Notes: a model not told the origin generated them from the letters alone. A stretch of DNA of 64,000 bases from Myxococcales bacterium (GCA_016706225.1 JADJKB010000022.1:192689-256688), one strand, 5' to 3'; shown: positions 1-64,000, counted from the first letter of the stretch. Numbers and translations: made by a program.

Positions 1-3000
1 TCGCCAGAAGACGGGCGTCGACGGCCTCGCCAAGCTCTCCCTTGCCGGAGACGGCGACATCTTGGTCGCCCGACAGGGCAAAGATCTGGTCTGGCTCGGC
101 GGGCGCTCCGACAGCGGCGCGTTCGTGGCCCGCCCTCTCTCCGATGGCCTCCGCTGGTTCGTATTCGACGATCGCAAACTCTACAAACCCGGTGAGCGAG
201 TGAACGCGAAGGGTTTCGTGCGCCTGATCGGCGCCGGCACCAACGGCGATGTCACCAAGCTCCCGCGCTCTGCTGCACAACGCGTCCGGCTCGTGGCCTA
301 CGAGCCCCGCGGCAACGAAATCGCGAAGGACGTCGTGCCCGTCGATTCGGACGGCGGCTTCAACTTCGCGTTCGACATCCCCAAGGGCGCGAACCTCGGC
401 AGCGCGCGCGTCGAGCTCCACCTCGAAGGTAGCGGCTCGTACCTGCGCGACGACTACGCGCACCAGTACGAGATCCAGGAGTTTCGCAAACCCGAGTTCG
501 AGGTGACCGCGCAAGCGACGGAAGGCCCGCACTTCGTCGGCAAACACGCCATCGCCAACGTATCAGCCAGTTATTACGCGGGCGGCGGGCTGCCCGACGC
601 GGAGGTCGAGTGGAACGTTCGCGCCACGGACGCGAGCTACGTCCCGCCGAACCGCAGCAACTACCACTTTGGCAAGCCGCACCGCTGGTCGTGGTGGGCG
701 CCGGCGGACAAGAGCCGCGACGCCCACGAAGAGTGGAAAGCGAAGACCGACGCCTCGGGCAAACACCGCCTGCGCGTGGACTTCGACGGCCTCGAGCCGG
801 CGTACCCACGCCAGCTCTCCCTGGAAGCAACGGTCACCGATGTGAACCGACAGGCGTGGACCGCACGCAGCGAGATGCTGGTACACCCCGCCAGCGTGAC
901 CGTGGGCTTGCGGGAAGAGAGCACGCTGCTCTCCGCCGGCAAGAGTCTAAACCTCGACGTGATCGTGACCGACATCGATGGCAACGCCGTCGCCGGTCGC
1001 CCGGTCAGCATCAAGATGGAGCGGGTAGTGACCCGCTGGCGCGGCTCCGTCTCCGACGAGGAGGTGGGTCCCCCCGAGCCCTGCGCGCTCTCGAGCACGA
1101 CCGAGTCACAGCGCTGTAGCCTGGCGACGAAATCCGGCGGGCTGCATCGGGTGACCGCGACCGTGACCGACGTACACGGACGCCCCAGTCAGTCGCAGCT
1201 CGAGCTGTGGGTGATGGGTGAAGACCCTCCCGAGAACCCGACGCTGCGCCAAGCGCGGGTCGAGCTCGTGCCAGGGCAGCGCGAGTACAAACCCAGTGAC
1301 ACCGCAGAAATCCTGGTCGTTGCACCGTTCGCACCGGCCGAAGGCGTGCTGACCGTGCGGCGCGAGGGGCTGGTCAAGGTCGAGCGCATCCGGCTCGACA
1401 AACGCACCAGCACGCTGAAGGTGCCGCTGAACGAACACTGGTTGCAAAACGTCACCGTCGAGGTCGATCTGGTCGGCGCAACCCTGCGCGAGAATGAACG
1501 CGGTGAACCGGACGCGAGCTTGCCCAAACGCCCCGCGTTCGCCTCGGGCAGCGCGGGCCTCAAGATCCCACCCAAAGATCGCTCGCTCGCCATCCGGATC
1601 ACGCCGGAGAAAAAGGAGCTCGAGCCAGGCGGCAAGACTCGTGTTCGGTTTCAGGTCAGCGACGCGAATGGTCAACCCGTGTCGGGTGCGTCCCTCGCCA
1701 TGGTCGCGGTGGACGAGAGTGTCCTCGCGCTCGCCGGCTACCAGCTGCCGGATCCCCTCGAGGTGTTCTATCCAGCACGCTCACCCGGAGTCAGCGACTA
1801 CGAGACCCGCCTGAAGGTGGCGTTGATGCGACCCGATCTTGCGCGCATGCAGCTTCAGCCGCGGCAGAGATTCAAGGATGGCGGACTTCATCGCAAGGAG
1901 TCGGCAAAGCGCGTTCTCGGACCGATGCCCAAACCGGTGGCGACCGCAGGCTACGCAGCCAGCGCCGCTTCCCCAGCGCCGCCGGCCCCCCCCTCCAAAG
2001 CGGAGGAGCGCGCCGATGCAAAACCGGACTTCAAGAAGGCCAAAAGCAAGACGGGCAAGGACAAACCCATCGCGGTGCGCGCGGACTTCGGCTCTCTCGC
2101 CGCGTTTGTGCCGAGGCTGGTGACGGATGCCCGCGGCCGCACCGAGACCAACGTCAAGCTACCGGACAACCTCACGCGCTACCGCATCATGGCCGTGGTC
2201 GCGTCGGGCGAAAACCGCTTCGGTTCGTCCGAGAGCGCGGTCACTGCGCGGCTGCCGCTGATGGTGCGACCATCGGCGCCGCGTTTTTTGAACTTCGGCG
2301 ATCGTTTCTCGCTGCCGGTCGTGCTCCAGAACCAGACCGCAAGTCCCCTCGAGGTCGACGTGGTCGCGCGCGCGGACAACCTGTTCATGAGTGAGCCCCG
2401 CGCGCTCCGCGTGACCGTGCCGGCCAACGATCGCGTCGAGGTGCGCTTCCCGGCCGCGACGGTCTCGGCCGGCACGGCCCGGCTGCAGATTGGCGCGGTC
2501 TCTCCCGCAGGTGACGACGCGAGCGAGATCGAGCTGCCGGTCTGGACGCCCGCGACCACCGAGGCCTTCGCGACCTACGGTCAGATCGATCAGGGCGCCA
2601 TCGGCCAACCGGTGAAGATGCCGAAGGACGTCTTCAAGGAGTTCGGCAACGTCGAGATCACCACCTCGTCGACCGCGCTCCAGGGCCTGACCGACGCGCT
2701 GCTGTACCTGGTGCGGTACCCGTTCGAGTGCAACGAGCAGATCTCGAGCCGCATCCTCACCATCGCCGCGCTCCGCGACGTGCTCGGGGCGTTCGACGCG
2801 GAGAACCTGCCTCCGCCCAAGATGCTGAACAAGACCGTCGCCGACGACATCGAGAAGCTGAAGAGCCGCCAGAACTGGAGCGGGGGCTGGGACTACTGGC
2901 GGCGCGATCGACAGCCCGTGCCGTACGTCAGCGTACACGTCGCGAACGCGCTCATTCGCGCCGAAAAAGCCGGGTATTCCGTGCCGAAGGAGCTGCGCAC

Positions 3001-4225
3001 CAGCGCCCTCGGTTTCATCGCGCGCATCCGCAGCTACTTCCCGCATTGGTACTCCAAAGAGGCGCGCTGGGTGATCGAGGCCTACGCGCTCAACGTGCGC
3101 TGGCACGCGAAACAAAGCGACCCAGCCGCAGCGCGCCGGCTCATCAGCGAGGCCGGTGGAGTCACGAAGCTGCCGCTCGATGCACTCGGCTGGCTCTTGC
3201 CGGTGCTCAGCAAGGACCCCGACTCGAGCAAACAGGTCGAAGAAATCCGCCGCCACCTCGACAACCGCACGACGGAGACCGCCGGCAAGGCCCACTTCGT
3301 CACCAGCTTCGACGAGACGGCGGCCTACGTGCTGCTCGCCTCCAACCGACGCAGCGACGCCATCCTGCTCGACGCCTACATCGAAGATCGCCCCGACAGC
3401 GATCTCATCCCCAAGCTGGTCGCGGGCCTGCTCGGTCACCGCAAGCGCGGACGCTGGCTCTCGACGCAAGAGAACGTGTTCGTGCTCCTTGGCATGCACC
3501 ACTACTTCTCGACCTACGAGAAGACGACGCCCAACTTCACCGCGCGCTCGTGGCTCGGCAGCCGACTCGCGTCGGAGCACAAGTTCCAGGGCCGCAGCAC
3601 GGACCGCAAACACGTCGACATCCCGCTGGCCATGCTGGCGGAGCTGCCGCAACCCAGTCAGCTGGTGCTCGCCAAGGAGGGCGACGGCCGGCTCTACTAC
3701 CGCATTGGCCTGCAGTACGCGCCGAAGAACCTGCGCCCGCCGCCGGCCGAGCACGGTTTCTCCGTGAGCCGTCTATACGAGGGCGTGGAGAAACCCGGCG
3801 ACGTGCGCCGAGACAAGGACGGTACGTGGCGCGTGAAGGCCGGCTCCCTCGTGCGTATCAAGCTGGCGATGGTCGCTCCCGCGCGTCGTTATCACGTGGC
3901 GCTGGTCGATCCGTTGCCCGCGGGGCTCGAGCCGCTGAACCCAGCGCTCGCCACCACCGCCAGCATCCCGGTCGATCCGGCCACGGAGGACAAACAAGCC
4001 AAGTCGCCGTGGTGGTGGTCGCGCACCTGGTACGAGCACCAGAACATGCGTGACGAACGCGTCGAGGCGTTTGCCTCGCTGCTCTGGGAAGGTGTGTACG
4101 ACTACACCTACGTGGCGCGGGCGACCACGCCGGGTGAGTTCGTGGTTCCGCCACCGAAGGTCGAAGAGATGTACGATCCAGAGACCTTCGCGCGCGGCGC
4201 GGGCGACCGGATGATCGTCGAATGA
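1..4225 (+). CDS. alpha-2-macroglobulin family protein (bacterial A2M / YfhM-like), 5' end outside the window
   Basis: The frame is open from nt 2, with no stop before the listed TTG at 62, so the N-terminus is cut by the window edge. A CxEQ thioester-type motif (RYPFE-CNEQ-ISSR, nt 2729-2740) is present. More than 1380 aa of beta-rich MG-domain-like sequence follows. Third-position G/C is high in this frame. Confidence 0.8.
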   Translation, partial: RQKTGVDGLAKLSLAGDGDILVARQGKDLVWLGGRSDSGAFVARPLSDGLRWFVFDDRKLYKPGERVNAKGFVRLIGAGTNGDVTKLPRSAAQRVRLVAYEPRGNEIAKDVVPVDSDGGFNFAFDIPKGANLGSARVELHLEGSGSYLRDDYAHQYEIQEFRKPEFEVTAQATEGPHFVGKHAIANVSASYYAGGGLPDAEVEWNVRATDASYVPPNRSNYHFGKPHRWSWWAPADKSRDAHEEWKAKTDASGKHRLRVDFDGLEPAYPRQLSLEATVTDVNRQAWTARSEMLVHPASVTVGLREESTLLSAGKSLNLDVIVTDIDGNAVAGRPVSIKMERVVTRWRGSVSDEEVGPPEPCALSSTTESQRCSLATKSGGLHRVTATVTDVHGRPSQSQLELWVMGEDPPENPTLRQARVELVPGQREYKPSDTAEILVVAPFAPAEGVLTVRREGLVKVERIRLDKRTSTLKVPLNEHWLQNVTVEVDLVGATLRENERGEPDASLPKRPAFASGSAGLKIPPKDRSLAIRITPEKKELEPGGKTRVRFQVSDANGQPVSGASLAMVAVDESVLALAGYQLPDPLEVFYPARSPGVSDYETRLKVALMRPDLARMQLQPRQRFKDGGLHRKESAKRVLGPMPKPVATAGYAASAASPAPPAPPSKAEERADAKPDFKKAKSKTGKDKPIAVRADFGSLAAFVPRLVTDARGRTETNVKLPDNLTRYRIMAVVASGENRFGSSESAVTARLPLMVRPSAPRFLNFGDRFSLPVVLQNQTASPLEVDVVARADNLFMSEPRALRVTVPANDRVEVRFPAATVSAGTARLQIGAVSPAGDDASEIELPVWTPATTEAFATYGQIDQGAIGQPVKMPKDVFKEFGNVEITTSSTALQGLTDALLYLVRYPFECNEQISSRILTIAALRDVLGAFDAENLPPPKMLNKTVADDIEKLKSRQNWSGGWDYWRRDRQPVPYVSVHVANALIRAEKAGYSVPKELRTSALGFIARIRSYFPHWYSKEARWVIEAYALNVRWHAKQSDPAAARRLISEAGGVTKLPLDALGWLLPVLSKDPDSSKQVEEIRRHLDNRTTETAGKAHFVTSFDETAAYVLLASNRRSDAILLDAYIEDRPDSDLIPKLVAGLLGHRKRGRWLSTQENVFVLLGMHHYFSTYEKTTPNFTARSWLGSRLASEHKFQGRSTDRKHVDIPLAMLAELPQPSQLVLAKEGDGRLYYRIGLQYAPKNLRPPPAEHGFSVSRLYEGVEKPGDVRRDKDGTWRVKAGSLVRIKLAMVAPARRYHVALVDPLPAGLEPLNPALATTASIPVDPATEDKQAKSPWWWSRTWYEHQNMRDERVEAFASLLWEGVYDYTYVARATTPGEFVVPPPKVEEMYDPETFARGAGDRMIVE

Positions 4226-5856
4226 ACCGAAGCTTCACCGCAGTCTTGGCCCTCGGGCTCGCTCTTGCTGGCTGCGGCGACGACACAGCCAGCGAGACCA
4301 CCTCCTTTCCAGAAAAGGACTGGTCCGCCGAGGCCGACCAGCTGCTCGATGGGCCCGACTGGTACCGACACGCCGCCTTCTACGAAGTCTACGTGCGCTC
4401 GTTTCAGGACTCCGACGGCGACGGCATCGGGGATTTCAAGGGGCTCATCTCGCGCCTCGACTACCTGAAGGGACTGGGTATCGACGCCGTCTGGCTCATG
4501 CCCATCATGCCCACCCCGTTCAAGGACTCGGGCTACGACATCTCGAACTACGAGGCCGTGAACCCGGACTACGGCACCGAAGCCGACTTCGACGCGCTGC
4601 TCGCCGCAGCACACGAAAAGAAGATGCGCGTCGTCATCGATCTGGTGTTGAACCACACCAGCGACCAGCACGCCTGGTTCAGCGAGTCCCGCGCGGACAA
4701 GACCAACCCCAAGGCCGACTGGTACGTCTGGCGCGACACACCGTCGGACCCGGACATCGGCTGCGGCACCCAATCCGCCGTCTTCGGTTCGTCCGCGTGG
4801 CAGCTCGATCCCGCGCGCAACCAGTACTTCTTCCACCGCTTTTATCCCGAGCAGCCGGATCTGAACTACCGGAATCCCGAGGTCGTGGACGCAACCTTGA
4901 AGGTGGCACGCCACTGGCTCGACAAAGGCGTGGACGGCTTTCGCTGCGACGTCATCGGACTGCTCTACGAGTCCGCCAAGGAGTGCGACCTGATCCCCGA
5001 GACCCGCGACTACGTCCGCAAGCTACGCAAAGTCGTGGACGAGTATCCGGGGCGTGTGATCCTCGCCGAACCGTCCAACCTCACGGATGCCACGGGTTAC
5101 CTCGGCAATGGCAGCGACATGTTCCACATGGCCTTCCACTTCGGGTTTGGCTACTTCTGGAGCTTCCCGTTCGGCGGGCAGGACGCGACCAGCATCAACC
5201 AGACGTTCCAGAAGTCCCTGGACAACTTCCCGCCGGGCGGACAGGACGCCCTCGTGATCGGCTCGCACGACGTACAACGGGCGTACAGCGCGGCGCAGGC
5301 TGACGACACGCGCCACCAGCGCGCCGCGCTGATCCAGCTGACCGCCAAGGGCACCCCCTTCATCTACTACGGCGAAGAGGTGGCGCTGCGGCCCGGCACG
5401 AAACAGGTGGTCGACCTCCGGGACTTCGCCCGCACACCGATGCTGTGGGACGCGAGCCCGAATCACGGCTTCACCGCAGGCACGCCTTGGCTTGCCTACG
5501 GTCTGGAGGCCGATCAGTTCAACCTCGAGACGGAGACCGCTGACTCGAGCTCGATGCTGGCCTTCTACCGCTCACTGCTCGAGCTGAGGCGTGGGCGCGC
5601 GGTCTGGGGGACCGGCGAGATGGAGGTCCTGGATACGGGGACCAAGAGTGTGTTTGCGATCCTGCGCCAGGACGACTTCATGGCCTACGTCGCCGGCGTG
5701 AACATGAGCGAAGAAGACCAGTCCGCCGAGCTTGCTCGCCCGGGTCTAGGCCAACGCGCCCTTCGAGTACTCGGCAGTGGCAAACTCTCGCTCAATGCCA
5801 GTGGTGGCGCGCTCGACCTGCCGGCGAAGAGCGCGGCCATCTTCCGCGTGCGCTGA
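4222..5856 (+). CDS. GH13 alpha-amylase-family lipoprotein (alpha-glucosidase / oligo-1,6-glucosidase-like)
   Basis: Lipobox LALAGC. GH13 conserved regions are present: DLVLNHTS, GVDGFRCDVIG, ILAEP, IGSHD. The start overlaps the A2M stop (ATGA at 4222-4225). Confidence 0.85.
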   Translation: MNRSFTAVLALGLALAGCGDDTASETTSFPEKDWSAEADQLLDGPDWYRHAAFYEVYVRSFQDSDGDGIGDFKGLISRLDYLKGLGIDAVWLMPIMPTPFKDSGYDISNYEAVNPDYGTEADFDALLAAAHEKKMRVVIDLVLNHTSDQHAWFSESRADKTNPKADWYVWRDTPSDPDIGCGTQSAVFGSSAWQLDPARNQYFFHRFYPEQPDLNYRNPEVVDATLKVARHWLDKGVDGFRCDVIGLLYESAKECDLIPETRDYVRKLRKVVDEYPGRVILAEPSNLTDATGYLGNGSDMFHMAFHFGFGYFWSFPFGGQDATSINQTFQKSLDNFPPGGQDALVIGSHDVQRAYSAAQADDTRHQRAALIQLTAKGTPFIYYGEEVALRPGTKQVVDLRDFARTPMLWDASPNHGFTAGTPWLAYGLEADQFNLETETADSSSMLAFYRSLLELRRGRAVWGTGEMEVLDTGTKSVFAILRQDDFMAYVAGVNMSEEDQSAELARPGLGQRALRVLGSGKLSLNASGGALDLPAKSAAIFRVR

Positions 5857-5879
5857 GCTCACCGGCGCTCGGGCAACCG

Positions 5880-7151
5880 TCAGCGGTCCACTTCGCCCAT
5901 GATTGGATCCAGGCTGCCCAGGATCACGATGCAATCGCTCAAGCTGTGGCCAGGGAGCACGTACGGCAGACAGCTCGACGCGTGCAGGCTCGGCGGGCGG
6001 ATCTTCAGGCGGTACGGGCTCGTGCCCTTGTTCACCCCGCCCCCGATCACCCAGGTCCCGAGCTCACCGCGCGGGCTCTCGAGGGCGGCATAAGCCTGGC
6101 CCCCGGCGCTGCGCTCTTGCAGCACGATCTTGATGGGTTTGTGGCCGCAGATCGGGCCCTCCGGCACACCGTCTACCAGCTCCCGCACGATGCGAATGCT
6201 CTCGGCGATCTCGCGGATGCGCACCAACGTACGGGCCTGACAGTCGCCGGCCTTCTCGGTCTGCACCCGCACCTCGACCTCGTCGTACGCGTGGTAAGGC
6301 GCATCACGCCGCAGATCGTGGTCGACACCCGCCGCACGCAAGAGCGGTCCGCTGATCCCGAGCTCCATACACAGCTCGCCGTCGAGCACGCCGACACCCC
6401 GCGTGCGCTCCACGAAGATGCGGTTGTGTGTCATCAGATCTTCGTACTCGCCGATCCGGGACTCGATGACTTCGAGCGAGCGCTTGACGAGGCTGGCCCA
6501 GCCCTCGGGGATATCGTGGCGATTCCCGCCGACGGTGTGGGTGTTGTAGTGGAACCGGCATCCCGTCAGCATCTCGAACAGGTCGAGGATCAGCTCGCGT
6601 TCGCGGAAGCAGTGCAGAAATACGGTGGAGCCACCGCCAAGGGCGCCGCCCAGATCCAGCGCAAACGTGCCGAGCCAGAGCAGGTGGCTGGCAATGCGCT
6701 GCAGCTCCGCGACCAGAGTGCGGATGTAACGCGCACGCCGGGGCACCTCCGCTCCGAGCAACGCCTCGAACGCCATGTTGATGGCTTGCTCGTTCATCAT
6801 CGGCGACACGTAGTCGTTCTTGTCGACGATGGGCGTTATCTGCGTGAACGCCAGCTTCTCACACAGCTTCTCGACACCGCGATGCAGGTACCCGGCGTAG
6901 GGCACCGCCTTCACGATCAGCTCACCGTCGAGGTAGAGCTTCACGCGGAACACACCGTGAGTGCTCGGGTGCTGCGGCCCGAGGTTCAACACCATCATGT
7001 CGGCTTCGGGGTCGTAGTCCTCGATCTTCAGGTACGGATCCCCGCGCTGGATCGAGGCCACTGCACCCGGCACGCGCCAGGCAGGGCCGGGCCTCTCGGC
7101 CGCCTTCTTGGCCGGTTTCTCGGGGACGGGATCGACGCTCAGCTCCATCAA
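5880..7151 (-). CDS. nuoD: NADH-quinone oxidoreductase subunit D
   Basis: NLGPQHPSTHGVFRV and the remainder of the 49-kDa-subunit pattern. It follows nuoC after a 1-nt gap. Confidence 0.95.
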   Translation of the reverse strand: MMELSVDPVPEKPAKKAAERPGPAWRVPGAVASIQRGDPYLKIEDYDPEADMMVLNLGPQHPSTHGVFRVKLYLDGELIVKAVPYAGYLHRGVEKLCEKLAFTQITPIVDKNDYVSPMMNEQAINMAFEALLGAEVPRRARYIRTLVAELQRIASHLLWLGTFALDLGGALGGGSTVFLHCFRERELILDLFEMLTGCRFHYNTHTVGGNRHDIPEGWASLVKRSLEVIESRIGEYEDLMTHNRIFVERTRGVGVLDGELCMELGISGPLLRAAGVDHDLRRDAPYHAYDEVEVRVQTEKAGDCQARTLVRIREIAESIRIVRELVDGVPEGPICGHKPIKIVLQERSAGGQAYAALESPRGELGTWVIGGGVNKGTSPYRLKIRPPSLHASSCLPYVLPGHSLSDCIVILGSLDPIMGEVDR

Positions 7152-7152
7152 C

Positions 7153-7647
7153 TCATCTCCAGGGAGAGCACGCCGTGTCGATGGCGTAGTCTTTTCTGAG
7201 CGGATGCCCTTCCCAGTCGTCGGGCATCATCAGGCGGCGCAGGTCCGGATGGTTTTCGAAGACCACACCGACCAGGTCGTACTGTTCACGTTCCTGCCAG
7301 TCGGCCCCGGCGTACAGCGGCACCAGCGACTCGATGCCCTCGCCGACCGCGAGCTTCACCCGCCAGGTCGCAATGTCCGCGCCCTTGCCAGGCTTGCGCA
7401 GGACGGTCGCGATCTCGAATAGCTCGGGCTGTTCGGGTCCAGCCTTGCCCGCAGCCTGCGGCAAGTAGTGCGTCGCGACGACTGTGACGTAGATGCGGTA
7501 ACCGAGCTGCTTCAGTTGTTTCGCCAGCTCGAAGTGGCGTGCGCGGTCCACGACCGGCGGTGAGTCCGCCGGGAACTCGCTCACGCCGAACGAGTCAGCG
7601 AGGAGTTTGTCCAGCTCGTCGTTCTTGGCAACGCCCTTGGCTCCCAT
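7153..7647 (-). CDS. nuoC: NADH-quinone oxidoreductase subunit C
   Basis: WQEREQYDLVGVVFENHPDLRRLMMPDDWEGHPLRKDY matches the 30-kDa-subunit signature. Confidence 0.9.
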   Translation of the reverse strand: MGAKGVAKNDELDKLLADSFGVSEFPADSPPVVDRARHFELAKQLKQLGYRIYVTVVATHYLPQAAGKAGPEQPELFEIATVLRKPGKGADIATWRVKLAVGEGIESLVPLYAGADWQEREQYDLVGVVFENHPDLRRLMMPDDWEGHPLRKDYAIDTACSPWR

Positions 7648-7650
7648 GCG

Positions 7651-8427
7651 CTACTCCTTCGCCTGACTGGGCGCGGCCTTGGCCTCGACTGCCGGTGGCT
7701 TCCGCAGCTCCGCCAGCTTCGCCTCGAGCCGCTCGCCGACCTTCGAACGGCGCAGCTCGACCAAGTTCATCTCGGTTCCGTGACCCAAGCTGCCAGCGCT
7801 CTCGGTCTGTTGAAGGCTGAGCTCTTCGGGCCGCGTCGGGTCGTCCATGCGCGGTAACGACGGGCGCCGCATGTACTCGGGAGTGGGCGGACGCTCCGCC
7901 TCGTCGCGGGGTTTTCCAGCCCGAAACGCCTTGATCTTCTCCTGCAGCCGCATCAGCCCGTGCATCAGCTCTTCCGGGTTGGGCGGGCAGCCCGGCACGT
8001 ACACGTCGACCGGCAAGAACGTATCGATGCCGGGCACGACCGAGTAGATGTCGCGGTAAAAATCGCCGCTGATCGCGCAAGAGCCCATGGCCAGACACCA
8101 CTTCGGCTCCGGCATCTGATCCCAGAGTTTCTTCACCCGCGCCGCCATCTTCACGGTGATGGTGCCGGCCACGACCATGATGTCGCTCTGCCGGGGCGTG
8201 CCGCGGACGATGGTCCCCATGCGATCGAGATCGACCCGGCTCGCCGCGGCGGCCATGAACTCGATGCCGCAGCAGCTGGTCGCCATGGGGAAGATCCAGA
8301 GCGAGTTCGACGCGCCCCAGCTCAGGAGTTTGTCGACGCTGGTCGTCGCGACGTCCAACCCAGGCATCTTCGCCATGAAGTCGTACAGCGGGTGGCTGTA
8401 CGCTCTGTCGTCTTCGTTCACGCCCAT
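7651..8427 (-). CDS. nuoB: NADH-quinone oxidoreductase subunit B with a roughly 90-aa C-terminal extension
   Basis: Cluster N2 ligand motifs [14 protein letters not shown] and PGCPP. The Lys/Glu/Ala/Pro-rich tail after EKIKAFR is not part of the usual NuoB core. Confidence 0.9.
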
Positions 8428-8443
8428 GCTTCGTCTCCGCTGC

Positions 8444-8803
8444 TCAGTGCCAGTCGAGCGCGCCCTTCTTGAGCGCGTACCACCAGCCGAGCATCAAGAT
8501 CGCGATGAAGACCAGCATGTCGATGATGGCAATGAGGCCGAGCTTGCCTACGCTGATCGCCCAGGGAAACAGGAACGCCGCTTCGACGTCGAAGAGCACG
8601 AACACGAGCGCGACTACGTAATAACGCGGGTGGAACTTCAGCCAGGCCGGACCCTCGGGCTCCTCACCACACTCGTAGGTCTGGTGTTTGAGCGGAGAGT
8701 CTCTCCGGGCTTTGACCGACAGCACCTTCGCGATCACCAGCATGCTGGAGCCGACGATGGCGGACAGGATCAAGAAGGCCAGTGCTGAGGCCCAGGCGTT
8801 CAC
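8444..8803 (-). CDS. nuoA: NADH-quinone oxidoreductase subunit A
   Basis: A 119-aa three-helix protein with [15 protein letters not shown] start with GGAG a few nt upstream. It is the first gene of the nuoABCD block. Confidence 0.85.
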
Positions 8804-8825
8804 ACGATTGCTCCGTGGAAAAGTT

Positions 8826-8846
8826 ACGTCACGTCACGTTGTGACG
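8826..8846. promoter_or_regulatory. ACGTCAC direct repeat plus CGTCAC-GTT-GTGACG palindrome upstream of nuoA
   Basis: The sequence acgtcacgtcacgttgtgacg lies 23-43 nt upstream of the nuoA start on the minus strand. The arms CGTCAC and GTGACG are exact reverse complements. Confidence 0.3.
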
Positions 8847-8970
8847 AGCCCCCTCTTCTAACATGGGCGGGGTCGGCCCGGGGCAGCGCCGGCCGCCCCA
8901 GGGCTTTGGGGTCCGGAGAGGGTCCTTCAGGCGCCCGCTCCAGGCCCGGGAAGGCCGGGAGAATTGGGCC

Positions 8971-8999
8971 TTGACGTTTTGTTGAACGTGTTCAATATT
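8971..8999 (+). promoter_or_regulatory. sigma-70-like promoter (TTGACG, 17-nt spacer, AATATT)
   Basis: TTGACG at 8971-8976 and AATATT at 8994-8999, within an AT-rich island in GC-rich DNA about 50 nt upstream of the ATG at 9047. Confidence 0.4.
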
Positions 9000-9012
9000 T
9001 GAACGTGTTCAA
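8982..9012. promoter_or_regulatory. tandem palindromic operator, 2 x TTGAACGTGTTCAA
   Basis: Identical 14-mers at 8982-8995 and 8999-9012 are separated by TAT. Each is an inverted repeat, TTGAAC-nn-GTTCAA. They overlap the promoter spacer, the -10 element and the start region. Confidence 0.6.
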
Positions 9013-9046
9013 CACGGGCTCTCGGCCCGGAAAGGAGCTTCGAAGC

Positions 9047-9526
9047 ATGTCCCCTGACACCCCAGCCAACGGCCTGATTGCCGTCTACGCGGTCTACGCT
9101 GCGGTCAGCCTCGGCCTCACCGTCTGGCTCGCCCGCACCCTGTTCAAGAACGGCGCGGTCTTCTTGCGCGACGTATTCAAAGACGAGCCGGACCTGGCTC
9201 AGGCGGTCAATCGCTTGTTGGTCGTCGGCTTTTATCTGATGAACCTCGGTTATGCCTGCTTGCTCTTGCGCGCCGACCGACCCGACACCGGAGTCGCAGC
9301 GGTCGAGACCTTGGCGCAGAAGCTCGGTTTCCTGCTGATCTCCCTCGGCGGTATGCACTTCTTCAACATGTACTTGTTCCACCGCATTCGCCGCCGCGCG
9401 AAGCTCGCCGAGCTTCCGCCCCCAGTGCCGCACCAATGGCGCGTGGACTACAGCCAAGACGCCGCGCGCAACGCCGCACACCACTCCGCGCAGAGCTACG
9501 CCGCGAGTGGCGGCGCGAGCGGCTGA
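9047..9526 (+). CDS. small integral membrane protein, unknown function
   Basis: ATG with AAGGAG 8 nt upstream. Three predicted hydrophobic helices. High GC3. I recognised no family. Confidence 0.6.
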   Translation: MSPDTPANGLIAVYAVYAAVSLGLTVWLARTLFKNGAVFLRDVFKDEPDLAQAVNRLLVVGFYLMNLGYACLLLRADRPDTGVAAVETLAQKLGFLLISLGGMHFFNMYLFHRIRRRAKLAELPPPVPHQWRVDYSQDAARNAAHHSAQSYAASGGASG

Positions 9527-9559
9527 CCCAGCACGATAGTCATCAGCAGGGAGACCACC

Positions 9560-9964
9560 GTGGACTCGCTCACCATCCTCTACGACTCGAGCTGTCAGCT
9601 CTGTGTGCACTGCAGGGAGTGGCTGGAGACCCAGCCGAGCTTCGTGCCGATGGAGTTCGTCCCCTGTGATTCCAGCGAGGCGCGCCGACGCTTCGGACAG
9701 ATCCCGTGGCTCGGTGGACAGCTCGTGGTGGTGGCGAGTGACGGGCGAGTGTGGGCCGGCGCCGCAGCCTTCGTCATGTGTCTGTGGGCGTTGGTCCAGT
9801 ATCGGGAGTGGGCCGAGCGGTTGTCGAGCCCGGCCCTGGCTCCGCTGGCGGAGCGCTTTTTCCGGGTTGTCTCGGCCGAAAGGCGCCGGCTCGGCTCGCT
9901 CTTCACACACCGCCCTTGCTCGACGGATGCTTGCGGCGTCCCCGCCCGAGGTCCGTATCGATGA
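9560..9964 (+). CDS. DCC1-like thiol-disulfide oxidoreductase (DUF393 family)
   Basis: N-terminal ILYDSSCQLCVHCREWL shows the CxxC in the position typical of the family. Confidence 0.7.
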   Translation: MDSLTILYDSSCQLCVHCREWLETQPSFVPMEFVPCDSSEARRRFGQIPWLGGQLVVVASDGRVWAGAAAFVMCLWALVQYREWAERLSSPALAPLAERFFRVVSAERRRLGSLFTHRPCSTDACGVPARGPYR

Positions 9965-10707
9965 AGAAGAGAGCCAAGGCCGAGACCACCCGCGAGCGCA
10001 TCCTCGACACCGCGCTCGGCCTGTTTCGCAAGTCGGGATTCGACGCCACGACGATGCGCGACGTCGCCAAGGCCGCCGGCACCTCCCTCGGATCGGCCTA
10101 CTACTACTTCCCGTCGAAAGAGGCGCTGGTGCTCGCTCACTGGGAGACGCAGATGGTCGAGCACGAGCAGCGTGCTCGAAAGGTCTTTTCTCACTCGGCA
10201 GATCTCGGCGAGCGGCTGCGCGCGGTCTTCGACGTGCGGCTCGACTTGATGAAGGATGATCGGAAGCTGTTGACGGGGCTCTTCCGCACGATCGGAGATC
10301 CAGAATCGGCGGTCTCGGTGTTCGCCCGAGAGACCGCACCGATCCGCTCGCGCAGCATCAGCTTGCTCTCGGAAGCTCTGGAAGTTCCCGAGGTCCCGGA
10401 CGAGCTCCGCAGCCAAGCGGCGCTCGCGCTCTGGGTGTTGATGCTGGGGACGGTGCTCTACTTCGTGCATGACGACTCGCCGGGCCAGGTGCGGACGCGC
10501 GATCTCGCCCGAGGCGCGATCGATACCTTGGTGCCGCTCTTGCCGTGGCTCGCGGCACCGATGGCGGCCCCGCTGCGCGAGCGTGTGTTTGCCTTGCTCA
10601 CCAACGCGCAGCTTTGGCCGCCGGAACCGCCGGTTCTGCCGCCCGAGAGCGCCGCAAGGACGGCGCGAGCGCCCAGAAAATCCAAAAAAGCAGCGCGCAA
10701 CCGCTGA
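9961..10707 (+). CDS. TetR/AcrR family transcriptional regulator
   Basis: TRERILDTALGLFRKSGFDATTMRDVAKAAGTSLGSAYYYFPSKEAL is a TetR helix-turn-helix. The ATG at 9961 overlaps the preceding stop (ATGA). The longer listed ORF from 9751 overlaps the DCC gene and was not used. Confidence 0.9.
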   Translation: MKKRAKAETTRERILDTALGLFRKSGFDATTMRDVAKAAGTSLGSAYYYFPSKEALVLAHWETQMVEHEQRARKVFSHSADLGERLRAVFDVRLDLMKDDRKLLTGLFRTIGDPESAVSVFARETAPIRSRSISLLSEALEVPEVPDELRSQAALALWVLMLGTVLYFVHDDSPGQVRTRDLARGAIDTLVPLLPWLAAPMAAPLRERVFALLTNAQLWPPEPPVLPPESAARTARAPRKSKKAARNR

Positions 10708-10881
10708 ACTTCGGGCCTGCATCGACCGGCGCCCAACCGCCTGCTACACGGGCGCGCCGGTAACGGGGAAGGCTCGACCCTCCACCCGCGTAGGAGCGCG
10801 GCCACGTGTGCCCGCCGCGGAAGGGCACGCCGCGCGAGGTTGAGCGAAGATCCATCCGCCGAATTGTTTTAGGAGCACAGA

Positions 10882-13359
10882 ATGACGAAGAAGAGTCGAT
10901 CGAAACTCGAGACCGCAGCCTTCGGGCTCGCGGCATTGGCGGCCCTCGCGGTCGCCCCGATGACCGCCTGCGGCGGGGACGGCGGTTCCTCGTCGTCCAG
11001 CGGCGGCAGCGGAGCCAAGGACGGCGGCCTGGGCGGCGTCGGCAACGCCGGTGGGATCGGTGGAACCGGCAACACCGGCGGGATCGGCGGAACGGGCGGA
11101 GGCGCTCAGTGTCCCGGCGCCACGCTGTGCGGCGGCAGCTGTGTGCAGACCGATTTCGACCCCAGCAACTGCGGCTCTTGCGGCAACAAGTGCGCGACGG
11201 GCGAGCTCTGCTCGGCGGGCAAGTGCGCGGGCCAGTGCCTGGGTGGGAGCAGCGAGTGCAGCGGAAAATGCGTCGACACCCAGATCGATCCCGCCAACTG
11301 CGGCGCTTGCGCCACCAGCTGCAAGACCGGCGAGGTCTGCTCTTCCGGCCAGTGTGCTTCCAGCTGCCTCGGTGGCAGCACGGAGTGCAGCGGAAAGTGC
11401 GTTGACACCCAGATCGACCCCGCCAACTGCGGCGCGTGCGGCACCACTTGCAAGGCCGGCGAGGTCTGCTCGGCGGGCCAGTGCGCTTCGCAGTGCCTCG
11501 GCGGCACCACCCTCTGTGGCAACAAGTGCGTCGACAACCAGATTGATCCGGCCAACTGCGGCACGTGCGGCAACGCGTGTCAGAGCGGGGAGGTCTGCTC
11601 GACAGGTGCCTGTGGCCTGACCTGCACCGGCGGCACCACCAAGTGCGGCACCGCGTGTGTCAACACCAACACCGACACCGCCAACTGCGGCGCCTGCACC
11701 ACGCAGTGCACGACCGGCGAAGTGTGTGCGAACGGCAGCTGCAGCTTGCAGTGCGCCGGAGGCACCACCAAGTGCGGCACGACCTGCAGCAACACCCAGA
11801 CCGATCCGGCAAACTGCGGTGGTTGTGGCAACGCCTGCCCGAGCGGGCAGGTCTGCTCGGCGGGGACGTGCACCCTCTCGTGCACCGGCGGCACCACCAA
11901 GTGCGGCACGACCTGCGTCGACACCAACACGGATGGAGCAAACTGCGGCGCCTGCGCGAAGGCCTGCACCGCGGGCCAGGTCTGCAACGCCGGCGTCTGC
12001 GCCAGCGTGTGCGGCGGCAACCTGACGAAGTGCGGGAACTTCTGCATCGACACCCAGACCGACGCGGCCAACTGCGGCTCGTGCGGCAACGTGTGTCCTT
12101 CGGGAGCAAAGTGCTCCGCCGGCACGTGCCAGCAGTGCAACAGCGCCACCACGGATTGCGACGGTGACGGCTGGCTCGTGTCCGAGGGCGACTGCTGCGA
12201 CAAGCCTGGCGCCTGTGGTAGCGAGCCTCAGTACGTGAACCCCGGCGCCGCCGAGGTGGTTGGCAACGGCATCGACGACAACTGCAACGGGCTCGTCGAT
12301 CTGTTCGACCAGACCGATGCCCTGCCGTGCGACACCGGCCTCACGTCCAGCTCCAGCACACCCGCCGACTACGCCAAGGCGATGGGCATCTGTCGCACGA
12401 CGACGGAGACCCCGGCCCTGAAGAAGGACAAGACCTGGGGCCTCATCACGGCCGAAATTCTGCGCGCCGACGGCTCGGCCCTGGTTGACGCCCGCGCCCG
12501 CTCGATTCGACCGAAGTTCGGCAACACCAACGTGCCGATCGAGGGCGCCTCGATGGTGGTGCTGTCGAGCGGCATCGCGTCCGACGCGACCCAGACCACT
12601 CCGGGTCCGAACGGCGGCGCGCCGGGCGGCGGCAACGTGAGCACCGCTCACACGCCCGCGAGCACGGTGAACATTTCGACCTGCTCGGATGCACGCTGCA
12701 TCAAGGACTGGTTCACCACCGCGAACCCGCCGCTCAAGGCAGCCAACGCGCTGCCGGTGGCGCCGAACTGCGGTTCGGGGACGTCGGGCAGCCCGGCCAC
12801 GCCGAACGACTCGGTCATGCTGCGCCTGCGTGTGCGTGCGCCGACCAACGCACGGGCCTTCTCGTTCAACTCGTACTTCTTGAGCGCGGAGTACCCGGAG
12901 TTCGTGTGTTCGTCGTTCAACGACCAGGTCATCGCCCTGGTGGACACACCGAGCGGCACGCCCTCGCCGATCGCAAACCCGGTCGATAAGAACCTGATGA
13001 CTTACCTGGACACGAGCGCCAAGAAGTGGCCAATCGGCATCAACATCGCAGCGGGCACCAGCCTGTTTGCGGTGTGTGAGAGTCAGACCGCCAACCCGGG
13101 GTGCTGGGACACCGACGTCAACGCGGCAAGCTGCAAGGCCGGCATCGGTAGCCTGCTGGGCACCGGCTTCGACAAGTCCGGGAGCTGCACCATCGGTGGC
13201 GGGACCTACTGGCTCACCACCGCAGGCAACGTCATCCCGGGTCAGATCGTCGAGCTCCGGATCGTGATCTGGGACGTGAGCGACGCGATCTACGATTCGA
13301 CGACGCTGCTCGACGGCTTCAAGTGGCTGACGAACGCCACGCTGCCGGGCACGGGCTGA
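10882..13359 (+). CDS. secreted lipoprotein with eight Stig1-like Cys-rich repeats and a large C-terminal domain
   Basis: AGGAG RBS. Signal and lipobox PMTAC. Gly/Ser linker. Eight 42-43-aa repeats with 8 Cys each. A possible choice-of-anchor-type C-terminal domain (motif FLSAEYPEFVCSSFNDQV) is recalled from memory and unverified. Confidence 0.8.
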   Translation: MTKKSRSKLETAAFGLAALAALAVAPMTACGGDGGSSSSSGGSGAKDGGLGGVGNAGGIGGTGNTGGIGGTGGGAQCPGATLCGGSCVQTDFDPSNCGSCGNKCATGELCSAGKCAGQCLGGSSECSGKCVDTQIDPANCGACATSCKTGEVCSSGQCASSCLGGSTECSGKCVDTQIDPANCGACGTTCKAGEVCSAGQCASQCLGGTTLCGNKCVDNQIDPANCGTCGNACQSGEVCSTGACGLTCTGGTTKCGTACVNTNTDTANCGACTTQCTTGEVCANGSCSLQCAGGTTKCGTTCSNTQTDPANCGGCGNACPSGQVCSAGTCTLSCTGGTTKCGTTCVDTNTDGANCGACAKACTAGQVCNAGVCASVCGGNLTKCGNFCIDTQTDAANCGSCGNVCPSGAKCSAGTCQQCNSATTDCDGDGWLVSEGDCCDKPGACGSEPQYVNPGAAEVVGNGIDDNCNGLVDLFDQTDALPCDTGLTSSSSTPADYAKAMGICRTTTETPALKKDKTWGLITAEILRADGSALVDARARSIRPKFGNTNVPIEGASMVVLSSGIASDATQTTPGPNGGAPGGGNVSTAHTPASTVNISTCSDARCIKDWFTTANPPLKAANALPVAPNCGSGTSGSPATPNDSVMLRLRVRAPTNARAFSFNSYFLSAEYPEFVCSSFNDQVIALVDTPSGTPSPIANPVDKNLMTYLDTSAKKWPIGINIAAGTSLFAVCESQTANPGCWDTDVNAASCKAGIGSLLGTGFDKSGSCTIGGGTYWLTTAGNVIPGQIVELRIVIWDVSDAIYDSTTLLDGFKWLTNATLPGTG
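11110..12135 (+). repeat. 8 tandem in-frame coding repeats of about 129 nt
   Basis: Unit pattern C-x-GG-x-T-x-C-G-x-x-C-V-D-T-Q-x-D-P-A-N-C-G-x-C-G-x-x-C-x-x-G-E-V-C-S-x-G-x-C. Units 2 and 3 (about 11239-11496) are the most similar at nucleotide level. Confidence 0.9.
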
Positions 13360-13380
13360 GTCGAACACACGGGGGGGCGG

Positions 13381-13420
13381 ACGCCGCGGGTGCCGAAACA
13401 CTCGCGGCGTTCGTCTATTT
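13381..13420 (+). terminator. candidate intrinsic terminator after the Cys-rich lipoprotein gene
   Basis: An 8-bp GC stem, acgccgcg (13381-13388) paired with cgcggcgt (13403-13410), has a 14-nt loop and is followed by tcgtctattt. Confidence 0.4.
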
Positions 13421-13438
13421 GGGGCGCCCACGCCGCGC

Positions 13439-14830
13439 TCAGAGCGCGCCGAAACAGTCGAAGCGAGCGAGGTGGATCGAGCTCTGGGGTGCGCTCCCGG
13501 ACGATGGACCTTGCCACGCAACGACCAGAGACTGCCCTCCCGGCGCGCCGATCAACGACAGCTCGCCAAAGAACTGCGGCTCGAATGCGTAGCTCGCGAG
13601 CAGCGGACCCTCAGGGTCGAGCAGCGAGAGCACGAGGTCCGGCGGATTGCCCGCCGGGTCGTTACCCCACGCCACCACGAGTCGTTCACCGAGCGCGGCG
13701 GCGTCGAACTCGAGGGGGAAGTCGCCGGGCCCCGACAGATCGAGGGGACCGGTCAGATTCGCGCTCGAGGCGTCGATGCGCAGCCAGCGGATGGGTGCGA
13801 CGGCCCCACCGCTCGCCACCCGATAGACCACGTACGCACCGCTCGGGTGTGCCGCTGCAGCAATCTGCATCAGCGGAGCGCCCGCGTCGACGCTAGTCAA
13901 GTACGTGATGGTGGCGTCGGGTCCCACCCGGACCAGATCGAGGCGCGTCGGCGGTTCGGGATCTTGTAGCCCGCACCCGGTCTTCGGCGCGTTCGAGCCG
14001 TTGGCGAGGGCAACGACCCACCCGTCGCCGAAGGGCACGGCGTCGGCGACCGCGCCGAACGACGCGCAGCCGAGCACGCTGGTCTGCACGACGATGCTGC
14101 CCCCCGCGAGCTTCACGACTTGTGCGTACAGGGATGCGTCGCGCGTGCCGACCAGATGTCGGCCCTCGGCGCCGCGCGCGGCGAACGCTGGCGTGGAGCC
14201 GAGCAATGTCACCGTCGGGCCGGCGTCGGACTTGTTGGCCGCGACGTTGGGGGCAAAGCTGGGAAAGGCGCTGCCTCCGGTGTCATGCGCAACCAGGAGT
14301 GACAGGTGGTCACCAAAACCCGCGCCCGCGCGGAACTTCGGGGACAGCTGGGGGCTGGCAAATGCGTCGTGAACCGGGGCAATTTCCCCACCATTCGGCC
14401 AGTTGTCCCAGGGCAAGAAGGTCGCGTAGCCGAGCTGCCGGAACACACTGGGTGACTCGACGGGCTCACGCTCGAACGCCACGCTGAGCTGGTCTCCGCC
14501 GTCGCTCGAATAGACGAGCTCCGGCAGTCGATCGACATCCTTCGCCGAGTGCTGCACCTCGAGCACGCCGCCGACCTGGAAGAAGCCGGCGCATTCATCC
14601 ATGCCACCGAAGCCGGCCGCGCCGCCGAAGCCGGCCGTGCCGCCAAAGCCGGCCGCGCCACCGAAGCCGGCCGTGCCACCGAAGCCGCCGCCGCCAGAAC
14701 CTCCGGTGACGACACTGCCGCCGCTTGCGCCGGCACCAGCACTCCCGCCGCCGTTTCCCAGATCGGGAAGCTGAGAGCGCGACCCGCAGGCTACGACCGC
14801 GAGCGCAAGGCCGAGCGAAGCCGCCCTCAC
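13439..14830 (-). CDS. lipoprotein with GFGG repeat linker, unknown function
   Basis: The GTG at 14830 overlaps the upstream stop (GTGA) and gives the signal and lipobox VRAASLGLALAVVAC. The longer listed ORF to 14971 overlaps the upstream gene. Confidence 0.65.
   Translation of the reverse strand: MRAASLGLALAVVACGSRSQLPDLGNGGGSAGAGASGGSVVTGGSGGGGFGGTAGFGGAAGFGGTAGFGGAAGFGGMDECAGFFQVGGVLEVQHSAKDVDRLPELVYSSDGGDQLSVAFEREPVESPSVFRQLGYATFLPWDNWPNGGEIAPVHDAFASPQLSPKFRAGAGFGDHLSLLVAHDTGGSAFPSFAPNVAANKSDAGPTVTLLGSTPAFAARGAEGRHLVGTRDASLYAQVVKLAGGSIVVQTSVLGCASFGAVADAVPFGDGWVVALANGSNAPKTGCGLQDPEPPTRLDLVRVGPDATITYLTSVDAGAPLMQIAAAAHPSGAYVVYRVASGGAVAPIRWLRIDASSANLTGPLDLSGPGDFPLEFDAAALGERLVVAWGNDPAGNPPDLVLSLLDPEGPLLASYAFEPQFFGELSLIGAPGGQSLVVAWQGPSSGSAPQSSIHLARFDCFGAL
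14603..14692 (-). repeat. 5 tandem 18-nt coding repeats (GFGG-A/T-A)
   Basis: Units of gccaccgaagccggccgc and close variants lie back to back and encode GFGGTAGFGGAAGFGG... Confidence 0.85.
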
Positions 14831-15405
14831 TTCACCTTGCACACGCCCGTGTCGCACATCGCGGTCTTGCCATTGCACGGATCCATCAAACAAGTCACGA
14901 TCGTGCCCCCACACTTGGGACCGGGGTCTCCCGGCTGCAGCGCCAGGCACTGACAGGGGGCCGTGCTGCAATAGGAAGAGAAGAGCTTGCAGTCAGCGTC
15001 CTTCTTGCAACCCTTGGTGCCCGCATCGAGACCGCCGCCGTCCTGGCCGCCCGTTGCTGCGTCGATTCCGGCGTCCGCACCGGCAGCGCCGCCGCTGCCC
15101 GACGCTCCACCGCCGCTGCCGGCCGCTCCGCCGCTGCCGGACGCACCGCCCGAGCCCGCGGTTCCGCCACCGCTACCGGCGACACCGCCCGAGCCTCCAC
15201 CGCCACCGGAGCCACCGCCTGCGCTAGTTCCACCACTGCCGCCCGTGGTCGTGCCGGCACTGCCGCCGGTCCCGCCGCTGCTCTTGCCTCCGCTGCCCCC
15301 CGAGTCGTCGCTGCTTCCGCCGCAGCCGTTGACCGACGAAAGGCCCAGAAGAACCACCGCACCAAGCAAGAGTCCGCGCATGCCCATGACCTCCCGGAAC
15401 GCCAA
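14827..15405 (-). CDS. small lipoprotein with a long Gly/Ser/Thr linker and a 10-Cys C-terminal domain
   Basis: Signal and lipobox LGLSSVNGC. About 100 aa of GGS/GGT low-complexity sequence. The C-terminal domain reads CKKDADCKLFSSYCSTAPCQCL...CDTGVCKVK. The true start may be the internal MGM or MRG at 15387 or 15381. Confidence 0.7.
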   Translation of the reverse strand: MAFREVMGMRGLLLGAVVLLGLSSVNGCGGSSDDSGGSGGKSSGGTGGSAGTTTGGSGGTSAGGGSGGGGGSGGVAGSGGGTAGSGGASGSGGAAGSGGGASGSGGAAGADAGIDAATGGQDGGGLDAGTKGCKKDADCKLFSSYCSTAPCQCLALQPGDPGPKCGGTIVTCLMDPCNGKTAMCDTGVCKVK

Positions 15406-15445
15406 TCATGCCAACGAAGCTCACTGAAATCACGTTTCTCGCTGT

Positions 15446-15459
15446 TTTGGCTAATCTGC
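15446..15459 (+). promoter_or_regulatory. TTTGGCTAAT-C-TGC motif, candidate -10 region 4 nt upstream of the ABC operon GTG start
   Basis: It matches 25191-25204 at 13 of 14 positions. TAATCT ends 6 nt before the GTG at 15464, which is leaderless-type geometry. Confidence 0.3.
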
Positions 15460-15463
15460 CCGT

Positions 15464-16984
15464 GTGTCCGAGTCGCTGCTCGCGCTTCTCGCCGTGACCA
15501 AGGCCTTCGGGCCGACGCGCGCGCTGGACCGCGTGTCGTTCGCAATCCATGCCGGTGAGATTCACGTTTTGGCGGGCGGCAACGGCGCCGGCAAGAGCAC
15601 ACTGATCAAGATCCTGTCCGGAGCGCTCGCGGATTTCGAGGGCGAGCTGGAAGTGGACGGGCAGCGTGCGCGCCTCTCGAGTCCGGCAGCCGCACTGCGG
15701 GCCGGCGTCGCGACCATCCACCAGGAGCTGTCCCTGGTGCCTTCGCTCTCGGTGCTGGACAACCTGTTCCTGGGGGAGCCGCGCGCGATGCTGTCAGCGT
15801 GGCGACCCGAGCGCCACGTTGCCGAGGCGCGCGCGGCACTCTTGCAAGTGGGGCTCGCTCTCGACCCGCACACTCGGGTCGAAGACCTCGGCCTGGCCGA
15901 ACGCCAGCTGGTCGAGATCGCCCGCGCGCTCCGCCACGCCGCCCGGGTGCTGATCTTGGACGAGCCCACCAGCGCGCTCTCGGAACCCGAGGCCGAGCGC
16001 CTGTTCGAACGGCTTCGGGAGCTGCGCGCGACGGGCAAGGGCATCGTATTCATCTCGCATCGCATGGAGGAGATCTTCCGACTCGGTGATCGCATCACCG
16101 TGCTGCGTGACGGTCGTGTCGTGCACAGCGGAGCGGTCGAAGAACTCGACGAAGGCAAGCTGATCGACAAGATGGTGGGACGCGCGCTCGAGCTCCGCAC
16201 TGCGCCCTCGGTGGACGGCGCCTCGGGCAACGCTCTCTTCACGGCCTCCGGGTTCGGGGCAATGCTCGCGGGCGCGCCTCGCCCGGCTTTCGAGGATGTT
16301 GCGTTCGAGCTCGGCTCGGGAGAGGTGCTCGGGCTCGCGGGCCTCTCGGACTCGGGGGCGAGCGAGCTGCTGCACGCGCTCTTCGGCTCGCTCCCGGCGG
16401 CACTCTCGGGAGAGCTCTCGCTTGGTGGCGCGCGCTACCTGGCAAGCTCACCGGGTGACGCCCTGCGTTCGTCCGTCACGCTGCTCGCACGGGATCGCAA
16501 AGACAGCGTGCTGCCCGAGCGCGCGATCCGGGACAACGTCACGCTCTCCGCACTGCGCCGGGTCTCGAGGCTGGGCTTCGTCTTGCGCCAAAAGGAGCTG
16601 ACCCTCACCGCGCGTATCACCGAGCGCCTGGCTCTGGTCGCGCCTTCGCTCGACGCACCGGCAGCCGCACTCTCCGGCGGCAATCAACAGAAGGTCGCGC
16701 TGGCACGCTGCCTCGCGACGGAGCCGCGCGTGCTCCTGCTCGACGACCCGACCCGCGGCATCGACGTCGCCGCAAAAGCCGATGTGCATCGGTTGATTCG
16801 GGAGCTCGCCGCCGAGGGCTCCGGCGTACTCGTCGTGTCCTCCGATTTCGACGAGCTGGCGTCACTCTGTGATCGTGTCCTGGTGCTCTTCCGCGGGCGG
16901 ATCCGCGCCAGCTTGACCCGCGCCGAGCTCAGTCGCGCCAAGCTCTTGGCCCTAGCCATGGGCGGCGAAGGAGCCGCAGCGTGA
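15464..16984 (+). CDS. sugar ABC transporter ATP-binding protein (CUT2 / RbsA-MglA type, two NBDs)
   Basis: Walker A GGNGAGKST. Second-domain signature LSGGNQQKV and Walker B LLLDDPTRGID. 506 aa with duplicated NBDs. Confidence 0.9.
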   Translation: MSESLLALLAVTKAFGPTRALDRVSFAIHAGEIHVLAGGNGAGKSTLIKILSGALADFEGELEVDGQRARLSSPAAALRAGVATIHQELSLVPSLSVLDNLFLGEPRAMLSAWRPERHVAEARAALLQVGLALDPHTRVEDLGLAERQLVEIARALRHAARVLILDEPTSALSEPEAERLFERLRELRATGKGIVFISHRMEEIFRLGDRITVLRDGRVVHSGAVEELDEGKLIDKMVGRALELRTAPSVDGASGNALFTASGFGAMLAGAPRPAFEDVAFELGSGEVLGLAGLSDSGASELLHALFGSLPAALSGELSLGGARYLASSPGDALRSSVTLLARDRKDSVLPERAIRDNVTLSALRRVSRLGFVLRQKELTLTARITERLALVAPSLDAPAAALSGGNQQKVALARCLATEPRVLLLDDPTRGIDVAAKADVHRLIRELAAEGSGVLVVSSDFDELASLCDRVLVLFRGRIRASLTRAELSRAKLLALAMGGEGAAA

Positions 16985-17988
16985 GCGCGGGCAACCGAGT
17001 CTCGGTCTGGGCGCGCTCGAGCTCCGTGCGTGCACTGCTGCCGCTGCTCTTGGTCTTCGCGGTCGGTTGTGTGTTCAACCAGGACGGCGCTTTCTTCGAG
17101 TGGAGCGCGCACCGCGCCATGCTGCGTGAGATCAGCGTGCTCGGGATCTTGGCCTGCGGCATGACGCTCGTGATCGTGTCCGGTGGCATCGACCTCTCCG
17201 TCGGCAGCGTGCTAGCGGTCTCGGCCGTCTCCTTCGCGACCCTCAGTATGCAGCGGGGCTACGGGGCGATCGCCGCGATCGCTGCGGTGCTCGCCGTCGG
17301 AACGGCGCTCGGTTTGGCGTCCGGCGCACTGATCGCGCGCTTCCGTGTGCAACCCTTCATCGTGACACTCGCGATGATGGTGTTCGCGCGCGGACTCGCG
17401 AAGCTGATTTCCGGCGGAAAGAAGGTCACGAACTACGTGAGCCTGCCGGACGGTTCCTCCACCACCGTCGAGCTGCCCGCGGTGTTCCGCCAGATCGACG
17501 CCAAGGTGCTCGGCGACAACATCTCCGTCGTGACTCTGATCTTCGCTGCCTGTGCCCTCGCGACCTTCCTCGTGCTCAGGCAGCTGCGCGCCGGGCGTTA
17601 TCTGTACGCCGTCGGGGGTAGCTACGAGGCCGCACGCCTCTCCGGGGTGCCCGTCGCGCGCACCCTGCTCTTGTCCTACGCACTCTCGGGCGCCTTCGCC
17701 GCCATCGCCGGCATCTGCCAGGCCGCGCAGGAGACCCAAGGTGATCCCGAGACCGGCGCCGGTTACGAGCTGGACGCCATTGCCATGGTCGTCCTCGGCG
17801 GGACGAGTTTGTCCGGGGGCCGCGGAGGCATGGGGCTCACCCTGATCGGCGCCCTCACCTTGGGCATGCTGCAGAAGATCTTGAGCTTGAACGCCTTCAG
17901 CACCGAGGCGCGCCTGATGTTGACCGGGGCGATCTTGATTGGTGCGGTGCTCTTCCAGCGGCCCTGGCAGACTGAAAGGCAGTCATGA
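16981..17988 (+). CDS. sugar ABC transporter permease (RbsC/AraH type)
   Basis: Multi-helix protein with a GGIDLSVGS motif. GTGA overlap with the ATPase stop. Confidence 0.9.
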   Translation: MSAGNRVSVWARSSSVRALLPLLLVFAVGCVFNQDGAFFEWSAHRAMLREISVLGILACGMTLVIVSGGIDLSVGSVLAVSAVSFATLSMQRGYGAIAAIAAVLAVGTALGLASGALIARFRVQPFIVTLAMMVFARGLAKLISGGKKVTNYVSLPDGSSTTVELPAVFRQIDAKVLGDNISVVTLIFAACALATFLVLRQLRAGRYLYAVGGSYEAARLSGVPVARTLLLSYALSGAFAAIAGICQAAQETQGDPETGAGYELDAIAMVVLGGTSLSGGRGGMGLTLIGALTLGMLQKILSLNAFSTEARLMLTGAILIGAVLFQRPWQTERQS

Positions 17989-18377
17989 GCGCGCGCCACG
18001 TGTTGACCATCTTGGCCGTTACGGATCTCGACCGCGCGAAGCGCTTCTACGCGACGGTGTTCGGCTGGCCGTGCTCGGTGGACGTGCCGGTGTACGTCGA
18101 GCTGGAGCTGCCGGGTGGCATGCGCCTGGGTCTCTATCAACGCGACGCCTTCGCTCACAACACCGGGCAGGTGCCCGAGCGCGTCGGCGACGGCCAGACC
18201 ACTGCCACCGAGCTGTACTTGCACTGTGACGATCCGCGCGCGCTCGCCGAGAAGCTCCGCGCCGCCGGCGCGCGAGAGTTGTCGGCTCTGGCCCCGCGAG
18301 CGTGGGGTGACACGGCCGCATACTTTGCGGACCCGGACGGCAACGTGGTGGTCGTGGCGTGCCCGAGCCAGGTGTAG
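17985..18377 (+). CDS. VOC (glyoxalase/bleomycin-resistance/dioxygenase) family protein
   Basis: LTILAVTDLDRAKRFYATVFGWP. 130 aa. ATGA overlap with the permease stop. Confidence 0.7.
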   Translation: MSARHVLTILAVTDLDRAKRFYATVFGWPCSVDVPVYVELELPGGMRLGLYQRDAFAHNTGQVPERVGDGQTTATELYLHCDDPRALAEKLRAAGARELSALAPRAWGDTAAYFADPDGNVVVVACPSQV

Positions 18378-18408
18378 CGGACGGGGACAGCGTGGTAGCG
18401 TCCGGGCC

Positions 18409-19395
18409 ATGAACGCACTGGCGATGACGACGATCGCGCTCGCTGGCGCGCTCAGCCTGGTCGGCTGCAAGAGCGATCCGAAGCCCGGCACCACGCCGGC
18501 GCCGAGCGCCTCCGCCCAGCGCGGCAGCGCCGACAGCCCGTGGGTCATCGGCATGAGCCAGTGCAACCTGGGTGAACCCTGGCGTGTGCAGATGAACGAT
18601 GACCTGAAGAAGGCCGCGGAGAAACAGCCCAACTTGAAGCTCGTGTTCAAGGACGCGCAGAACGACTCGCTCAGACAACGGGCTCAGGTCGAGGAGCTCG
18701 TCGGGCAAAACATCGACCTCTTGATCATCAGCCCCAAAGAGGCCGCCCCGCTGACCCAACCGGTTGCGGAGGCGTACAAGAAGAAGATCCCGGTCATCGT
18801 CCTCGATCGCGCCGTTCAGGGTGACGACTACACGAGCTTCATCGGCGCGGACAACGTGAAGATCGGCCGCGAAGCGGGCAAGTGGGCGGTGCAGGCCCTG
18901 GGCGGCAAGGGTCTGATCGTGGAGCTCAAGGGCCTCATGACCAGCACTCCGGGTCAGGACCGCCACAAGGGTTTCCGCGAAGGCCTCGAGTTCGACAAAC
19001 ACCCCGACCTGAAGGTCGTGTTCGAAGCGGACATGCAGTGGCTCGAGCCCAACGCGCGCAAAGAGATGGAGTCCGCGCTCACCACGCAGAAGAAGATCGA
19101 TCTGGTCTACGCCCACAACGATCCGGGTGCTCACGGCGCCTACCTCGCGGCCAAGGCCGCCGGCCGCGAGAAGGACATGAAGCTCATTGGCATCGACTCC
19201 CTGCCCCATGAGGGGGTCGAGTACGTGAAACAAGGGATCTTGGACGCGACGTTCCTCTACCCGACCGGGGGAGTGGAGGCGATCGACACCGCCCTCGCGA
19301 TCCTCGCTGGCAAGCCGGTGCCGAAGAAGATCGTGCTCGGCACCCGCGCATTCACCAAAGACAACGTCGCCAAAGGAGGCGAGGCGATCCCGTGA
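18409..19395 (+). CDS. sugar ABC transporter substrate-binding lipoprotein (RbsB-like)
   Basis: The ATG at 18409 gives the signal and lipobox LSLVGC. Periplasmic-binding-protein pattern: VIGMSQCNLGEPWRV, DLLIISP, IPVIVLDR. The longer listed ORF from 18115 overlaps the VOC gene. Confidence 0.85.
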   Translation: MNALAMTTIALAGALSLVGCKSDPKPGTTPAPSASAQRGSADSPWVIGMSQCNLGEPWRVQMNDDLKKAAEKQPNLKLVFKDAQNDSLRQRAQVEELVGQNIDLLIISPKEAAPLTQPVAEAYKKKIPVIVLDRAVQGDDYTSFIGADNVKIGREAGKWAVQALGGKGLIVELKGLMTSTPGQDRHKGFREGLEFDKHPDLKVVFEADMQWLEPNARKEMESALTTQKKIDLVYAHNDPGAHGAYLAAKAAGREKDMKLIGIDSLPHEGVEYVKQGILDATFLYPTGGVEAIDTALAILAGKPVPKKIVLGTRAFTKDNVAKGGEAIP

Positions 19396-20132
19396 AGGGT
19401 CCGGGTCTACTCGGGGTTCTTCTGGGGGCGCTCGTCTCCAGCTGTGGTCCCTACATCGACGAGGTGGTGAAGGAGCGCGGCGCCAAGGTCGAAGCCAAGC
19501 TGGTGCAGGTGCGCGCGCTCGGCGAGGAGCTGAATCGGACCCCACTGCTCACCCAGGACGAGCCGACGAAGGTCCAGGTAACACTGGGCATGGCCGCGGG
19601 CGGTTACCCCAGCGCAAAGATCACCGCGGCGCTCACCTACGCCGAAGATCTGCGCGACCTCGACGAGCTCGGACTGGTCTACGCGCGGGTCAACGAGAGC
19701 AGCCTCGTCAACCAGTGCGCGGCCAACGTGCACACCGAGCGCGAGCCTTGGGACCCGCTCTTTCCCAGCTCACCTCCGGCGTCGGGCACCGGTTATTCGG
19801 CAACGCGGCGCTTCGACGCTTGCGAGCGGCTGACGCATCTGTTCGTGCTGCGCACACGAGCCTTCGCGCGCCCCTCCCCCGGGCGGACCAACCCGGCGAC
19901 TCAGGGACAGGAGTTCGACGCTGGTTTCATCGACGTGGACGTGTTGATCTTCGATCTTGCAGAGAAGCGCCGGGTCGGCGGCCTCCGCGTCCAGGCCGAG
20001 AGTGACGTCAAGCTGGATGGCGCGACCGAGTTCAAGGTGGAGTTCGACCTGCAGTACAACCTCGAAAAAGCCATCGTCGCCAGCCTGAAGAAGAACGCGC
20101 CAAACGTGACGGTGGTCGGAGGACACAGCTGA
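19392..20132 (+). CDS. lipoprotein, unknown function
   Basis: GTGA overlap with the SBP stop. Signal and lipobox LLGALVSSC. High GC3. Confidence 0.6.
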   Translation: MKGPGLLGVLLGALVSSCGPYIDEVVKERGAKVEAKLVQVRALGEELNRTPLLTQDEPTKVQVTLGMAAGGYPSAKITAALTYAEDLRDLDELGLVYARVNESSLVNQCAANVHTEREPWDPLFPSSPPASGTGYSATRRFDACERLTHLFVLRTRAFARPSPGRTNPATQGQEFDAGFIDVDVLIFDLAEKRRVGGLRVQAESDVKLDGATEFKVEFDLQYNLEKAIVASLKKNAPNVTVVGGHS

Positions 20133-20758
20133 TGGCCGGTGACCACGACTGGCTGAGCGACGACGCCAAACAGCGAGTCGAACGCGCCATCGTCGAGCTC
20201 GAGCGTCAGACCTCGGCGGAGCTCGTGGTGACCGTGCGCCAGACCTCCGGCAGCTACCTGGCTCAAGATCTGCTGTTCGCGACGCTGATGGCAGGCATCG
20301 GACTGTGTCTCTACGCCTACCATCCGGCAGAGTTCACCGATGACCTGGTGCCGCCGGCGCTCGGTCTGCTGTTTGGGGCGAGCGCATTCTTTTGTGCTCA
20401 GGTGCCGGGACTCCGACGCCTCTTCGTTCGACCGTCGACGCTGCGGGACAACGTGCGGCGGGCGGCTCTGACCGCGTTCCACGAGCAGCGCATCGACGGC
20501 ACCAGCGGTCGCACCGGGATCTTGATCTACGTGTCGCTGTTCGAGCGGGTGGTCGAGGTCATCCCGGATACGGGCGTCGACGCAAGACGCCTGGGCACCG
20601 AGTTCGGCGAGGCAGTCGGCGAGATCGCCGCGGCCGTGCGGGGGGAAGGGCTGCTTCAGCTCACGCGCGGCATCTCGAAGCTGGCCCCCAGCCTCGCGCG
20701 GGTCTTGCCGCGCGCCGACGACGACGTGAACGAACTTCCGGACGGCGTGGTGTCATGA
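20132..20758 (+). CDS. TPM-domain-like membrane protein
   Basis: TGATG overlap with the upstream stop. The N-terminal DDAKQRVERAIVELERQTSAELVVTV resembles the start of TPM (DUF477) domains. Two hydrophobic helices follow, then GRTGILIYVSLFERVVEVIPDTG. Confidence 0.5.
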   Translation: MAGDHDWLSDDAKQRVERAIVELERQTSAELVVTVRQTSGSYLAQDLLFATLMAGIGLCLYAYHPAEFTDDLVPPALGLLFGASAFFCAQVPGLRRLFVRPSTLRDNVRRAALTAFHEQRIDGTSGRTGILIYVSLFERVVEVIPDTGVDARRLGTEFGEAVGEIAAAVRGEGLLQLTRGISKLAPSLARVLPRADDDVNELPDGVVS

Positions 20759-21309
20759 GAACCAGGCACTTGATTGCAGCGTTGGCGCTGTTCACGGCCC
20801 TTTCGGACGCACAGCTCGCCGACGCCCGCCCCGGCGGAGGCAGCTCGTTCAAGGGTTCGTCCTCTTCGTCCTCACGGTCGTCCTCCTCTTCGTCGTCGTC
20901 GCGTTCGTCCTCTTCGTCCGGCTCGACCCGCAGCTCGAGTGGGTCCAGCTCGCGCTCATCCTCTGGAAGCGGCAGCTCGCCCGCCCCCGCACCCGTCTAC
21001 ACCTACCGGGTCGGCGATCCCAAAGCTCGTGCCACGGTCTGGCAGCTCGGCGCACCATCGCTCTTCGGTGTCGCGCCGGCACGCCCCGAGGTGACCCGCA
21101 TCCGCGGCAACAACGAGCGTGAGGCCACCGTCATCGGCTTCGGGCTTTCTCGGCTTCGTCGGCCTGATTGCCACCGGCATGCTCGGGCTCGGCGGTGTGT
21201 TGTTCCTGCGCTGGCTGCGCAAACCCAAGGGCTGGACCACGGCCACGCCCCCGAGCTCACAGTCGGTGACCTCCAAGCGGACGCTGCTCGAGGCGCTGAA
21301 GGAGACTGA
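20755..21309 (+). CDS. secreted Ser-rich ORF, probably the N-terminal part of the downstream Tim44-like gene (one-nt frame change near 21145)
   Basis: ATGA overlap with the upstream stop. Signal peptide MRTRHLIAALALFTALSDAQLADA, then GGGSSFKGSSSS... The high-GC3 signal of this frame stops near 21144. The nominal frame runs on to 21309 with poor GC3. Confidence 0.4.
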   Translation: MRTRHLIAALALFTALSDAQLADARPGGGSSFKGSSSSSSRSSSSSSSSRSSSSSGSTRSSSGSSSRSSSGSGSSPAPAPVYTYRVGDPKARATVWQLGAPSLFGVAPARPEVTRIRGNNEREATVIGFGLSRLRRPDCHRHARARRCVVPALAAQTQGLDHGHAPELTVGDLQADAARGAEGD

Positions 21310-22429
21310 CCCCGACTTCTCCATCGTTGCGTTCGAGGACTTCGCATACGCACTGTATGCAGAGGCTCACACCGCCCGCGGCGCCGGCCGACTCGACACA
21401 CTCGCTCCCTACCTGCGCACGCCCGCGCGGAACGTGTTGGCCGAGCTCGGACAACACCCGCTCAGCACCGTGGTCGTCGGCTCGCTGAGTTACGCCGGCG
21501 TGCACATCTCGGCGACCGAAGCCATGGTGGAGCTCGACATCGAAGCGAACTACACCGAGCATCCTGCCGGCGAAGAGCCGATCAGCTACTGGGTCGCCGA
21601 GAGCTGGGAGCTGGAGCGCAAGGCAGGCGCCAAGAGCCGCCCGCCCGAGCGGGTCCGCATGTTCGTCTGCCCGAGCTGCGGCGCACCCCTCGATCGCGTG
21701 GTCGGCGGCAGCTGCGGATACTGTCAGGCCGTCGTCGACACCGGGGCCTTCGACTGGGTCGTCAGTGATGTGACGGTACTCGAGCGCCAGATCCGCCCCC
21801 CGATGCTGACGGGCACGACCGAAGAGACGGGAACGGATCAGGCGACGCGGATCGACGCCGGGCTGTCACCGGCTGTGGCTCAATTGTGCGGGCGAGATCC
21901 GGCCTTCCACCAGGACACACTGTTCGCCAGAATCGGGCTGATCTTCGACACCATGCAGGTCGCCTGGTCGTCGCTGGCGTGGGAAAAGGCCCGGCCGTTC
22001 TTGAGTGACAACCTCTGGACCGCGCAGACCTACTGGATCGACGCCTACCGGCGTTCGGGTCTGCGCAACATGATGGACGAGCCGCGCATCCATCGACTGG
22101 AGTTGGCGCGCGTGACGAGCGACCGCTGGTTCGACGCCATCACCGTGCGCCTGTTCGCCAGCGGGCGCGATTACACCATTCAAGACAAGGACGGCGCCGT
22201 GGTAGGCGGCGACAAGCGCAAGACGCGCGAGTTCAGCGAGTACTGGACTCTGATCCGTGCGAGCGGCGCCAAGGGCCCCGCCCGCACTGACCCCGTCTGC
22301 CCGAGCTGCGGGGCACCTCTCGACGTCAACGCCGCGGGCCACTGCGGGCACTGCCAGGTCAAGCTGACGTCCGGACAGTTCGACTGGGTGCTCTCCCGCA
22401 TCGAACAAGACGAAGTCTACGAAGGATGA
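21119..22429 (+). CDS. Tim44-like domain protein with two [Tim44-like + zinc-ribbon] modules
   Basis: TM helix FLGFVGLIATGMLGLGGVLFL. Two DPxF...AW Tim44-like segments, each followed by CPSCGAPLD...CG(Y/H)CQ...FDWV. GC3 in this frame is high only from about 21143. Confidence 0.7.
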   Translation: MRPPSSASGFLGFVGLIATGMLGLGGVLFLRWLRKPKGWTTATPPSSQSVTSKRTLLEALKETDPDFSIVAFEDFAYALYAEAHTARGAGRLDTLAPYLRTPARNVLAELGQHPLSTVVVGSLSYAGVHISATEAMVELDIEANYTEHPAGEEPISYWVAESWELERKAGAKSRPPERVRMFVCPSCGAPLDRVVGGSCGYCQAVVDTGAFDWVVSDVTVLERQIRPPMLTGTTEETGTDQATRIDAGLSPAVAQLCGRDPAFHQDTLFARIGLIFDTMQVAWSSLAWEKARPFLSDNLWTAQTYWIDAYRRSGLRNMMDEPRIHRLELARVTSDRWFDAITVRLFASGRDYTIQDKDGAVVGGDKRKTREFSEYWTLIRASGAKGPARTDPVCPSCGAPLDVNAAGHCGHCQVKLTSGQFDWVLSRIEQDEVYEG

Positions 22430-22473
22430 AAGTGGAGTTGCGCTTCCCCCTCGCCGCTGTCAGGGTTCGCGCC

Positions 22474-23535
22474 ATGCGCGGCTCGAACGCTGTGGTTTTT
22501 CCCCTGCTGGCTCTGGGTTTTGGGTTCGTGGCCTGTGCCACTGCCGGAGGCGCGGGCGGCGGCGATGGCGGCGCTGCGGGTTCGGCCGGGCTCGGTGGCT
22601 CGACCAGCGGAGGGGGCGGCTCCGGCGGCATCTTGCTCGACGCGCCAAGTGACGGGCCGGGGGGAGGCGCCACGCTCGTGTACGCCCACACCGACACGAC
22701 GCTATTTCAGATCGACCCCACGGCTGCGGCCCCGGAGCTGAAACAGCTCGGCAACTTCGACTGCGTCAGCGGCAACGGGCAAGACCCGGCGATGACCGAC
22801 GTGGCGGTGAACAAAGACGCAAAACTGTTTGGCATCAGCCACACTCAGGTTCACGAGCTCTCGGTCGCGAACCAAGTCGTGCAGTGTACCAATTCGATTT
22901 CGCTGAACGTGGGCGTCGACGTGAAGTTCTACGCGCTCACCTTCGCGCCCGTTGGCGTCATTTCGCCAACGGAAGAGGTGCTCGTCGCGGGCAACACCGC
23001 CGGTGAGCTGTGGGCCATCGACGCCAAGGGAGATCTCTCGCAGCGCGGGGTGTTCGGTGACGTGCCCACCAGCGACGGCAACGGGCACGTCTACCCAGCG
23101 GCGAACCAAGGCAAGCCCTGGGAGCTGTCCGGCGACATCGTGTTCGTGGAAAACGGCGGCAACCCCATCGGCTTCGCCACCGTGCGCGACTGCCCCAACC
23201 CGCCGGCCACGAGCGGCTGCAGCACCACCGACACCCTGATCGAGATCGACGTCTCGAAGCTGGACAAAGCCTCGATTTTGCCGGTGACCAAGGCCGTCCG
23301 CGGCCAGATCGTCAAGCGGGCGGGCTGCTCGGACACCGTCAACACGGCCTACGGCAGCATGTACGGCATCACAACCTGGGGTGACCGCGTCTACGGTTTC
23401 TCGCGCAGCGGCAACCTGGTCGAGATCGACACCAACGACGGCAGTGCCTGTCTCCTGTCCAGCTTCCCGGGCGCGGATTTCGGCGGCGCGGGTGTGACTA
23501 CCAAGGCCGTCGTGATCCCTCCTCCGCCCAAGTGA
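22474..23535 (+). CDS. lipoprotein with Gly-rich linker, unknown function
   Basis: The ATG at 22474 gives MRGSNAVVFPLLALGFGFVAC followed by a GGAGGGDGG linker. Confidence 0.6.
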   Translation: MRGSNAVVFPLLALGFGFVACATAGGAGGGDGGAAGSAGLGGSTSGGGGSGGILLDAPSDGPGGGATLVYAHTDTTLFQIDPTAAAPELKQLGNFDCVSGNGQDPAMTDVAVNKDAKLFGISHTQVHELSVANQVVQCTNSISLNVGVDVKFYALTFAPVGVISPTEEVLVAGNTAGELWAIDAKGDLSQRGVFGDVPTSDGNGHVYPAANQGKPWELSGDIVFVENGGNPIGFATVRDCPNPPATSGCSTTDTLIEIDVSKLDKASILPVTKAVRGQIVKRAGCSDTVNTAYGSMYGITTWGDRVYGFSRSGNLVEIDTNDGSACLLSSFPGADFGGAGVTTKAVVIPPPPK

Positions 23536-23619
23536 AATTTCGCAGGCCGCGGACCGCTGGTGCCCTGGGCGTTCAAGGGTACTATGCGCCGGCGCCCGCG
23601 CGGCGCACGGAGGCCAAAC

Positions 23620-25140
23620 ATGGCAAAGAAGGTCGCAGTCTTCTGGCCCGGTGATGGGCGCCCTCGCCCCAACGAGCTCGCACTCCCCAACGTGGAAGCG
23701 GCAACGCGGAAGCTCGAGGCAGCGATCAAGAAGGTAGGGCGCACCCCGTACCGCATCGAAGGTTTTCTCACCAAACCCCACGAGTCGATCGAGAAGCTCG
23801 GGCCGGTGACGGATCCGATGATCGGCATGTTCGCGCACTGGGTGTTCGGACCCCACACCACCGACGGTGTCGTCGGCAAAGACAACCCCTTGCTGCTTGC
23901 GTCCAACTTCAGCGGTCAGTGGCCGGGGCTGGTTGGTCTGCTCAACACCGGCGCCTGTCTCGAGGCTCTCGACCGGCCGCACTCGCGCATCTGGACCTCC
24001 GGCGAAGAGTTCACGGACGACGAGGCGTTCATGCAACACCTGGACGAGTGGTGCACGACGGGGCAGGTCAAGTACTCCGAGGCCGCCCTCTCGAGTCACG
24101 CAGCAGTGAGCCCTGACGCGTCGGCCCGCGCTCTGAGAGTGGCGGACGGGATCCGTGCGCGGCGACCGCTGCTGATGATGCTCGGCGACACCAGCATGGG
24201 CATGACCAACGGCTACTTCGGGCCTCGACTCTTGTCACGACACGGCTTCTCCGAGCACAAGATCGACCAGGCGTGGATCATCGATCGCGGGCGCGCGGTG
24301 AGCGACCGACGCATCGACGACGCGGAGCGTTTTGTGAAAGACAAGGGCGTGCGCTTTCATCACGGGGAGGCGAACGCCGCAGACTTCGACGAACGTGCCA
24401 CCCGCGAGCAGCTCCGCGACTACCTGGCTGTCCTCGACATGCTCGGTGAATACAAGGCCGACTGTCTCGGCTGGCAGTACCAGCTCGGACTCATCCCACT
24501 GCGACCTCCCAGTGATTTCGCCGAGGGTTTGTTCAACTCGACCTGTCGACCCGAGTCGAATGGCGACACCATTGCGTGTGCGACGGAAGCAGACCAGGGC
24601 AACGCCGTGCCGATGGAGCTGCTGAAGCGCCTGCTGAAAGACAAGGGGCTGCACCAGGCGGTGATGTTCCACGACGTGCGCTGGGGGGCCGAGCATGCCG
24701 GTCGCTTTTTGTGGGTGCTGCTCAACAGCGGCTCGTGCGGCGCGTTCGCGTTCAACCACGACCCGGACACACTGGCCGGCGTGCACAGTTATCGCCAACC
24801 GGCGGCCTACTTCCCGACCCCCGGCGGGACCTTTGCCGGAGAGAGCCTGCCGGGAGCGATCACCTGGGCCCGGGCGTATCTCAAACGCGGCGAGCTGTGG
24901 ATGGATGTCGGCCGCGGCGAGGTCGTGAAGCTCCCGCCAGAAGTGCGCGACGCTTGGTGGAACGGCACCACGCGCGAGTGGCCCTTCATGGCCGCCGACC
25001 TGGGGATCTCCCGCGACGACTTGATGGCTCACTACCTTTCGAATCACGTGGCCGTCGCCTACGGCGACGTCTTCGGCGAGATGGTGGCGCTGAGCCAGGA
25101 GCTCGGGTTCAAGCTGCGAATCGTGTCATCGAGGCGCTGA
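23620..25140 (+). CDS. L-fucose / L-arabinose isomerase-family protein (putative sugar isomerase)
   Basis: ATG with GGAGG 8 nt upstream. The overall pattern (KKVAVFWPGDGRP..., ATEADQGNA, SNHVAVAYGDVFGEMVALSQELG) resembles COG2407-type isomerases. This is recalled by eye and not verified. Confidence 0.5.
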   Translation: MAKKVAVFWPGDGRPRPNELALPNVEAATRKLEAAIKKVGRTPYRIEGFLTKPHESIEKLGPVTDPMIGMFAHWVFGPHTTDGVVGKDNPLLLASNFSGQWPGLVGLLNTGACLEALDRPHSRIWTSGEEFTDDEAFMQHLDEWCTTGQVKYSEAALSSHAAVSPDASARALRVADGIRARRPLLMMLGDTSMGMTNGYFGPRLLSRHGFSEHKIDQAWIIDRGRAVSDRRIDDAERFVKDKGVRFHHGEANAADFDERATREQLRDYLAVLDMLGEYKADCLGWQYQLGLIPLRPPSDFAEGLFNSTCRPESNGDTIACATEADQGNAVPMELLKRLLKDKGLHQAVMFHDVRWGAEHAGRFLWVLLNSGSCGAFAFNHDPDTLAGVHSYRQPAAYFPTPGGTFAGESLPGAITWARAYLKRGELWMDVGRGEVVKLPPEVRDAWWNGTTREWPFMAADLGISRDDLMAHYLSNHVAVAYGDVFGEMVALSQELGFKLRIVSSRR

Positions 25141-25190
25141 ACCCGCCTTTCCTTCGAGTCTGGACCGCGAATTTCGGCAGGCGCGTCGAG

Positions 25191-25204
25191 TTTGGCTAAT
25201 ATGC
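25191..25204 (+). promoter_or_regulatory. TTTGGCTAAT-A-TGC motif, candidate -10 region upstream of the response-regulator gene
   Basis: This is the second copy of the 14-mer seen at 15446-15459. TAATAT lies at 25197-25202, 13 nt before the ATG at 25216. Confidence 0.3.
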
Positions 25205-25215
25205 TGCGTCGTTAG

Positions 25216-25995
25216 ATGCCTTCCGAGTCCGGACCCCGTTCGAAGAACAGCATGCCGGTCTCGGCGCGCAATCCGGACGCGCTCGATGTGCTGGTCGTGG
25301 ACGATGACCCGCGCTGGCGCGAGTACTCGTCCGATCCCTTTCTCAAGCGGGGTGACCGTGTGCGCGCAGTGGCGGACGGGCTCGAGGCGCTGTCCATGTG
25401 TGTCGCCGATCCACCGGACGTGATCCTCACCGACGTCAACATGCCTCGCATGGATGGCTGGCAGCTCTTGCGCATGATTCGGGCGCGACCGAACCTGGGC
25501 GGAGTGCCCGTGGTCTTCCTGACCTCGCTCGACGGAGACGAGGAGCGGCTCAAGGGTTACCAGCTGGGCGTGGATGCTTACATCCCGAAGCCGTTTCACC
25601 CGGACGAGCTGCTCATGCGAGTGCACCGCGTGGTGCGACGGCGACGTCAGGCCGCCGAGGCCGAGACCGCCGGCACGCTGCGAGGTGACCTCGACAATGT
25701 CTCGCCGTCCTCCCTGCTCTCGTTCCTCGCAGTGGAGCGCAAGACCGGGATCTTGCTCTTGGTCGGCGAACGCGTGGCACGCTTGTTCATGCGTGAAGGC
25801 CGCGCGCTGCGAGTCGAGATTGAAGGTGCGAATGTCGGGCTCTCGTCCCGAGACGCGCTGATGGACCTGCTGGACTGGCAGACAGGGCAGTTCGAGTTCA
25901 CGGCGGAACGCGTCGGCGGCGTCGACGAGATCCGTGCCGCAATCTCCGCCCTCGTGCTCGACCACGCGCGGATCCAGGACGAGCGCGACCGCTGA
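25216..25995 (+). CDS. response regulator, REC domain plus DUF4388 (PATAN-like) C-terminal domain
   Basis: VLVVDDD, ILTDVNMPRMDG and IPKPF form the receiver domain. The C-terminal LRGDLDNVSPSSLLSFLAVERKTGILLL matches the DUF4388 pattern. An alternative start is at 25252. Confidence 0.85.
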   Translation: MPSESGPRSKNSMPVSARNPDALDVLVVDDDPRWREYSSDPFLKRGDRVRAVADGLEALSMCVADPPDVILTDVNMPRMDGWQLLRMIRARPNLGGVPVVFLTSLDGDEERLKGYQLGVDAYIPKPFHPDELLMRVHRVVRRRRQAAEAETAGTLRGDLDNVSPSSLLSFLAVERKTGILLLVGERVARLFMREGRALRVEIEGANVGLSSRDALMDLLDWQTGQFEFTAERVGGVDEIRAAISALVLDHARIQDERDR

Positions 25996-25998
25996 GCT

Positions 25999-27603
25999 TC
26001 ACGCGACCACTTCCCGAGGCACGGGACTCCGCTCGCGTCCCCCGCCGTTGCGCACCCGCAGCGTGAGAATGAAGGTGCTGCCCCGTGGTTCGGCGACCTC
26101 ACACCAGGCGCGTCCACCGTGGGCCTCCGCGATGTGTTTTACCAACGCGAGACCGATGCCGCTGCCGCGGATCTGCTTCGACTGCGTGCCACGACCGCGC
26201 TCGAAACGCTCGAAAATGCGCTTGCGGTCCTCGGGCAAGATCCCCGCGCCCGAATCGGTGACCCGGATCTCGATGTGTGCGGGGGTCGGGTGCGCTGCGA
26301 TCAGGACTCGTTCGCCGTCCGGAGCATACTTGATGGCGTTGTCGATCAAGTTGATGATGGCGATCTCGATGGCGCCCTCGTCGATTTCGGTCGTCGGCAG
26401 ATCATCAGAGACCTCGAGCACGAGCTCGATTTGCTCGCGCTGCGCCCGGATCCGGCAAGCCTCGACGGCCCGCGACACCACGTCTTTCACGTTGGCCGGC
26501 GCAAACTGATAGGCGGCCTTGCCGCGCTCGACCTTGGCAAAGTCCAGCACGTTCTCGATCAGCGATCCGAGGCGTTCGCTCTCCGACACGATGATCTGCA
26601 GGTACTGCTGGCGCTTTTCATCGTTCTCCACGCGCCCGCTCTGCAACAGCTCGCCGAACATGCGCACCAAGGACAGTGGGGTCTTCAGCTCGTGGGAGAC
26701 GTTGGCGACGAAATCACTCTTCAGGTTGGAGAGCTTGCGTTCACGGGCTGCCGCGACGAGCACGACCGTCAGACCGACCAGCACCACCAGCCAGGAGGTG
26801 CCGACGAGGGCCATCTCCAGCGAGCGACGCCGTGCCACGGCCGCCGTGAGCTCCGCAGCGCTGACCAGGGTCACGTTCACTTGCCACTTGTAGAGGGTGG
26901 TCTCGAAGCGGCGTCCGAGCGTGAAGCTACCGCGGCTCAGGTTCGGCCCGAAGACGATGCGAGAGCTCTCGTCGACCACGTTCAGGCGGGCGTTCTGATC
27001 ACGCTCCGCATACAGAGTCGGGAACAGATCGTGAACGACGCGGGGCACATCGTGCCAGGCGACCAACAGGTAGTCCCTACCCCGGACCTCGCGCTGCCAG
27101 TAGCTGAGCAGGTGACTCTGGCCGGCCACCGTCTTGTGGAGGTGGCGCAGCTGACCGCGCGGTTCCCCGAGCTCGAGGTCGGGCAGCAGCTCCCGAACGA
27201 AGAGTCGGCGCTCGGCCTCTGCGTCGAGCGCCGGGACGCGGGACGCGAAGGCCACGACCTCGCGTTGTTTGGAGTCGAGGTCCACGAGGAACACGTTGCT
27301 GATGGTCGGGGTCTGGCGCGCGGCGACGGACAGCCAGGTCGCGCCGAAATCGCCGCGGTCGGTCACGTCGACCAGGGACAAGACCGCGTTGTCTTGTTCG
27401 ATGATGCGTTTGTCCAGACGGTCGGCTTTTTCGTTGGCGAGAGTCAGGGTCGCTTCGACGACGGACTGCTCGCGCAGTTTCTCGAGCTGAAAGCTGTTGC
27501 GAAAGGTGACGCCCAGGAGCACGACCACGGCGAACACCAAGGCCGGAACGAAGAAGAACGTGAGCACACGCTCGCGTCGGGTTCGGACGGCCATCTCCGG
27601 CAA
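25999..27603 (-). CDS. sensor histidine kinase
   Basis: Two TM segments flank a sensor region of about 220 aa. H-box FVANVSHELKTPL. N and G boxes LIDNAIKYAP, TDSGAGI, GSGIGLALV. Confidence 0.9.
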   Translation of the reverse strand: MPEMAVRTRRERVLTFFFVPALVFAVVVLLGVTFRNSFQLEKLREQSVVEATLTLANEKADRLDKRIIEQDNAVLSLVDVTDRGDFGATWLSVAARQTPTISNVFLVDLDSKQREVVAFASRVPALDAEAERRLFVRELLPDLELGEPRGQLRHLHKTVAGQSHLLSYWQREVRGRDYLLVAWHDVPRVVHDLFPTLYAERDQNARLNVVDESSRIVFGPNLSRGSFTLGRRFETTLYKWQVNVTLVSAAELTAAVARRRSLEMALVGTSWLVVLVGLTVVLVAAARERKLSNLKSDFVANVSHELKTPLSLVRMFGELLQSGRVENDEKRQQYLQIIVSESERLGSLIENVLDFAKVERGKAAYQFAPANVKDVVSRAVEACRIRAQREQIELVLEVSDDLPTTEIDEGAIEIAIINLIDNAIKYAPDGERVLIAAHPTPAHIEIRVTDSGAGILPEDRKRIFERFERGRGTQSKQIRGSGIGLALVKHIAEAHGGRAWCEVAEPRGSTFILTLRVRNGGGRERSPVPREVVA

Positions 27604-27670
27604 ACATACCCGAACTCGGAGCCGAGGCGCGGCTCAGGGCTTCCGAAGGAGGGGCAGCGGCCCCCGAAAC

Positions 27671-29152
27671 TCAGCGCTTTCCGAGCACGACGTCGGCATC
27701 GACGATGATCGGACGGGCCGCGAGAAACTCGGCGAGCTGCTCGCAGATGTAGTCCAAAGCGTGAGCTTCGTGCTCGGTATACGGGCCACCACCCAGGGGG
27801 TTCGCCAGCTCGATGGCACCCAGGTAACGCCCCGCAAGCTGCACGGGACCCAGGATGGCCGACTCCGGGACCGTGCCGATCAGGTTCCATCGCCCGCCGC
27901 GGTAGGTGTCGTCACTGGCGGCGTTGGCATTCGCGCGGCTGCGGGTGCCGCGCATGACACGCTTGAGGAGCGGGTCTTGGTCCGGAGTGCGGTGCAGCAC
28001 GACCGCGTCGGGGGACGGTGCGAGCGCGCGCACCACGACGAACTGGCGTGTGTTGATGTCGAACACGTGGATCAACACGATCTCGCTCGGCAGCGTTCGG
28101 GTCAGGATCCCGAGCACGAAATCGACCCCACTCATCATGTCCGGGATGAAGTGCAGATCGTGCATGAGCTCGAACAGCTCACCGATCAGCTCTTCCGCTG
28201 CGCGGCGTCGGATGGGCAGGGTCGGACCGGTTGGGTCTGGATGGGCCGGCGCCTGGATCTGCACTGCGGCGGGGGGCGATACGGACGGGGTCGTGGGCGG
28301 AACCGCGGACGCGGGAGCAATCGCAACCGGCGGTGGCGCAGGCGCGGACGGTGCCGCCGACGCGGGCGCGGACGGTGCCGCCGACGCAGAAGATGTTGCT
28401 GAGGGAAGCGCCGCAGATGTAGATGCGGTCGCGGCGGGTGGGGCTGCCAGCGCCGCCGCGGGCGGGGCCGCCGAGTCTGCGGATGCGGGCCAAGGCGCCG
28501 CCGAGACCGGCGGCGTGGACGGCGCCGGTGCAAGCGGTGGCGCAGGGGGTGGCGCGGAGGTCGGTGACGAAGGCGCAGGCGGAAACGGTTGCGACACCAC
28601 GCGCACCGAGTGTGTCTCTGCCGCGGGCGGCGCTGCCTCGCCCATCGGTTGAGTCAGCGGAGCCGCCGGCACCGTGGTGGACGCTGGCGCAGGCGCGGGT
28701 TGGGTCGTCGCGAGGGTGCTCGGCGGCGCGACCACCATGCTCACTTGGTGCGCGGGCGCGGGCGCGACTACCGGAGGCATCACGCTCACCGCTGGCGGTG
28801 CGTTGGACGCGGTCGGCAAGCTTGGTCCTCCGCCGAACTGCAACACCGGCTCCCCGCGCCAGTCCTTCCACATCATGGTGGCGACCGGAGCGCGCAGCGG
28901 CTTCTTCTCGAACACGTGGTCGAAAACCGCGAGCTGGATGTACTTCTTGTGAGTGCGACCCTCGAGTGAGGCCGAGATCTCTCGGAAGCGCAGCCACAAG
29001 AGCACCTCGATGCTCGCGCGCTCGGTCTCCGGTGCGATGGCGTACGCAAACTCGCGGTAGACGATCGGGACCTTTTCCGTCGGCTCTTCTTCGCGCTTCC
29101 TCAGCAACTGGTAGCTGGGCTCCCGCGCGGCCTCCATGCTGCGCTGGGTCAT
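27671..29152 (-). CDS. GAF-domain protein with a long Pro/Ala-rich linker
   Basis: The C-terminal 170 aa (...LGILTRTLPSEIVLIHVFD...GPVQLAGRYLGAIELANP...) has a GAF-like pattern. The central 200 aa or so is a P/A/S low-complexity region. Confidence 0.6.
   Translation of the reverse strand: MTQRSMEAAREPSYQLLRKREEEPTEKVPIVYREFAYAIAPETERASIEVLLWLRFREISASLEGRTHKKYIQLAVFDHVFEKKPLRAPVATMMWKDWRGEPVLQFGGGPSLPTASNAPPAVSVMPPVVAPAPAHQVSMVVAPPSTLATTQPAPAPASTTVPAAPLTQPMGEAAPPAAETHSVRVVSQPFPPAPSSPTSAPPPAPPLAPAPSTPPVSAAPWPASADSAAPPAAALAAPPAATASTSAALPSATSSASAAPSAPASAAPSAPAPPPVAIAPASAVPPTTPSVSPPAAVQIQAPAHPDPTGPTLPIRRRAAEELIGELFELMHDLHFIPDMMSGVDFVLGILTRTLPSEIVLIHVFDINTRQFVVVRALAPSPDAVVLHRTPDQDPLLKRVMRGTRSRANANAASDDTYRGGRWNLIGTVPESAILGPVQLAGRYLGAIELANPLGGGPYTEHEAHALDYICEQLAEFLAARPIIVDADVVLGKR
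28341..28388 (-). repeat. exact tandem duplication of a 24-nt unit (23/24 identical) inside the P/A-rich linker
   Basis: ggcgcggacggtgccgccgacgcg is followed by ggcgcggacggtgccgccgacgca, encoding ASAAPSAP twice. Confidence 0.9.
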
Positions 29153-29793
29153 CTGCCCGCAGCCGGCGCCTGCGCGCTTGGTCGGGCCGGCGTGCTCGAT
29201 GCGGTCGCCGCCGTCGGCGTCGTCATGGGTTGCGTAATGGAGGACGGAGACCCTGCACCAACCGGCGGGACCTTGTCCTCGGGTTTCGCGCCGGCGCCAG
29301 ACGCGGGGCGAGGCGGTGGGTGGGGCAGCGGATCGGTACGGGGCGGATGGGATTCCGGCGGGAGCGCCGCCATCGGATCCGTCTTGGGTCCGCTCGCGAG
29401 TGGGTCACTGTGCGGCGGAGGGGCCGCCATCGGGTCCGTCGAGGGCACGGGCTCCGGGGCGTTCAGGATGACGGGGGACACGCTCTGCACACTCGGCACC
29501 TTGGCGGGCGACGGGAACGACCCCGGCGGAGGCGCGCTCTCCGAAGCAGCCGGGGCCTGCGACAAGGGCGCGTCTGCGGGCGCCTTGTTCACGACGTACC
29601 GGATCTTCTGGTTCGGATCGACGGCACGGTAGCCCTGCTCCAGGAGCTCGATGGAAAACTTCGACAGCGGGCCCGTGTCGCCACGCCGCTTGCGGGCCTC
29701 TTGCAGGGCGGCTTGCCACTGCTTGGCCTCGAGGCAGTATTTGTCGATGGGCGTGTCTTCGCCGAGGCGAGACACCTCGATGAACCAGCGCAT
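29149..29793 (-). CDS. hypothetical protein with a Pro-rich C-terminus
   Basis: The ATG at 29793 gives MRWFIEVSRLGEDTPIDKY... The stop overlaps the GAF gene start (ATGA). The upstream part of the listed ORF to 30063 overlaps the divergent gene. Confidence 0.5.
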   Translation of the reverse strand: MRWFIEVSRLGEDTPIDKYCLEAKQWQAALQEARKRRGDTGPLSKFSIELLEQGYRAVDPNQKIRYVVNKAPADAPLSQAPAASESAPPPGSFPSPAKVPSVQSVSPVILNAPEPVPSTDPMAAPPPHSDPLASGPKTDPMAALPPESHPPRTDPLPHPPPRPASGAGAKPEDKVPPVGAGSPSSITQPMTTPTAATASSTPARPSAQAPAAGR

Positions 29794-29951
29794 CTTAGTC
29801 TGCGAGGCGGGGGTTGGTCGAAAGGCGTTCCAAAGCGAGAATCGCTCGGTGCAAGGACAGACAGTAGAGCGCCTCCGCCTCGTCTGGGCAAGCTTCGAAT
29901 TGAGGCGAAGAACCGCCTTGTCCAGCCGTTTCCCTCCCGCCACAGCCTCAA

Positions 29952-32126
29952 ATGGTAGAAGCGCCCCCGGTGGAACCGGGTCGAGACAGCGGGACCGCCG
30001 GTCCGTCGCGCCGGCTCGCTCGCGGCTGGGAGCACACTCTGTATGTGCTTTACGCCGGCGCAATGACGCTGTGGGTGGGGTGCCTCTTCTTCGCCTCGAT
30101 GCGTCAGCAGATCTTCTACACGTCCGATGCGCCCCTGGCCTCCGCGAGTGATTGGAGCGCCCCGCTCGACGACGTCTTCATCCATTTCGACTTCGCCCGC
30201 GCCAGTGCCCGCGGACATCCGTTCCAGTGGTCCGAGGGCAACGGATACTCGAGTGGGGGAACGAGCCTTTTGTACCCGCTGGTGTTGTCGGTCGGGTACC
30301 TGATGGGATTTCGCAGCCTGTCGTTGATGGTGTGGGCGGGCATCATCGCGTGTGTCTCGACCTTCGCGCTCTTGCTCGCGGCGCGCCGCCTCTTCCGGGG
30401 GCTTCCCGCGTACACCAGCTACCTGGCACCACCAGCGCTGCTCGGAATTGGCGTGGTCAGCTGGAGTTTGTTCAGCGGCATGGAGGTCGCGTTCTTCTTG
30501 GCGGTGTGGGCTGGTGCACTGATCGCGTGGGACGACTTGGTGCACGGTGTCCCGAACACAATTGCGCTGGCCAGACCTTGGGCGTCGGCGGGAATTCTCG
30601 GCGGTTGGGGAGCGGTCTTGGTTGCGACACGCCCTGAGGCCGGCGTCGTGGTCGCAGTGTTGGCAATCGGCGCGGCCCTCGCTCGATACCGCACGCTCGG
30701 CGCTCGGCGTGCGCTTGGCGTTCTGGTCGCGGTGGCGCTGCCGGGCCTCGCGGTGGTCGTAGCGCAGAGCATCGCGAATCGAGTGCTGACCGGTGACAGC
30801 ACGGCAGCCGGAGCCTTGGTCAAGCTCGAGCTTCACCACCCGCACATGACCGCGACCGAGGTGTGGAATGCCTGGAAGTTCCACAGCGAATACCAGGTCC
30901 GGCGCGTCGCCGAGTACCACCTGAGCGCAACCTGGGGCGTCGGGTACGTACCGTTCGCGCTGGCGGCTTTTGCGTTGATCCCGCGCGAAACCCGGCGCTA
31001 CGCCGCGCTGCTCTGGTTCTCGGCCATCACCTGGGTGCTGGTCGTTGCGTTGAATGGGCAGGTGCGCTGGCAGAACGAGCGCTACACGATGCCGGCCCTG
31101 TGCTGGGTGCTGTTGGCCGCGAGCCTGGGAGTGGGCGCAGCAGTCAGCAAGAGCTTCGCGCTCGGGACTCGGGGCAGAGTGCTGAGAGTGGCGACCAGCC
31201 TCGTCGCGCTGGTCAGCGTCGGCTTGTTCGCGTGGCGACAGGAACCCAAGTTTCGCGATCAACTCTGGTTCTTCGGGCGCGCGTCGCGCAACATCCGTGA
31301 TCAACACGTTCGTGCCGGGCGTTTGCTCCGCGGCATGTTACCGGTTCCTCCAGAGCGTGTGCTCGTGGGTGATGCCGGTGCGATCCCCTACGCCTCGGAC
31401 TTGCCAGCGCTCGACATCATCGGGCTCGGCGGCTTCAAGGGCCTGCCGTTCGCCAGAGCGACTCGCCAGGGCGTCGGGGCCGCGGTCGAGCTGATCGAAC
31501 GCATGCCGCCCGCGCAGCGTCCCGATCTGTTGGCGATCTATCCGTCGTGGTGGGGGGTGTTACCCCTCTGGTTCGGTCAAGAGATCGCGGAGGTTCCGGT
31601 GGCGGGAAACGTGATCTGTGGCGGCGCCGCCAAGGTGCTGTATCGCCCCGACTGGGCGTCCCTCGAAGGCAGCGACAAACCGTTCTCGGCGCCGTCCTCC
31701 GCCACCATCGTCGATGAGCTCGACTTCGCGGATCTGGTGAGCGAGCAGCGCCACGGCTACCGGACGAGCGTCGGTGTGCCGTACATCGAGCTCAAGCTGC
31801 TCGCCCACCCGAAGGAGCTGCACCGTGATCTCTTCGACGCGGGGCGAGTGCTCCCCGAGGGGGCCTCGGCAGAGTTCACTCTGGCAGCCCCGAAGCGCGA
31901 GCGACCCGCGCAGCTGATCCTGCGGCTTGCCCCGGCAAAGAGCGCAATACTCGCGCTGTCCGTCGGTGAACGGCGCATCGGTGAGCTAGAGCTCGAGCAC
32001 GTCGATGGCTGGGTCGAGCTCAGCCTCGATTTGCCCCAAGATCTGACGGCTCTGGCGCCTTTCCGCCTCGAAGCCGTGAAGGGCGAGCACACACTGCACC
32101 ACCTCTGGTTGGTGCAGGCTCGATGA
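29952..32126 (+). CDS. large polytopic membrane protein, GT-C-fold glycosyltransferase-like
   Basis: At least 10 hydrophobic helices, then a soluble C-terminal domain of about 250 aa. The first-loop acidic pair (PLDDVFIHFDF) and GGTSLLYPLVLSVGYLMGF...LLLAARRLF resemble the ArnT/PMT_2 layout. Confidence 0.55.
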   Translation: MVEAPPVEPGRDSGTAGPSRRLARGWEHTLYVLYAGAMTLWVGCLFFASMRQQIFYTSDAPLASASDWSAPLDDVFIHFDFARASARGHPFQWSEGNGYSSGGTSLLYPLVLSVGYLMGFRSLSLMVWAGIIACVSTFALLLAARRLFRGLPAYTSYLAPPALLGIGVVSWSLFSGMEVAFFLAVWAGALIAWDDLVHGVPNTIALARPWASAGILGGWGAVLVATRPEAGVVVAVLAIGAALARYRTLGARRALGVLVAVALPGLAVVVAQSIANRVLTGDSTAAGALVKLELHHPHMTATEVWNAWKFHSEYQVRRVAEYHLSATWGVGYVPFALAAFALIPRETRRYAALLWFSAITWVLVVALNGQVRWQNERYTMPALCWVLLAASLGVGAAVSKSFALGTRGRVLRVATSLVALVSVGLFAWRQEPKFRDQLWFFGRASRNIRDQHVRAGRLLRGMLPVPPERVLVGDAGAIPYASDLPALDIIGLGGFKGLPFARATRQGVGAAVELIERMPPAQRPDLLAIYPSWWGVLPLWFGQEIAEVPVAGNVICGGAAKVLYRPDWASLEGSDKPFSAPSSATIVDELDFADLVSEQRHGYRTSVGVPYIELKLLAHPKELHRDLFDAGRVLPEGASAEFTLAAPKRERPAQLILRLAPAKSAILALSVGERRIGELELEHVDGWVELSLDLPQDLTALAPFRLEAVKGEHTLHHLWLVQAR

Positions 32127-32133
32127 GCCCACC

Positions 32134-34125
32134 ATGACGCTCGGGCTGCCGCGAGAGGCTGTCACGTGGGCAATACTGGTGCTCGGCCTCGGGGCACTCG
32201 CGGCCGCCGCCCTCCGCTCCGAGCCCATCGCCCGCTTCACTCGCTCGCGCCCGCGCCTCACGCTCCTGCTCTTGTCGATCGCGGCAGCGCTGCTGTCCGT
32301 CGGCTACCTGCATCACTACCTGCGTGGTGGCCCCCGGATCGTCGACGCCACCAGTTACTATCTCGAGGCGCGCGCGCTGGCCCAAGGCTACTTCGCGTTC
32401 CCGATTCCCGATCCGTCGGGCTCGTTCCGCGGGCGTTTTCTCCTGACTCCCCCTGAGGCCAGCACACTCGTCGTGCTGTTCCCGCCGGGATATCCGGCGC
32501 TGCTCGCGCTGGGGTTTCTACTGGGGAGTCCGCTCGCCGTCGGGCCCGTGCTCGCGGCCGTGCTCACCTTCATCACCTTCGCGCTTGCGCGGGAGCTCTT
32601 CCACCGCGACGACGTTGCGCTGCTCGCCGCGACCCTCTCGGTGCTTTGCGCCGCCCTCCGCTACCACACCGCCGACACCATGAGCCACGCCTGGGCCGCG
32701 ATCTTGCTCGCGGTCAGTCTGCTCGGTGCGCTGCGCGGAGGGCGCGCGACCCTCTGGGCAGGGCTCGCGCTCGGATGGCTCGTCGCCACCCGCCCGGTCA
32801 CCGGGCTGGTTTGCGCAGTCTTCGTCGCGCTGCTGTGCGCCCGGCGCCGGCGCTCCGATCTGGTGCTGGTCGCCCTCGGTGCGGTGCCCGGGCTCGTTCT
32901 CTTCGGGCTGCATCAGCACGCTGCCACAGGCTCGTTCTGGGGCTCGTCGCAGCTGCGTTATTACGCCCTCGCGGACGGCCCCCCCGGCTGTTTTCGCTAC
33001 GGTTTCGGGGCGGGCGTCGGCTGCATGTTCGAGCACGGCAGCTTCGTCCGCGAACACCTACCGAGCGGTTTCGGGTTTGCTGCCGCACTCGGTACCACCG
33101 GTCGCCGTCTCTGGCACCACCTCGGCGATCTGCTCAACGCATGGCCGCTGTTTGCGCTCGTCTTGTATGCGGCGATTGCCGGGCGACGCCAGCACGCGGT
33201 GCGCCTGATCACTCTGGTCACGCTGGCGTTGATCGCCGCCTACGCTCCCTTCTACTTCGACGGCAACTATCCCGGAGGCGGCGCGCGTTTCTACGCCGAG
33301 GCCTTACCGCTCGAGCACGGGCTGGTCGCCTGGGGTCTCCTTCAGCTGCGCGTCGCGCGTTTTGCGCCAGGTGCACTCGCCGTCGCCTTTGCGGTGCACG
33401 GCAGCCGCGCCCACGAGGCGCTCCGAGATCGCGAGGGCGGCCGCCCGATGTACGAGCCGCAGGTGCTCGCGGCCCAGGGCGTTCGACATGGCCTCGTGTT
33501 CGTCAGCACCGACCACGGCTTCAACCTCGCACATTTGCCGGGCGCGCACGACGCCAGCCGCAACCTGATCGTGGCCCGCTTTCACGACGACGCCCACGAC
33601 TTCCAGTTGTGGCAGGCGCTCGGCCGCCCCCCCGCGTACCGCTACGTCTTTGATTCGACCGCGCTCGCCAGCACTCCTCGACTCCAACCCCTGGTTCCTC
33701 ATCTCGACACCGAGTTCGCCGCGAGCGCCGAGTGGCCCCCTCTCGCCGTCCGGTCCGGCTGGTCGCACCCGGACTACCCGGGGGCCGCCTGCGCCGCGGG
33801 CCGACCGGGGCTCCGCCTCCGCCAGGCTCAGATCGAGGTCGAGCTCCTGGCCGAGATCGATGGACCCGGGCGGGTGATAGCCCGCTGGACAGCCGTGAAT
33901 GATCAAAACACGAACCTGACGGTGTCGGCGGGCGGCACGAGCTGGAGCAGCCGATGGACGGGCCAGGCAGGCCAATGTTTCGAGACTCCGGGACCCGCAA
34001 TCCCGCTGTCTAAGGGGCCATTCCGCGTCGGGCTCAGCAGCTCGACGGAGGGTCTGGTCCTGCTCGGACTGGCCATCCGGCCCGCGCGTCCTGCCGAACC
34101 GGCAGGAAAAGGCGTTGACAATTGA
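32134..34125 (+). CDS. GT-C-fold glycosyltransferase (ArnT/PMT_2, GT39/83-like) membrane protein
   Basis: DATSYYLEARALAQGYF, PPGYPALLALGFLLG and ITFALARELFHRDDVALLAATL give the family-typical N-terminal pattern. Confidence 0.65.
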   Translation: MTLGLPREAVTWAILVLGLGALAAAALRSEPIARFTRSRPRLTLLLLSIAAALLSVGYLHHYLRGGPRIVDATSYYLEARALAQGYFAFPIPDPSGSFRGRFLLTPPEASTLVVLFPPGYPALLALGFLLGSPLAVGPVLAAVLTFITFALARELFHRDDVALLAATLSVLCAALRYHTADTMSHAWAAILLAVSLLGALRGGRATLWAGLALGWLVATRPVTGLVCAVFVALLCARRRRSDLVLVALGAVPGLVLFGLHQHAATGSFWGSSQLRYYALADGPPGCFRYGFGAGVGCMFEHGSFVREHLPSGFGFAAALGTTGRRLWHHLGDLLNAWPLFALVLYAAIAGRRQHAVRLITLVTLALIAAYAPFYFDGNYPGGGARFYAEALPLEHGLVAWGLLQLRVARFAPGALAVAFAVHGSRAHEALRDREGGRPMYEPQVLAAQGVRHGLVFVSTDHGFNLAHLPGAHDASRNLIVARFHDDAHDFQLWQALGRPPAYRYVFDSTALASTPRLQPLVPHLDTEFAASAEWPPLAVRSGWSHPDYPGAACAAGRPGLRLRQAQIEVELLAEIDGPGRVIARWTAVNDQNTNLTVSAGGTSWSSRWTGQAGQCFETPGPAIPLSKGPFRVGLSSSTEGLVLLGLAIRPARPAEPAGKGVDN

Positions 34126-34170
34126 GGCGTTAGGGAAAACCATCGGGGTTCTGGAGGAGGCTCGAGGGGC

Positions 34171-34497
34171 ATGACCAAGAGCGAGCTCATCGAAGCTATC
34201 GCAGCCCGCGGGGAGCTCACGAAGGCCCGCGCCGAGATGGTCGTCAATTGCGTCTTCGACGCGATGACGGAAGCCCTGCAGAAGGGCGAAGGCATTGAAA
34301 TCCGTGGCTTCGGCAGCTTCACGGTGCGGCCGTACAAGCCTTACGACGGACGCAACCCACGCACCGGCCAGCCCGTGCCGGTTCCGGCGAAGCGCCTGCC
34401 CTTCTTCAAGGTCGGCAAAGAGCTGAAAGAGCTGGTGAACGCCAGCCGTCACACGGCGATCAGCGGCGGCGACGACAGCGACGACGACGACGACTGA
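34171..34497 (+). CDS. ihfB: integration host factor beta-like (HU/IHF family) DNA-binding protein with acidic tail
   Basis: MTKSELIEAIA..., IEIRGFGSFTVRPYKPYDGRNPRTGQPV and FFKVGKELKELV are present. GGAGGAGG RBS. The C-terminus is DDSDDDDD. Confidence 0.8.
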   Translation: MTKSELIEAIAARGELTKARAEMVVNCVFDAMTEALQKGEGIEIRGFGSFTVRPYKPYDGRNPRTGQPVPVPAKRLPFFKVGKELKELVNASRHTAISGGDDSDDDDD

Positions 34498-34575
34498 CCG
34501 TTACGGCAGGTCCACTCGCGACAGTCCCGTGGCGCCAGACGCTTGTCGGGGTAGCTTTCCGGACGCGGACGCGGC

Positions 34576-34602
34576 AAGGAGAGGCGACAAAACACTCTCC
34601 TT
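34576..34602 (+). terminator. hairpin between ihfB-like gene and tyrS (terminator or leader structure)
   Basis: An 8-bp stem, aaggagag (34576-34583) paired with ctctcctt (34595-34602), has an 11-nt loop and is followed by ccttgggtttgtcgt. Confidence 0.3.
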
Positions 34603-34617
34603 CCTTGGGTTTGTCGT

Positions 34618-35838
34618 ATGCCGAGCGCCGAAGAACAATTCACCGAGCTGACCCGTGGTGCGGTCGACGTAGTGCAACGGGACGAGCTGCTCGATCGCCT
34701 GCGCGAAGGACGCCCGCTCGAGATCAAGGCGGGCTTCGATCCGACGCGACCCGACCTGCACCTCGGCCACACGGTGCTGCTGCAGAAGATGCGTCAGTTC
34801 CAGGACTTCGGGCACAACGTCACCTTCTTGATCGGGGACTTCACCGCGATGGTCGGCGACCCCACGGGCCAGAACGACATGCGTCCGCGGCAGACCCGAG
34901 AGCAGGTGTTGTCAGCCGCGAAAACCTATCAAGAACAGGCCTTTAAGGTGCTGGACCCGGAGCGAACGCGGGTCCGTTACAACAGCGAATGGCTCGGGGC
35001 GTTGACCCTCGACAAGATGGTCGAGCTCGCCGCCAAGCGCACTGTTGCACGCACCCTCGAGCGACGAGATTTCCGCGAACGCCTCGAACAACACCGCGAC
35101 ATCTACCTGCACGAGCTCTTGTACCCACTCTTTCAGGGGTACGACTCCGTGGTGATGGAGAGCGACGTCGAGCTCGGCGGCACCGACCAGCTCTTCAACC
35201 TGTTGGTAGGCCGAGATCTGATGCAGCGCTTCGGGCAAAAGCCGCAAATCGTGATCACGACGCCGATCCTGGAGGGCATCGACGCGCACATGGTCGACGG
35301 GCAGGTCGTCGGCAAGAAGATGAGCAAGTCCGCGGACAACTACGTCGGCCTGACGGAACCGCCGGTCGACATGTTTCGCAAGTGCATGCAGATCGACGAC
35401 CAGGTCATCTGGCGTTTCTTCGAGCTGCTCTCACCCCGCTCCACCTCCGAGATCGCGGAGCTGCGCGCCAAGGGGGACCCCATCGGCAGCAAGGCCGAAT
35501 TCGCTCGTGAGGTCGTGACTCGCTTCCACCACGCGGACGCGGCGGCGGCGGCCGAGGCCACGTTCCGAGCAACGTACCTGGGGGACGGCGTTCCGGCAGA
35601 CGTGCCCGAAGCGGACGTCGCGCCCGATGGCGACAAGCTGCTCCTGGCCAAGGCGCTGGCCACGGTCAAACTCGTCGCGTCGAACGGCGAGGGGCGGCGC
35701 ATGATTCAGGGCGGCGGGGTGGAGGTCGACGGCACGGTGGTCAAGGACGGGCTGTTCGAGCTCCGTCCGGGCCAGACCTATTTGGTCCGGGTCGGCTCGA
35801 AAAACCGACGTTTCTGCCGGATCCGGGTCGGTTCGTGA
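34618..35838 (+). CDS. tyrS: tyrosine--tRNA ligase
   Basis: HIGH motif (DLHLGHTV), KMSKS motif (KKMSKS), GDFTAMVGDPTG, and a C-terminal S4-like domain. Confidence 0.95.
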   Translation: MPSAEEQFTELTRGAVDVVQRDELLDRLREGRPLEIKAGFDPTRPDLHLGHTVLLQKMRQFQDFGHNVTFLIGDFTAMVGDPTGQNDMRPRQTREQVLSAAKTYQEQAFKVLDPERTRVRYNSEWLGALTLDKMVELAAKRTVARTLERRDFRERLEQHRDIYLHELLYPLFQGYDSVVMESDVELGGTDQLFNLLVGRDLMQRFGQKPQIVITTPILEGIDAHMVDGQVVGKKMSKSADNYVGLTEPPVDMFRKCMQIDDQVIWRFFELLSPRSTSEIAELRAKGDPIGSKAEFAREVVTRFHHADAAAAAEATFRATYLGDGVPADVPEADVAPDGDKLLLAKALATVKLVASNGEGRRMIQGGGVEVDGTVVKDGLFELRPGQTYLVRVGSKNRRFCRIRVGS

Positions 35839-36863
35839 GACGCGCGCGAGCGGCGAGCCTGATCCTCGGGCTGTCGCTCGCAGCCGCGTGCGCGCCCGCG
35901 TCGCCACCGGCGGCCAAGGCTCCCGAGAGCCAACCGACACCACCGCTTCACGACGGCCCGCTCTCCGACTACGTGCCGTCCGCAGGCCTGCGCTGGATGG
36001 TCCTGGGGCGACCGAAGGAGATCGGGTCGGACGCTTCCCTGGCCAAGGCCATCGAGCTGCTGCTGCCGAAAGAGCGCCTCGAAGCTCACTCAAAAGACAG
36101 CGGCGTCGATCTGAGACAGCTCTCCGACGGTCTCATCGCTGGCTTCGATCACGCCACTTTGTATGTCGCCGACGCTCGAAATTCGTCGACGACGGCGGAG
36201 GAGAGGTTTTCGGAGCGCCTGCTCGCAGGCACCCGCATCCACCGACCCCACCCACGCATCCATCGGCTGAGCGGTGTGGTCGGACAAACACCCGAGACTC
36301 TGGTGCGCATCGACGAACGACTGGTCGCGGTCTCCGTCGGCTCCGCCTTGCCCGCTCGAATCGTCGAGCTGTACGCCCGGAAGAAGCTCACGAAGTCACC
36401 CTCGGCTCTGCGGGGCTCGGCGCTCTCGTCGCTGCCAGTGGCCGAGCTCGAGCGCGCACCCATGAGGTTCTACGCACCTGGACCCTTCACCGGCGAATGG
36501 ACCCAAGGGGCACGTGGGTTGCTCGCCGCAGCGACCGCCGTGGGCATCGCAGTGAAGCCAGCGGCGGATGGGCACCTGTCCGCCGTGATCGTGATCGCTG
36601 GGAGCTTCGGCGAAGCGGAGTCCGATCCCGCGGCGCAGGCCGCCCTCGCGTGGACCGATCTGACGGGAAGTGGACTTGGAAAACTGCTCGGCTTCGACCA
36701 GGCCGAGCCCCCGCAGATCGTCGCAACGCCGGACGCCCTGCGCGTCAGCTTCGAGGTCGCCGCCTTGCCCATGGCCCAGGGACTGCGCGCCGCGGTGATG
36801 TCGGAGGTTTGGGAAATTCTCGACTTGAAACCGCCGCCCCGAAACGAGCCGGACCTGCCGTGA
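35835..36863 (+). CDS. lipoprotein, unknown function
   Basis: GTGA overlap with the tyrS stop. Signal and lipobox LILGLSLAAAC. Confidence 0.6.
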   Translation: MRRARAASLILGLSLAAACAPASPPAAKAPESQPTPPLHDGPLSDYVPSAGLRWMVLGRPKEIGSDASLAKAIELLLPKERLEAHSKDSGVDLRQLSDGLIAGFDHATLYVADARNSSTTAEERFSERLLAGTRIHRPHPRIHRLSGVVGQTPETLVRIDERLVAVSVGSALPARIVELYARKKLTKSPSALRGSALSSLPVAELERAPMRFYAPGPFTGEWTQGARGLLAAATAVGIAVKPAADGHLSAVIVIAGSFGEAESDPAAQAALAWTDLTGSGLGKLLGFDQAEPPQIVATPDALRVSFEVAALPMAQGLRAAVMSEVWEILDLKPPPRNEPDLP

Positions 36864-36991
36864 TTTCGTCAAAACGCGCCGCTCGAACCGCGGGCCGGGC
36901 TCCCATCGGGATTGACCCGGACACGCCGATCGTAGTAAGCGCCACCGACTTGTCGTTCCGGGGGACCCCGACGAGGCAATCAGGAGACGAT

Positions 36992-37507
36992 ATGCAGTCG
37001 CAGGTGAATAGTACGACGGCGCCCACCTTCAAGGTTGGAGACAGGGCCGTACACCCCTCACACGGGGTCGGGGAAGTTGTGCAGCTCGAAGAGAAGGACT
37101 TCGGGGGGCATCGCACGAGCTGTTACGTCCTGAAGATCGTCGATTCGGATCTCAAGGTGATGGTTCCAATGGAAGCGGCTAGCCGCGTTGGACTGCGCCC
37201 GGTGATGAAGAAGAAGGAAGCCGAGAAGATCCTCGACATCCTGCGCGCACCCGAGGTGGCGGTGGACGTTCAGCCGTGGAACCGCAGATTCCGCGCCTAC
37301 ACCGAGATGCTCAAGAGTGGACTGCCGGCGGAGATCGCCAAGGTTCTGCGCGACATGTACCGCCTGAAGTTCGACAAGGACTTGTCGTTCGGTGAGCGCC
37401 GCCTCCTCGACCAAGCCCGCTCGCTCTTGATCCAAGAGCTGGCGCTGGCAAAGAAGGTCACGGCCGCGAGCATCGAGGGCGAGATCCAAGAGATCTTCTC
37501 GGCCTGA
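36992..37507 (+). CDS. cdnL: CarD/CdnL family transcriptional regulator
   Basis: AGGAG RBS. FKVGDRAVHPSHGVGEVVQLEEKDF is the CarD_CdnL_TRCF N-terminal domain. At 171 aa it has no HMGA-type tail. Only the last 171 codons of the listed 539-aa ORF are used. Confidence 0.9.
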   Translation: MQSQVNSTTAPTFKVGDRAVHPSHGVGEVVQLEEKDFGGHRTSCYVLKIVDSDLKVMVPMEAASRVGLRPVMKKKEAEKILDILRAPEVAVDVQPWNRRFRAYTEMLKSGLPAEIAKVLRDMYRLKFDKDLSFGERRLLDQARSLLIQELALAKKVTAASIEGEIQEIFSA

Positions 37508-37556
37508 GCTAGCAAGAACGATTGATCGCCGCGAGCGGCGGCTTCACGCTTCGGCG

Positions 37557-38108
37557 ATGAAGATCTACACGAAGACCGGAGACAGCGGCGAGACCGGGCT
37601 GTTCGGCGGCGCGCGTGTCGACAAGGACGACACGCGCGTCGACGCGTACGGCACGGTCGACGAGACGAACGCGGCCATCGGCTGCGCGCGCGCCACGGGA
37701 CTGCCGGCGGAGCTCGACGCTTTGCTCGGGGCGATCCAGGACGATCTGTTCACGCTCGGCGCCGAGCTTGCGTGTGTACCCGGCCACGAAGAGCGAATGA
37801 AGCTCGCTTTGTGTTCCGCTGCGGCCATCGAGCGGCTGGAGGCGGCCATCGACAGCTCGGAGTCGGCTCTCCCTGCCCTGACCGCCTTCATCCTGCCCGG
37901 AGGCACCGCCGGCGCCGCGGCGCTGCACGCGGCACGCACCACCTGTCGCCGCGCGGAGCGGCGTGTGGTGACGCTCCGGCGCGCGAGCAAGGTCCGCGAC
38001 GAGGTCGTCATCTACCTCAATCGCCTGAGCGACCTCTTGTTCGTGCTGGCCCGACGCACCAACCACGAGGCGGGAGTCGCAGACGTGCCTTGGAACAAAC
38101 CGACGTGA
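37557..38108 (+). CDS. ATP:cob(I)alamin adenosyltransferase, PduO type
   Basis: MKIYTKTGDSGETGLFGGARVDKDDTRVDAYGTVDETNAAIG is the typical N-terminus. Confidence 0.9.
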   Translation: MKIYTKTGDSGETGLFGGARVDKDDTRVDAYGTVDETNAAIGCARATGLPAELDALLGAIQDDLFTLGAELACVPGHEERMKLALCSAAAIERLEAAIDSSESALPALTAFILPGGTAGAAALHAARTTCRRAERRVVTLRRASKVRDEVVIYLNRLSDLLFVLARRTNHEAGVADVPWNKPT

Positions 38109-38121
38109 ACGCACCCGCGTC

Positions 38122-38871
38122 TCACAGGTGAGGCAGAACCGGCAGAGCCAACAGAACTCCGAGCGCGCCGGCGCCGAGCAGCCCGAGAACGAAACGGAAC
38201 ACCCCGACGGACGTTGGGAGCTGTCCATCGGGACCCGGGCGGACGGGCACCGGCAGCTCCCAGGTGCCGACGTTCCGCGACGGCTTGGCCGGGTCGAACA
38301 GGAACATGCCGCCCTCGTAGGGCCTGCCACGCAGCGTGCGCTCGGCGAAGGGACCATCGGGGAGGCCGATGCGCACACGAGTCTTGCAGAACGAGCCCCC
38401 GTACTCGTCGCCCTGATCACCCCAGCCGGCCAGTGATCTGCCGACATTCGTCGAGTAGCTCCACGACGACGAGTCGTCTGCTTCGAGCACCGCGGCGGGC
38501 GCCGCCACACCGTTCATCAGCAGGTAGAGGGCCCGCAGGTTGCGCAGCAGCATGAACCCCGGAACGAGGTAGGGGAAGATCCACGCCAGCGGTTGGTGTG
38601 TGGCGAGCGCGTACCCTGCGGGAAGCACCACCAGCCAGACACCGAAGATCACCATGTTGAAGGTGAACAGGTGGAACAAGGTTGAGAACGCCAGCGCTAA
38701 GGAGATCTTCCGCGGCGCCGGAGCGAGCGTGTGCACCCTGGCTGGTTGCTCGATGGGCTCGGGCGGCGGCGGCTGCTTCAGCTGCTCGTTCTCGCGCTGA
38801 AGCGCAGCGTTCTCCAGCTCGAGCACTTCGAGCCGCTGTCGCAGCGCTTCGCGGTCGTCCCGGTAGTCCAT
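38122..38871 (-). CDS. membrane protein with N-terminal coiled coil, unknown function
   Basis: REALRQRLEVLELENAALQRENEQLKQ, followed by hydrophobic helices. Confidence 0.55.
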   Translation of the reverse strand: MDYRDDREALRQRLEVLELENAALQRENEQLKQPPPPEPIEQPARVHTLAPAPRKISLALAFSTLFHLFTFNMVIFGVWLVVLPAGYALATHQPLAWIFPYLVPGFMLLRNLRALYLLMNGVAAPAAVLEADDSSSWSYSTNVGRSLAGWGDQGDEYGGSFCKTRVRIGLPDGPFAERTLRGRPYEGGMFLFDPAKPSRNVGTWELPVPVRPGPDGQLPTSVGVFRFVLGLLGAGALGVLLALPVLPHL

Positions 38872-39013
38872 CGCAGTCGACAGCCCTTCCGACTAGAAGG
38901 GTTGAGATCCCTGGAGCTTTTCCCGACTTGCGGCAGACGGCAAGCAGATCAAAAGCGGGGCGCGCGGCAGTCCACGGGTGAAGATTGCCAGGCGGGCGAA
39001 CTAAGCTGAAGCA

Positions 39014-39430
39014 ATGACCATCACACTGCGTGGGCTAGCCCACGTTGGCATCCGCGTCCATGACCTGGAACGGTCGCTGGGCTTCTACCGCTTGCTCGGC
39101 TTCGAGAAGACCGTGGGACCGATCGGACCGGAGCCGGTTGCGATCCTGGAACACCCGTCCGGCATCGAGCTCAACCTCGTGCTCAACGCCAAGGACCCGC
39201 GAGCAACCAACGTCCTGATGGACGTTCCCGAGAAACACCCGGGCATCACCCACATTGCGCTCTTCTGCCCGGACATCCTGGCGGCGAAGGCGGAGCTCGA
39301 AGCGGCGGGGTTTCCCCCGAGCGGGGGTCCGGTGAAGTTTCCTACGGGCGCTCAGGCCATCTTCGTGCGAGATCCAGATCGCAACGTGATCGAGCTCCAT
39401 CAGCGGTCCGACGCGCAAACACCAGAATGA
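39014..39430 (+). CDS. VOC (glyoxalase I-like) family protein
   Basis: LAHVGIRVHDLERSLGFYRLLGFEK and ITHIALFCPD. Confidence 0.75.
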   Translation: MTITLRGLAHVGIRVHDLERSLGFYRLLGFEKTVGPIGPEPVAILEHPSGIELNLVLNAKDPRATNVLMDVPEKHPGITHIALFCPDILAAKAELEAAGFPPSGGPVKFPTGAQAIFVRDPDRNVIELHQRSDAQTPE

Positions 39431-39493
39431 CCGGAGGAGCCGCCATGAGTGACGCCAACACCGCCCGCGACGAAAACGCGGGCGCCGGCGCGC

Positions 39494-40843
39494 TCACTTG
39501 TGCGAGGCCGCATCGGCCTGCGCCGCCGCCGCGACCTCGACCCGCTGCCACACCCGAAGCACGTTGCCGGAGCAGATCTTCTCGATTTCGGCGTCCGAAT
39601 AGCCGCGCTCCAAGAGGACCTTTATCAGACTCGGATAGGCGCCGACATCCTTGAGCCCGACCGGGAGCGAGTCCCCCACCCCGTCGAAGTCACTGCCCAA
39701 TCCGACGTGGTCGACGCCCACGAGCGCCTTCACGTGATCGATGTGATCCGCGACCTGCGCCACGCTCGCAAACCCCGCCGGGTTGTCCTTCTCGAACCGC
39801 TCTAGCAGAGGTTTTGCGCGAGCATCGTTCGACTCGAGTTTGTGTTTTCTTAGCAGCGCCGCCCGTTGTTTCCAGCGTTCGGTCTCCTGTTTCTGCAGCT
39901 TCGGATCGAGGAAACCGGAGCCGAAGTTGATCTGGATGACGCCTCCCTTGGATGCCAGTTCTCGGATCATGTCGTCGCTCATGTTGCGCATCCAGCCCGG
40001 CGTGAAGTGCCGACACGACGAGTGCGAGGCGATCACCGGGACCGTACTCACCTTCATCACGTCCCGGAACGCATCGTCGGAGATGTGCGAAACATCGACC
40101 AGGATGCCGAGCCGGTTCATCTCGCCCACGACCTGCTTTCCGAACGGACTCAACCCCTTGTTCTTGTGACGGTCGTCGTACGACGAGTCCGAGAGGTGGT
40201 TGTCCTTCGAGTGTGCGAGGGTGATGTAGCGCACGCCGCGATCGAAGAAGAACTTCACGTTCTCCAGCTTCTTCTCGACGGGTGACCCGTTCTCCATGCC
40301 CAGCAAGAGCGAGATTTTGCCGTCCTTCTTGTTCTGCCTGACCTCCTCGGTCGAGCGCGCCATGCGAAACTTGTCGGGGGACTTCTTGGCAATGTCCTCG
40401 ACCAGATCGATCAGCTGATTCGCCAGCTTCTTCGCGCCGCCAGCCTCGAACTTGGCCGGCACGTAGATGCTCATGAACGGCGCATCGAGCCCGCCCGTGA
40501 CGGCGCGCGGGTAGTCGAAGTTGCCCTTCGCTGTGCGCTCCGCGACGTCTTCCGTGACCTTGCCCGCCTTGTCGCGGGACTGCCACAGGCGATACGGAAC
40601 GTCGACGTGCCCGTCCAGGATGATGAAGCGGTGGGCGAGCTCGTTCGCTTTTTGATCGAGATCAATCGGCTTCGGAGCGGCCGCGGCGCTCGCGCTCGGG
40701 GGCGCGGCAGGCTCGCTCGTCGCGCTCGGCGGCGCGGACGTCGGAGTCGGCTCGGCGGCTCTTGCCGAGTCCGACGCCGGTGGCGGGCTGGGCGCACAAC
40801 CAGAATAGACTACGGCGAGAGCGAGCCACGCTGACGGTTTCAC
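39494..40843 (-). CDS. membrane dipeptidase (peptidase M19) lipoprotein
   Basis: Lipobox VVYSGC. ILDGHVDVPYRL, RYITLAHSKDN, GILVDVSHISD, PVIASHSSCR and RNMSDDMIRELASKGGVIQINF. Confidence 0.85.
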   Translation of the reverse strand: MKPSAWLALAVVYSGCAPSPPPASDSARAAEPTPTSAPPSATSEPAAPPSASAAAAPKPIDLDQKANELAHRFIILDGHVDVPYRLWQSRDKAGKVTEDVAERTAKGNFDYPRAVTGGLDAPFMSIYVPAKFEAGGAKKLANQLIDLVEDIAKKSPDKFRMARSTEEVRQNKKDGKISLLLGMENGSPVEKKLENVKFFFDRGVRYITLAHSKDNHLSDSSYDDRHKNKGLSPFGKQVVGEMNRLGILVDVSHISDDAFRDVMKVSTVPVIASHSSCRHFTPGWMRNMSDDMIRELASKGGVIQINFGSGFLDPKLQKQETERWKQRAALLRKHKLESNDARAKPLLERFEKDNPAGFASVAQVADHIDHVKALVGVDHVGLGSDFDGVGDSLPVGLKDVGAYPSLIKVLLERGYSDAEIEKICSGNVLRVWQRVEVAAAAQADAASHK

Positions 40844-40858
40844 CGGCGCAGCTTACGG

Positions 40859-41131
40859 CTAAGCTTTCACGAGCGTCCAGAGACCGACGGCGATGAAACC
40901 GAGACCGGCCACCCAGTGCAACGCCTTGTCGCTGACGTACCTGGAGATCAGCGCACCACCGAGCACTCCCAGGGCCGAGGTCGCGACCAGCGCCAGCGCG
41001 GCGCCGGAGAAGACGATCCACTTCGAGGTCTTGGCATCCGCCGCGTAGAGCAGCGTCGCGAGCTGGGTTTTGTCCCCGAGCTCGGCGAGGAACACGGTGG
41101 AAAAAACAGTGACGAAGAGCTTCATGTCCAT
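40859..41131 (-). CDS. half-size UPF0016 (GDT1/TMEM165) family membrane protein
   Basis: 90 aa with a single ELGDKT motif and three hydrophobic helices. The ATG at 41131 is used. The long listed ORF to 41749 is a mirror-frame artefact over the M50 gene. Confidence 0.75.
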   Translation of the reverse strand: MDMKLFVTVFSTVFLAELGDKTQLATLLYAADAKTSKWIVFSGAALALVATSALGVLGGALISRYVSDKALHWVAGLGFIAVGLWTLVKA

Positions 41132-41156
41132 GACGCGCCGGGCCGGTCCTTCCGCG

Positions 41157-41196
41157 GTAGTCACCCTGGAGAGGGGTGCGAACCGAGGGTGATTAC
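41157..41196. promoter_or_regulatory. 11-bp-arm inverted repeat (one mismatch) in the divergent UPF0016 / M50 intergenic region
   Basis: gtagtcaccct (41157-41167) and agggtgattac (41186-41196) are separated by an 18-nt spacer. The repeat lies in the presumed 5' leader of the UPF0016 gene. Confidence 0.3.
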
Positions 41197-41266
41197 AGCA
41201 GAAAGTAAGCCGGAGTGGGCCGCACGGCACACCCGCCCCCTGGGCACGAGGGCGCAGGTGATTAAC

Positions 41267-41992
41267 ATGGCGGAAAGCATGCTCGACCGCGGCTCTCTGA
41301 CCATCGCCCGCCTTCGAGGGATCCCCATCCGCCTGCACTGGACGCTCCCGATCGGTGCGCTCGTTTTCGGCGGGTTCCGGTACGCCCCCGGCTTCTGGCT
41401 CGGCTTCGTCTTGCTCGTCCTGATCCACGAGCTCGGTCATGCATTCTTGGTTCGGTCCTTCCGCCTGCGCGTCGAGGGCATCGACATCACTGGCTTCGGC
41501 GGCCTCTGCCATTGGTCGGGACGAGCCACCGCTGTGCAGCGCAGTATCATTGCCTGGGGCGGTGTGGTGGCCCAAGGCCTGCTGCTCGCGGCTACGTTCG
41601 CGACCCTCGCCTTGGTCGGCAGGCCTCACACCGCGTTCATGGCCGACATGGTCAGTGTGTTCACCTTCACCAATCTCTGGCTGATCGCGCTGAACCTGCT
41701 GCCCGTGCCGCCGCTCGACGGGCATGAAGCCTGGAAGCTCGTGGGGCAACTCGCGCGGGGCGGTCGTTCCACGCGCCGCTCGTCCGGCGCCGAGCGGGTA
41801 CAGGGCGTGACCTGGAAACCCCCGCCGACCTGGTCTGGCTGGCGCGCAGCAGGCAAGAAGCCATCGTCCTCCCCGCCACCGCGCGGCTCGGAGCCACCCA
41901 AGAAGGACAAACCCAGCCCCGAAGCCATGGCGGAGCTCGCGCGCATGCTGGAAAAAGTCGGCGAAGAGGCCAAGAAGGCCCGCCGCAACTGA
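41267..41992 (+). CDS. site-2 protease family (peptidase M50) membrane metalloprotease
   Basis: HELGHAF zinc motif and NLLPVPPLDG second motif. Lys/Pro-rich C-terminal tail. Confidence 0.8.
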   Translation: MAESMLDRGSLTIARLRGIPIRLHWTLPIGALVFGGFRYAPGFWLGFVLLVLIHELGHAFLVRSFRLRVEGIDITGFGGLCHWSGRATAVQRSIIAWGGVVAQGLLLAATFATLALVGRPHTAFMADMVSVFTFTNLWLIALNLLPVPPLDGHEAWKLVGQLARGGRSTRRSSGAERVQGVTWKPPPTWSGWRAAGKKPSSSPPPRGSEPPKKDKPSPEAMAELARMLEKVGEEAKKARRN

Positions 41993-42002
41993 GCCAGCGT
42001 CC

Positions 42003-43541
42003 CTACTTCTTCACTTCGCCGGTTGCGAGATCGATGTCGATGTCGCGGAGGACACGGGGCGCGAAGCAGATCACGGCTGGCTGCGAGCCCTTCACCTTCT
42101 CGCGCACCAGCTTCTCGATCTTCTTCCCCATCGCCAGCGTGGGGACGAACGCTCCGAAGTAGCGCTTGCCGTTGTCCTCGGTCTCGGCAAAACGCGTCCC
42201 GGCGAGCTCGGTGTGTCCCTTGATGGCCTTGCGGGTCAGCGGGAAGTCGTAGTCCTTCGGCGTGACCTTGGTGATGCCGTACATCAACACGTAGATGTCC
42301 TTGCAGCCCTCGGTCGCGAGCTTGGGAATGCGAACGTGGCCGGGAAACTGCCGACCCCACTCCCACTTCACTTCCTGGACCTGAGCGGCGGGAGGTGTCG
42401 TGCGGTACAAGCCGTTGCCCGCGGCGAGCCACACGCGGCCGTCGACTGCCGCGTGGACACTCGTGGGTGAGGTCACACCTTCGGGCAGGGCCACCCTCTC
42501 CCAGTCGTGTTTCGGCGCTCGCTTCCAGACTGTTCCCTGCACCTTGTCGTTGTCGAAGGGCTGCCCGGTCACGACCCACAACGTTCCATCGCTGCCAAGC
42601 GAGGCGGAGATTGTGGGCAAGACGAACGGGTTCTTCACTACCTCGAAGCGCTCGCCGTCGAAGTGGACCGTGATCGCGCTCTTCCATGCGTCGCCGATGA
42701 CCCAGACGTCTTTCGCCGTGCGCGCCAGCAGGTAGGTCTCGTTGTAAGGATTCGGTCCGTCGAACCGCTCGACCTGTCCGCGCGTCGCGCCCGCCTTCCA
42801 CCACTCGATCGCGAACTTGTCGTCGTCACAGGTGGCCCCCGCGCTGAAGACCTCTCCGGTTGGGAGCGCCGTGAAGCCGGAGGCTCGAACCAAGGTCCCG
42901 CAGCTCGTCTTGGTGGTGACGGGCAGCGGCGGGCGCTTGGCTGAACCCAGCCACTTGAAGCGTACAGTGTCATTGGTGTCGTACGGCATCACGTTGTAGA
43001 GCAGCGCCAAGAGGCCGCCGGACCAGGTCGCGAGGCCGGCGTAGATCCAGCGCTGTCCCAGGTCGTTGCCCGACGTGGCCCAGCTGCCTCCGTTCCACTT
43101 CCGGATACCACCCCAGCCAACGCGGCCGTTCGAGAGCGTGATGGCAGCCCAGGCGTCGTCGGGCCAGCTGCCGACGATCCCGCGGATCCCCATGAAACCT
43201 TCCAGGCCCTTGCCGTACTTTTCGTCTTCGATCAGGCGGTCGCCGTCGACCAACGCGAGCGGGATGCCGCCGTTGCTGCGCACGAACAGCCGCTCACCCA
43301 CCGGGTAGAGATCGAGCGGATGTTCGGCACGGACAAGCAGGTGGAACGGGCTCTTGGCGTGTTTCGGTGCGTCGGGTACCGGCGCGGAGGCAGTCGCGCT
43401 GGCTGCCGACGAGGGCGCCGACGCTGCGGTGGGCATTGCACTTGGCGGCGCGGGGCCATCGGCAGGAGGCGGAGCTGTTCCGCCGCAAGCGGCTGCGACC
43501 ACCACACCCAACGACAACGAGCAGGTCTTGACGGACATCAT
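42003..43541 (-). CDS. lipoprotein, unknown function
   Basis: Signal and lipobox LGVVVAAAC. The ATGA overlaps the upstream cytochrome gene stop. The mature part is about 480 aa and beta-rich. Confidence 0.6.
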   Translation of the reverse strand: MMSVKTCSLSLGVVVAAACGGTAPPPADGPAPPSAMPTAASAPSSAASATASAPVPDAPKHAKSPFHLLVRAEHPLDLYPVGERLFVRSNGGIPLALVDGDRLIEDEKYGKGLEGFMGIRGIVGSWPDDAWAAITLSNGRVGWGGIRKWNGGSWATSGNDLGQRWIYAGLATWSGGLLALLYNVMPYDTNDTVRFKWLGSAKRPPLPVTTKTSCGTLVRASGFTALPTGEVFSAGATCDDDKFAIEWWKAGATRGQVERFDGPNPYNETYLLARTAKDVWVIGDAWKSAITVHFDGERFEVVKNPFVLPTISASLGSDGTLWVVTGQPFDNDKVQGTVWKRAPKHDWERVALPEGVTSPTSVHAAVDGRVWLAAGNGLYRTTPPAAQVQEVKWEWGRQFPGHVRIPKLATEGCKDIYVLMYGITKVTPKDYDFPLTRKAIKGHTELAGTRFAETEDNGKRYFGAFVPTLAMGKKIEKLVREKVKGSQPAVICFAPRVLRDIDIDLATGEVKK

Positions 43542-44611
43542 GGTTTCTCCAGCTTCACGGGTAGCTCCCCTTGTGCGAGGGTCACTTCACTCTCGATGAC
43601 GGCGCTCTCGTCGCTCACGCCCGCGGGGTGTTCGACGCGCTGGTAGGCAACCCGCCAGGCGAGCGGAAGACCGTCCGCTGCGGGCGCCAGCGTGAGCTCC
43701 ACGAGCGCCCACCGGGTTCCGTCGGCGCCGAGGCGATCGTCGTGGATCACCCGACGCGGGACACCAACCTTGCCGAGCGGGCGATAGTGGCGCGCGAGAT
43801 ACCGCACACTACGCGTGACGCTGGCGTAGTCGTCGCCCACGGCTTCGACCGAGATCTCCAGGCGACGGAACAGGTCGCCTGTGGGAAATGCGTGCCCCAC
43901 ACCCACACTCTCGAGCTCGAGCTCGACGCGGCGCGACGAGATGCGTCGCGCCCGTACGACGATGGCGTCCTTCAGCGACGACTCGCGACGCTGGCGCGAA
44001 AACCCATGCTGGCGTCGCGTGCCGTCCTTCGGCATGTGACAGGTCGCACAGGCCAGCCCCGCAAACTTCCCCCGGGCGTGCTCACTGACCGTGGACTGCA
44101 TGAGCTCGGGTCGGGGCCGCGCAAGGGTGTCCGGAAAAGCGAACTCGTGACACGAAGCGCAGGCTCCGACCGATGCAAAGCGGGCGTCACGCTGCAGACG
44201 GTGCGGGGCGCGCTCCGGGCCGGCCTCCGCGCGCGGCGCCGCGAGCACGACCTCGCCGCTCAGATGACAGGTGACACAGCCCACTCCGAGCTGCGACAGC
44301 TCCGCCGGTGCGTCGGCAGAAGGGTCAGCCTCCGGCGCGTGACAGCTCCGGCACATGGCGAGTGGCTCCCGAGCGAGGGCGCGCTGGTAGGCCGGATCAC
44401 GATCCGAGCGCTGGTGTGGTGACCCCCGCCACTCCCGCGCGACGTCCGCGTGGCAGCGGACACACTCCCGGTTTGCTCGCGCCATCGCCAGACCGCGAGC
44501 GCGGGCCGGTCGTGGCAGCTCGACGGCTGCTGGGGCCGGCGGCTTCGCGGGCGGCGCGGCGGGACCGGCGCAGCACGCGAATGCAAGCGGGAGCGCGAGC
44601 AGACTTCGCAC
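43538..44611 (-). CDS. multihaem c-type cytochrome (five CxxCH)
   Basis: CVRCH, CRSCH, CVTCH, CASCH and CATCH. The GTG at 44611 gives the signal peptide VRSLLALPLAFACCAG. The upstream part of the listed ORF overlaps the PNPOx-like gene. Confidence 0.75.
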   Translation of the reverse strand: MRSLLALPLAFACCAGPAAPPAKPPAPAAVELPRPARARGLAMARANRECVRCHADVAREWRGSPHQRSDRDPAYQRALAREPLAMCRSCHAPEADPSADAPAELSQLGVGCVTCHLSGEVVLAAPRAEAGPERAPHRLQRDARFASVGACASCHEFAFPDTLARPRPELMQSTVSEHARGKFAGLACATCHMPKDGTRRQHGFSRQRRESSLKDAIVVRARRISSRRVELELESVGVGHAFPTGDLFRRLEISVEAVGDDYASVTRSVRYLARHYRPLGKVGVPRRVIHDDRLGADGTRWALVELTLAPAADGLPLAWRVAYQRVEHPAGVSDESAVIESEVTLAQGELPVKLEKP

Positions 44612-44624
44612 GCGCGGGACGTTA

Positions 44625-45281
44625 TCACTCGAAGCGCGCGCCGCCCACGTCGAGCGGCGCAATCGCTGCGCCGTCAACGAGGTCCGAAGCAGGTTCGGGC
44701 CGAAGCGCTCGGAGCTCGAGCGGCACGACACCCGCCCAGCACGGCCGCTCGAGATCGGACGCGAGGTCGAGGGGGGGACCACGCCGGATCTTGGCGGAGG
44801 CTTCGCCGACGGGAAATGCCACGACGCGGGTCGCCGAGAGCTCGGCGTCGTTCGGCTCGCGCACTTCGAGCGAGCGGCCGGGGGTGACGTGGTCCACCAA
44901 CGCGGCCAGCACCCGCCGCTTCTCCTGCGCGTCCTCGACTTCGCGCCCACGACCGAAGATGACGACCGAGCGGTAGTTCATCGAGTGGTGCATGGCGGAG
45001 CGGGCGAGCACGAGGCCGTCGAGAATGGTCACGCTGACACACGCGGACACGCCCTCGACCAGCGCGGCGAGCATGCGGTTCTTCTTGGCTCCGTGCAGGA
45101 AGAGCTCGTCCCCCACGCGCACGTGAGCTGTCGGGAGCACGTAGGGCTGTCCTTCGCGGACGAAGGCCACCTGACACAGGAGCGCCGCATCCAGGATGTC
45201 GTGCACGACCCTCGGGTCGTACGACCCGCGCTCGGGGTGGCGTTTCAGCTGGGTACGTTGGGTGGGGGAGCTCGCGACCAT
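44625..45281 (-). CDS. pyridoxamine 5'-phosphate oxidase-like (split-barrel flavin-binding) family protein
   Basis: LKRHPERGSYDPRVVHDILDAALLCQVAFVREGQPYVLPT is the typical Pyridox_ox_2-type N-terminus. The start is chosen at the ATG at 45281; an alternative is 45320. Confidence 0.6.
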   Translation of the reverse strand: MVASSPTQRTQLKRHPERGSYDPRVVHDILDAALLCQVAFVREGQPYVLPTAHVRVGDELFLHGAKKNRMLAALVEGVSACVSVTILDGLVLARSAMHHSMNYRSVVIFGRGREVEDAQEKRRVLAALVDHVTPGRSLEVREPNDAELSATRVVAFPVGEASAKIRRGPPLDLASDLERPCWAGVVPLELRALRPEPASDLVDGAAIAPLDVGGARFE

Positions 45282-45317
45282 TTTCACACCTGCCTTGTGG
45301 CAAGCGACACTGTGTCC

Positions 45318-45347
45318 CAAACTGGACTAGATGAAAGGTACAGTTTG
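45318..45347. promoter_or_regulatory. inverted repeat CAAACTG-N16-CAGTTTG in the PNPOx-like / MocR divergent region
   Basis: Exact 7-bp arms at 45318-45324 and 45341-45347 flank an AT-rich centre. This is the only AT-rich patch in a 63-nt intergenic region. Confidence 0.35.
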
Positions 45348-46829
45348 AAAAGACCGGATAGGCCAGTTCGACGCTCCGGGCTGCCGCTCGACCTGGCAGA
45401 ACACGCGGGCGAGGCACTGTTCGTCCAGATCGCGCGGGCGCTCTCGGACGACATCCGGCGCGGACGTCTGCGTCCCGGCGCCCGCTTGCCCGGCGCGCGG
45501 ACGCTGGCGAGCGAGCTGGCGGTACACCGAAACACCGTCGTTGCGGCCTACAGCGAGCTGGCGGCGGAAGGCTGGATCGTCGCACGAGAAGCGCGGGGGT
45601 CGTTCGTCTCGTCCGCGCTGCCGGAGACTTCGCCTCGGCGTTTCACTCGCAGCGTTGCACCCGCGGGGGTCGCCCGACGACCCGGCTTCGACCTCGGACG
45701 ATTTCCCGACCTCGACGAGAGCGCCCCGCCGCGCGGCGCGCTGGTCTTGTCCGGGGGAGTGCCGGACGTACGCCTTGCACCCAAGCTGGAGCTTGGGCGG
45801 GCGCTCCGGCGGGTGCTCGGGCGCGACAGCGTCCGGGTGTCGAGCTACGGCAACGAGCAGGGACACCCCGCACTCCGCAGCGCGGTCGCCGAACTGTTGA
45901 CCACGACGCGAGGTGTGCTCGCTGCGGCCGACGACGTGCTCGTAACCCGCGGCAGTCAGATGGCGCTGTACTTGATCGCGCGCGTGCTGCTCTCGCCCGG
46001 CGACGTCGTGGCGGTCGAAGCGCTGGGGTACCGACCGGCCTGGAACGTGTTCTCGAGCCTGGGCGCCGAGTGTCTACCGGTGCCAGTGGATGCCGCTGGC
46101 CTCGACGTGAGTGCGCTCGAACGCGCGCTCGAACGCCGGCCGATCCGTGCGCTCTACCTCACTCCGCACCATCAGTATCCGACGCTGGCCACGCTGAGCG
46201 CGCCGCGTCGCCTCGCGTTGCTCTGGCTGGCGGAGAGACACCGCTTTGCGATCATCGAAGACGACTACGATCACGAGTTCCACTACGAAGGACGACCCGT
46301 GCTCCCGTTGGCAAGCGCGGACCGCGCGGGGGTGGTGCTCTACGTCGGCACGCTGTCGAAGATCTTCACACCGGGCCTGCGCGTTGGGTGGGTGGTCGGG
46401 CCGCCTCCCGTCATAGAAGCGATGAGCCGCGTGCGCGCCCACATCGATCGCCAGGGCGACTTGCTGCTCGAGGCGGCGCTGGGCGAGTTGCTCGAAGACG
46501 GAGTCGTGCAGCGCCACGCGCGCAAGGCCCGGCGCATCTATCAGGCGCGCCGCGACCATCTGCTGGAGGCGCTCCGGCGCCACACCGGCGACTGCCTGAG
46601 CATCCGGGTCCCCACCGGCGGCATGGCGCTCTGGGCTCGGACCCAGGGCATCGACGCGGACGCCTGGGCCAAGCGCGCGCTCTCGCACGGGGTGGTCGTG
46701 CTGCCAGCGCGCCGTTTTGCGTTCGACGGCCGAGCCCGACCGTTCTTGCGCCTCGGGTTCGCCAGCCTGAACGAGCGCGAGCTGAGCGAAGCAGCGCGAC
46801 GCCTCGGTCGCGCCCGCAGCAGCAAGTGA
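45345..46829 (+). CDS. MocR/PdxR-type regulator (GntR HTH fused to a class I aminotransferase-fold domain)
   Basis: LPGARTLASELAVHRNTVVAAYSELAAEGWIVAREARGSFV is the helix-turn-helix. GTLSKIFTPGLRVGW contains the PLP-lysine context. The start is uncertain: TTG 45345 or GTG 45312. Confidence 0.85.
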   Translation: MKRPDRPVRRSGLPLDLAEHAGEALFVQIARALSDDIRRGRLRPGARLPGARTLASELAVHRNTVVAAYSELAAEGWIVAREARGSFVSSALPETSPRRFTRSVAPAGVARRPGFDLGRFPDLDESAPPRGALVLSGGVPDVRLAPKLELGRALRRVLGRDSVRVSSYGNEQGHPALRSAVAELLTTTRGVLAAADDVLVTRGSQMALYLIARVLLSPGDVVAVEALGYRPAWNVFSSLGAECLPVPVDAAGLDVSALERALERRPIRALYLTPHHQYPTLATLSAPRRLALLWLAERHRFAIIEDDYDHEFHYEGRPVLPLASADRAGVVLYVGTLSKIFTPGLRVGWVVGPPPVIEAMSRVRAHIDRQGDLLLEAALGELLEDGVVQRHARKARRIYQARRDHLLEALRRHTGDCLSIRVPTGGMALWARTQGIDADAWAKRALSHGVVVLPARRFAFDGRARPFLRLGFASLNERELSEAARRLGRARSSK

Positions 46830-46835
46830 CAGCGC

Positions 46836-47846
46836 TTGCGAGCACAGCGTGCCTTCGATACCTTCCGCAACCGCTCCGTGGCCCGCCTGTTTCGTGAAAT
46901 CTTCGTCGAGCGCTTCCTGCTCCGCCGGGCCGAGCGCCGCGCTGCGAGCGCCTCTCCGGAGCAGCGGCGGGAAATGCGCCGACTGCTCGGCGCCGCGCGC
47001 GCGAGAGTCGGCGCGGCCGGGCAGCTCCGCAGTCCCGGCGAGAACGGCCCCGCGTTCAGGCTGCTGGGCGAGGCGTTTGCGATCCTGGTGAGCGCGCACC
47101 TCGTGGCGCGCGGAGAGGCCGACGGTGAACGCGTGCTCGGAGCGGCGTCGGCATGGCAGAAGCTGGAAGCGCTCGCGGAAACGGGTGAGCTGGCGCGCGC
47201 GCCGACGGACCTCGAAGGTTTTCTGAGCAACGAGGACGTGCTCGCCGCCGATCGACTCGAACCTCGCGAGGCCCTGCGCCTCCGCCCACAGCTCGAAGCC
47301 CTGCTCCGGCAGCTCGCCGGCGCGCTCGAGGTGCGCAGCGTGCGCCGCATCAAGGTCAACCGCGCCCTGCGCATGGTGGCGGTCGCGGCCGGCCTCTTGA
47401 CGCTGCTCGTCGCGACGGTGGCTTGGGCGCTCGCGCCGGCCAACGTCGCCCGGGGCAAGCCGGTGACGACGAGCAGCATCTTCCCGAGAACACCCGATCC
47501 GGCCGGCGCCACCGACGGTGTGCGAGGGCGCGGGTTCGGGGTGCACACGACCTTCGAGCATCTGCCGTGGGTCATCATCGACCTGGGCAAGAGCTACAAA
47601 CTCTCGGAGGTCGTCGTGTACCACCGCAGCGACAACCATCAGCTCGAGACCCTGCCGCTCACCTTGCAGCTCTCACAGGACGGCGCGAGCTACTCGGAAA
47701 TCTCGACGCGCAGCACGTTGTTCACGGCAGAAGAGCCTTGGCACCAGAAACTCGACGGTAAGCCCGCGCGCTACGTCCGGCTGATCGTGAACAAAAAAGA
47801 GAAGGGCTACATCGCCCTCAGTGAGATCGAAGTCTACGGAAGGTAG
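46836..47846 (+). CDS. single-pass membrane protein with a C-terminal F5/8 type C (discoidin) domain
   Basis: TM helix MVAVAAGLLTLLVATVAWAL. ATDGV...LPWVIIDLGKSYKLSEVVVYHR...ARYVRLIV...IALSEIEVYG. Confidence 0.7.
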   Translation: MRAQRAFDTFRNRSVARLFREIFVERFLLRRAERRAASASPEQRREMRRLLGAARARVGAAGQLRSPGENGPAFRLLGEAFAILVSAHLVARGEADGERVLGAASAWQKLEALAETGELARAPTDLEGFLSNEDVLAADRLEPREALRLRPQLEALLRQLAGALEVRSVRRIKVNRALRMVAVAAGLLTLLVATVAWALAPANVARGKPVTTSSIFPRTPDPAGATDGVRGRGFGVHTTFEHLPWVIIDLGKSYKLSEVVVYHRSDNHQLETLPLTLQLSQDGASYSEISTRSTLFTAEEPWHQKLDGKPARYVRLIVNKKEKGYIALSEIEVYGR

Positions 47847-47857
47847 CGAATACGGAG

Positions 47858-48418
47858 ATGCCCCGACGACGCTTGCACGAGACCTCACCCGAGGCCACGA
47901 CCGAGACCGACGAAGATCTGGTCTCGCGCACGGACAAGAAGCGCGCGCGGCGTGTGCGCGAGGACGCACTCTTCGAGCTCACCCGGGAGCTGACCGCACT
48001 CAGTGAGAAGAACCTCGGGCGACTGGGCCTGCCGGAGCCGGTCCTGGACGCCATCCTCGACGCTCAGAAGATCAAGAGCCCGCGCGCTCGCGGTCGGCAA
48101 GAGCGGGTCGTGCGTGGCGCACTGCGGGACGCCGAGTGGCCGGCAGTTCGCGCGCGACTCGACACCCTGCTCTTGCACGGCACGGCTCCGACGGCGGCGC
48201 CTGCACCGGGCGAGGGCAAAGAGCGCGAGTGGGTGGTGCGCCTCTTGGGTGAAGGCAGCACCGGGCTCGACGCTTTTCTGGCGGACCACCCGAGTGTGGA
48301 TCGCGAGCACCTGTTCAAGCTCGTCCGCGCGGCGGGTCGCGGTGCGCCGGACGTGCGCAAGCGGGCCGAGGGCAAGCTCGCGCGGACGATTGCGCTCCTG
48401 TTGCGGCATCCGGGTTGA
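47858..48418 (+). CDS. YjgA/DarP-like ribosome-associated protein (DUF615)
   Basis: SRTDKKRARRVREDALFELTRELTALSEKNLGRLGLPEPVLDAILDAQKIKSPRARGRQ matches the YjgA pattern. ACGGAG RBS. Confidence 0.7.
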   Translation: MPRRRLHETSPEATTETDEDLVSRTDKKRARRVREDALFELTRELTALSEKNLGRLGLPEPVLDAILDAQKIKSPRARGRQERVVRGALRDAEWPAVRARLDTLLLHGTAPTAAPAPGEGKEREWVVRLLGEGSTGLDAFLADHPSVDREHLFKLVRAAGRGAPDVRKRAEGKLARTIALLLRHPG

Positions 48419-48430
48419 GCGCGCGCCGAC

Positions 48431-50173
48431 TCAGACGGGCTCACCCTCGACCACGATGCGGCGCCAGAGCTCGAACGTGAGCAGCATCCACAGGCGTAAC
48501 CCGTACCGGCCCGGTCCCTCCTCCGTGTCATACGAGAGGAGCTGCGCGACCCGCTTGGGATCGAAGATGCCAGCCCGCACGATCTCCTTCTTGCTCAAGA
48601 TCTTCCGAGCGAAACGCCGCATCTCGCCCTGAAACCAGAAGTGAACCGGCACACGCATGCCGCTCTTCGGGCGCCGAATCACCGCTTCCGGCAGCGCGTC
48701 CTTGTACGCGAGCTTGAGCACTACCTTCTCCACACCCTGCCGCAGCTTCAAGGTCGGCGGCATCCGGAAAGACAGCTTCAACAATCGCTCGTCGAACAGC
48801 GGCGACAACATGGTCAGGGCGAAGGCTCCGGTCATGCGGTCCACCTTGGGCAGGATCAGGTGCGCGCCCTTCTGTCGGATGTTGATCGCACACAGCTTGT
48901 TCAGGAACGCGGTGGGCAGCTCGGCGTCGAGCTCACCCGAGAACACCCCTTCGAGATCCTGCTGTGCATCCACCTTGGAACGCCAGCTGGGCACCATCAG
49001 ACGCGCCCACTCCTCGTAGCTGCGACGATAGGAAGCCAGGTACATGCGCGCGCGAAACCCCGAGTCTCGATCGATGCCGCCATACCAGTGGTGGAGCAGC
49101 ATCGGGATGTTCTTGGGGCCGCCAAAGACCGGATCTCCTCCCTCACCGTTGAACACACACGCCACATCGCGCGACACGCGCCCGGCGAGCTCGAAGTTGG
49201 GCACCGTGATCGGGTCGCCGATCGGATCGTCGAGGTGCCAGACGATGCGGCGCAGGCGCGGCAAGAAGTCCTTCGGGCGCAGCAACACCTCTTCGTGCTC
49301 GGTGCCACAACGCTCTGCTACAGAGCGGGCGTACGGCAGCTCGTTGTCGTAGTCGTCCCCGAAGTGGATGGCGTAGGTCTTGACCTTGGCGTCGTGTTGT
49401 CGGGCGACCTCCGCGGTGACGGCGCTCGAGTCGAGCCCGCCCGACAAGAAGACACCGACGGGCTCACCGCGGGGCAGCCGCACCGCAACGGCGTCCCGGT
49501 GCAGCTCGGCAAAACGCCGGATCCACTCGGCGTCCGGCGCTGATTCGAGCTCACGATCGTCCTCGAACTCGTACCAGCGCGTGATCGCCGGCTCGGCCGC
49601 AGCGCCCTCGAGCTCGAGCCGATGTCCGGGGCGAAGCTCGTGCACACCTTCGAGCATGGTGCCGCTGCCGGGTACGAAGCTCATGCTGAGGTACTGCGCG
49701 ACCGCGGCGGCGCGGATCCTGCGTGGGAACCCGGGCGCCGACAGGATGCCCTTTGGTTCCACCGCGAACAGCAGACGTCCCGCATGGCGAGCCCAGTACA
49801 GCGTGCGAACGCCGGCTCCGTCGCGTGCGAGACAGAGCCTCGCGCCGTCGAACGCGGCAAAGGTGAAGGCGCCGGTGAGCTCGCTCACGAGCTCTGGACC
49901 CAGCCTGCGGTAATCCGCCAGCAGCTGCGCGGGGGACACGAACCGGGAGCCGGTCAGGTATCCGCTCATTGCGATACACGCGTCGGCTTCCGAGGCGAGG
50001 CATGCGGAGCGCAAGCGCGGCGAAGCTTCGGGCCGGGCGGCACGCACGGCCACGCTGCCCTGTGCCGAGACGAAGCTGACGACCTTGCCGCGACCGCGGT
50101 GAGCGAGCACTTCGCTCATGCGTTCGAGCAGGCGCGGCTCGGGAGGCCCTGTGAAACCGAAGAGCGCGCCCAT
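48431..50173 (-). CDS. asparagine synthetase (AsnB) family protein lacking the N-terminal Cys nucleophile
   Basis: PP-loop VFLSGGLDSS. AsnB-like N-terminal domain, but the protein starts MGALFGF with no Cys at position 2. The start overlaps the upstream stop (TGATG). Confidence 0.85.
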   Translation of the reverse strand: MGALFGFTGPPEPRLLERMSEVLAHRGRGKVVSFVSAQGSVAVRAARPEASPRLRSACLASEADACIAMSGYLTGSRFVSPAQLLADYRRLGPELVSELTGAFTFAAFDGARLCLARDGAGVRTLYWARHAGRLLFAVEPKGILSAPGFPRRIRAAAVAQYLSMSFVPGSGTMLEGVHELRPGHRLELEGAAAEPAITRWYEFEDDRELESAPDAEWIRRFAELHRDAVAVRLPRGEPVGVFLSGGLDSSAVTAEVARQHDAKVKTYAIHFGDDYDNELPYARSVAERCGTEHEEVLLRPKDFLPRLRRIVWHLDDPIGDPITVPNFELAGRVSRDVACVFNGEGGDPVFGGPKNIPMLLHHWYGGIDRDSGFRARMYLASYRRSYEEWARLMVPSWRSKVDAQQDLEGVFSGELDAELPTAFLNKLCAINIRQKGAHLILPKVDRMTGAFALTMLSPLFDERLLKLSFRMPPTLKLRQGVEKVVLKLAYKDALPEAVIRRPKSGMRVPVHFWFQGEMRRFARKILSKKEIVRAGIFDPKRVAQLLSYDTEEGPGRYGLRLWMLLTFELWRRIVVEGEPV

Positions 50174-51333
50174 CAGCCGAAGTCGGCGTCGCCGCCGAAG
50201 TCCGCGCTGCCACCGAAGTCCGCGCTGCCGCCATGAGCTGCACCGTCATCGCCCGACGAATCGTGACTCGACTCGAAGCTCGAGTCCGAAGACGCCCCGC
50301 CTCCGTCGGAACCCGTCGAGCCGGGCTCTGCGGGTCGCTGCGGCGGCTGGGGATGCTCGACCGATTCCGGGACCGGCGGTGGCGCGAGGGCGAGCCCCGC
50401 CAAGCCGCCGGCGAGCGCACCGAAGGCGATCAGATCCACCGGGACCGCGAACGCGGTCGCCTCGGGGACGGTGGGCCCGAGGGCCTTGATCTTGGGGACG
50501 TCTTTGGGAAACAACCCGGCATCGATCAATTGACGACCGGACAGCGGCAAGAGCCCGGAGGCGATCAGGCGCTCGCGCATGCGAGTCCCGGTTGGTGTCG
50601 CGTCGTGCAGCAGCAGCACGGGCAGATCGGCTCGCTCCTGGAGCAGCCGCTTGGCATGAGAGAGCAGATAACTCGGGTAGCCATTTTCGCTGAGCACGAG
50701 CGCCCGCTGATCGGCGTGGAAGTTGTTCTTCACGAACAGATCGACCAGCAGGTCGTGCTGCACGACCAAGATCCGCTCGACACCGTAGTCGTAGATGTCG
50801 CTCTCGCGATACGGACCGGGCGCACGATCGAGCGACGGTTTCTCGAGCAGTCGCTCGATGGGGCGCTCGGCGGCCCTCCACTTGTTGACCCAGCCACGCA
50901 ATGCTTCACGCGAGGCCGCCGCGCGGCCCTCGGGGGAAATCTGGCGTTGAAAGCGACCGGCAATCCAGGCGACGACCCCCACCAGGATGACCAGCGCCGA
51001 CACGAGCACGAGCGCGGTCGAGTCCAACACACGCCCGACGACCACACCGACGACTCCGCCAAGCACCGCAAGGCGGCCGCTCCTGCCGCCCAGGGTGAGA
51101 AGAGTCTCGAACACAGCCAGGATGCGCTGCTCTCGCCCACGGCAGTAACGAGCGTAGAGCTGATTGAAGGTGAAGTAGTAGGTGTCCTTGGCGCTAGCGC
51201 CGGACAAGAGCGCCATGAACTTGGTGTCCGTGATGCCGTCGCTCTTCGGATCGAAAACGTACTGATACTTGCAGCTCTTGCACGCGGTGCCTTCGCGCCG
51301 GGTCTGGCTGGTGGCGCACTTCGGACACTTCAC
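50173..51333 (-). CDS. Zn-ribbon membrane protein with a degenerate Toprim-like segment and an acidic repeat tail
   Basis: The GTG start overlaps the upstream stop (GTGA). CPKC...CKSC ribbon, 2-3 TM helices, then ILVVQHDLLVDLF...LVLSENGYPSYLLSHAKRLL...LPVLLLHDATPTG, a further TM helix and the tail GGSADFGGSADFGGDADFG. Confidence 0.7.
   Translation of the reverse strand: MKCPKCATSQTRREGTACKSCKYQYVFDPKSDGITDTKFMALLSGASAKDTYYFTFNQLYARYCRGREQRILAVFETLLTLGGRSGRLAVLGGVVGVVVGRVLDSTALVLVSALVILVGVVAWIAGRFQRQISPEGRAAASREALRGWVNKWRAAERPIERLLEKPSLDRAPGPYRESDIYDYGVERILVVQHDLLVDLFVKNNFHADQRALVLSENGYPSYLLSHAKRLLQERADLPVLLLHDATPTGTRMRERLIASGLLPLSGRQLIDAGLFPKDVPKIKALGPTVPEATAFAVPVDLIAFGALAGGLAGLALAPPPVPESVEHPQPPQRPAEPGSTGSDGGGASSDSSFESSHDSSGDDGAAHGGSADFGGSADFGGDADFG
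50176..50235 (-). repeat. three tandem 18-nt coding repeats (GGSADF / GGSADF / GGDADF) forming the extreme C-terminus
   Basis: The reverse complement reads cat ggc ggc agc gcg gac ttc ggt ggc agc gcg gac ttc ggc ggc gac gcc gac ttc ggc, followed by TGA. Confidence 0.9.
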
Positions 51334-52022
51334 GCCGACACGCTCCGCGTGATGATGGTGCGGTTCAGCATCGGGTGATCTTCGTCGGTCGGTCCGGTGT
51401 CACTGTCCGGGTGATAGACGACGACGTCGAGTGCTTCGTCATCAGTGAAAAAACTGTGCGCGGCGTCGGCGGCAATGATGAAGACCACGCCGGGTGACAG
51501 GTCGTGTTCTCGCGTCGGTGTCACACATCGGCCCGAGCCACGTGTGACCATACCGACCCGCACGGACGGATGAGTGTGCCGGGTCTGGCGCGTGCGAGCC
51601 GGAATGTGCAGGTGGTTCAGGCACGGATCACCAAGGCGGCTCGGCGGCAACAGGAGCGAGTCCGTGCAGCCGTCGATGTAGCGCAGGCGACCGCGTGCCT
51701 CGATGGGTCCACCCAGGCAAAACACTCCCGAGTGTCCGAGGCGCGACATGACGACCCCCTTGCCGGCGCCCCCGATGCTGCCCCGGCCGACCACGGCGGC
51801 GTACATGCCTGCGCTCAACGTGAAGCGCCCGGCGTTGCACACGAGCCCGGCCTCGCCCTGATGAACGAAGACGTAGTGCGTCGCGCCATCGGTGAGCTCG
51901 AGCACGGCGCCACTCCAGCCGGCGAGCGCGCTGGGCAGCGCGCCTCCCGGCTCGAGGCCGAGGCCGTGCTCCAAACTTGCGAGCCGAATGCCGTCTGGCG
52001 TTCGCTCTTCGGGGGAGGACAT
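51330..52022 (-). CDS. cupin-fold protein (probably a two-barrel bicupin)
   Basis: RHTHPSVRVGMVTRGSG...PGVVFIIAADAAHSF is a cupin metal-site pattern. The N-terminal half (GATHYVFVHQGEAGLVCNAGRFTLSAG) resembles a second barrel. The start is chosen at the ATG at 52022. Confidence 0.55.
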   Translation of the reverse strand: MSSPEERTPDGIRLASLEHGLGLEPGGALPSALAGWSGAVLELTDGATHYVFVHQGEAGLVCNAGRFTLSAGMYAAVVGRGSIGGAGKGVVMSRLGHSGVFCLGGPIEARGRLRYIDGCTDSLLLPPSRLGDPCLNHLHIPARTRQTRHTHPSVRVGMVTRGSGRCVTPTREHDLSPGVVFIIAADAAHSFFTDDEALDVVVYHPDSDTGPTDEDHPMLNRTIITRSVSA

Positions 52023-52187
52023 CGCACGGGAGAGTAGCGCGGCGCGGCTGCGAAGTGACCTACTGAGTTCAGACCGCCCCGTGAGCGTCGCTCGGGACTT
52101 CGCCAGGGTTTTGCCCCGCATTCGACCTGTTGGTCAGCCGAGCAAATCTTGCGACACTGGGCTAACCGCCCCTCCTACGGCCAGCTC

Positions 52188-53135
52188 ATGACACACGCAA
52201 TGCATGGTGTTCCGTGGACCCCGGCGAAGATGCGCGCCGCGGTCCAGAAGGTGCAAATAGGCGGCTCAGTCAGCTTCTCCTTCGGAACGGATCCGCTGGA
52301 CTGTCTGCGTCAACTCGATGGGCAGGTCTTCGCGCTGCGCCCCGACCTGAACCTCCACATCTCGCCCAACCTGAAGGGCGCGAAGTTCACCGAGGCAGAG
52401 CTCGAGACCGTAGCCTCCCTCGAACACGTCCGCGGACTCGAGGTCTCCGCTTCCAAACAAGCCCGACTCTCAGCCCTTGGCGCCTTGCGACACCTCGAAC
52501 GCCTGACCCTCCGCGGAAGCCTGCCGGACGTCGAGTTCGTGGGCCAGCTGCCGGCGCTCACCCAGGTCTTCGTGTGCGGTGCCGCCAAAGGACTCGATTC
52601 ACTCGGGACCTGCTCCGCGCTGGAGCAGCTCCACATCCAGTCCGCGGCGGTACCATCCCTCGCCTTCATCGAGTCGCTGCCGCGGCTGCACCGAGTCACG
52701 CTCGACGGCGTGCAGCAGGTGGGTGGGCTCGAAGCTCTGACGCGCCTGCCAGCATTGGAAGTGCTTCAGCTGAGCGAGATCAAAGAGCTCGTCGACGTCG
52801 ACTTCATCGCTGCGCTCGCCAGAGTCGAGAGCCTCACAGTGAGGCAGTCGCGAGTAGTCAAGCTGCCCGATCTCTCCGGCCTCGAGCGCCTCACCGAACT
52901 GCAGCTTCATCTGATGAAGGCCTGGACCAACCCCGAGGTGATGGCGACGCTGCCATGCGTCGAGCGGATCAAACTCGAAGAGATCAACACCAAGCTGAAA
53001 GCCGAGCGCTTCTTCTTCCTGGCGGAGATGGGCTTGAGCCATCTGGACATCGAGTTCCTGGATTTCAACAAGGGACGCATCGAGGCGATCACCGCGCACT
53101 TCGCCAGGTTGGGCAAAAGCGCGCAGCTCGCCTGA
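52188..53135 (+). CDS. leucine-rich repeat protein
   Basis: Repeated LxxLxxLxL units (LRHLERLTLRG, LEQLHIQS, LHRVTLDG, LEVLQLSE, VESLTVRQ, LTELQLH). No signal peptide is visible. The start is uncertain: TTG 52149, ATG 52188 or ATG 52200. Confidence 0.6.
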   Translation: MTHAMHGVPWTPAKMRAAVQKVQIGGSVSFSFGTDPLDCLRQLDGQVFALRPDLNLHISPNLKGAKFTEAELETVASLEHVRGLEVSASKQARLSALGALRHLERLTLRGSLPDVEFVGQLPALTQVFVCGAAKGLDSLGTCSALEQLHIQSAAVPSLAFIESLPRLHRVTLDGVQQVGGLEALTRLPALEVLQLSEIKELVDVDFIAALARVESLTVRQSRVVKLPDLSGLERLTELQLHLMKAWTNPEVMATLPCVERIKLEEINTKLKAERFFFLAEMGLSHLDIEFLDFNKGRIEAITAHFARLGKSAQLA

Positions 53136-53164
53136 CGCTACACCGCGGCTTGGGCCTCGAAGGC

Positions 53165-55033
53165 TCAAGGGATGATGTACTTCGCGTCATCCTCGAAGCG
53201 CACGTCGTCGATCACCACGTTGGCTCCGGGAGCGTCGCTCGTGTGGAAACCGAGCTCCAGGATCCCGGAGCCGAAGGCGCCGCTCGGCACGGCGACCTGC
53301 TCGACCCGAGACGCCCCGGGCTGAAGCTCGAAGCTGCCCACGGTGGACGAAGCCAACGTGTGGCCGAGGGTCAGCTCCACCCGCGTGCTTCGGTCGGCGT
53401 GCCCGCGCACGAGCACCCGGCTCGCAAACGGCCACTCTGCCGCGAAGATCACCCGGGCCTTCGTCGTGGTCATGCGGGCCGAGGAGCCAACCGCCTCGAA
53501 CCCGTCGCTGACCAGGCGTTTGTCCCCGAGCTGAAACCCCTGTGCGCTGAACTTCAAGGATCGAAAGTCGCGCATGTACCAGTCCGACTGGGTCGCGTCC
53601 CGCCAGCGGTTCGGGTGAACCCGATAGCGCGCGGCAAACGCCAGCGCTGCAGGGTAGACGGCAACGTCGCCGATCTTTTCGTCCACCAGCTGCCACAAGA
53701 GCTTCGAGCTCTCTCCGTACTGCACCGCCTGCGAAGCCCCGCGACAGCACGGGATCACGGCGCGTGTCTGGCCGAGCATGTTGCCCTGAACCAGGAGCGC
53801 AAAGGGCACGGTTGCTCCGACACCCACCAACCACAGCGAGCGCTCGGGTTTGGCCATCAACCACGCGGCGATGCGCTCGACTACCAGCGCGCCGAGCACG
53901 ACGAAGAGCGGCGTCAACGGGGTGAGGCGGCGCGCGCCGAACGTTCCCGACCCGTGCCAGTCGAGCACCGCGGAGTAGAGAAACCCTTCGATGGCGCCGG
54001 CTGCGACCAGCGGCAGGACTAGCGCCCACATCGCACGACGCTTCCAGGCGAACACCAGCCCCACGACCGCGAGCCAGGCAACGGGCGTCGAGTAGAACAG
54101 TCCCCCATGCGGCGCGAACAGCAGCAGGAACGGGTGCGCCTGGGACAAGTGAAGGTACGGGCCGCTCGCCGGGCTCGTGGTGTAGTGCCCGTACATGTAC
54201 TTGTAGAGCATCAAGAGCGGCACCACGCCGAGGGCCGCGCCGGCGGCGAGCACGCCAAGCACGCCCGCCAACTTGCGGATGTCTCTTCGGAAATGAATCA
54301 GCGCAACGGTCAGCGGGAGCAGGCCGTAGATGAGCTGAGGGGGTCGCTGCAAGAGTGCGATCGCGACCGCGAGCGCGGCCACCACCCAGCGCGCCCAGGA
54401 CTCCGGCTTCTCGTGGGCCCGCAGCGACGTGAGCGCGACCAGCGCGACACCAAACGTCGCGTACACGTGAGAGTAGCTGGGCCACAGGCCGGAATACGCG
54501 GCCAGGAGCCCCGCCCAACCGAACAGCGCCGCGCTCACCGCCGCGGCGCCGTCCCCCACGAACCGCCGCGCCAGTCGGTAACAAAGGTAGAGCGAGACCG
54601 CACCCACGACACAGCCGATGGCGAACGCATCACCTGCGAGCGGCCCGCGACACCCGGCGAGTACGTCCGGCCTTGCCCCCGGCGGCAGCTTCACGAACAA
54701 ACGCACCAGGAACAGCGCCGGTGCGAGGAACATCGTCGGACCCAGGTAGTACGGGTTCGCGACATGACCCGTTCCGTGATCTTTGCCGAGTGCGAACGGA
54801 TCACCGCACAGCGCGTAGTCGTTCTTGAAGTCGAAGTCGCCGTCGAACACCAGTGAGCGGGCGTAGAGCCAGATGTAGTGGGGATCGGAGTTGCCCGGAG
54901 CGTCCTTGGCTCGCTCCGCGAACCAGAACCACAGGTAGAGGCCGAGGGCGATCAGGCACACGGCGATCCCCGCCCGCTGATCGCGGGCTGCCTCTCGCAG
55001 GCGCTTCGCCCAATCCCTGGATCCCCCGGTCAT
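53165..55033 (-). CDS. GT-C-fold glycosyltransferase-like membrane protein
   Basis: DPHYIWLYARSLVFDGDFDF in the first loop and LCYRLARRFVGDGAAAVSAALF. About 12 helices plus a beta-rich C-terminal domain of about 200 aa. The ATG at 55033 lies 2 nt after the upstream stop. Confidence 0.6.
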   Translation of the reverse strand: MTGGSRDWAKRLREAARDQRAGIAVCLIALGLYLWFWFAERAKDAPGNSDPHYIWLYARSLVFDGDFDFKNDYALCGDPFALGKDHGTGHVANPYYLGPTMFLAPALFLVRLFVKLPPGARPDVLAGCRGPLAGDAFAIGCVVGAVSLYLCYRLARRFVGDGAAAVSAALFGWAGLLAAYSGLWPSYSHVYATFGVALVALTSLRAHEKPESWARWVVAALAVAIALLQRPPQLIYGLLPLTVALIHFRRDIRKLAGVLGVLAAGAALGVVPLLMLYKYMYGHYTTSPASGPYLHLSQAHPFLLLFAPHGGLFYSTPVAWLAVVGLVFAWKRRAMWALVLPLVAAGAIEGFLYSAVLDWHGSGTFGARRLTPLTPLFVVLGALVVERIAAWLMAKPERSLWLVGVGATVPFALLVQGNMLGQTRAVIPCCRGASQAVQYGESSKLLWQLVDEKIGDVAVYPAALAFAARYRVHPNRWRDATQSDWYMRDFRSLKFSAQGFQLGDKRLVSDGFEAVGSSARMTTTKARVIFAAEWPFASRVLVRGHADRSTRVELTLGHTLASSTVGSFELQPGASRVEQVAVPSGAFGSGILELGFHTSDAPGANVVIDDVRFEDDAKYIIP

Positions 55034-55035
55034 CT

Positions 55036-57342
55036 TCACCACACCGTCGTCAGCACCGTGTGCTCGCCCGGGCTGGGTTTCACCGGCAGAGAAGGGGTGC
55101 CGCGCCGCGCGCCCCACGACCCGTTGTGTTTCTCGGTGCCGGGTCGCGGGCGGATCTCGCTCTCGCTCCGGTAGATCATGCCGGCCTTCCACAGCGGCGT
55201 TGGCATCTCGAACGGCATGCCGGTAGCGCGCAGGCGTGTTGGCAGGTCGATCAACGTCCAGCGCCGGGTCTTGGTCACCTCGGCGCTCAGGTTGAACGTT
55301 GCATCCGGTTCGATGGGGCCGGGCGCCAGGAAATACACGCTGAATCGCCCGCCGATCCCCGGCTGCATCCGCGTGCCGAGCAGTCGAACCCCGCCGCTGA
55401 AGTCGGTCGCAGCGGACTTGTCCAGCTCGTCCACCAGCTCTTGCCGCAGTCGCTCCGCCAGCGCCAGGTCGCCGGACGCGACCGCGGCGTTGTGCGCAAT
55501 GCGACGCTGCTCGAAGGTCTTCGCGGTGCCCGTTGGCACAGCGTTCGGCTCCTGCTTCAGGTGATGCCGAAGCTCCCAGGTAACGAACGGATCGGGGACG
55601 ACCGTGTACATCGGATCGTTACCTTGCCGGAAGTACCACTCGAGCCGGGTCGGCTCGCGCTGCGAGAGTGAGAACCCATCGAGCAGCGCCTTGGGTTTGG
55701 AGCGGTCGGCGATCCAGAACGCCCCCACCGCGCGCACCGCGTAGCTGTCAGCAAGCTTGGTCAAGTCGGTCGCGTAGGCAAAACGCGTGTCGAGCACGAA
55801 GTATTGCGCCTCACCGACCTGAGGCCCCACCGGCACCGCGCCCACGAGGATCGGACGCCTGAGGGCCCAGTCCATGCTCCAACAGGCCTTCATCCCGTCG
55901 TGCAACATGACCGTCGTCCCGCTCTCGAGGTCTCGGCGCAACCACTTGAGCACGGTGATCTTGTCGACATCCTGGTGAATCAGATCACCCCGCTCGTCGA
56001 AGCGTCCGCCGGTGCGGCGCGATTGCACCAACCCGGCGACTCCATCGGGGAACATCGCGATTGGAACACACGCTGTGAACAGGAGCGCAATGGCCGGCGG
56101 CCACAGCATGCCCTGACGCCCGAACCGCCGCACGAGCGCGCGCCCAACGGCCTCGAACGTCCAGGCGAACAGGCCGAGGGAGAATGCGAAGTAGAGCGCG
56201 AAGGGCTGCGGCCAGAAGAAGTGGATGTCCGCGCCCTGCTTGAAGGTGACGTATTGCAGCGCCGCCATGGCGAGCATCGCCAGCGGGAAGATCTCGGCGT
56301 CTTTCCGCAGGAAGAGCAGGCGAAACACGAACAGGGGCAGCGCCGCCTTGCCGATGAAGATCGCCAGCGGCGTGAAGCTCGCGTCGATCCAGTCCGCGCG
56401 GGATTCGAGCACGGCGTCGAGCGCCATGTTGCCGCCGGCGGAGCGGTGCATGCCCTGGGTTAAAAGATTGCCGAGCTGACCAGCCTTCTGAAATGCCACC
56501 AGATAAAAGAGCAAGAGCCCGACTGCCAGTGATGCACCGAGCGCCCACCACTGAGCGAAGCGCCGACGGTCGACGGACGGGTACCAGAAACCGTTGAACA
56601 AGATCCCACGCGGCAGGCCGAACGCGAGCACGACAGCGCTGAAGAAGAAGCCCGGCCAGTCACTGTTCAGCGCGGTGAAAAACCCGAACGCGCTGACCAG
56701 GATCCAGCGCCGACGCCAGGTCTGGGTCATGCGCAGGTAACCCCAGGTCGCAAGCAGCACACCGAACATGACCGGCACTTCGAGGTTGTTGAAGTTGCCG
56801 AACGCCAGCGCAATCGGGGTAACGACGAACCCGAGACACGCGAGGGCACCGGCGACGGGGCCCCAGAGCTGTCGCCCGATGCCGTACACGAGCGGCGCCG
56901 ACAGCGCGCTCATGACGACGGCGGGCAGCCGGCACACGAAGTCCTGGTGCCCGAACAGTTTGACCACGATCGCTGTCGTCCAGAAGATCCCCCACGGGTG
57001 GTTGCAGTAGTAGACGGCAGGCGTCGGCGGGTCCGTCAGGTACATCGCGACGGGCGCGATGATCTTCCACTTCCACATGTTCTCGGCGGCGATGCCGATG
57101 GCGGCGTTGCTCGCCCAGTGGCCGACCGCGATGGGGCCGAACATCTCCCAGGCGACCGCGGCGGTGAACCACAACGAAGCCAAGACGGCGATGACGCGGC
57201 ACACGAGCTCGACTCGCGGATGAGCGACCGCCGGAGCCTCGCTCCGAAGGGCCGACCGCACGCGCGAGAGCACACGCCGCACACGTCCGACCTGAGGCGC
57301 CTCCGGGGGGGCCAATCCCGCCACTATGCCTTCTTTTTGCAT
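55036..57342 (-). CDS. GT-C-fold glycosyltransferase-like membrane protein
   Basis: NHPWGIFWTTAIVVKLFGHQDFVCRLPAVVMSALSAPLVYGIGRQLWG matches the ArnT-family pattern (H-P-x ... F-G ... R-L-P ... Y). A soluble domain of about 300 aa forms the C-terminus. Confidence 0.6.
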   Translation of the reverse strand: MQKEGIVAGLAPPEAPQVGRVRRVLSRVRSALRSEAPAVAHPRVELVCRVIAVLASLWFTAAVAWEMFGPIAVGHWASNAAIGIAAENMWKWKIIAPVAMYLTDPPTPAVYYCNHPWGIFWTTAIVVKLFGHQDFVCRLPAVVMSALSAPLVYGIGRQLWGPVAGALACLGFVVTPIALAFGNFNNLEVPVMFGVLLATWGYLRMTQTWRRRWILVSAFGFFTALNSDWPGFFFSAVVLAFGLPRGILFNGFWYPSVDRRRFAQWWALGASLAVGLLLFYLVAFQKAGQLGNLLTQGMHRSAGGNMALDAVLESRADWIDASFTPLAIFIGKAALPLFVFRLLFLRKDAEIFPLAMLAMAALQYVTFKQGADIHFFWPQPFALYFAFSLGLFAWTFEAVGRALVRRFGRQGMLWPPAIALLFTACVPIAMFPDGVAGLVQSRRTGGRFDERGDLIHQDVDKITVLKWLRRDLESGTTVMLHDGMKACWSMDWALRRPILVGAVPVGPQVGEAQYFVLDTRFAYATDLTKLADSYAVRAVGAFWIADRSKPKALLDGFSLSQREPTRLEWYFRQGNDPMYTVVPDPFVTWELRHHLKQEPNAVPTGTAKTFEQRRIAHNAAVASGDLALAERLRQELVDELDKSAATDFSGGVRLLGTRMQPGIGGRFSVYFLAPGPIEPDATFNLSAEVTKTRRWTLIDLPTRLRATGMPFEMPTPLWKAGMIYRSESEIRPRPGTEKHNGSWGARRGTPSLPVKPSPGEHTVLTTVW

Positions 57343-57431
57343 GAACGACCGCGCAGCCGAGCGGCAGGGTACTACAGAGGAAGCTGGGCTTGTCGCGCCC
57401 GCGCACATTGCTGGATCGCCCGCCGACGCGG

Positions 57432-57440
57432 GGCTAATGA
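57432..57440 (+). promoter_or_regulatory. GGCTAATGA, candidate -10 element 7 nt upstream of the ATG at 57448
   Basis: It shares the GGCTAAT core with the motifs at 15446 and 25191 and has leaderless-type spacing. Confidence 0.2.
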
Positions 57441-57447
57441 AGCCCGG

Positions 57448-59124
57448 ATGGAGCCCGCCCCGGCGTCCGACGCTGACCCCGCTCCGGGCCCCGCCGAGGG
57501 CAGTGGACAGGAGCGCCCACGTTCGACCGGGTTCGCCACCGCCCGCGAGCGGGTCCGCGCTCGGCTCGCACCCTGGGCCGAGTCACTGAGCCGCGCCGAT
57601 TCCCCCGCCTCGCGCGTGCTCCGCGTCGTGGTCTGGACGGTGTGTCTGGCGCTCACCGCCCGCCTGTTCTGGGTGCTCGACCAGATGGCCGTGCACTCCA
57701 TCATTGGCTACGACGAACAGTACTTCCTGTGGTCGGGGTGGAGTGTCACCAAGGGGCTCGCGCCGTACTCCGAGGCCTTCGAGTACAAACCCCCACTCTT
57801 GTTTTATACCCAGGCGCTGGCGCTGAAGCTGCTCGGTTTCGAGCACATGCGCTACCGCTGGTTCTATCTATTTTTTCCCCTGGGCTCGGTGCTCGCCGTT
57901 CAGCTCTCGCTGATGCGGCGAGGCGCCAACGTGCTCGCAACGCTTGGCTTTGCATTGCTCGCCAGCTGGTACTTCACCGACCCGCGTTTCCACGACAATC
58001 ACCTGGGGGACGCCGAATCTATCGCGCTGGCCTACTATTTCCTCGGCTTCGCCTGTCTGCTCGCGCCGTTGCGTAACCGCCGCGTCAGCGACGTGATCGG
58101 CGGCGCGCTGATGGCCTGCGCGGTGCTCTCGAAAGAACCCGTCGCGTTCACGGTGATCGGCACCTGGGCCGCGTGTTTTTTCATGTCGGAGGAGCCGGGC
58201 CGATTCAGCGTGAGAGCCAAGCGCTACGTGGCTCTCACGGGACTGGGAGTGCTCTCGGTCGTGGTCGTGCTCTTGATCTTGATGCTGCCGCGCGGCGCGC
58301 TCAGTGGATACATCGCGCTGGTCAAGAGCTACAGCACCTACAGCGATCCAACCAAGTCGGTCTGCACCGTGCTCGGCCGTTTTCAGCCGACCACCTTCTG
58401 GGCGGATTTGCCCCGACACTGGGACAAACTCAGGGTCGATTTCTTGAACCTCGAAAAAATGGGCCCGGTGGTGCCGTACCTCGCCGCCGCGGCGGTGGCG
58501 CTCGTGCGTCGCTCCCTGGTGGTGAGTGCGCTCTCGTTCTTCGTGTTCGCCGCCGGCTTCTACTCGGTGACGGCGACCGGGTGTTACTGGTCCCACTACT
58601 ACGTGATGACCCTGGCCGGCATCTTCTGTGTCGCGGGCCTCGGCCTCGTTGCCATGCCGTCCGCGGCCATGCCGCGCGCCGTCGGGCTCTGGAGCGGGGT
58701 GATCTTGCTCGCGCTATCGGCCGCCGCGGTCTACCCGCGTTACGAGGTCGAGGCGCCAAAACAGTATCCTTACCAGCCGCTCAACGTGGAGCCGCGCGTG
58801 CTCCAGTTCGTGCTCGCTCACAGCGCCCCTGGCGATCGCATCTGGACTACCGGCGCGCCGGGGCTCTACGTGTTTGCCGACCGCGTGAGCGCGACGCGCC
58901 AGAGCGCCATCTTGGACGACTACCTGGTGCAGTACCCGGGCGACACCGACGAAGAGAAGCTGCGCCCGCTGCGCGAGCAACTCGACCGACACAGGCCCAA
59001 GGTCGTGGTCGTCGATCGGGCGTACCAGGAGCGAAAACGGCGAACCTTCAGCGTGCTCGTGTTCCCGTTCTTGAAGGCTCAGGGTTACCAGGAGCTGGAG
59101 AAGGATCTCTGGGTCAGGCCGTGA
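57448..59124 (+). CDS. GT-C-fold glycosyltransferase (ArnT/PMT_2-like) membrane protein
   Basis: GYDEQYFLWSGWSVTKGLAPYSEAFEYKPPLLFY shows the DE...Y...G...KPPL hallmark of the family. Only the part of the listed ORF from the ATG at 57448 is used. Confidence 0.7.
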   Translation: MEPAPASDADPAPGPAEGSGQERPRSTGFATARERVRARLAPWAESLSRADSPASRVLRVVVWTVCLALTARLFWVLDQMAVHSIIGYDEQYFLWSGWSVTKGLAPYSEAFEYKPPLLFYTQALALKLLGFEHMRYRWFYLFFPLGSVLAVQLSLMRRGANVLATLGFALLASWYFTDPRFHDNHLGDAESIALAYYFLGFACLLAPLRNRRVSDVIGGALMACAVLSKEPVAFTVIGTWAACFFMSEEPGRFSVRAKRYVALTGLGVLSVVVVLLILMLPRGALSGYIALVKSYSTYSDPTKSVCTVLGRFQPTTFWADLPRHWDKLRVDFLNLEKMGPVVPYLAAAAVALVRRSLVVSALSFFVFAAGFYSVTATGCYWSHYYVMTLAGIFCVAGLGLVAMPSAAMPRAVGLWSGVILLALSAAAVYPRYEVEAPKQYPYQPLNVEPRVLQFVLAHSAPGDRIWTTGAPGLYVFADRVSATRQSAILDDYLVQYPGDTDEEKLRPLREQLDRHRPKVVVVDRAYQERKRRTFSVLVFPFLKAQGYQELEKDLWVRP

Positions 59125-59309
59125 GCCGACAGCGGGCGACCTGCGCGAGTAGCCTCGAGCGCTGCAAGGCCGAAGGGCAGCCGCCCGACTTCGGCCTCGA
59201 CGAATGCGTCAGAGTGCTCTCGGCGCTCGACGGCGGCAATCTGGAGTGGGCCAAATCAGCGACCGGTCCCTCCGGCGAGGGATGCCGTCTGATGTTCCCG
59301 GTGTTCTGA
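59121..59309 (+). CDS. candidate small protein (62 aa, 4 Cys) coupled to the GT-C gene
   Basis: The GTG overlaps the upstream TGA (GTGA at 59121-59124). About 82 percent G/C at third positions, counted by hand. No family recognised. Confidence 0.35.
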   Translation: MSRQRATCASSLERCKAEGQPPDFGLDECVRVLSALDGGNLEWAKSATGPSGEGCRLMFPVF

Positions 59310-59348
59310 ACGACGACCCCTCGAAGCAGGCCGCGCCGGCTCGCCGGT

Positions 59349-61229
59349 TCACTTGGGCACGGGCACAACCGTGATCTTGGTCAGCACCGCGGCGTTTCCG
59401 CCGGCGGGGTACGCGTAAGAGGCGTAGCAGTCGAGTCCCCAGACGGTCATGCCGAAAGGCGCCGTGCTGTCGGCAACGTGGCGCCCGTTGACACAGCTGC
59501 CGACTCCCACACCACCGCGCACGAGATCGACCGTGGTCATCTCGTACTGCCCGCTCGTACCGACCGCCTTCCAGCCGCTGACGGCGCCCAAGCAGTCCAC
59601 TTTCACGTCGGCGAACCCAGCTGACCCTTTTCGACGAGTGATGACCAGGTGAGTCGTGCTGTAGGTCGGGTCGGTGAAGAAGACGTACTTCGAAAGAAAC
59701 TGCGTCGGGGGGAGCATCATCACGATCTCTTCGTCCCCGAGCGTCGTGGGCAAGTTGAACGCGGAGCAGTACGCAGCCGACCCGCCCGGTGCGCTGCCGC
59801 TCGGCACGTTGGCCGTGTCCATGAGTTGGGCCGCGGCGAATGGGTGGTCCGCATCTTGGCTCGTGACCCGGAACGAGTCTGTCGCCAAGAAATCTGCAAC
59901 CTGTCCTCGCCCGAGCGCGCTCGGCGCGCCTGACACCGCGGGATCGAAGCTGAGTGTGGTGCCATCGACGGCGCCGACGAAGCGGTAACGAATTGGCTCC
60001 GGCGCAGCGTCCTTTCGCCGTGATGCGAACGGCGCGCCCACGTACTCGCGCCCGAGTGCCGTGACAGCAGAGATCTGCTGATGGGTCGACTCGCCTCCGG
60101 CGCCCGGTGTCGGCTGCTGCCGGTAGAAGCGATTCCCAGTGAACACAGCGATCGGTTTGTCGGCGAGGACGATCGAGCCGGAGACGTCGGAAGTGCCCGG
60201 TGGCAACTCCCACTGCACGTACTGCCCGGCGTTGAGCGATACACTCCCTGGTATGTTCTTGCCGATGGCGGCGACCGCCGAACCGGACGGCAGATCGACG
60301 GAGGGCAGGATGTCCACCTTCGTGCCGTCTTGCTCGGCGAGGATCTGAAGCCAGACCGGGCCCGCAGGCGTGTGGGTCCCCGGTGGAGTGCCGAGGACCA
60401 CGTAGTTCGAACCCCACGCCGACGACGGGAACAGCAGCTCCGCGCTCGGGAAGTGCGACTGTGCTCCACCGAACGGGAGCACGTCGTAGGCGCTCACGGG
60501 AACGTCGGAGCCGATGCGGAACGCGAGCTCTTTGCCGGTGCCATCCAGCATGGTCGAGGCCGCCACCGCGGTCGGCACGGGGCAGTTCATCGGCACGTTG
60601 TTCTCGGGAAATACCGAGGTAGGGTCAGCCGACAAGAAGAGCACCGCGACCTGATCGGCGGGGATCCCCGTCGCTGGCACCGGATTCCAGCTCGTCGGCG
60701 GCTGACCATCGATCGGGATGCGCGCGAACGAGGTGACGTCCAGCGTCGTGCCCCCGCGCGACACAGTGATCTTCGCCGCCTTGGGCCAAGCGTTCGCCAA
60801 CGCAAGCGCAAAACACGGCGGCTTGGTGGTGTAGTAGGCGAGCGGAGTCGGCACGAGGAAGTCGCAGCCGAGATTGCCGTGGCTCGCGCCGGCAGCAGCG
60901 CAGGCCGCGATGCATTTGCCAGCGGCGCAACCCTGGTCCGGTGGACAAGTCTCGACGACCACGCCGTTCGCATCGACGACGGAGCGCAGGTCGGCGCTGC
61001 AACCGAGCACACCGGAGTCGCCCGCGTCGATGACGATCACCGGGCCGTCATTTCCCGAATCGCCGGCAGTCCCACCGCTGCCACCCGAACCCCCGCTCCC
61101 GCCGCCGCCGAGGCCCGCGTCCTTGCTGGGCGTGGTTCCCTCGGAGTCACTGCCACAGGCGCCGGTCAGGACCGTCACCAGCGCGACCGAAATCGCACTG
61201 CGTATTGCCCAGCGAATTGGATCGCGCAT
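59349..61229 (-). CDS. large secreted lipoprotein, unknown function
   Basis: The ATG at 61229 gives MRDPIRWAIRSAISVALVTVLTGAC followed by a GGSGGSGG linker. The mature part is beta-rich. Any resemblance to IgGFc-binding-N-terminal-like domains is a weak recollection only. Confidence 0.65.
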   Translation of the reverse strand: MRDPIRWAIRSAISVALVTVLTGACGSDSEGTTPSKDAGLGGGGSGGSGGSGGTAGDSGNDGPVIVIDAGDSGVLGCSADLRSVVDANGVVVETCPPDQGCAAGKCIAACAAAGASHGNLGCDFLVPTPLAYYTTKPPCFALALANAWPKAAKITVSRGGTTLDVTSFARIPIDGQPPTSWNPVPATGIPADQVAVLFLSADPTSVFPENNVPMNCPVPTAVAASTMLDGTGKELAFRIGSDVPVSAYDVLPFGGAQSHFPSAELLFPSSAWGSNYVVLGTPPGTHTPAGPVWLQILAEQDGTKVDILPSVDLPSGSAVAAIGKNIPGSVSLNAGQYVQWELPPGTSDVSGSIVLADKPIAVFTGNRFYRQQPTPGAGGESTHQQISAVTALGREYVGAPFASRRKDAAPEPIRYRFVGAVDGTTLSFDPAVSGAPSALGRGQVADFLATDSFRVTSQDADHPFAAAQLMDTANVPSGSAPGGSAAYCSAFNLPTTLGDEEIVMMLPPTQFLSKYVFFTDPTYSTTHLVITRRKGSAGFADVKVDCLGAVSGWKAVGTSGQYEMTTVDLVRGGVGVGSCVNGRHVADSTAPFGMTVWGLDCYASYAYPAGGNAAVLTKITVVPVPK

Positions 61230-61240
61230 CTGGCAGCTCC

Positions 61241-63367
61241 TCACTTCGTCACACAGTAGCCCGGGTTCGACTTGGTGTTGCAAGCCTCCGTACTGCTGCA
61301 GCTGTTTGCCGCGCAGCAGAGGCCGTCCACACAGGCCACGCCGCTCGCGCAGTCGGCGGCGGTCGTGCAGGGATTGCCGAGTGTGTAGTACTCCCAGGTC
61401 TCGTTCGCGCACGCACTCTGGTAGCCCGCGTAGAACAGGACGCTGCGTCGGCGCACCGGATCGTACGCCATGGTGTCGGCGAAGCTGGAGTTCTTCGCGG
61501 GCCCGGTGGCGGTCCGCGTCCAGGTGGTCCCATCCCACTCCCAGGTGTCGGCGAGTGGGCTCTGCGCCGCGTTGACCACGCCGTGGCCGAAAGCGACGAT
61601 CGTGCGACCGCGCACCGAATCGAAGGCACTCGACGCGCCGAAGCGCGCCGGGGGCGCCGACGCAGTCGTCTTGTCGATCCAGCTCGACCCGGTCCACTCC
61701 CAGGTTTCGGCGACCGCCTTGGTGCCATCGTTGACGTCCGTCGTGCCCCCGAACAGCACCGAGCGGGTCCGCGCGCTGTCGTACTCGAAGGTCGGAGCTG
61801 CCCACGCGCCCGGCGCCGGGTTCACTGCGGGCTGCGTCCACAGCGTGCCATTCCATTGAGCCGTGTTGGTCAAGTAGGAGAAGTAGTTGGTGCCGCCGAA
61901 CAGCGTCAGATTTCCCGCCGAAGCGCCGCCGTGAAAGGTCATGCCCATGCGCGCCCGCGCGACCGAAGCGCTCGACGAGTGTTTGGTCCAGACGCCTGCC
62001 TTGAGCGACCACGTTTCGTCGAAGAAGATCGTGGGGCCGAGGGTGCCGCCCCCAGCTAGCACCAGCGCCTGTAGACCGGAATCGTAGGCGAGGGCTGGCG
62101 CCCAGCGACCGCTCGGCGCGGCTCCCGCGCTGGGGGTGATGTCCTTCCAAGTCGATCCATCCCAGACCCAGACGTCAGCCAGGAGCCCAGTCCCGCATCC
62201 ATCTTTGCTGCCACCAAAGACAACGACGCCTCCCGCGCCGGGATCGTAGGCGACCGCAGGTCCCCAGCGCGGGGGTGGCGGTGACGCCGGCGCGACGTTC
62301 TGCCAGATGCCGATGGGAACCGGCACGCATTTGTCAGCCGTGCACTTGCCGTTCGACCCGTCGCCGCACTCGGCGGTCAGCTTGCACCCCTGGCCCCAGC
62401 CACATTTTGCGCTGCACGAGCCGCCGCAATCCACGTCCGTCTCGTCCCCGTTCTTCTTGGTGTCGTTGCAATCGGGGGCCTTGCACTTCTTGCTCGTTGG
62501 GTCGCAGACCTGGCTCGTGCAGTCCGCGTCGACCAGACAAGCCTGGGTTGGATCGCACTTCTTGGTGCACGACCCGCCGCAGTCCACGTCGGTCTCGTCC
62601 GCGTTCTGCTTGGTGTCGCTGCAGTCGGGGGCCTTGCAGGTGAGGAGAGTCGCGTCGCACAGCTGACTCGTGCAATCCGCGCCGGCCGCACAACCCTCGC
62701 CGGTACCGCACTTCTTGGTGCATGACCCGCCGCAGTCCTTGTCCGTCTCGTCGCCATTCTTCGAACCGTCGGTGCAGGTCGGAGCGGCGCAGAACCCACT
62801 CGCGCAGGACACCGTCTCACAGTCCGTCGGCGCCACACATTTGGCGCCGAGCTTGCACTTCGTGGGACAGCTGCCACCGCAATCCGTGTCCGTCTCGTCA
62901 CCGTTCATCACCAGATCGATGCAGCTCGGAGTGTCGCACTTGCCGAGCGTGCAGACCTTGCTCACGCAGTCCGCCGGCCCCCCGCAGCTCATGCTCGCAG
63001 CGCACGGCGGGCAGGAGCCGCCGCAGTCCACGTCGGTCTCGTCGCCGTTCTTCGATTGGTCCGTGCACGACGGGCCGGCGTCCGCGCCACCGGCACCGGC
63101 CGCGCCGCCGGTGCTGCCGCCACTGCCCGCCGCACCCCCCGTGCTGCCGCCACTGCCTGCGGCACCACCCGTGCTGCCGCCACTACCCGCTGCGCCACCC
63201 GTGTTGCCCCCGCTGCCCCCGCCCGCCGCCGCGCCGCCGGTCCCGGCGGTTCCCCCGCCGGCTGCAGCCCCGCCGGTGCCCGCCGTGCCGCCCGACGACG
63301 TGACTGTGGTGTTCTCGGAGCTGCATCCCAGAGCAAGCAGGAACACGGCAAAGTGAAGGGGGCGCAT
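61241..63367 (-). CDS. lipoprotein with five NGDETDxDCGGSC Cys-rich modules, a Kelch-like beta-propeller and a Cys-rich C-terminus
   Basis: Lipobox LLALGC. GGAAGSGGST linker repeats. Five modules of about 50 aa. At least five repeats of the type Y-D-x-x-x-x-x-V-L-F-G-G ... W-x-W-D-G-x-x-W. C-terminal CTTAADCASGVACVDGLCCAANSC. Confidence 0.8.
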   Translation of the reverse strand: MRPLHFAVFLLALGCSSENTTVTSSGGTAGTGGAAAGGGTAGTGGAAAGGGSGGNTGGAAGSGGSTGGAAGSGGSTGGAAGSGGSTGGAAGAGGADAGPSCTDQSKNGDETDVDCGGSCPPCAASMSCGGPADCVSKVCTLGKCDTPSCIDLVMNGDETDTDCGGSCPTKCKLGAKCVAPTDCETVSCASGFCAAPTCTDGSKNGDETDKDCGGSCTKKCGTGEGCAAGADCTSQLCDATLLTCKAPDCSDTKQNADETDVDCGGSCTKKCDPTQACLVDADCTSQVCDPTSKKCKAPDCNDTKKNGDETDVDCGGSCSAKCGWGQGCKLTAECGDGSNGKCTADKCVPVPIGIWQNVAPASPPPPRWGPAVAYDPGAGGVVVFGGSKDGCGTGLLADVWVWDGSTWKDITPSAGAAPSGRWAPALAYDSGLQALVLAGGGTLGPTIFFDETWSLKAGVWTKHSSSASVARARMGMTFHGGASAGNLTLFGGTNYFSYLTNTAQWNGTLWTQPAVNPAPGAWAAPTFEYDSARTRSVLFGGTTDVNDGTKAVAETWEWTGSSWIDKTTASAPPARFGASSAFDSVRGRTIVAFGHGVVNAAQSPLADTWEWDGTTWTRTATGPAKNSSFADTMAYDPVRRRSVLFYAGYQSACANETWEYYTLGNPCTTAADCASGVACVDGLCCAANSCSSTEACNTKSNPGYCVTK
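62321..63067 (-). repeat. five tandem coding modules of 48-51 aa (C-x-D-x-x-x-N-G-D-E-T-D-x-D-C-G-G-S-C ...)
   Basis: The modules start CTDQSKNGDETDVDCGGSC, CIDLVMNGDETDTDCGGSC, CTDGSKNGDETDKDCGGSC, CSDTKQNADETDVDCGGSC and CNDTKKNGDETDVDCGGSC. Confidence 0.9.
63111..63220 (-). repeat. three and a half tandem 30-nt coding repeats (GGAAGSGGST)
   Basis: gtgctgccgccactgcccgccgcacccccc and two close variants lie at 63111-63200, with a partial fourth copy. Confidence 0.85.
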
Positions 63368-63485
63368 CGACCACAGGCTAGCGAGTTGGCAAGCGGGCGC
63401 AAGAGTCCACCGGCGCTTGGGCTCGCGGCGCTAGTTCAATGTCCGCTCGGCGCCCGCTTCCATCCCGGGTGCACGTCAGGGACTG

Positions 63486-64000
63486 CTACTCTTTGCAGCG
63501 TTCGAGCTCGGCGCGCTCGACGACGATCTTCGCTTCGGGAACGAGCGTGAGCCACCGCTGTTGAGGCAGCTCGATGGGCACGAAGCGCTCGGGTTTGGGC
63601 TTCCTCGCCCGCGGGTCGGGAGGCTCCGCGGGCGCGTCGACCCTGCGAAATGCGCTGCCCGCGTTCAACTTGCCGACGCGGACACGCTCCGCACCGAGTT
63701 GCACGATCAGGGACAGATCTTTGGCGCAGCTGTCGCCGCGAACGGTGGAAAAACTCCGGCCGTAGCCGGCGCCGTACCCGCCATACCCCACCCCCGCCCA
63801 CGTCTGCGTGCCGAGGTCGCTCGAGCTCACCCAGCCCGCGACCACGAACAGCGGCGTGTCGTGCATGATGTGAGTCATCGACCCGCGCACCTCGAGCACC
63901 TCGACCTCGACGCCCTGCTCGAGCTCTGCCGAAGGTTTCGCCGTGAGATTGCGCCGGATCGGAGCTCCGTCCCGAGAGACCCAGAGCTTGGGCAGCTTGG
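63486..64000 (-). CDS. hypothetical protein, N-terminus outside the window
   Basis: The frame stays open from the listed GTG at 63899 to the window edge. High GC3. No family recognised. Confidence 0.45.
   Translation of the reverse strand, partial: KLPKLWVSRDGAPIRRNLTAKPSAELEQGVEVEVLEVRGSMTHIMHDTPLFVVAGWVSSSDLGTQTWAGVGYGGYGAGYGRSFSTVRGDSCAKDLSLIVQLGAERVRVGKLNAGSAFRRVDAPAEPPDPRARKPKPERFVPIELPQQRWLTLVPEAKIVVERAELERCKE

Follow-up and report, generated by a model that had tools for sequence, protein, structure and literature searches.

Which reaction is catalyzed by an asparagine synthetase homologue that carries no N-terminal cysteine, and what connects it to the bicupin and the membrane protein encoded next to it? 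This question is raised by a locus in a Myxococcales genome (JADJKB010000022.1), of which a stretch of 64,000 nucleotides, the window, was analyzed.

Gene order and conservation

Both the ORF list and the sequence itself place three overlapping reading frames on the minus strand, a cupin gene, a middle gene and an AsnB-like gene (Table 1). The stop and start codons overlap in GTGA between the first two (51333-51330) and in TGATG between the last two (50175-50171), exactly as the initial annotation had described. For the cupin, the start at 52022 was accepted because homologues measure 215-240 aa. In the AsnB-like frame, a stop codon lies 24 codons upstream of the MGALFGF start, and inspection of this upstream frame found no ATG, GTG or TTG before its sole Cys codon. 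Up to that stop, there is thus no start that restores an N-terminal Cys, as had been claimed.

Table 1. Features of the locus, with positions counted from the first letter of the window
Feature	Position	Strand	Remarks
Divergent LRR gene bounding the operon	52149..53135	+	
Cupin ORF	51330..52121	-	chosen start 52022, giving 230 aa
Bicupin	51330..52022	-	230 aa, Pfam Cupin_2
Middle ORF	50173..51333	-	GTG start, MKCPKC, 386 aa
Middle protein: Zn ribbon, helical N-domain, TM hairpin, Toprim-like domain, disordered tail	50173..51333	-	386 aa
CxxC...CxxC zinc ribbon	51271..51327	-	residues 3-21 of the middle protein
Hydrophobic helical hairpin, two TM helices	50941..51108	-	residues about 76-131, sequence and AF2
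Toprim-like alpha/beta domain, Topo VI-A/Spo11 type	50386..50805	-	residues 177-316
Disordered Gly/Ser/Asp-rich tail	50176..50364	-	residues 324-386, pLDDT below 50
F385-G386 terminus	50176..50181	-	middle protein
AsnB-like ORF	48431..50173	-	ATG start, MGALFGF, 580 aa
Cys-less AsnB-family (AS-like) adenylating enzyme	48431..50173	-	580 aa
Degenerate Ntn-glutaminase-like N-terminal domain	49604..50173	-	alignment to E. coli AsnB
Synthetase (PP-loop ATP pyrophosphatase) domain	48461..49513	-	AsnB-like enzyme, alignment
PP-loop SGGLDS	49427..49444	-	residues 244-249 of the AsnB-like enzyme
Family signature NGEGGDP	49130..49150	-	holds E348 and D351 equivalents
RPKSGM	48656..48673	-	K449 equivalent
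Convergent DarP gene bounding the operon	47858..48418	+	

The trio is conserved in at least eight phyla, including Myxococcota, Planctomycetota, cable bacteria, Verrucomicrobiota, Bacteroidota and Acidobacteriota, and the middle-protein family comprises 1332 clusters at 50% identity. Within 74 non-redundant loci, the middle gene is flanked by the AsnB-like gene in 60 and by the cupin gene in 41, and the bicupin is regarded as an accessory component. The 4-nt overlap of cupin and middle gene was found again in 28 of 36 loci, the linkage of AsnB-like and middle gene is also seen in metagenomes, and the synteny withstands rearrangement, as in an Acidobacteria variant (L081-L084). This arrangement is far beyond chance and bears out the earlier view that the three genes form one functional unit.

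Flanking genes of the module are housekeeping genes, which vary between genomes. A periplasmic, YbgF/BamD-like TPR lipoprotein is linked to it in 27 loci and an SSS transporter in nine, and a fusion of the middle protein with TPR exists (P0307). The phyletic spread favours large-genome, multicellular-like bacteria. Our survey of conserved neighbours revealed no candidate genes of a small-molecule pathway and no conserved protease, RRE or exporter. Comparison with PADLOC-DB 2.0 gave no defence-model match, just PP-loop hits at chance level (E above 0.01), and no description of the trio was found in the literature. Together with the NCBIfam cut-offs given below, all of them missed, this agrees with the earlier statement that the trio fits no described pathway.

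The AsnB-like enzyme

Pfam assigns Asn_synthase (PF00733) to the AsnB-like protein with an E-value of 1.6e-74, and the GATase domain is found as a fragment only (residues 84-144). In the glutaminase site of the window enzyme, C1 is replaced by G, N74 by S and E76 by Y, while R49 and D98 are lost as well. According to the alignment, Cys1, Arg49, Asn74, Glu76 and Asp98 are gone in every orthologue, such that the missing Ntn-glutaminase nucleophile, noted before for the single protein, is accompanied by the loss of four other glutaminase residues throughout the family. The adenylating-domain features of the AsnB superfamily (SGGxDS and the equivalents of Glu348, Asp351 and Lys449) are all present in the window enzyme, including the PP-loop VFLSGGLDSS reported as intact. 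Orthologues retain SGG[LIV]DS, E348, D351, Y357, K429 and K449, and the NGEGGDP signature occurs in 120 out of 120 of them.

In AsnB, D384 binds the amino group of the aspartate substrate. Here, D384 is exchanged for Ile and R387 for Lys, both invariant across the family and in a register that was verified against the RVPFLD anchor. The substrate is therefore not free aspartate. We find it hardly credible that an ordinary asparagine synthetase using ammonia, or a cyclase of the lasso or beta-lactam type, merely happens to lie beside unrelated genes here. Such an assignment would fit the Pfam match, the public annotation of relatives as 'asparagine synthase (glutamine-hydrolysing)' and the TIGR01536 (AsnB) score of 235.1 bits, near the cut-off of 267.1. 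However, every NCBIfam cut-off is missed, also those of PRK09431 (AsnB, 121 vs 499), NF033535 (lasso cyclase, 137.5 vs 525), NF033561 (macrolactam cyclase, albusnodin/ikarugamycin, 74 vs 300), TIGR03104 (NAGGN amidotransferase AsnO, 229.9 vs 570) and TIGR03108 (XrtA/PEP-CTERM amidotransferase, 228.6 vs 817). The cross-phylum synteny with the middle gene argues against it too, as does the absence of precursor peptide, B protease, RRE, clavam and carbapenem genes from the window flanks and the conserved neighbours.

On these grounds, individual classes were rejected. A glutamine-dependent AsnB fails on Cys1, the Gln-binding residues, the D384/R387 dyad and the HMM cut-offs, and a lasso peptide cyclase fails on its score and its missing companion genes. 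For NAGGN AsnO and the XrtA PEP-CTERM amidotransferase, scores lie below the cut-offs, and Ngg with the M42 peptidase and the exosortase locus are absent.

Cys-less AsnB homologues, such as beta-lactam synthetase, carbapenam synthetase and the lasso cyclases, close intramolecular amide bonds. The lasso (McjC family) and macrolactam cyclases share the missing Cys with our enzyme and make amides independently of glutamine, through adenylation of a carboxylate in a peptide. In contrast to them, the module encodes neither a B protease nor a PqqD-like RRE, precursor peptide and ABC exporter are missing too, and the candidate carboxylate belongs to a C-terminal Gly instead of the side chain of Asp or Glu. 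Beta-lactam synthetase (1jgt) and carbapenam synthetase (1q15) combine the AsnB fold with a non-functional glutaminase domain, as is the case here, and the hydroxyamidotransferase TsnB9 (7ylz), which is the best PDB sequence match (2.3e-21), has the same fold. All three are remote in sequence (E 1e-11 to 2e-21 vs PDB chains), clavam, carbapenem or trichostatin pathway genes are missing, and the partner set differs. The intramolecular closure put forward in the initial annotation is a possible chemistry, but one of several, and amidation or ligation of a C-terminal carboxylate has closer precedents (PMC13060819, PMC13622209).

These precedents are AS-like enzymes that adenylate the C-terminal alpha-carboxylate of peptides, leading to amides with TsrC and ScdTA, to a nitrile with PesC and to a hydrazide with FzmA; nitrogen stems from Gln for PesC and from glutamylhydrazine for FzmA, and PesC acts only after a metalloenzyme has oxidized the adjacent residue (PMC13060819, PMC13622209). 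Together with AsnO, they share the AsnB family and the PP-loop adenylation domain with the window enzyme, and their known or proposed target is a C-terminal carboxylate instead of aspartate; the PesC cluster also includes an oxidative partner enzyme, the MNIO PesHI, a part that the cupin may play here (PMC13060819, PMC13622209). Unlike the family described here, with its destroyed glutaminase site, they have glutaminase activity on Gln or an analogue. Their substrates are short leader-containing or RRE-bound precursor peptides, whereas the candidate in our case is the tail of a membrane protein of 320-390 aa, and the module is without RRE or leader and outside any recognizable biosynthetic gene cluster.

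The membrane protein, its tail and the bicupin

The middle protein had been described as a 386-aa membrane protein of no recognized family. Length and membrane character hold true, and the protein is now assigned as a combination of Zn ribbon, TM hairpin and Topo VI-A-type Toprim-like domain. The zinc-ribbon residues C3, C6, C18 and C21 are conserved across the family, and the ribbon gives weak profile matches to those of RPB12 and L37Ae. AF2 predicts helices at 56-103 and 106-131, and as a consequence of the TM hairpin both the N-terminal and the C-terminal domains are expected to be cytoplasmic.

The Toprim-like domain carries the motifs ExDIYDYGVE, VD..N..H, GYPxY and LLHDA(T/D)xxG. PF21180 matches 22 out of 25 family members (best E 4e-8), with the window protein just below the gathering score (23.5 vs 24.1), the family profile finds 2zbk_A in the PDB (E 1.6e-4), and Foldseek relates the model to 9o0g_A with a probability of 1.0. 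The beta1 acidic position, GxP and (D)xDxxG are common to the Topo VI-A/Spo11 Toprim, whose domain (PF21180) also occurs in JetD/MksG. In contrast to these, Thr mostly takes the place of the second Asp in DxD (D-A-T), an invariant His precedes the Asp, and the domain is fused to the Zn ribbon and the TM hairpin. At the position of the Toprim Glu, the window protein has Q, and its relatives have E, D or Q. A type IIB topoisomerase, Spo11 or JetD nuclease was rejected, as there is neither a 5Y-CAP (winged-helix) domain with its catalytic Tyr nor a JetD N-terminal arm.

A Zn ribbon paired with a Toprim domain is also known from DnaG, RecR and type IA topoisomerases. One may thus consider a nucleic-acid-directed or conflict system, in which both domains would bind or cut DNA or RNA at the membrane, while the AS-like enzyme and the cupin regulate this activity or modify a base. 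The Topo VI-A-type motifs and the bias towards large-genome, multicellular-like bacteria point in this direction, but with a degenerate DxD, a variable Glu position, no 5Y-CAP domain, no PADLOC match and housekeeping neighbours that differ in each genome, we regard this explanation as improbable.

Apart from its folded domains, the middle protein is near-invariant only at its very C-terminal end, [F/Y]G-COOH, which is present in 66 out of 77 loci and in 197 out of 212 family representatives. Position -3 is D, S or G in the 212 representatives, and a distant branch still ends with DSFG. The linker ahead of this end is hypervariable and disordered, and the tail is acidic and Lys-poor. No AS-like alignment column tracks the difference between F-type and Y-type tails. 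In the window protein, the tail comprises ADFGG repeats and ends with D-F-G-COOH; DFG-like repeats also occur within the tails of several lineages; in most family members the motif occurs once, at the end. A flexible tail with a C-terminal Gly, encoded beside a dedicated ATP-dependent adenylating enzyme, is reminiscent of the E1-like activation of ubiquitin-like and sulfur-carrier proteins (ThiS, MoaD, SAMP and Pup). The enzyme here is of the AsnB PP-loop type, however, and not an E1/MoeB/ThiF Rossmann enzyme, the Gly carrier is a membrane-bound Toprim-like protein instead of a beta-grasp protein, and there is no E2, E3 or isopeptidase.

For the third partner, the AF2 model (pLDDT 92) shows 18 strands in two barrels, and the top Foldseek matches are bicupins (1sef, 1sfn, 4e2q and 1y3t; TM 0.55-0.71, E from 3e-11), in line with the 230-aa two-barrel cupin of the initial annotation. 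The C-terminal barrel holds an invariant 3-His site in the alignment (H149, H151, H189); H204, H216, C119, C134, C166, E108, D117, D121, R112 and R155 are invariant as well. EF2996, YlbA-ureidoglycine aminohydrolase and quercetinase share the two-barrel fold and a His-rich metal site in one barrel, but sequence identity to them is just 12-18%, and the bicupin has a distinctive invariant motif, RLRYIDGCTDSLL...GDPCLN.L.IP...Q..H.HPS.R.G.

Tail variants and a proposed function of the module

An Electrothrix-type (cable-bacterial) paralogue clade has no tail (L036, L039, L044, L047, L049, L115 and L120). Its middle proteins retain all invariant residues of the Zn ribbon and the Toprim-like domain, and the adjacent AS-like proteins carry D238G/A, E348A/V and D351S. 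Three of the seven (L039, L115, L120) have also lost the Lys449-equivalent motif, with the Lys retained in the other four. The tail is missing from another variant as well, L086, where the AS-like gene is absent and the place of the translationally coupled cupin gene is taken by that of a flavin (FMO-type) monooxygenase. This exchange hints at a redox function of the enzyme encoded there. Tail and AsnB catalysis have been lost jointly in only two independent evolutionary events.

Because the [FY]G-COOH end is near-invariant and is lost together with the catalytic residues, the tail is a candidate substrate. With a probability of roughly 40%, we favour a model in which the AS-like enzyme modifies the tail of the middle protein, forming an amide without glutamine, with the bicupin as an accessory metalloenzyme. 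The enzyme would bind the flexible acidic tail and, using ATP, adenylate the alpha-carboxylate of the terminal Gly in ...(D/S/G)-(F/Y)-G-COOH. The acyl-adenylate would then be resolved by a nitrogen nucleophile not derived from glutamine hydrolysis: free ammonia would lead to a C-terminal amide, another amine to a conjugate or a ring. The bicupin, most likely an oxygenase or hydrolase, may act on the tail or prepare the nucleophile.

Several loci count against the tail as substrate. In eight of them (L022, L024, L046, L053, L057, L060, L124, L125) the FG tail is intact with no AS-like gene within ~4-7 kb downstream, the clade of L127 and L130 combines a YG tail with an E348A enzyme, and a small clade ending with DGDGE as well as L077, ending with DFR, have an intact enzyme. 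Such FG tails would rather suit a docking motif, similar to the DDDIPF-COOH tip of SSB: the acidic ...DFG-COOH end would recruit the AS-like enzyme and possibly the cupin to a platform at the membrane, while the true substrate would be a small-molecule, lipid or envelope-precursor carboxylate, which the SSS transporter might deliver and which might be tied to the periplasmic TPR lipoprotein. The disordered, acidic, Lys-poor tail with its C-terminal aromatic residue fits this alternative, as do both linked genes and the TPR fusion, and the internal DFG-like repeats are as compatible with docking as with a substrate. Docking alone, however, does not predict that tail and catalytic residues are lost together while both genes stay, and the conserved neighbours include no candidate genes for a small-molecule pathway, so that we consider it rather unlikely, but worth keeping in mind.

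Tandem ADFGG/DADFG units also look like multi-core precursors. Following borosin/pearlin logic, the tail might be a RiPP-like core or an assembly scaffold, modified by cupin and AS-like enzyme and cleaved to release a short peptide or an amino-acid-derived metabolite. AS-like and oxidative enzymes do occur together in RiPP clusters (PMC13060819), and FzmA uses the C-terminus of a peptide to build a small molecule (PMC13622209). Given that the module has no conserved protease, RRE or exporter, that most members have a single terminal motif, and that the tail is carried by a large membrane protein, which is highly conserved and keeps its fold even after tail loss, we find little reason to expect this.

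The tail-modification model, in turn, does not explain why a membrane-anchored Zn-ribbon/Toprim-like protein should be the substrate, and it leaves the TPR lipoprotein and the SSS transporter unaccounted for. In this model, the Zn-ribbon/TM-hairpin/Toprim-like protein would form the core of a membrane module at the cytoplasmic face, together with its own AsnB-family enzyme, whose glutaminase domain is dead. The trio is a widely conserved, previously undescribed module.

The operon and its Cys-less enzyme

The three minus-strand genes encode a bicupin, a membrane protein (the middle protein) and an enzyme of the AsnB family (the AS-like enzyme). They are chained by overlapping stops and starts exactly as the initial annotation had claimed, with GTGA at 51333-51330 and TGATG at 50175-50171 in the ORF list and the sequence. 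For the bicupin, the start at 52022 (see table) fits the lengths of its homologues. A promoter and terminator scan of the operon gave no signal above shuffle expectation. On one side the trio is flanked by a divergent LRR gene, on the other by a convergent DarP gene. Further neighbours encode a discoidin-domain protein, a MocR/GntR regulator, a pyridoxamine-oxidase-like protein and three polytopic membrane proteins; none of them is conserved with the trio in other loci. The three membrane proteins are large and lie beside the operon: two, of 675 and 790 aa, carry PMT_2/GT-C glycosyltransferase domains, and the third, of 725 aa, has no Pfam match. The pairing of a Pyridox_ox_2 gene with a MocR-type regulator is a common PLP-related regulatory arrangement. 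Judged by its sequence, the ORF with haem-binding motifs is a probable multihaem cytochrome c.

Table. Coordinates of the operon, of neighbouring window features and of two genes from other loci
Feature	Sequence	Position	Strand	Remarks
Bicupin ORF	window	51330..52121	-	likely true start 52022, giving 230 aa
Middle gene	window	50173..51333	-	GTG start, MKCPKC, 386 aa
AsnB-like gene	window	48431..50173	-	starts MGALFGF, 580 aa
Tail of middle protein	window	50176-50240	-	tandem near-identical units GGSADFGGSADFGGDADFG
Three polytopic membrane proteins	window	53165-59124		
Overlapping ORFs	window	53165..55192 and 55036..57408		overlap of ~150 nt as called
Haem-binding ORF	window	43538-44950	-	>=5 CxxCH motifs (CVRCH, CRSCH, CVTCH, CASCH, CATCH)
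Divergent pair	window	44625-46829	- / +	Pyridox_ox_2 (pyridoxamine-phosphate-oxidase-like) gene (-), GntR-aminotransferase (MocR-type) regulator (+)
TPR lipoprotein gene	L001	6991-7485		~164 aa, YbgF/BamD-like
FMO-like flavin monooxygenase	L086	1153-2541		4-nt overlap with middle gene

The enzyme matches Asn_synthase of Pfam at 1.6e-74, and its GATase domain is covered at residues 84-144 only. In the alignment to E. coli AsnB, whose numbering is used here, the glutaminase residues C1, R49, N74, E76 and D98 are all lost. Cys2 is absent in about 60 syntenic orthologues and in 119 of 120 database relatives; the lone homologue beginning MC (database protein P0438) was rejected, as its gene call is truncated at the N-terminus. 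A start that would restore the Cys is ruled out in the window, where the frame is closed by a stop 24 codons upstream and the only upstream Cys has no start before it. The lack of a glutaminase nucleophile, which had been proposed from the window alone, is thus borne out, and so is the intact PP-loop: the synthetase site is whole (SGGLDS, E348, D351, Y357, K429, K449), and NGEGGDP is an invariant signature of the family. The position of D384, the residue binding the aspartate amino group in AsnB, is invariantly Ile, and that of R387 is Lys.

In databases the enzyme is entered as 'asparagine synthase (glutamine-hydrolysing)' or as 'asparagine synthase-related', and the middle protein as 'hypothetical'. 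Among solved structures, TsnB9 (7ylz, 2e-21), a hydroxyamidotransferase, comes closest in sequence, followed by human ASNS, beta-lactam synthetase, E. coli AsnB and CarA. Membership in a known AsnB subfamily is rejected, since every curated NCBIfam cut-off is missed: AsnB (235 vs 267), NAGGN AsnO (230 vs 570), PEP-CTERM amidotransferase (229 vs 817), lasso cyclase (137 vs 525) and albusnodin/ikarugamycin family macrolactam cyclase (74 vs 300). For practical purposes, neither ordinary asparagine synthesis nor a lasso or beta-lactam pathway comes into question. We came upon no account of the trio or the middle-protein family in the literature that could be searched, and no paper joining AsnB with cupin and Toprim or with Toprim and a Zn ribbon; the literature found on asparagine synthase with a C-terminal glycine comprised eukaryotic ubiquitin papers only. 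Together with the missed cut-offs and the lack of a PADLOC match, this agrees with the earlier statement that the trio fits no described pathway.

Conservation and partners of the module

A scan with one genome per species gave 76 loci with a middle-protein homologue, from Myxococcota, Planctomycetota, Ca. Electrothrix, Verrucomicrobiota, Bacteroidota, Acidobacteriota, Armatimonadia, Spirochaetota, Parabeggiatoa and others; neighbours were counted over non-redundant loci. One locus (L088) was judged unreliable and left out; its contig has 2x coverage, and the middle gene on it is fragmented. The module spans at least eight phyla, including cable bacteria. An AS-like gene adjoins the middle gene in 60 of 74 loci, mostly directly downstream, and the bicupin gene lies directly upstream in 41, with the 4-nt overlap kept in 28 of 36. 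The same pattern is repeated in 47 metagenome loci. In Acidobacteriota (L081-L084, Pyrinomonadaceae and related) the parts are rearranged and the clustering is kept: a 222-aa TM protein, another AS-like paralogue that lacks the Cys and a homologue of the middle protein with the end DSFG are followed by the convergent orthologous AS-like gene and then the cupin, the two Cys-less paralogues measuring 616 and 576 aa. Neighbour counts, rearrangement and metagenome loci together define the middle protein and the AS-like enzyme as the core of the module, with the cupin and a TPR lipoprotein as accessories. The assumption of one functional unit has therefore stood up to the test of co-conservation. 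In one of the Acidobacteriota loci (L083), a restriction-modification pair (N6_N4_Mtase and a SfiI/BglI-like endonuclease) is inserted between AsnB-like gene and cupin. Where the AS-like gene is missing, no replacement enzyme was seen in three loci: an IS element (HTH_32 and DDE_3) follows the TPR gene in L020, and only unrelated genes lie downstream in L053 and L057.

The TPR lipoprotein represents a fourth family, absent from the window, whose gene lies between middle and AS-like genes in 27 loci (L001 and 26 others, e.g. L009, L013 and L038) and which carries the conserved motif SRAxxFLGKAxL...EAHKxxYKLA...PDGPLAPEA. In one protein of the databases, P0307 (467 aa), the middle protein, an extra TM helix and this TPR domain are fused. 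Furthermore, an SSS-family transporter (sodium:solute symporter, ~475 aa; TIGR00813 at 4e-38, below the panF and putP cut-offs) is encoded downstream of or beside the AsnB-like gene in nine loci (L018, L027, L034, L038 and five more), which hints at an imported small-molecule partner.

The assignment of a two-barrel cupin holds, as the AF2 model (pLDDT 92) and Foldseek matches to bicupins (TM up to 0.71 to EF2996, YlbA/ureidoglycine aminohydrolase, quercetinase and BacB) show. In the alignment, a 3-His site is invariant and one block of motifs is unusually well conserved. Profile search of the PDB returned only generic cupins (such as 4e2g, RhaR and BacB), and the likeness to ureidoglycine aminohydrolase and quercetinase stays at fold level.

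The middle protein begins with a CxxC...CxxC zinc ribbon, and its AF2 model (pLDDT 85) comprises a small helical domain, a long helical TM hairpin (~56-131), an alpha/beta domain (187-316) and disorder from residue 324 on. It had been described as a membrane protein of no recognised family; the hairpin upholds the first half of this description, and the second has to be given up, as the alpha/beta domain appears to be an atypical Toprim-like domain of Topo VI-A/Spo11 type. PF21180 matches 22 of 25 family members (best E 4e-8), the family profile matches Topo VI-A 2zbk_A at 1.6e-4, and the top Foldseek matches are Topo VI-A and the RNase M5 Toprim. The family comprises 1,332 clusters at 50% identity (E ≤ 0.001). 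With such relatives the Zn-ribbon/Toprim-like part might have a nucleic-acid-directed role, which we consider improbable. Thr mostly replaces the second Asp of the DxD motif, an invariant His precedes the Asp, the Glu position is variable (Gln in the window protein), and there is no 5Y-CAP domain. A defence system was rejected, given that PADLOC has no match for the trio and the flanking genes are not defence islands.

The aromatic-glycine tail

Beyond the folded domains, the sole near-invariant element of the middle protein is its extreme C-terminus. The linker ahead of it is hypervariable; Gly, Ser, Ala and Asp abound there, and Lys makes up about 1%. The terminus reads [F/Y]-G-COOH in 66 of the 77 genome loci and, among 212 diverse representatives, in 197; one W-G end occurs, and position -3 is D, S or G. 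The window protein has tandem ADFGG units and ends DADFG. Related Polyangiaceae proteins (L005, L089, L090, P0007) carry two to four such units, which look like replication slippage duplicating the terminal motif. Tyr-Gly tails occur without an adjacent cupin in seven of eight genome loci and Phe-Gly tails with one in 36 of 54, a pattern that spans only about three lineages and could reflect a cupin acting on the aromatic residue or a phylogenetic coincidence. No AS-like alignment column was found to track the two tail types.

Two observations tie the tail to AS-like catalysis; as co-loss they amount to no more than two independent events. In a tail-less paralogue clade of Electrothrix type (L036, L039, L044, L047, L049, L115, L120), the middle protein keeps all invariant Zn-ribbon and Toprim-like residues, while the adjacent AS-like protein has lost the PP-loop Asp (to Gly or Ala), E348 (to Ala or Val) and D351 (to Ser); the K449-equivalent motif is also missing in L039, L115 and L120, and the Lys is kept in the other four. 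In L086 (JGI metagenome contig Ga0683571_0051242), the middle protein lacks the FG tail and the AS-like gene is absent; the flavin monooxygenase occupies the translationally coupled slot usual for the cupin, and a Gly-rich lipoprotein gene follows. There are counter-cases, however. Some FG-tailed proteins have no AS-like gene nearby; two metagenome loci (L127, L130) combine NGAGGDP (E348 to Ala) and a kept PP-loop and Lys with a tail ending EIDYG; and a small clade ending DGDGE, as well as L077 ending DFR, have intact enzymes.

Proposed chemistry at the terminal glycine and its implications

Enzymes of the AsnB family first adenylate a carboxylate, onto which nitrogen is then transferred. AS-like enzymes are known to act at the C-terminal alpha-carboxylate of ribosomal peptides. 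The product is an amide for TsrC and ScdTA, an amide that becomes a nitrile for PesC (which needs the neighbouring Asp to be hydroxylated by a metalloenzyme beforehand), and a hydrazide for FzmA (PMC13060819, PMC13622209). By analogy, we propose the terminal Gly carboxylate of the membrane-bound middle protein as the target, at a probability of roughly 40%. The Cys-less enzyme would adenylate it, an amide would be formed with ammonia or another amine, and the bicupin (the flavin monooxygenase in L086) may add an oxidative or hydrolytic step. The gene linkage, the residue patterns, the tail and its co-loss are observations; the tail as substrate, the nucleophile, what the cupin catalyses and what the Toprim-like domain does are inferred. 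In contrast to the known carboxylate-modifying enzymes, the candidate substrate is unprecedented and the glutaminase is absent.

The acidic-aromatic tip might instead be a docking motif like that of SSB, by which the enzymes are brought to a platform at the membrane to work on another substrate. The internal DFG-like repeats and the tip fit docking equally well, and the transporter and the periplasmic TPR partner favour it; we hold docking to be rather unlikely. Little credit is given to the tail as a RiPP-like or scaffold-like source of a released product.

In ubiquitin-like protein activation by E1-type enzymes, a Gly-Gly terminus lets the chain end reach the active site. If the tail is the substrate, its terminal Gly would similarly give access to the buried PP-loop site; the difference is that a glutaminase-less AsnB-type PP-loop enzyme would take the E1 role and adenylate an aromatic-Gly C-terminus. 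It is conceivable, if unlikely, that this amounts to a protein C-terminal conjugation system of a categorically new kind, in which the aromatic-Gly end would be ligated to a nucleophile other than ammonia (an amine of a protein, lipid or metabolite, or a site within the same molecule), coupled to an oxidative step by the bicupin or, in some lineages, the flavin monooxygenase.

Should the tail prove to be the substrate, no AsnB-family enzyme would have been shown before to act at the C-terminal end of a full-length membrane protein outside the RiPPs, nor any such C-terminal modifier to work without a glutaminase. The orphan Topo VI-A-type Toprim-like membrane proteins and the highly conserved orphan bicupin would gain a first functional context, and the systematic misannotation as 'asparagine synthase (glutamine-hydrolysing)' would be corrected. 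The question is directly testable in cultured carriers, namely Aeoliella straminimaris, Stieleria magnilauensis, Lignipirellula cremea, Rhodopirellula sp. SM50 and Roseibacillus ishigakijimensis. AS-like chemistry would then reach beyond natural-product clusters to a widespread cellular post-translational modification, in about 1,300 clusters and at least eight phyla.
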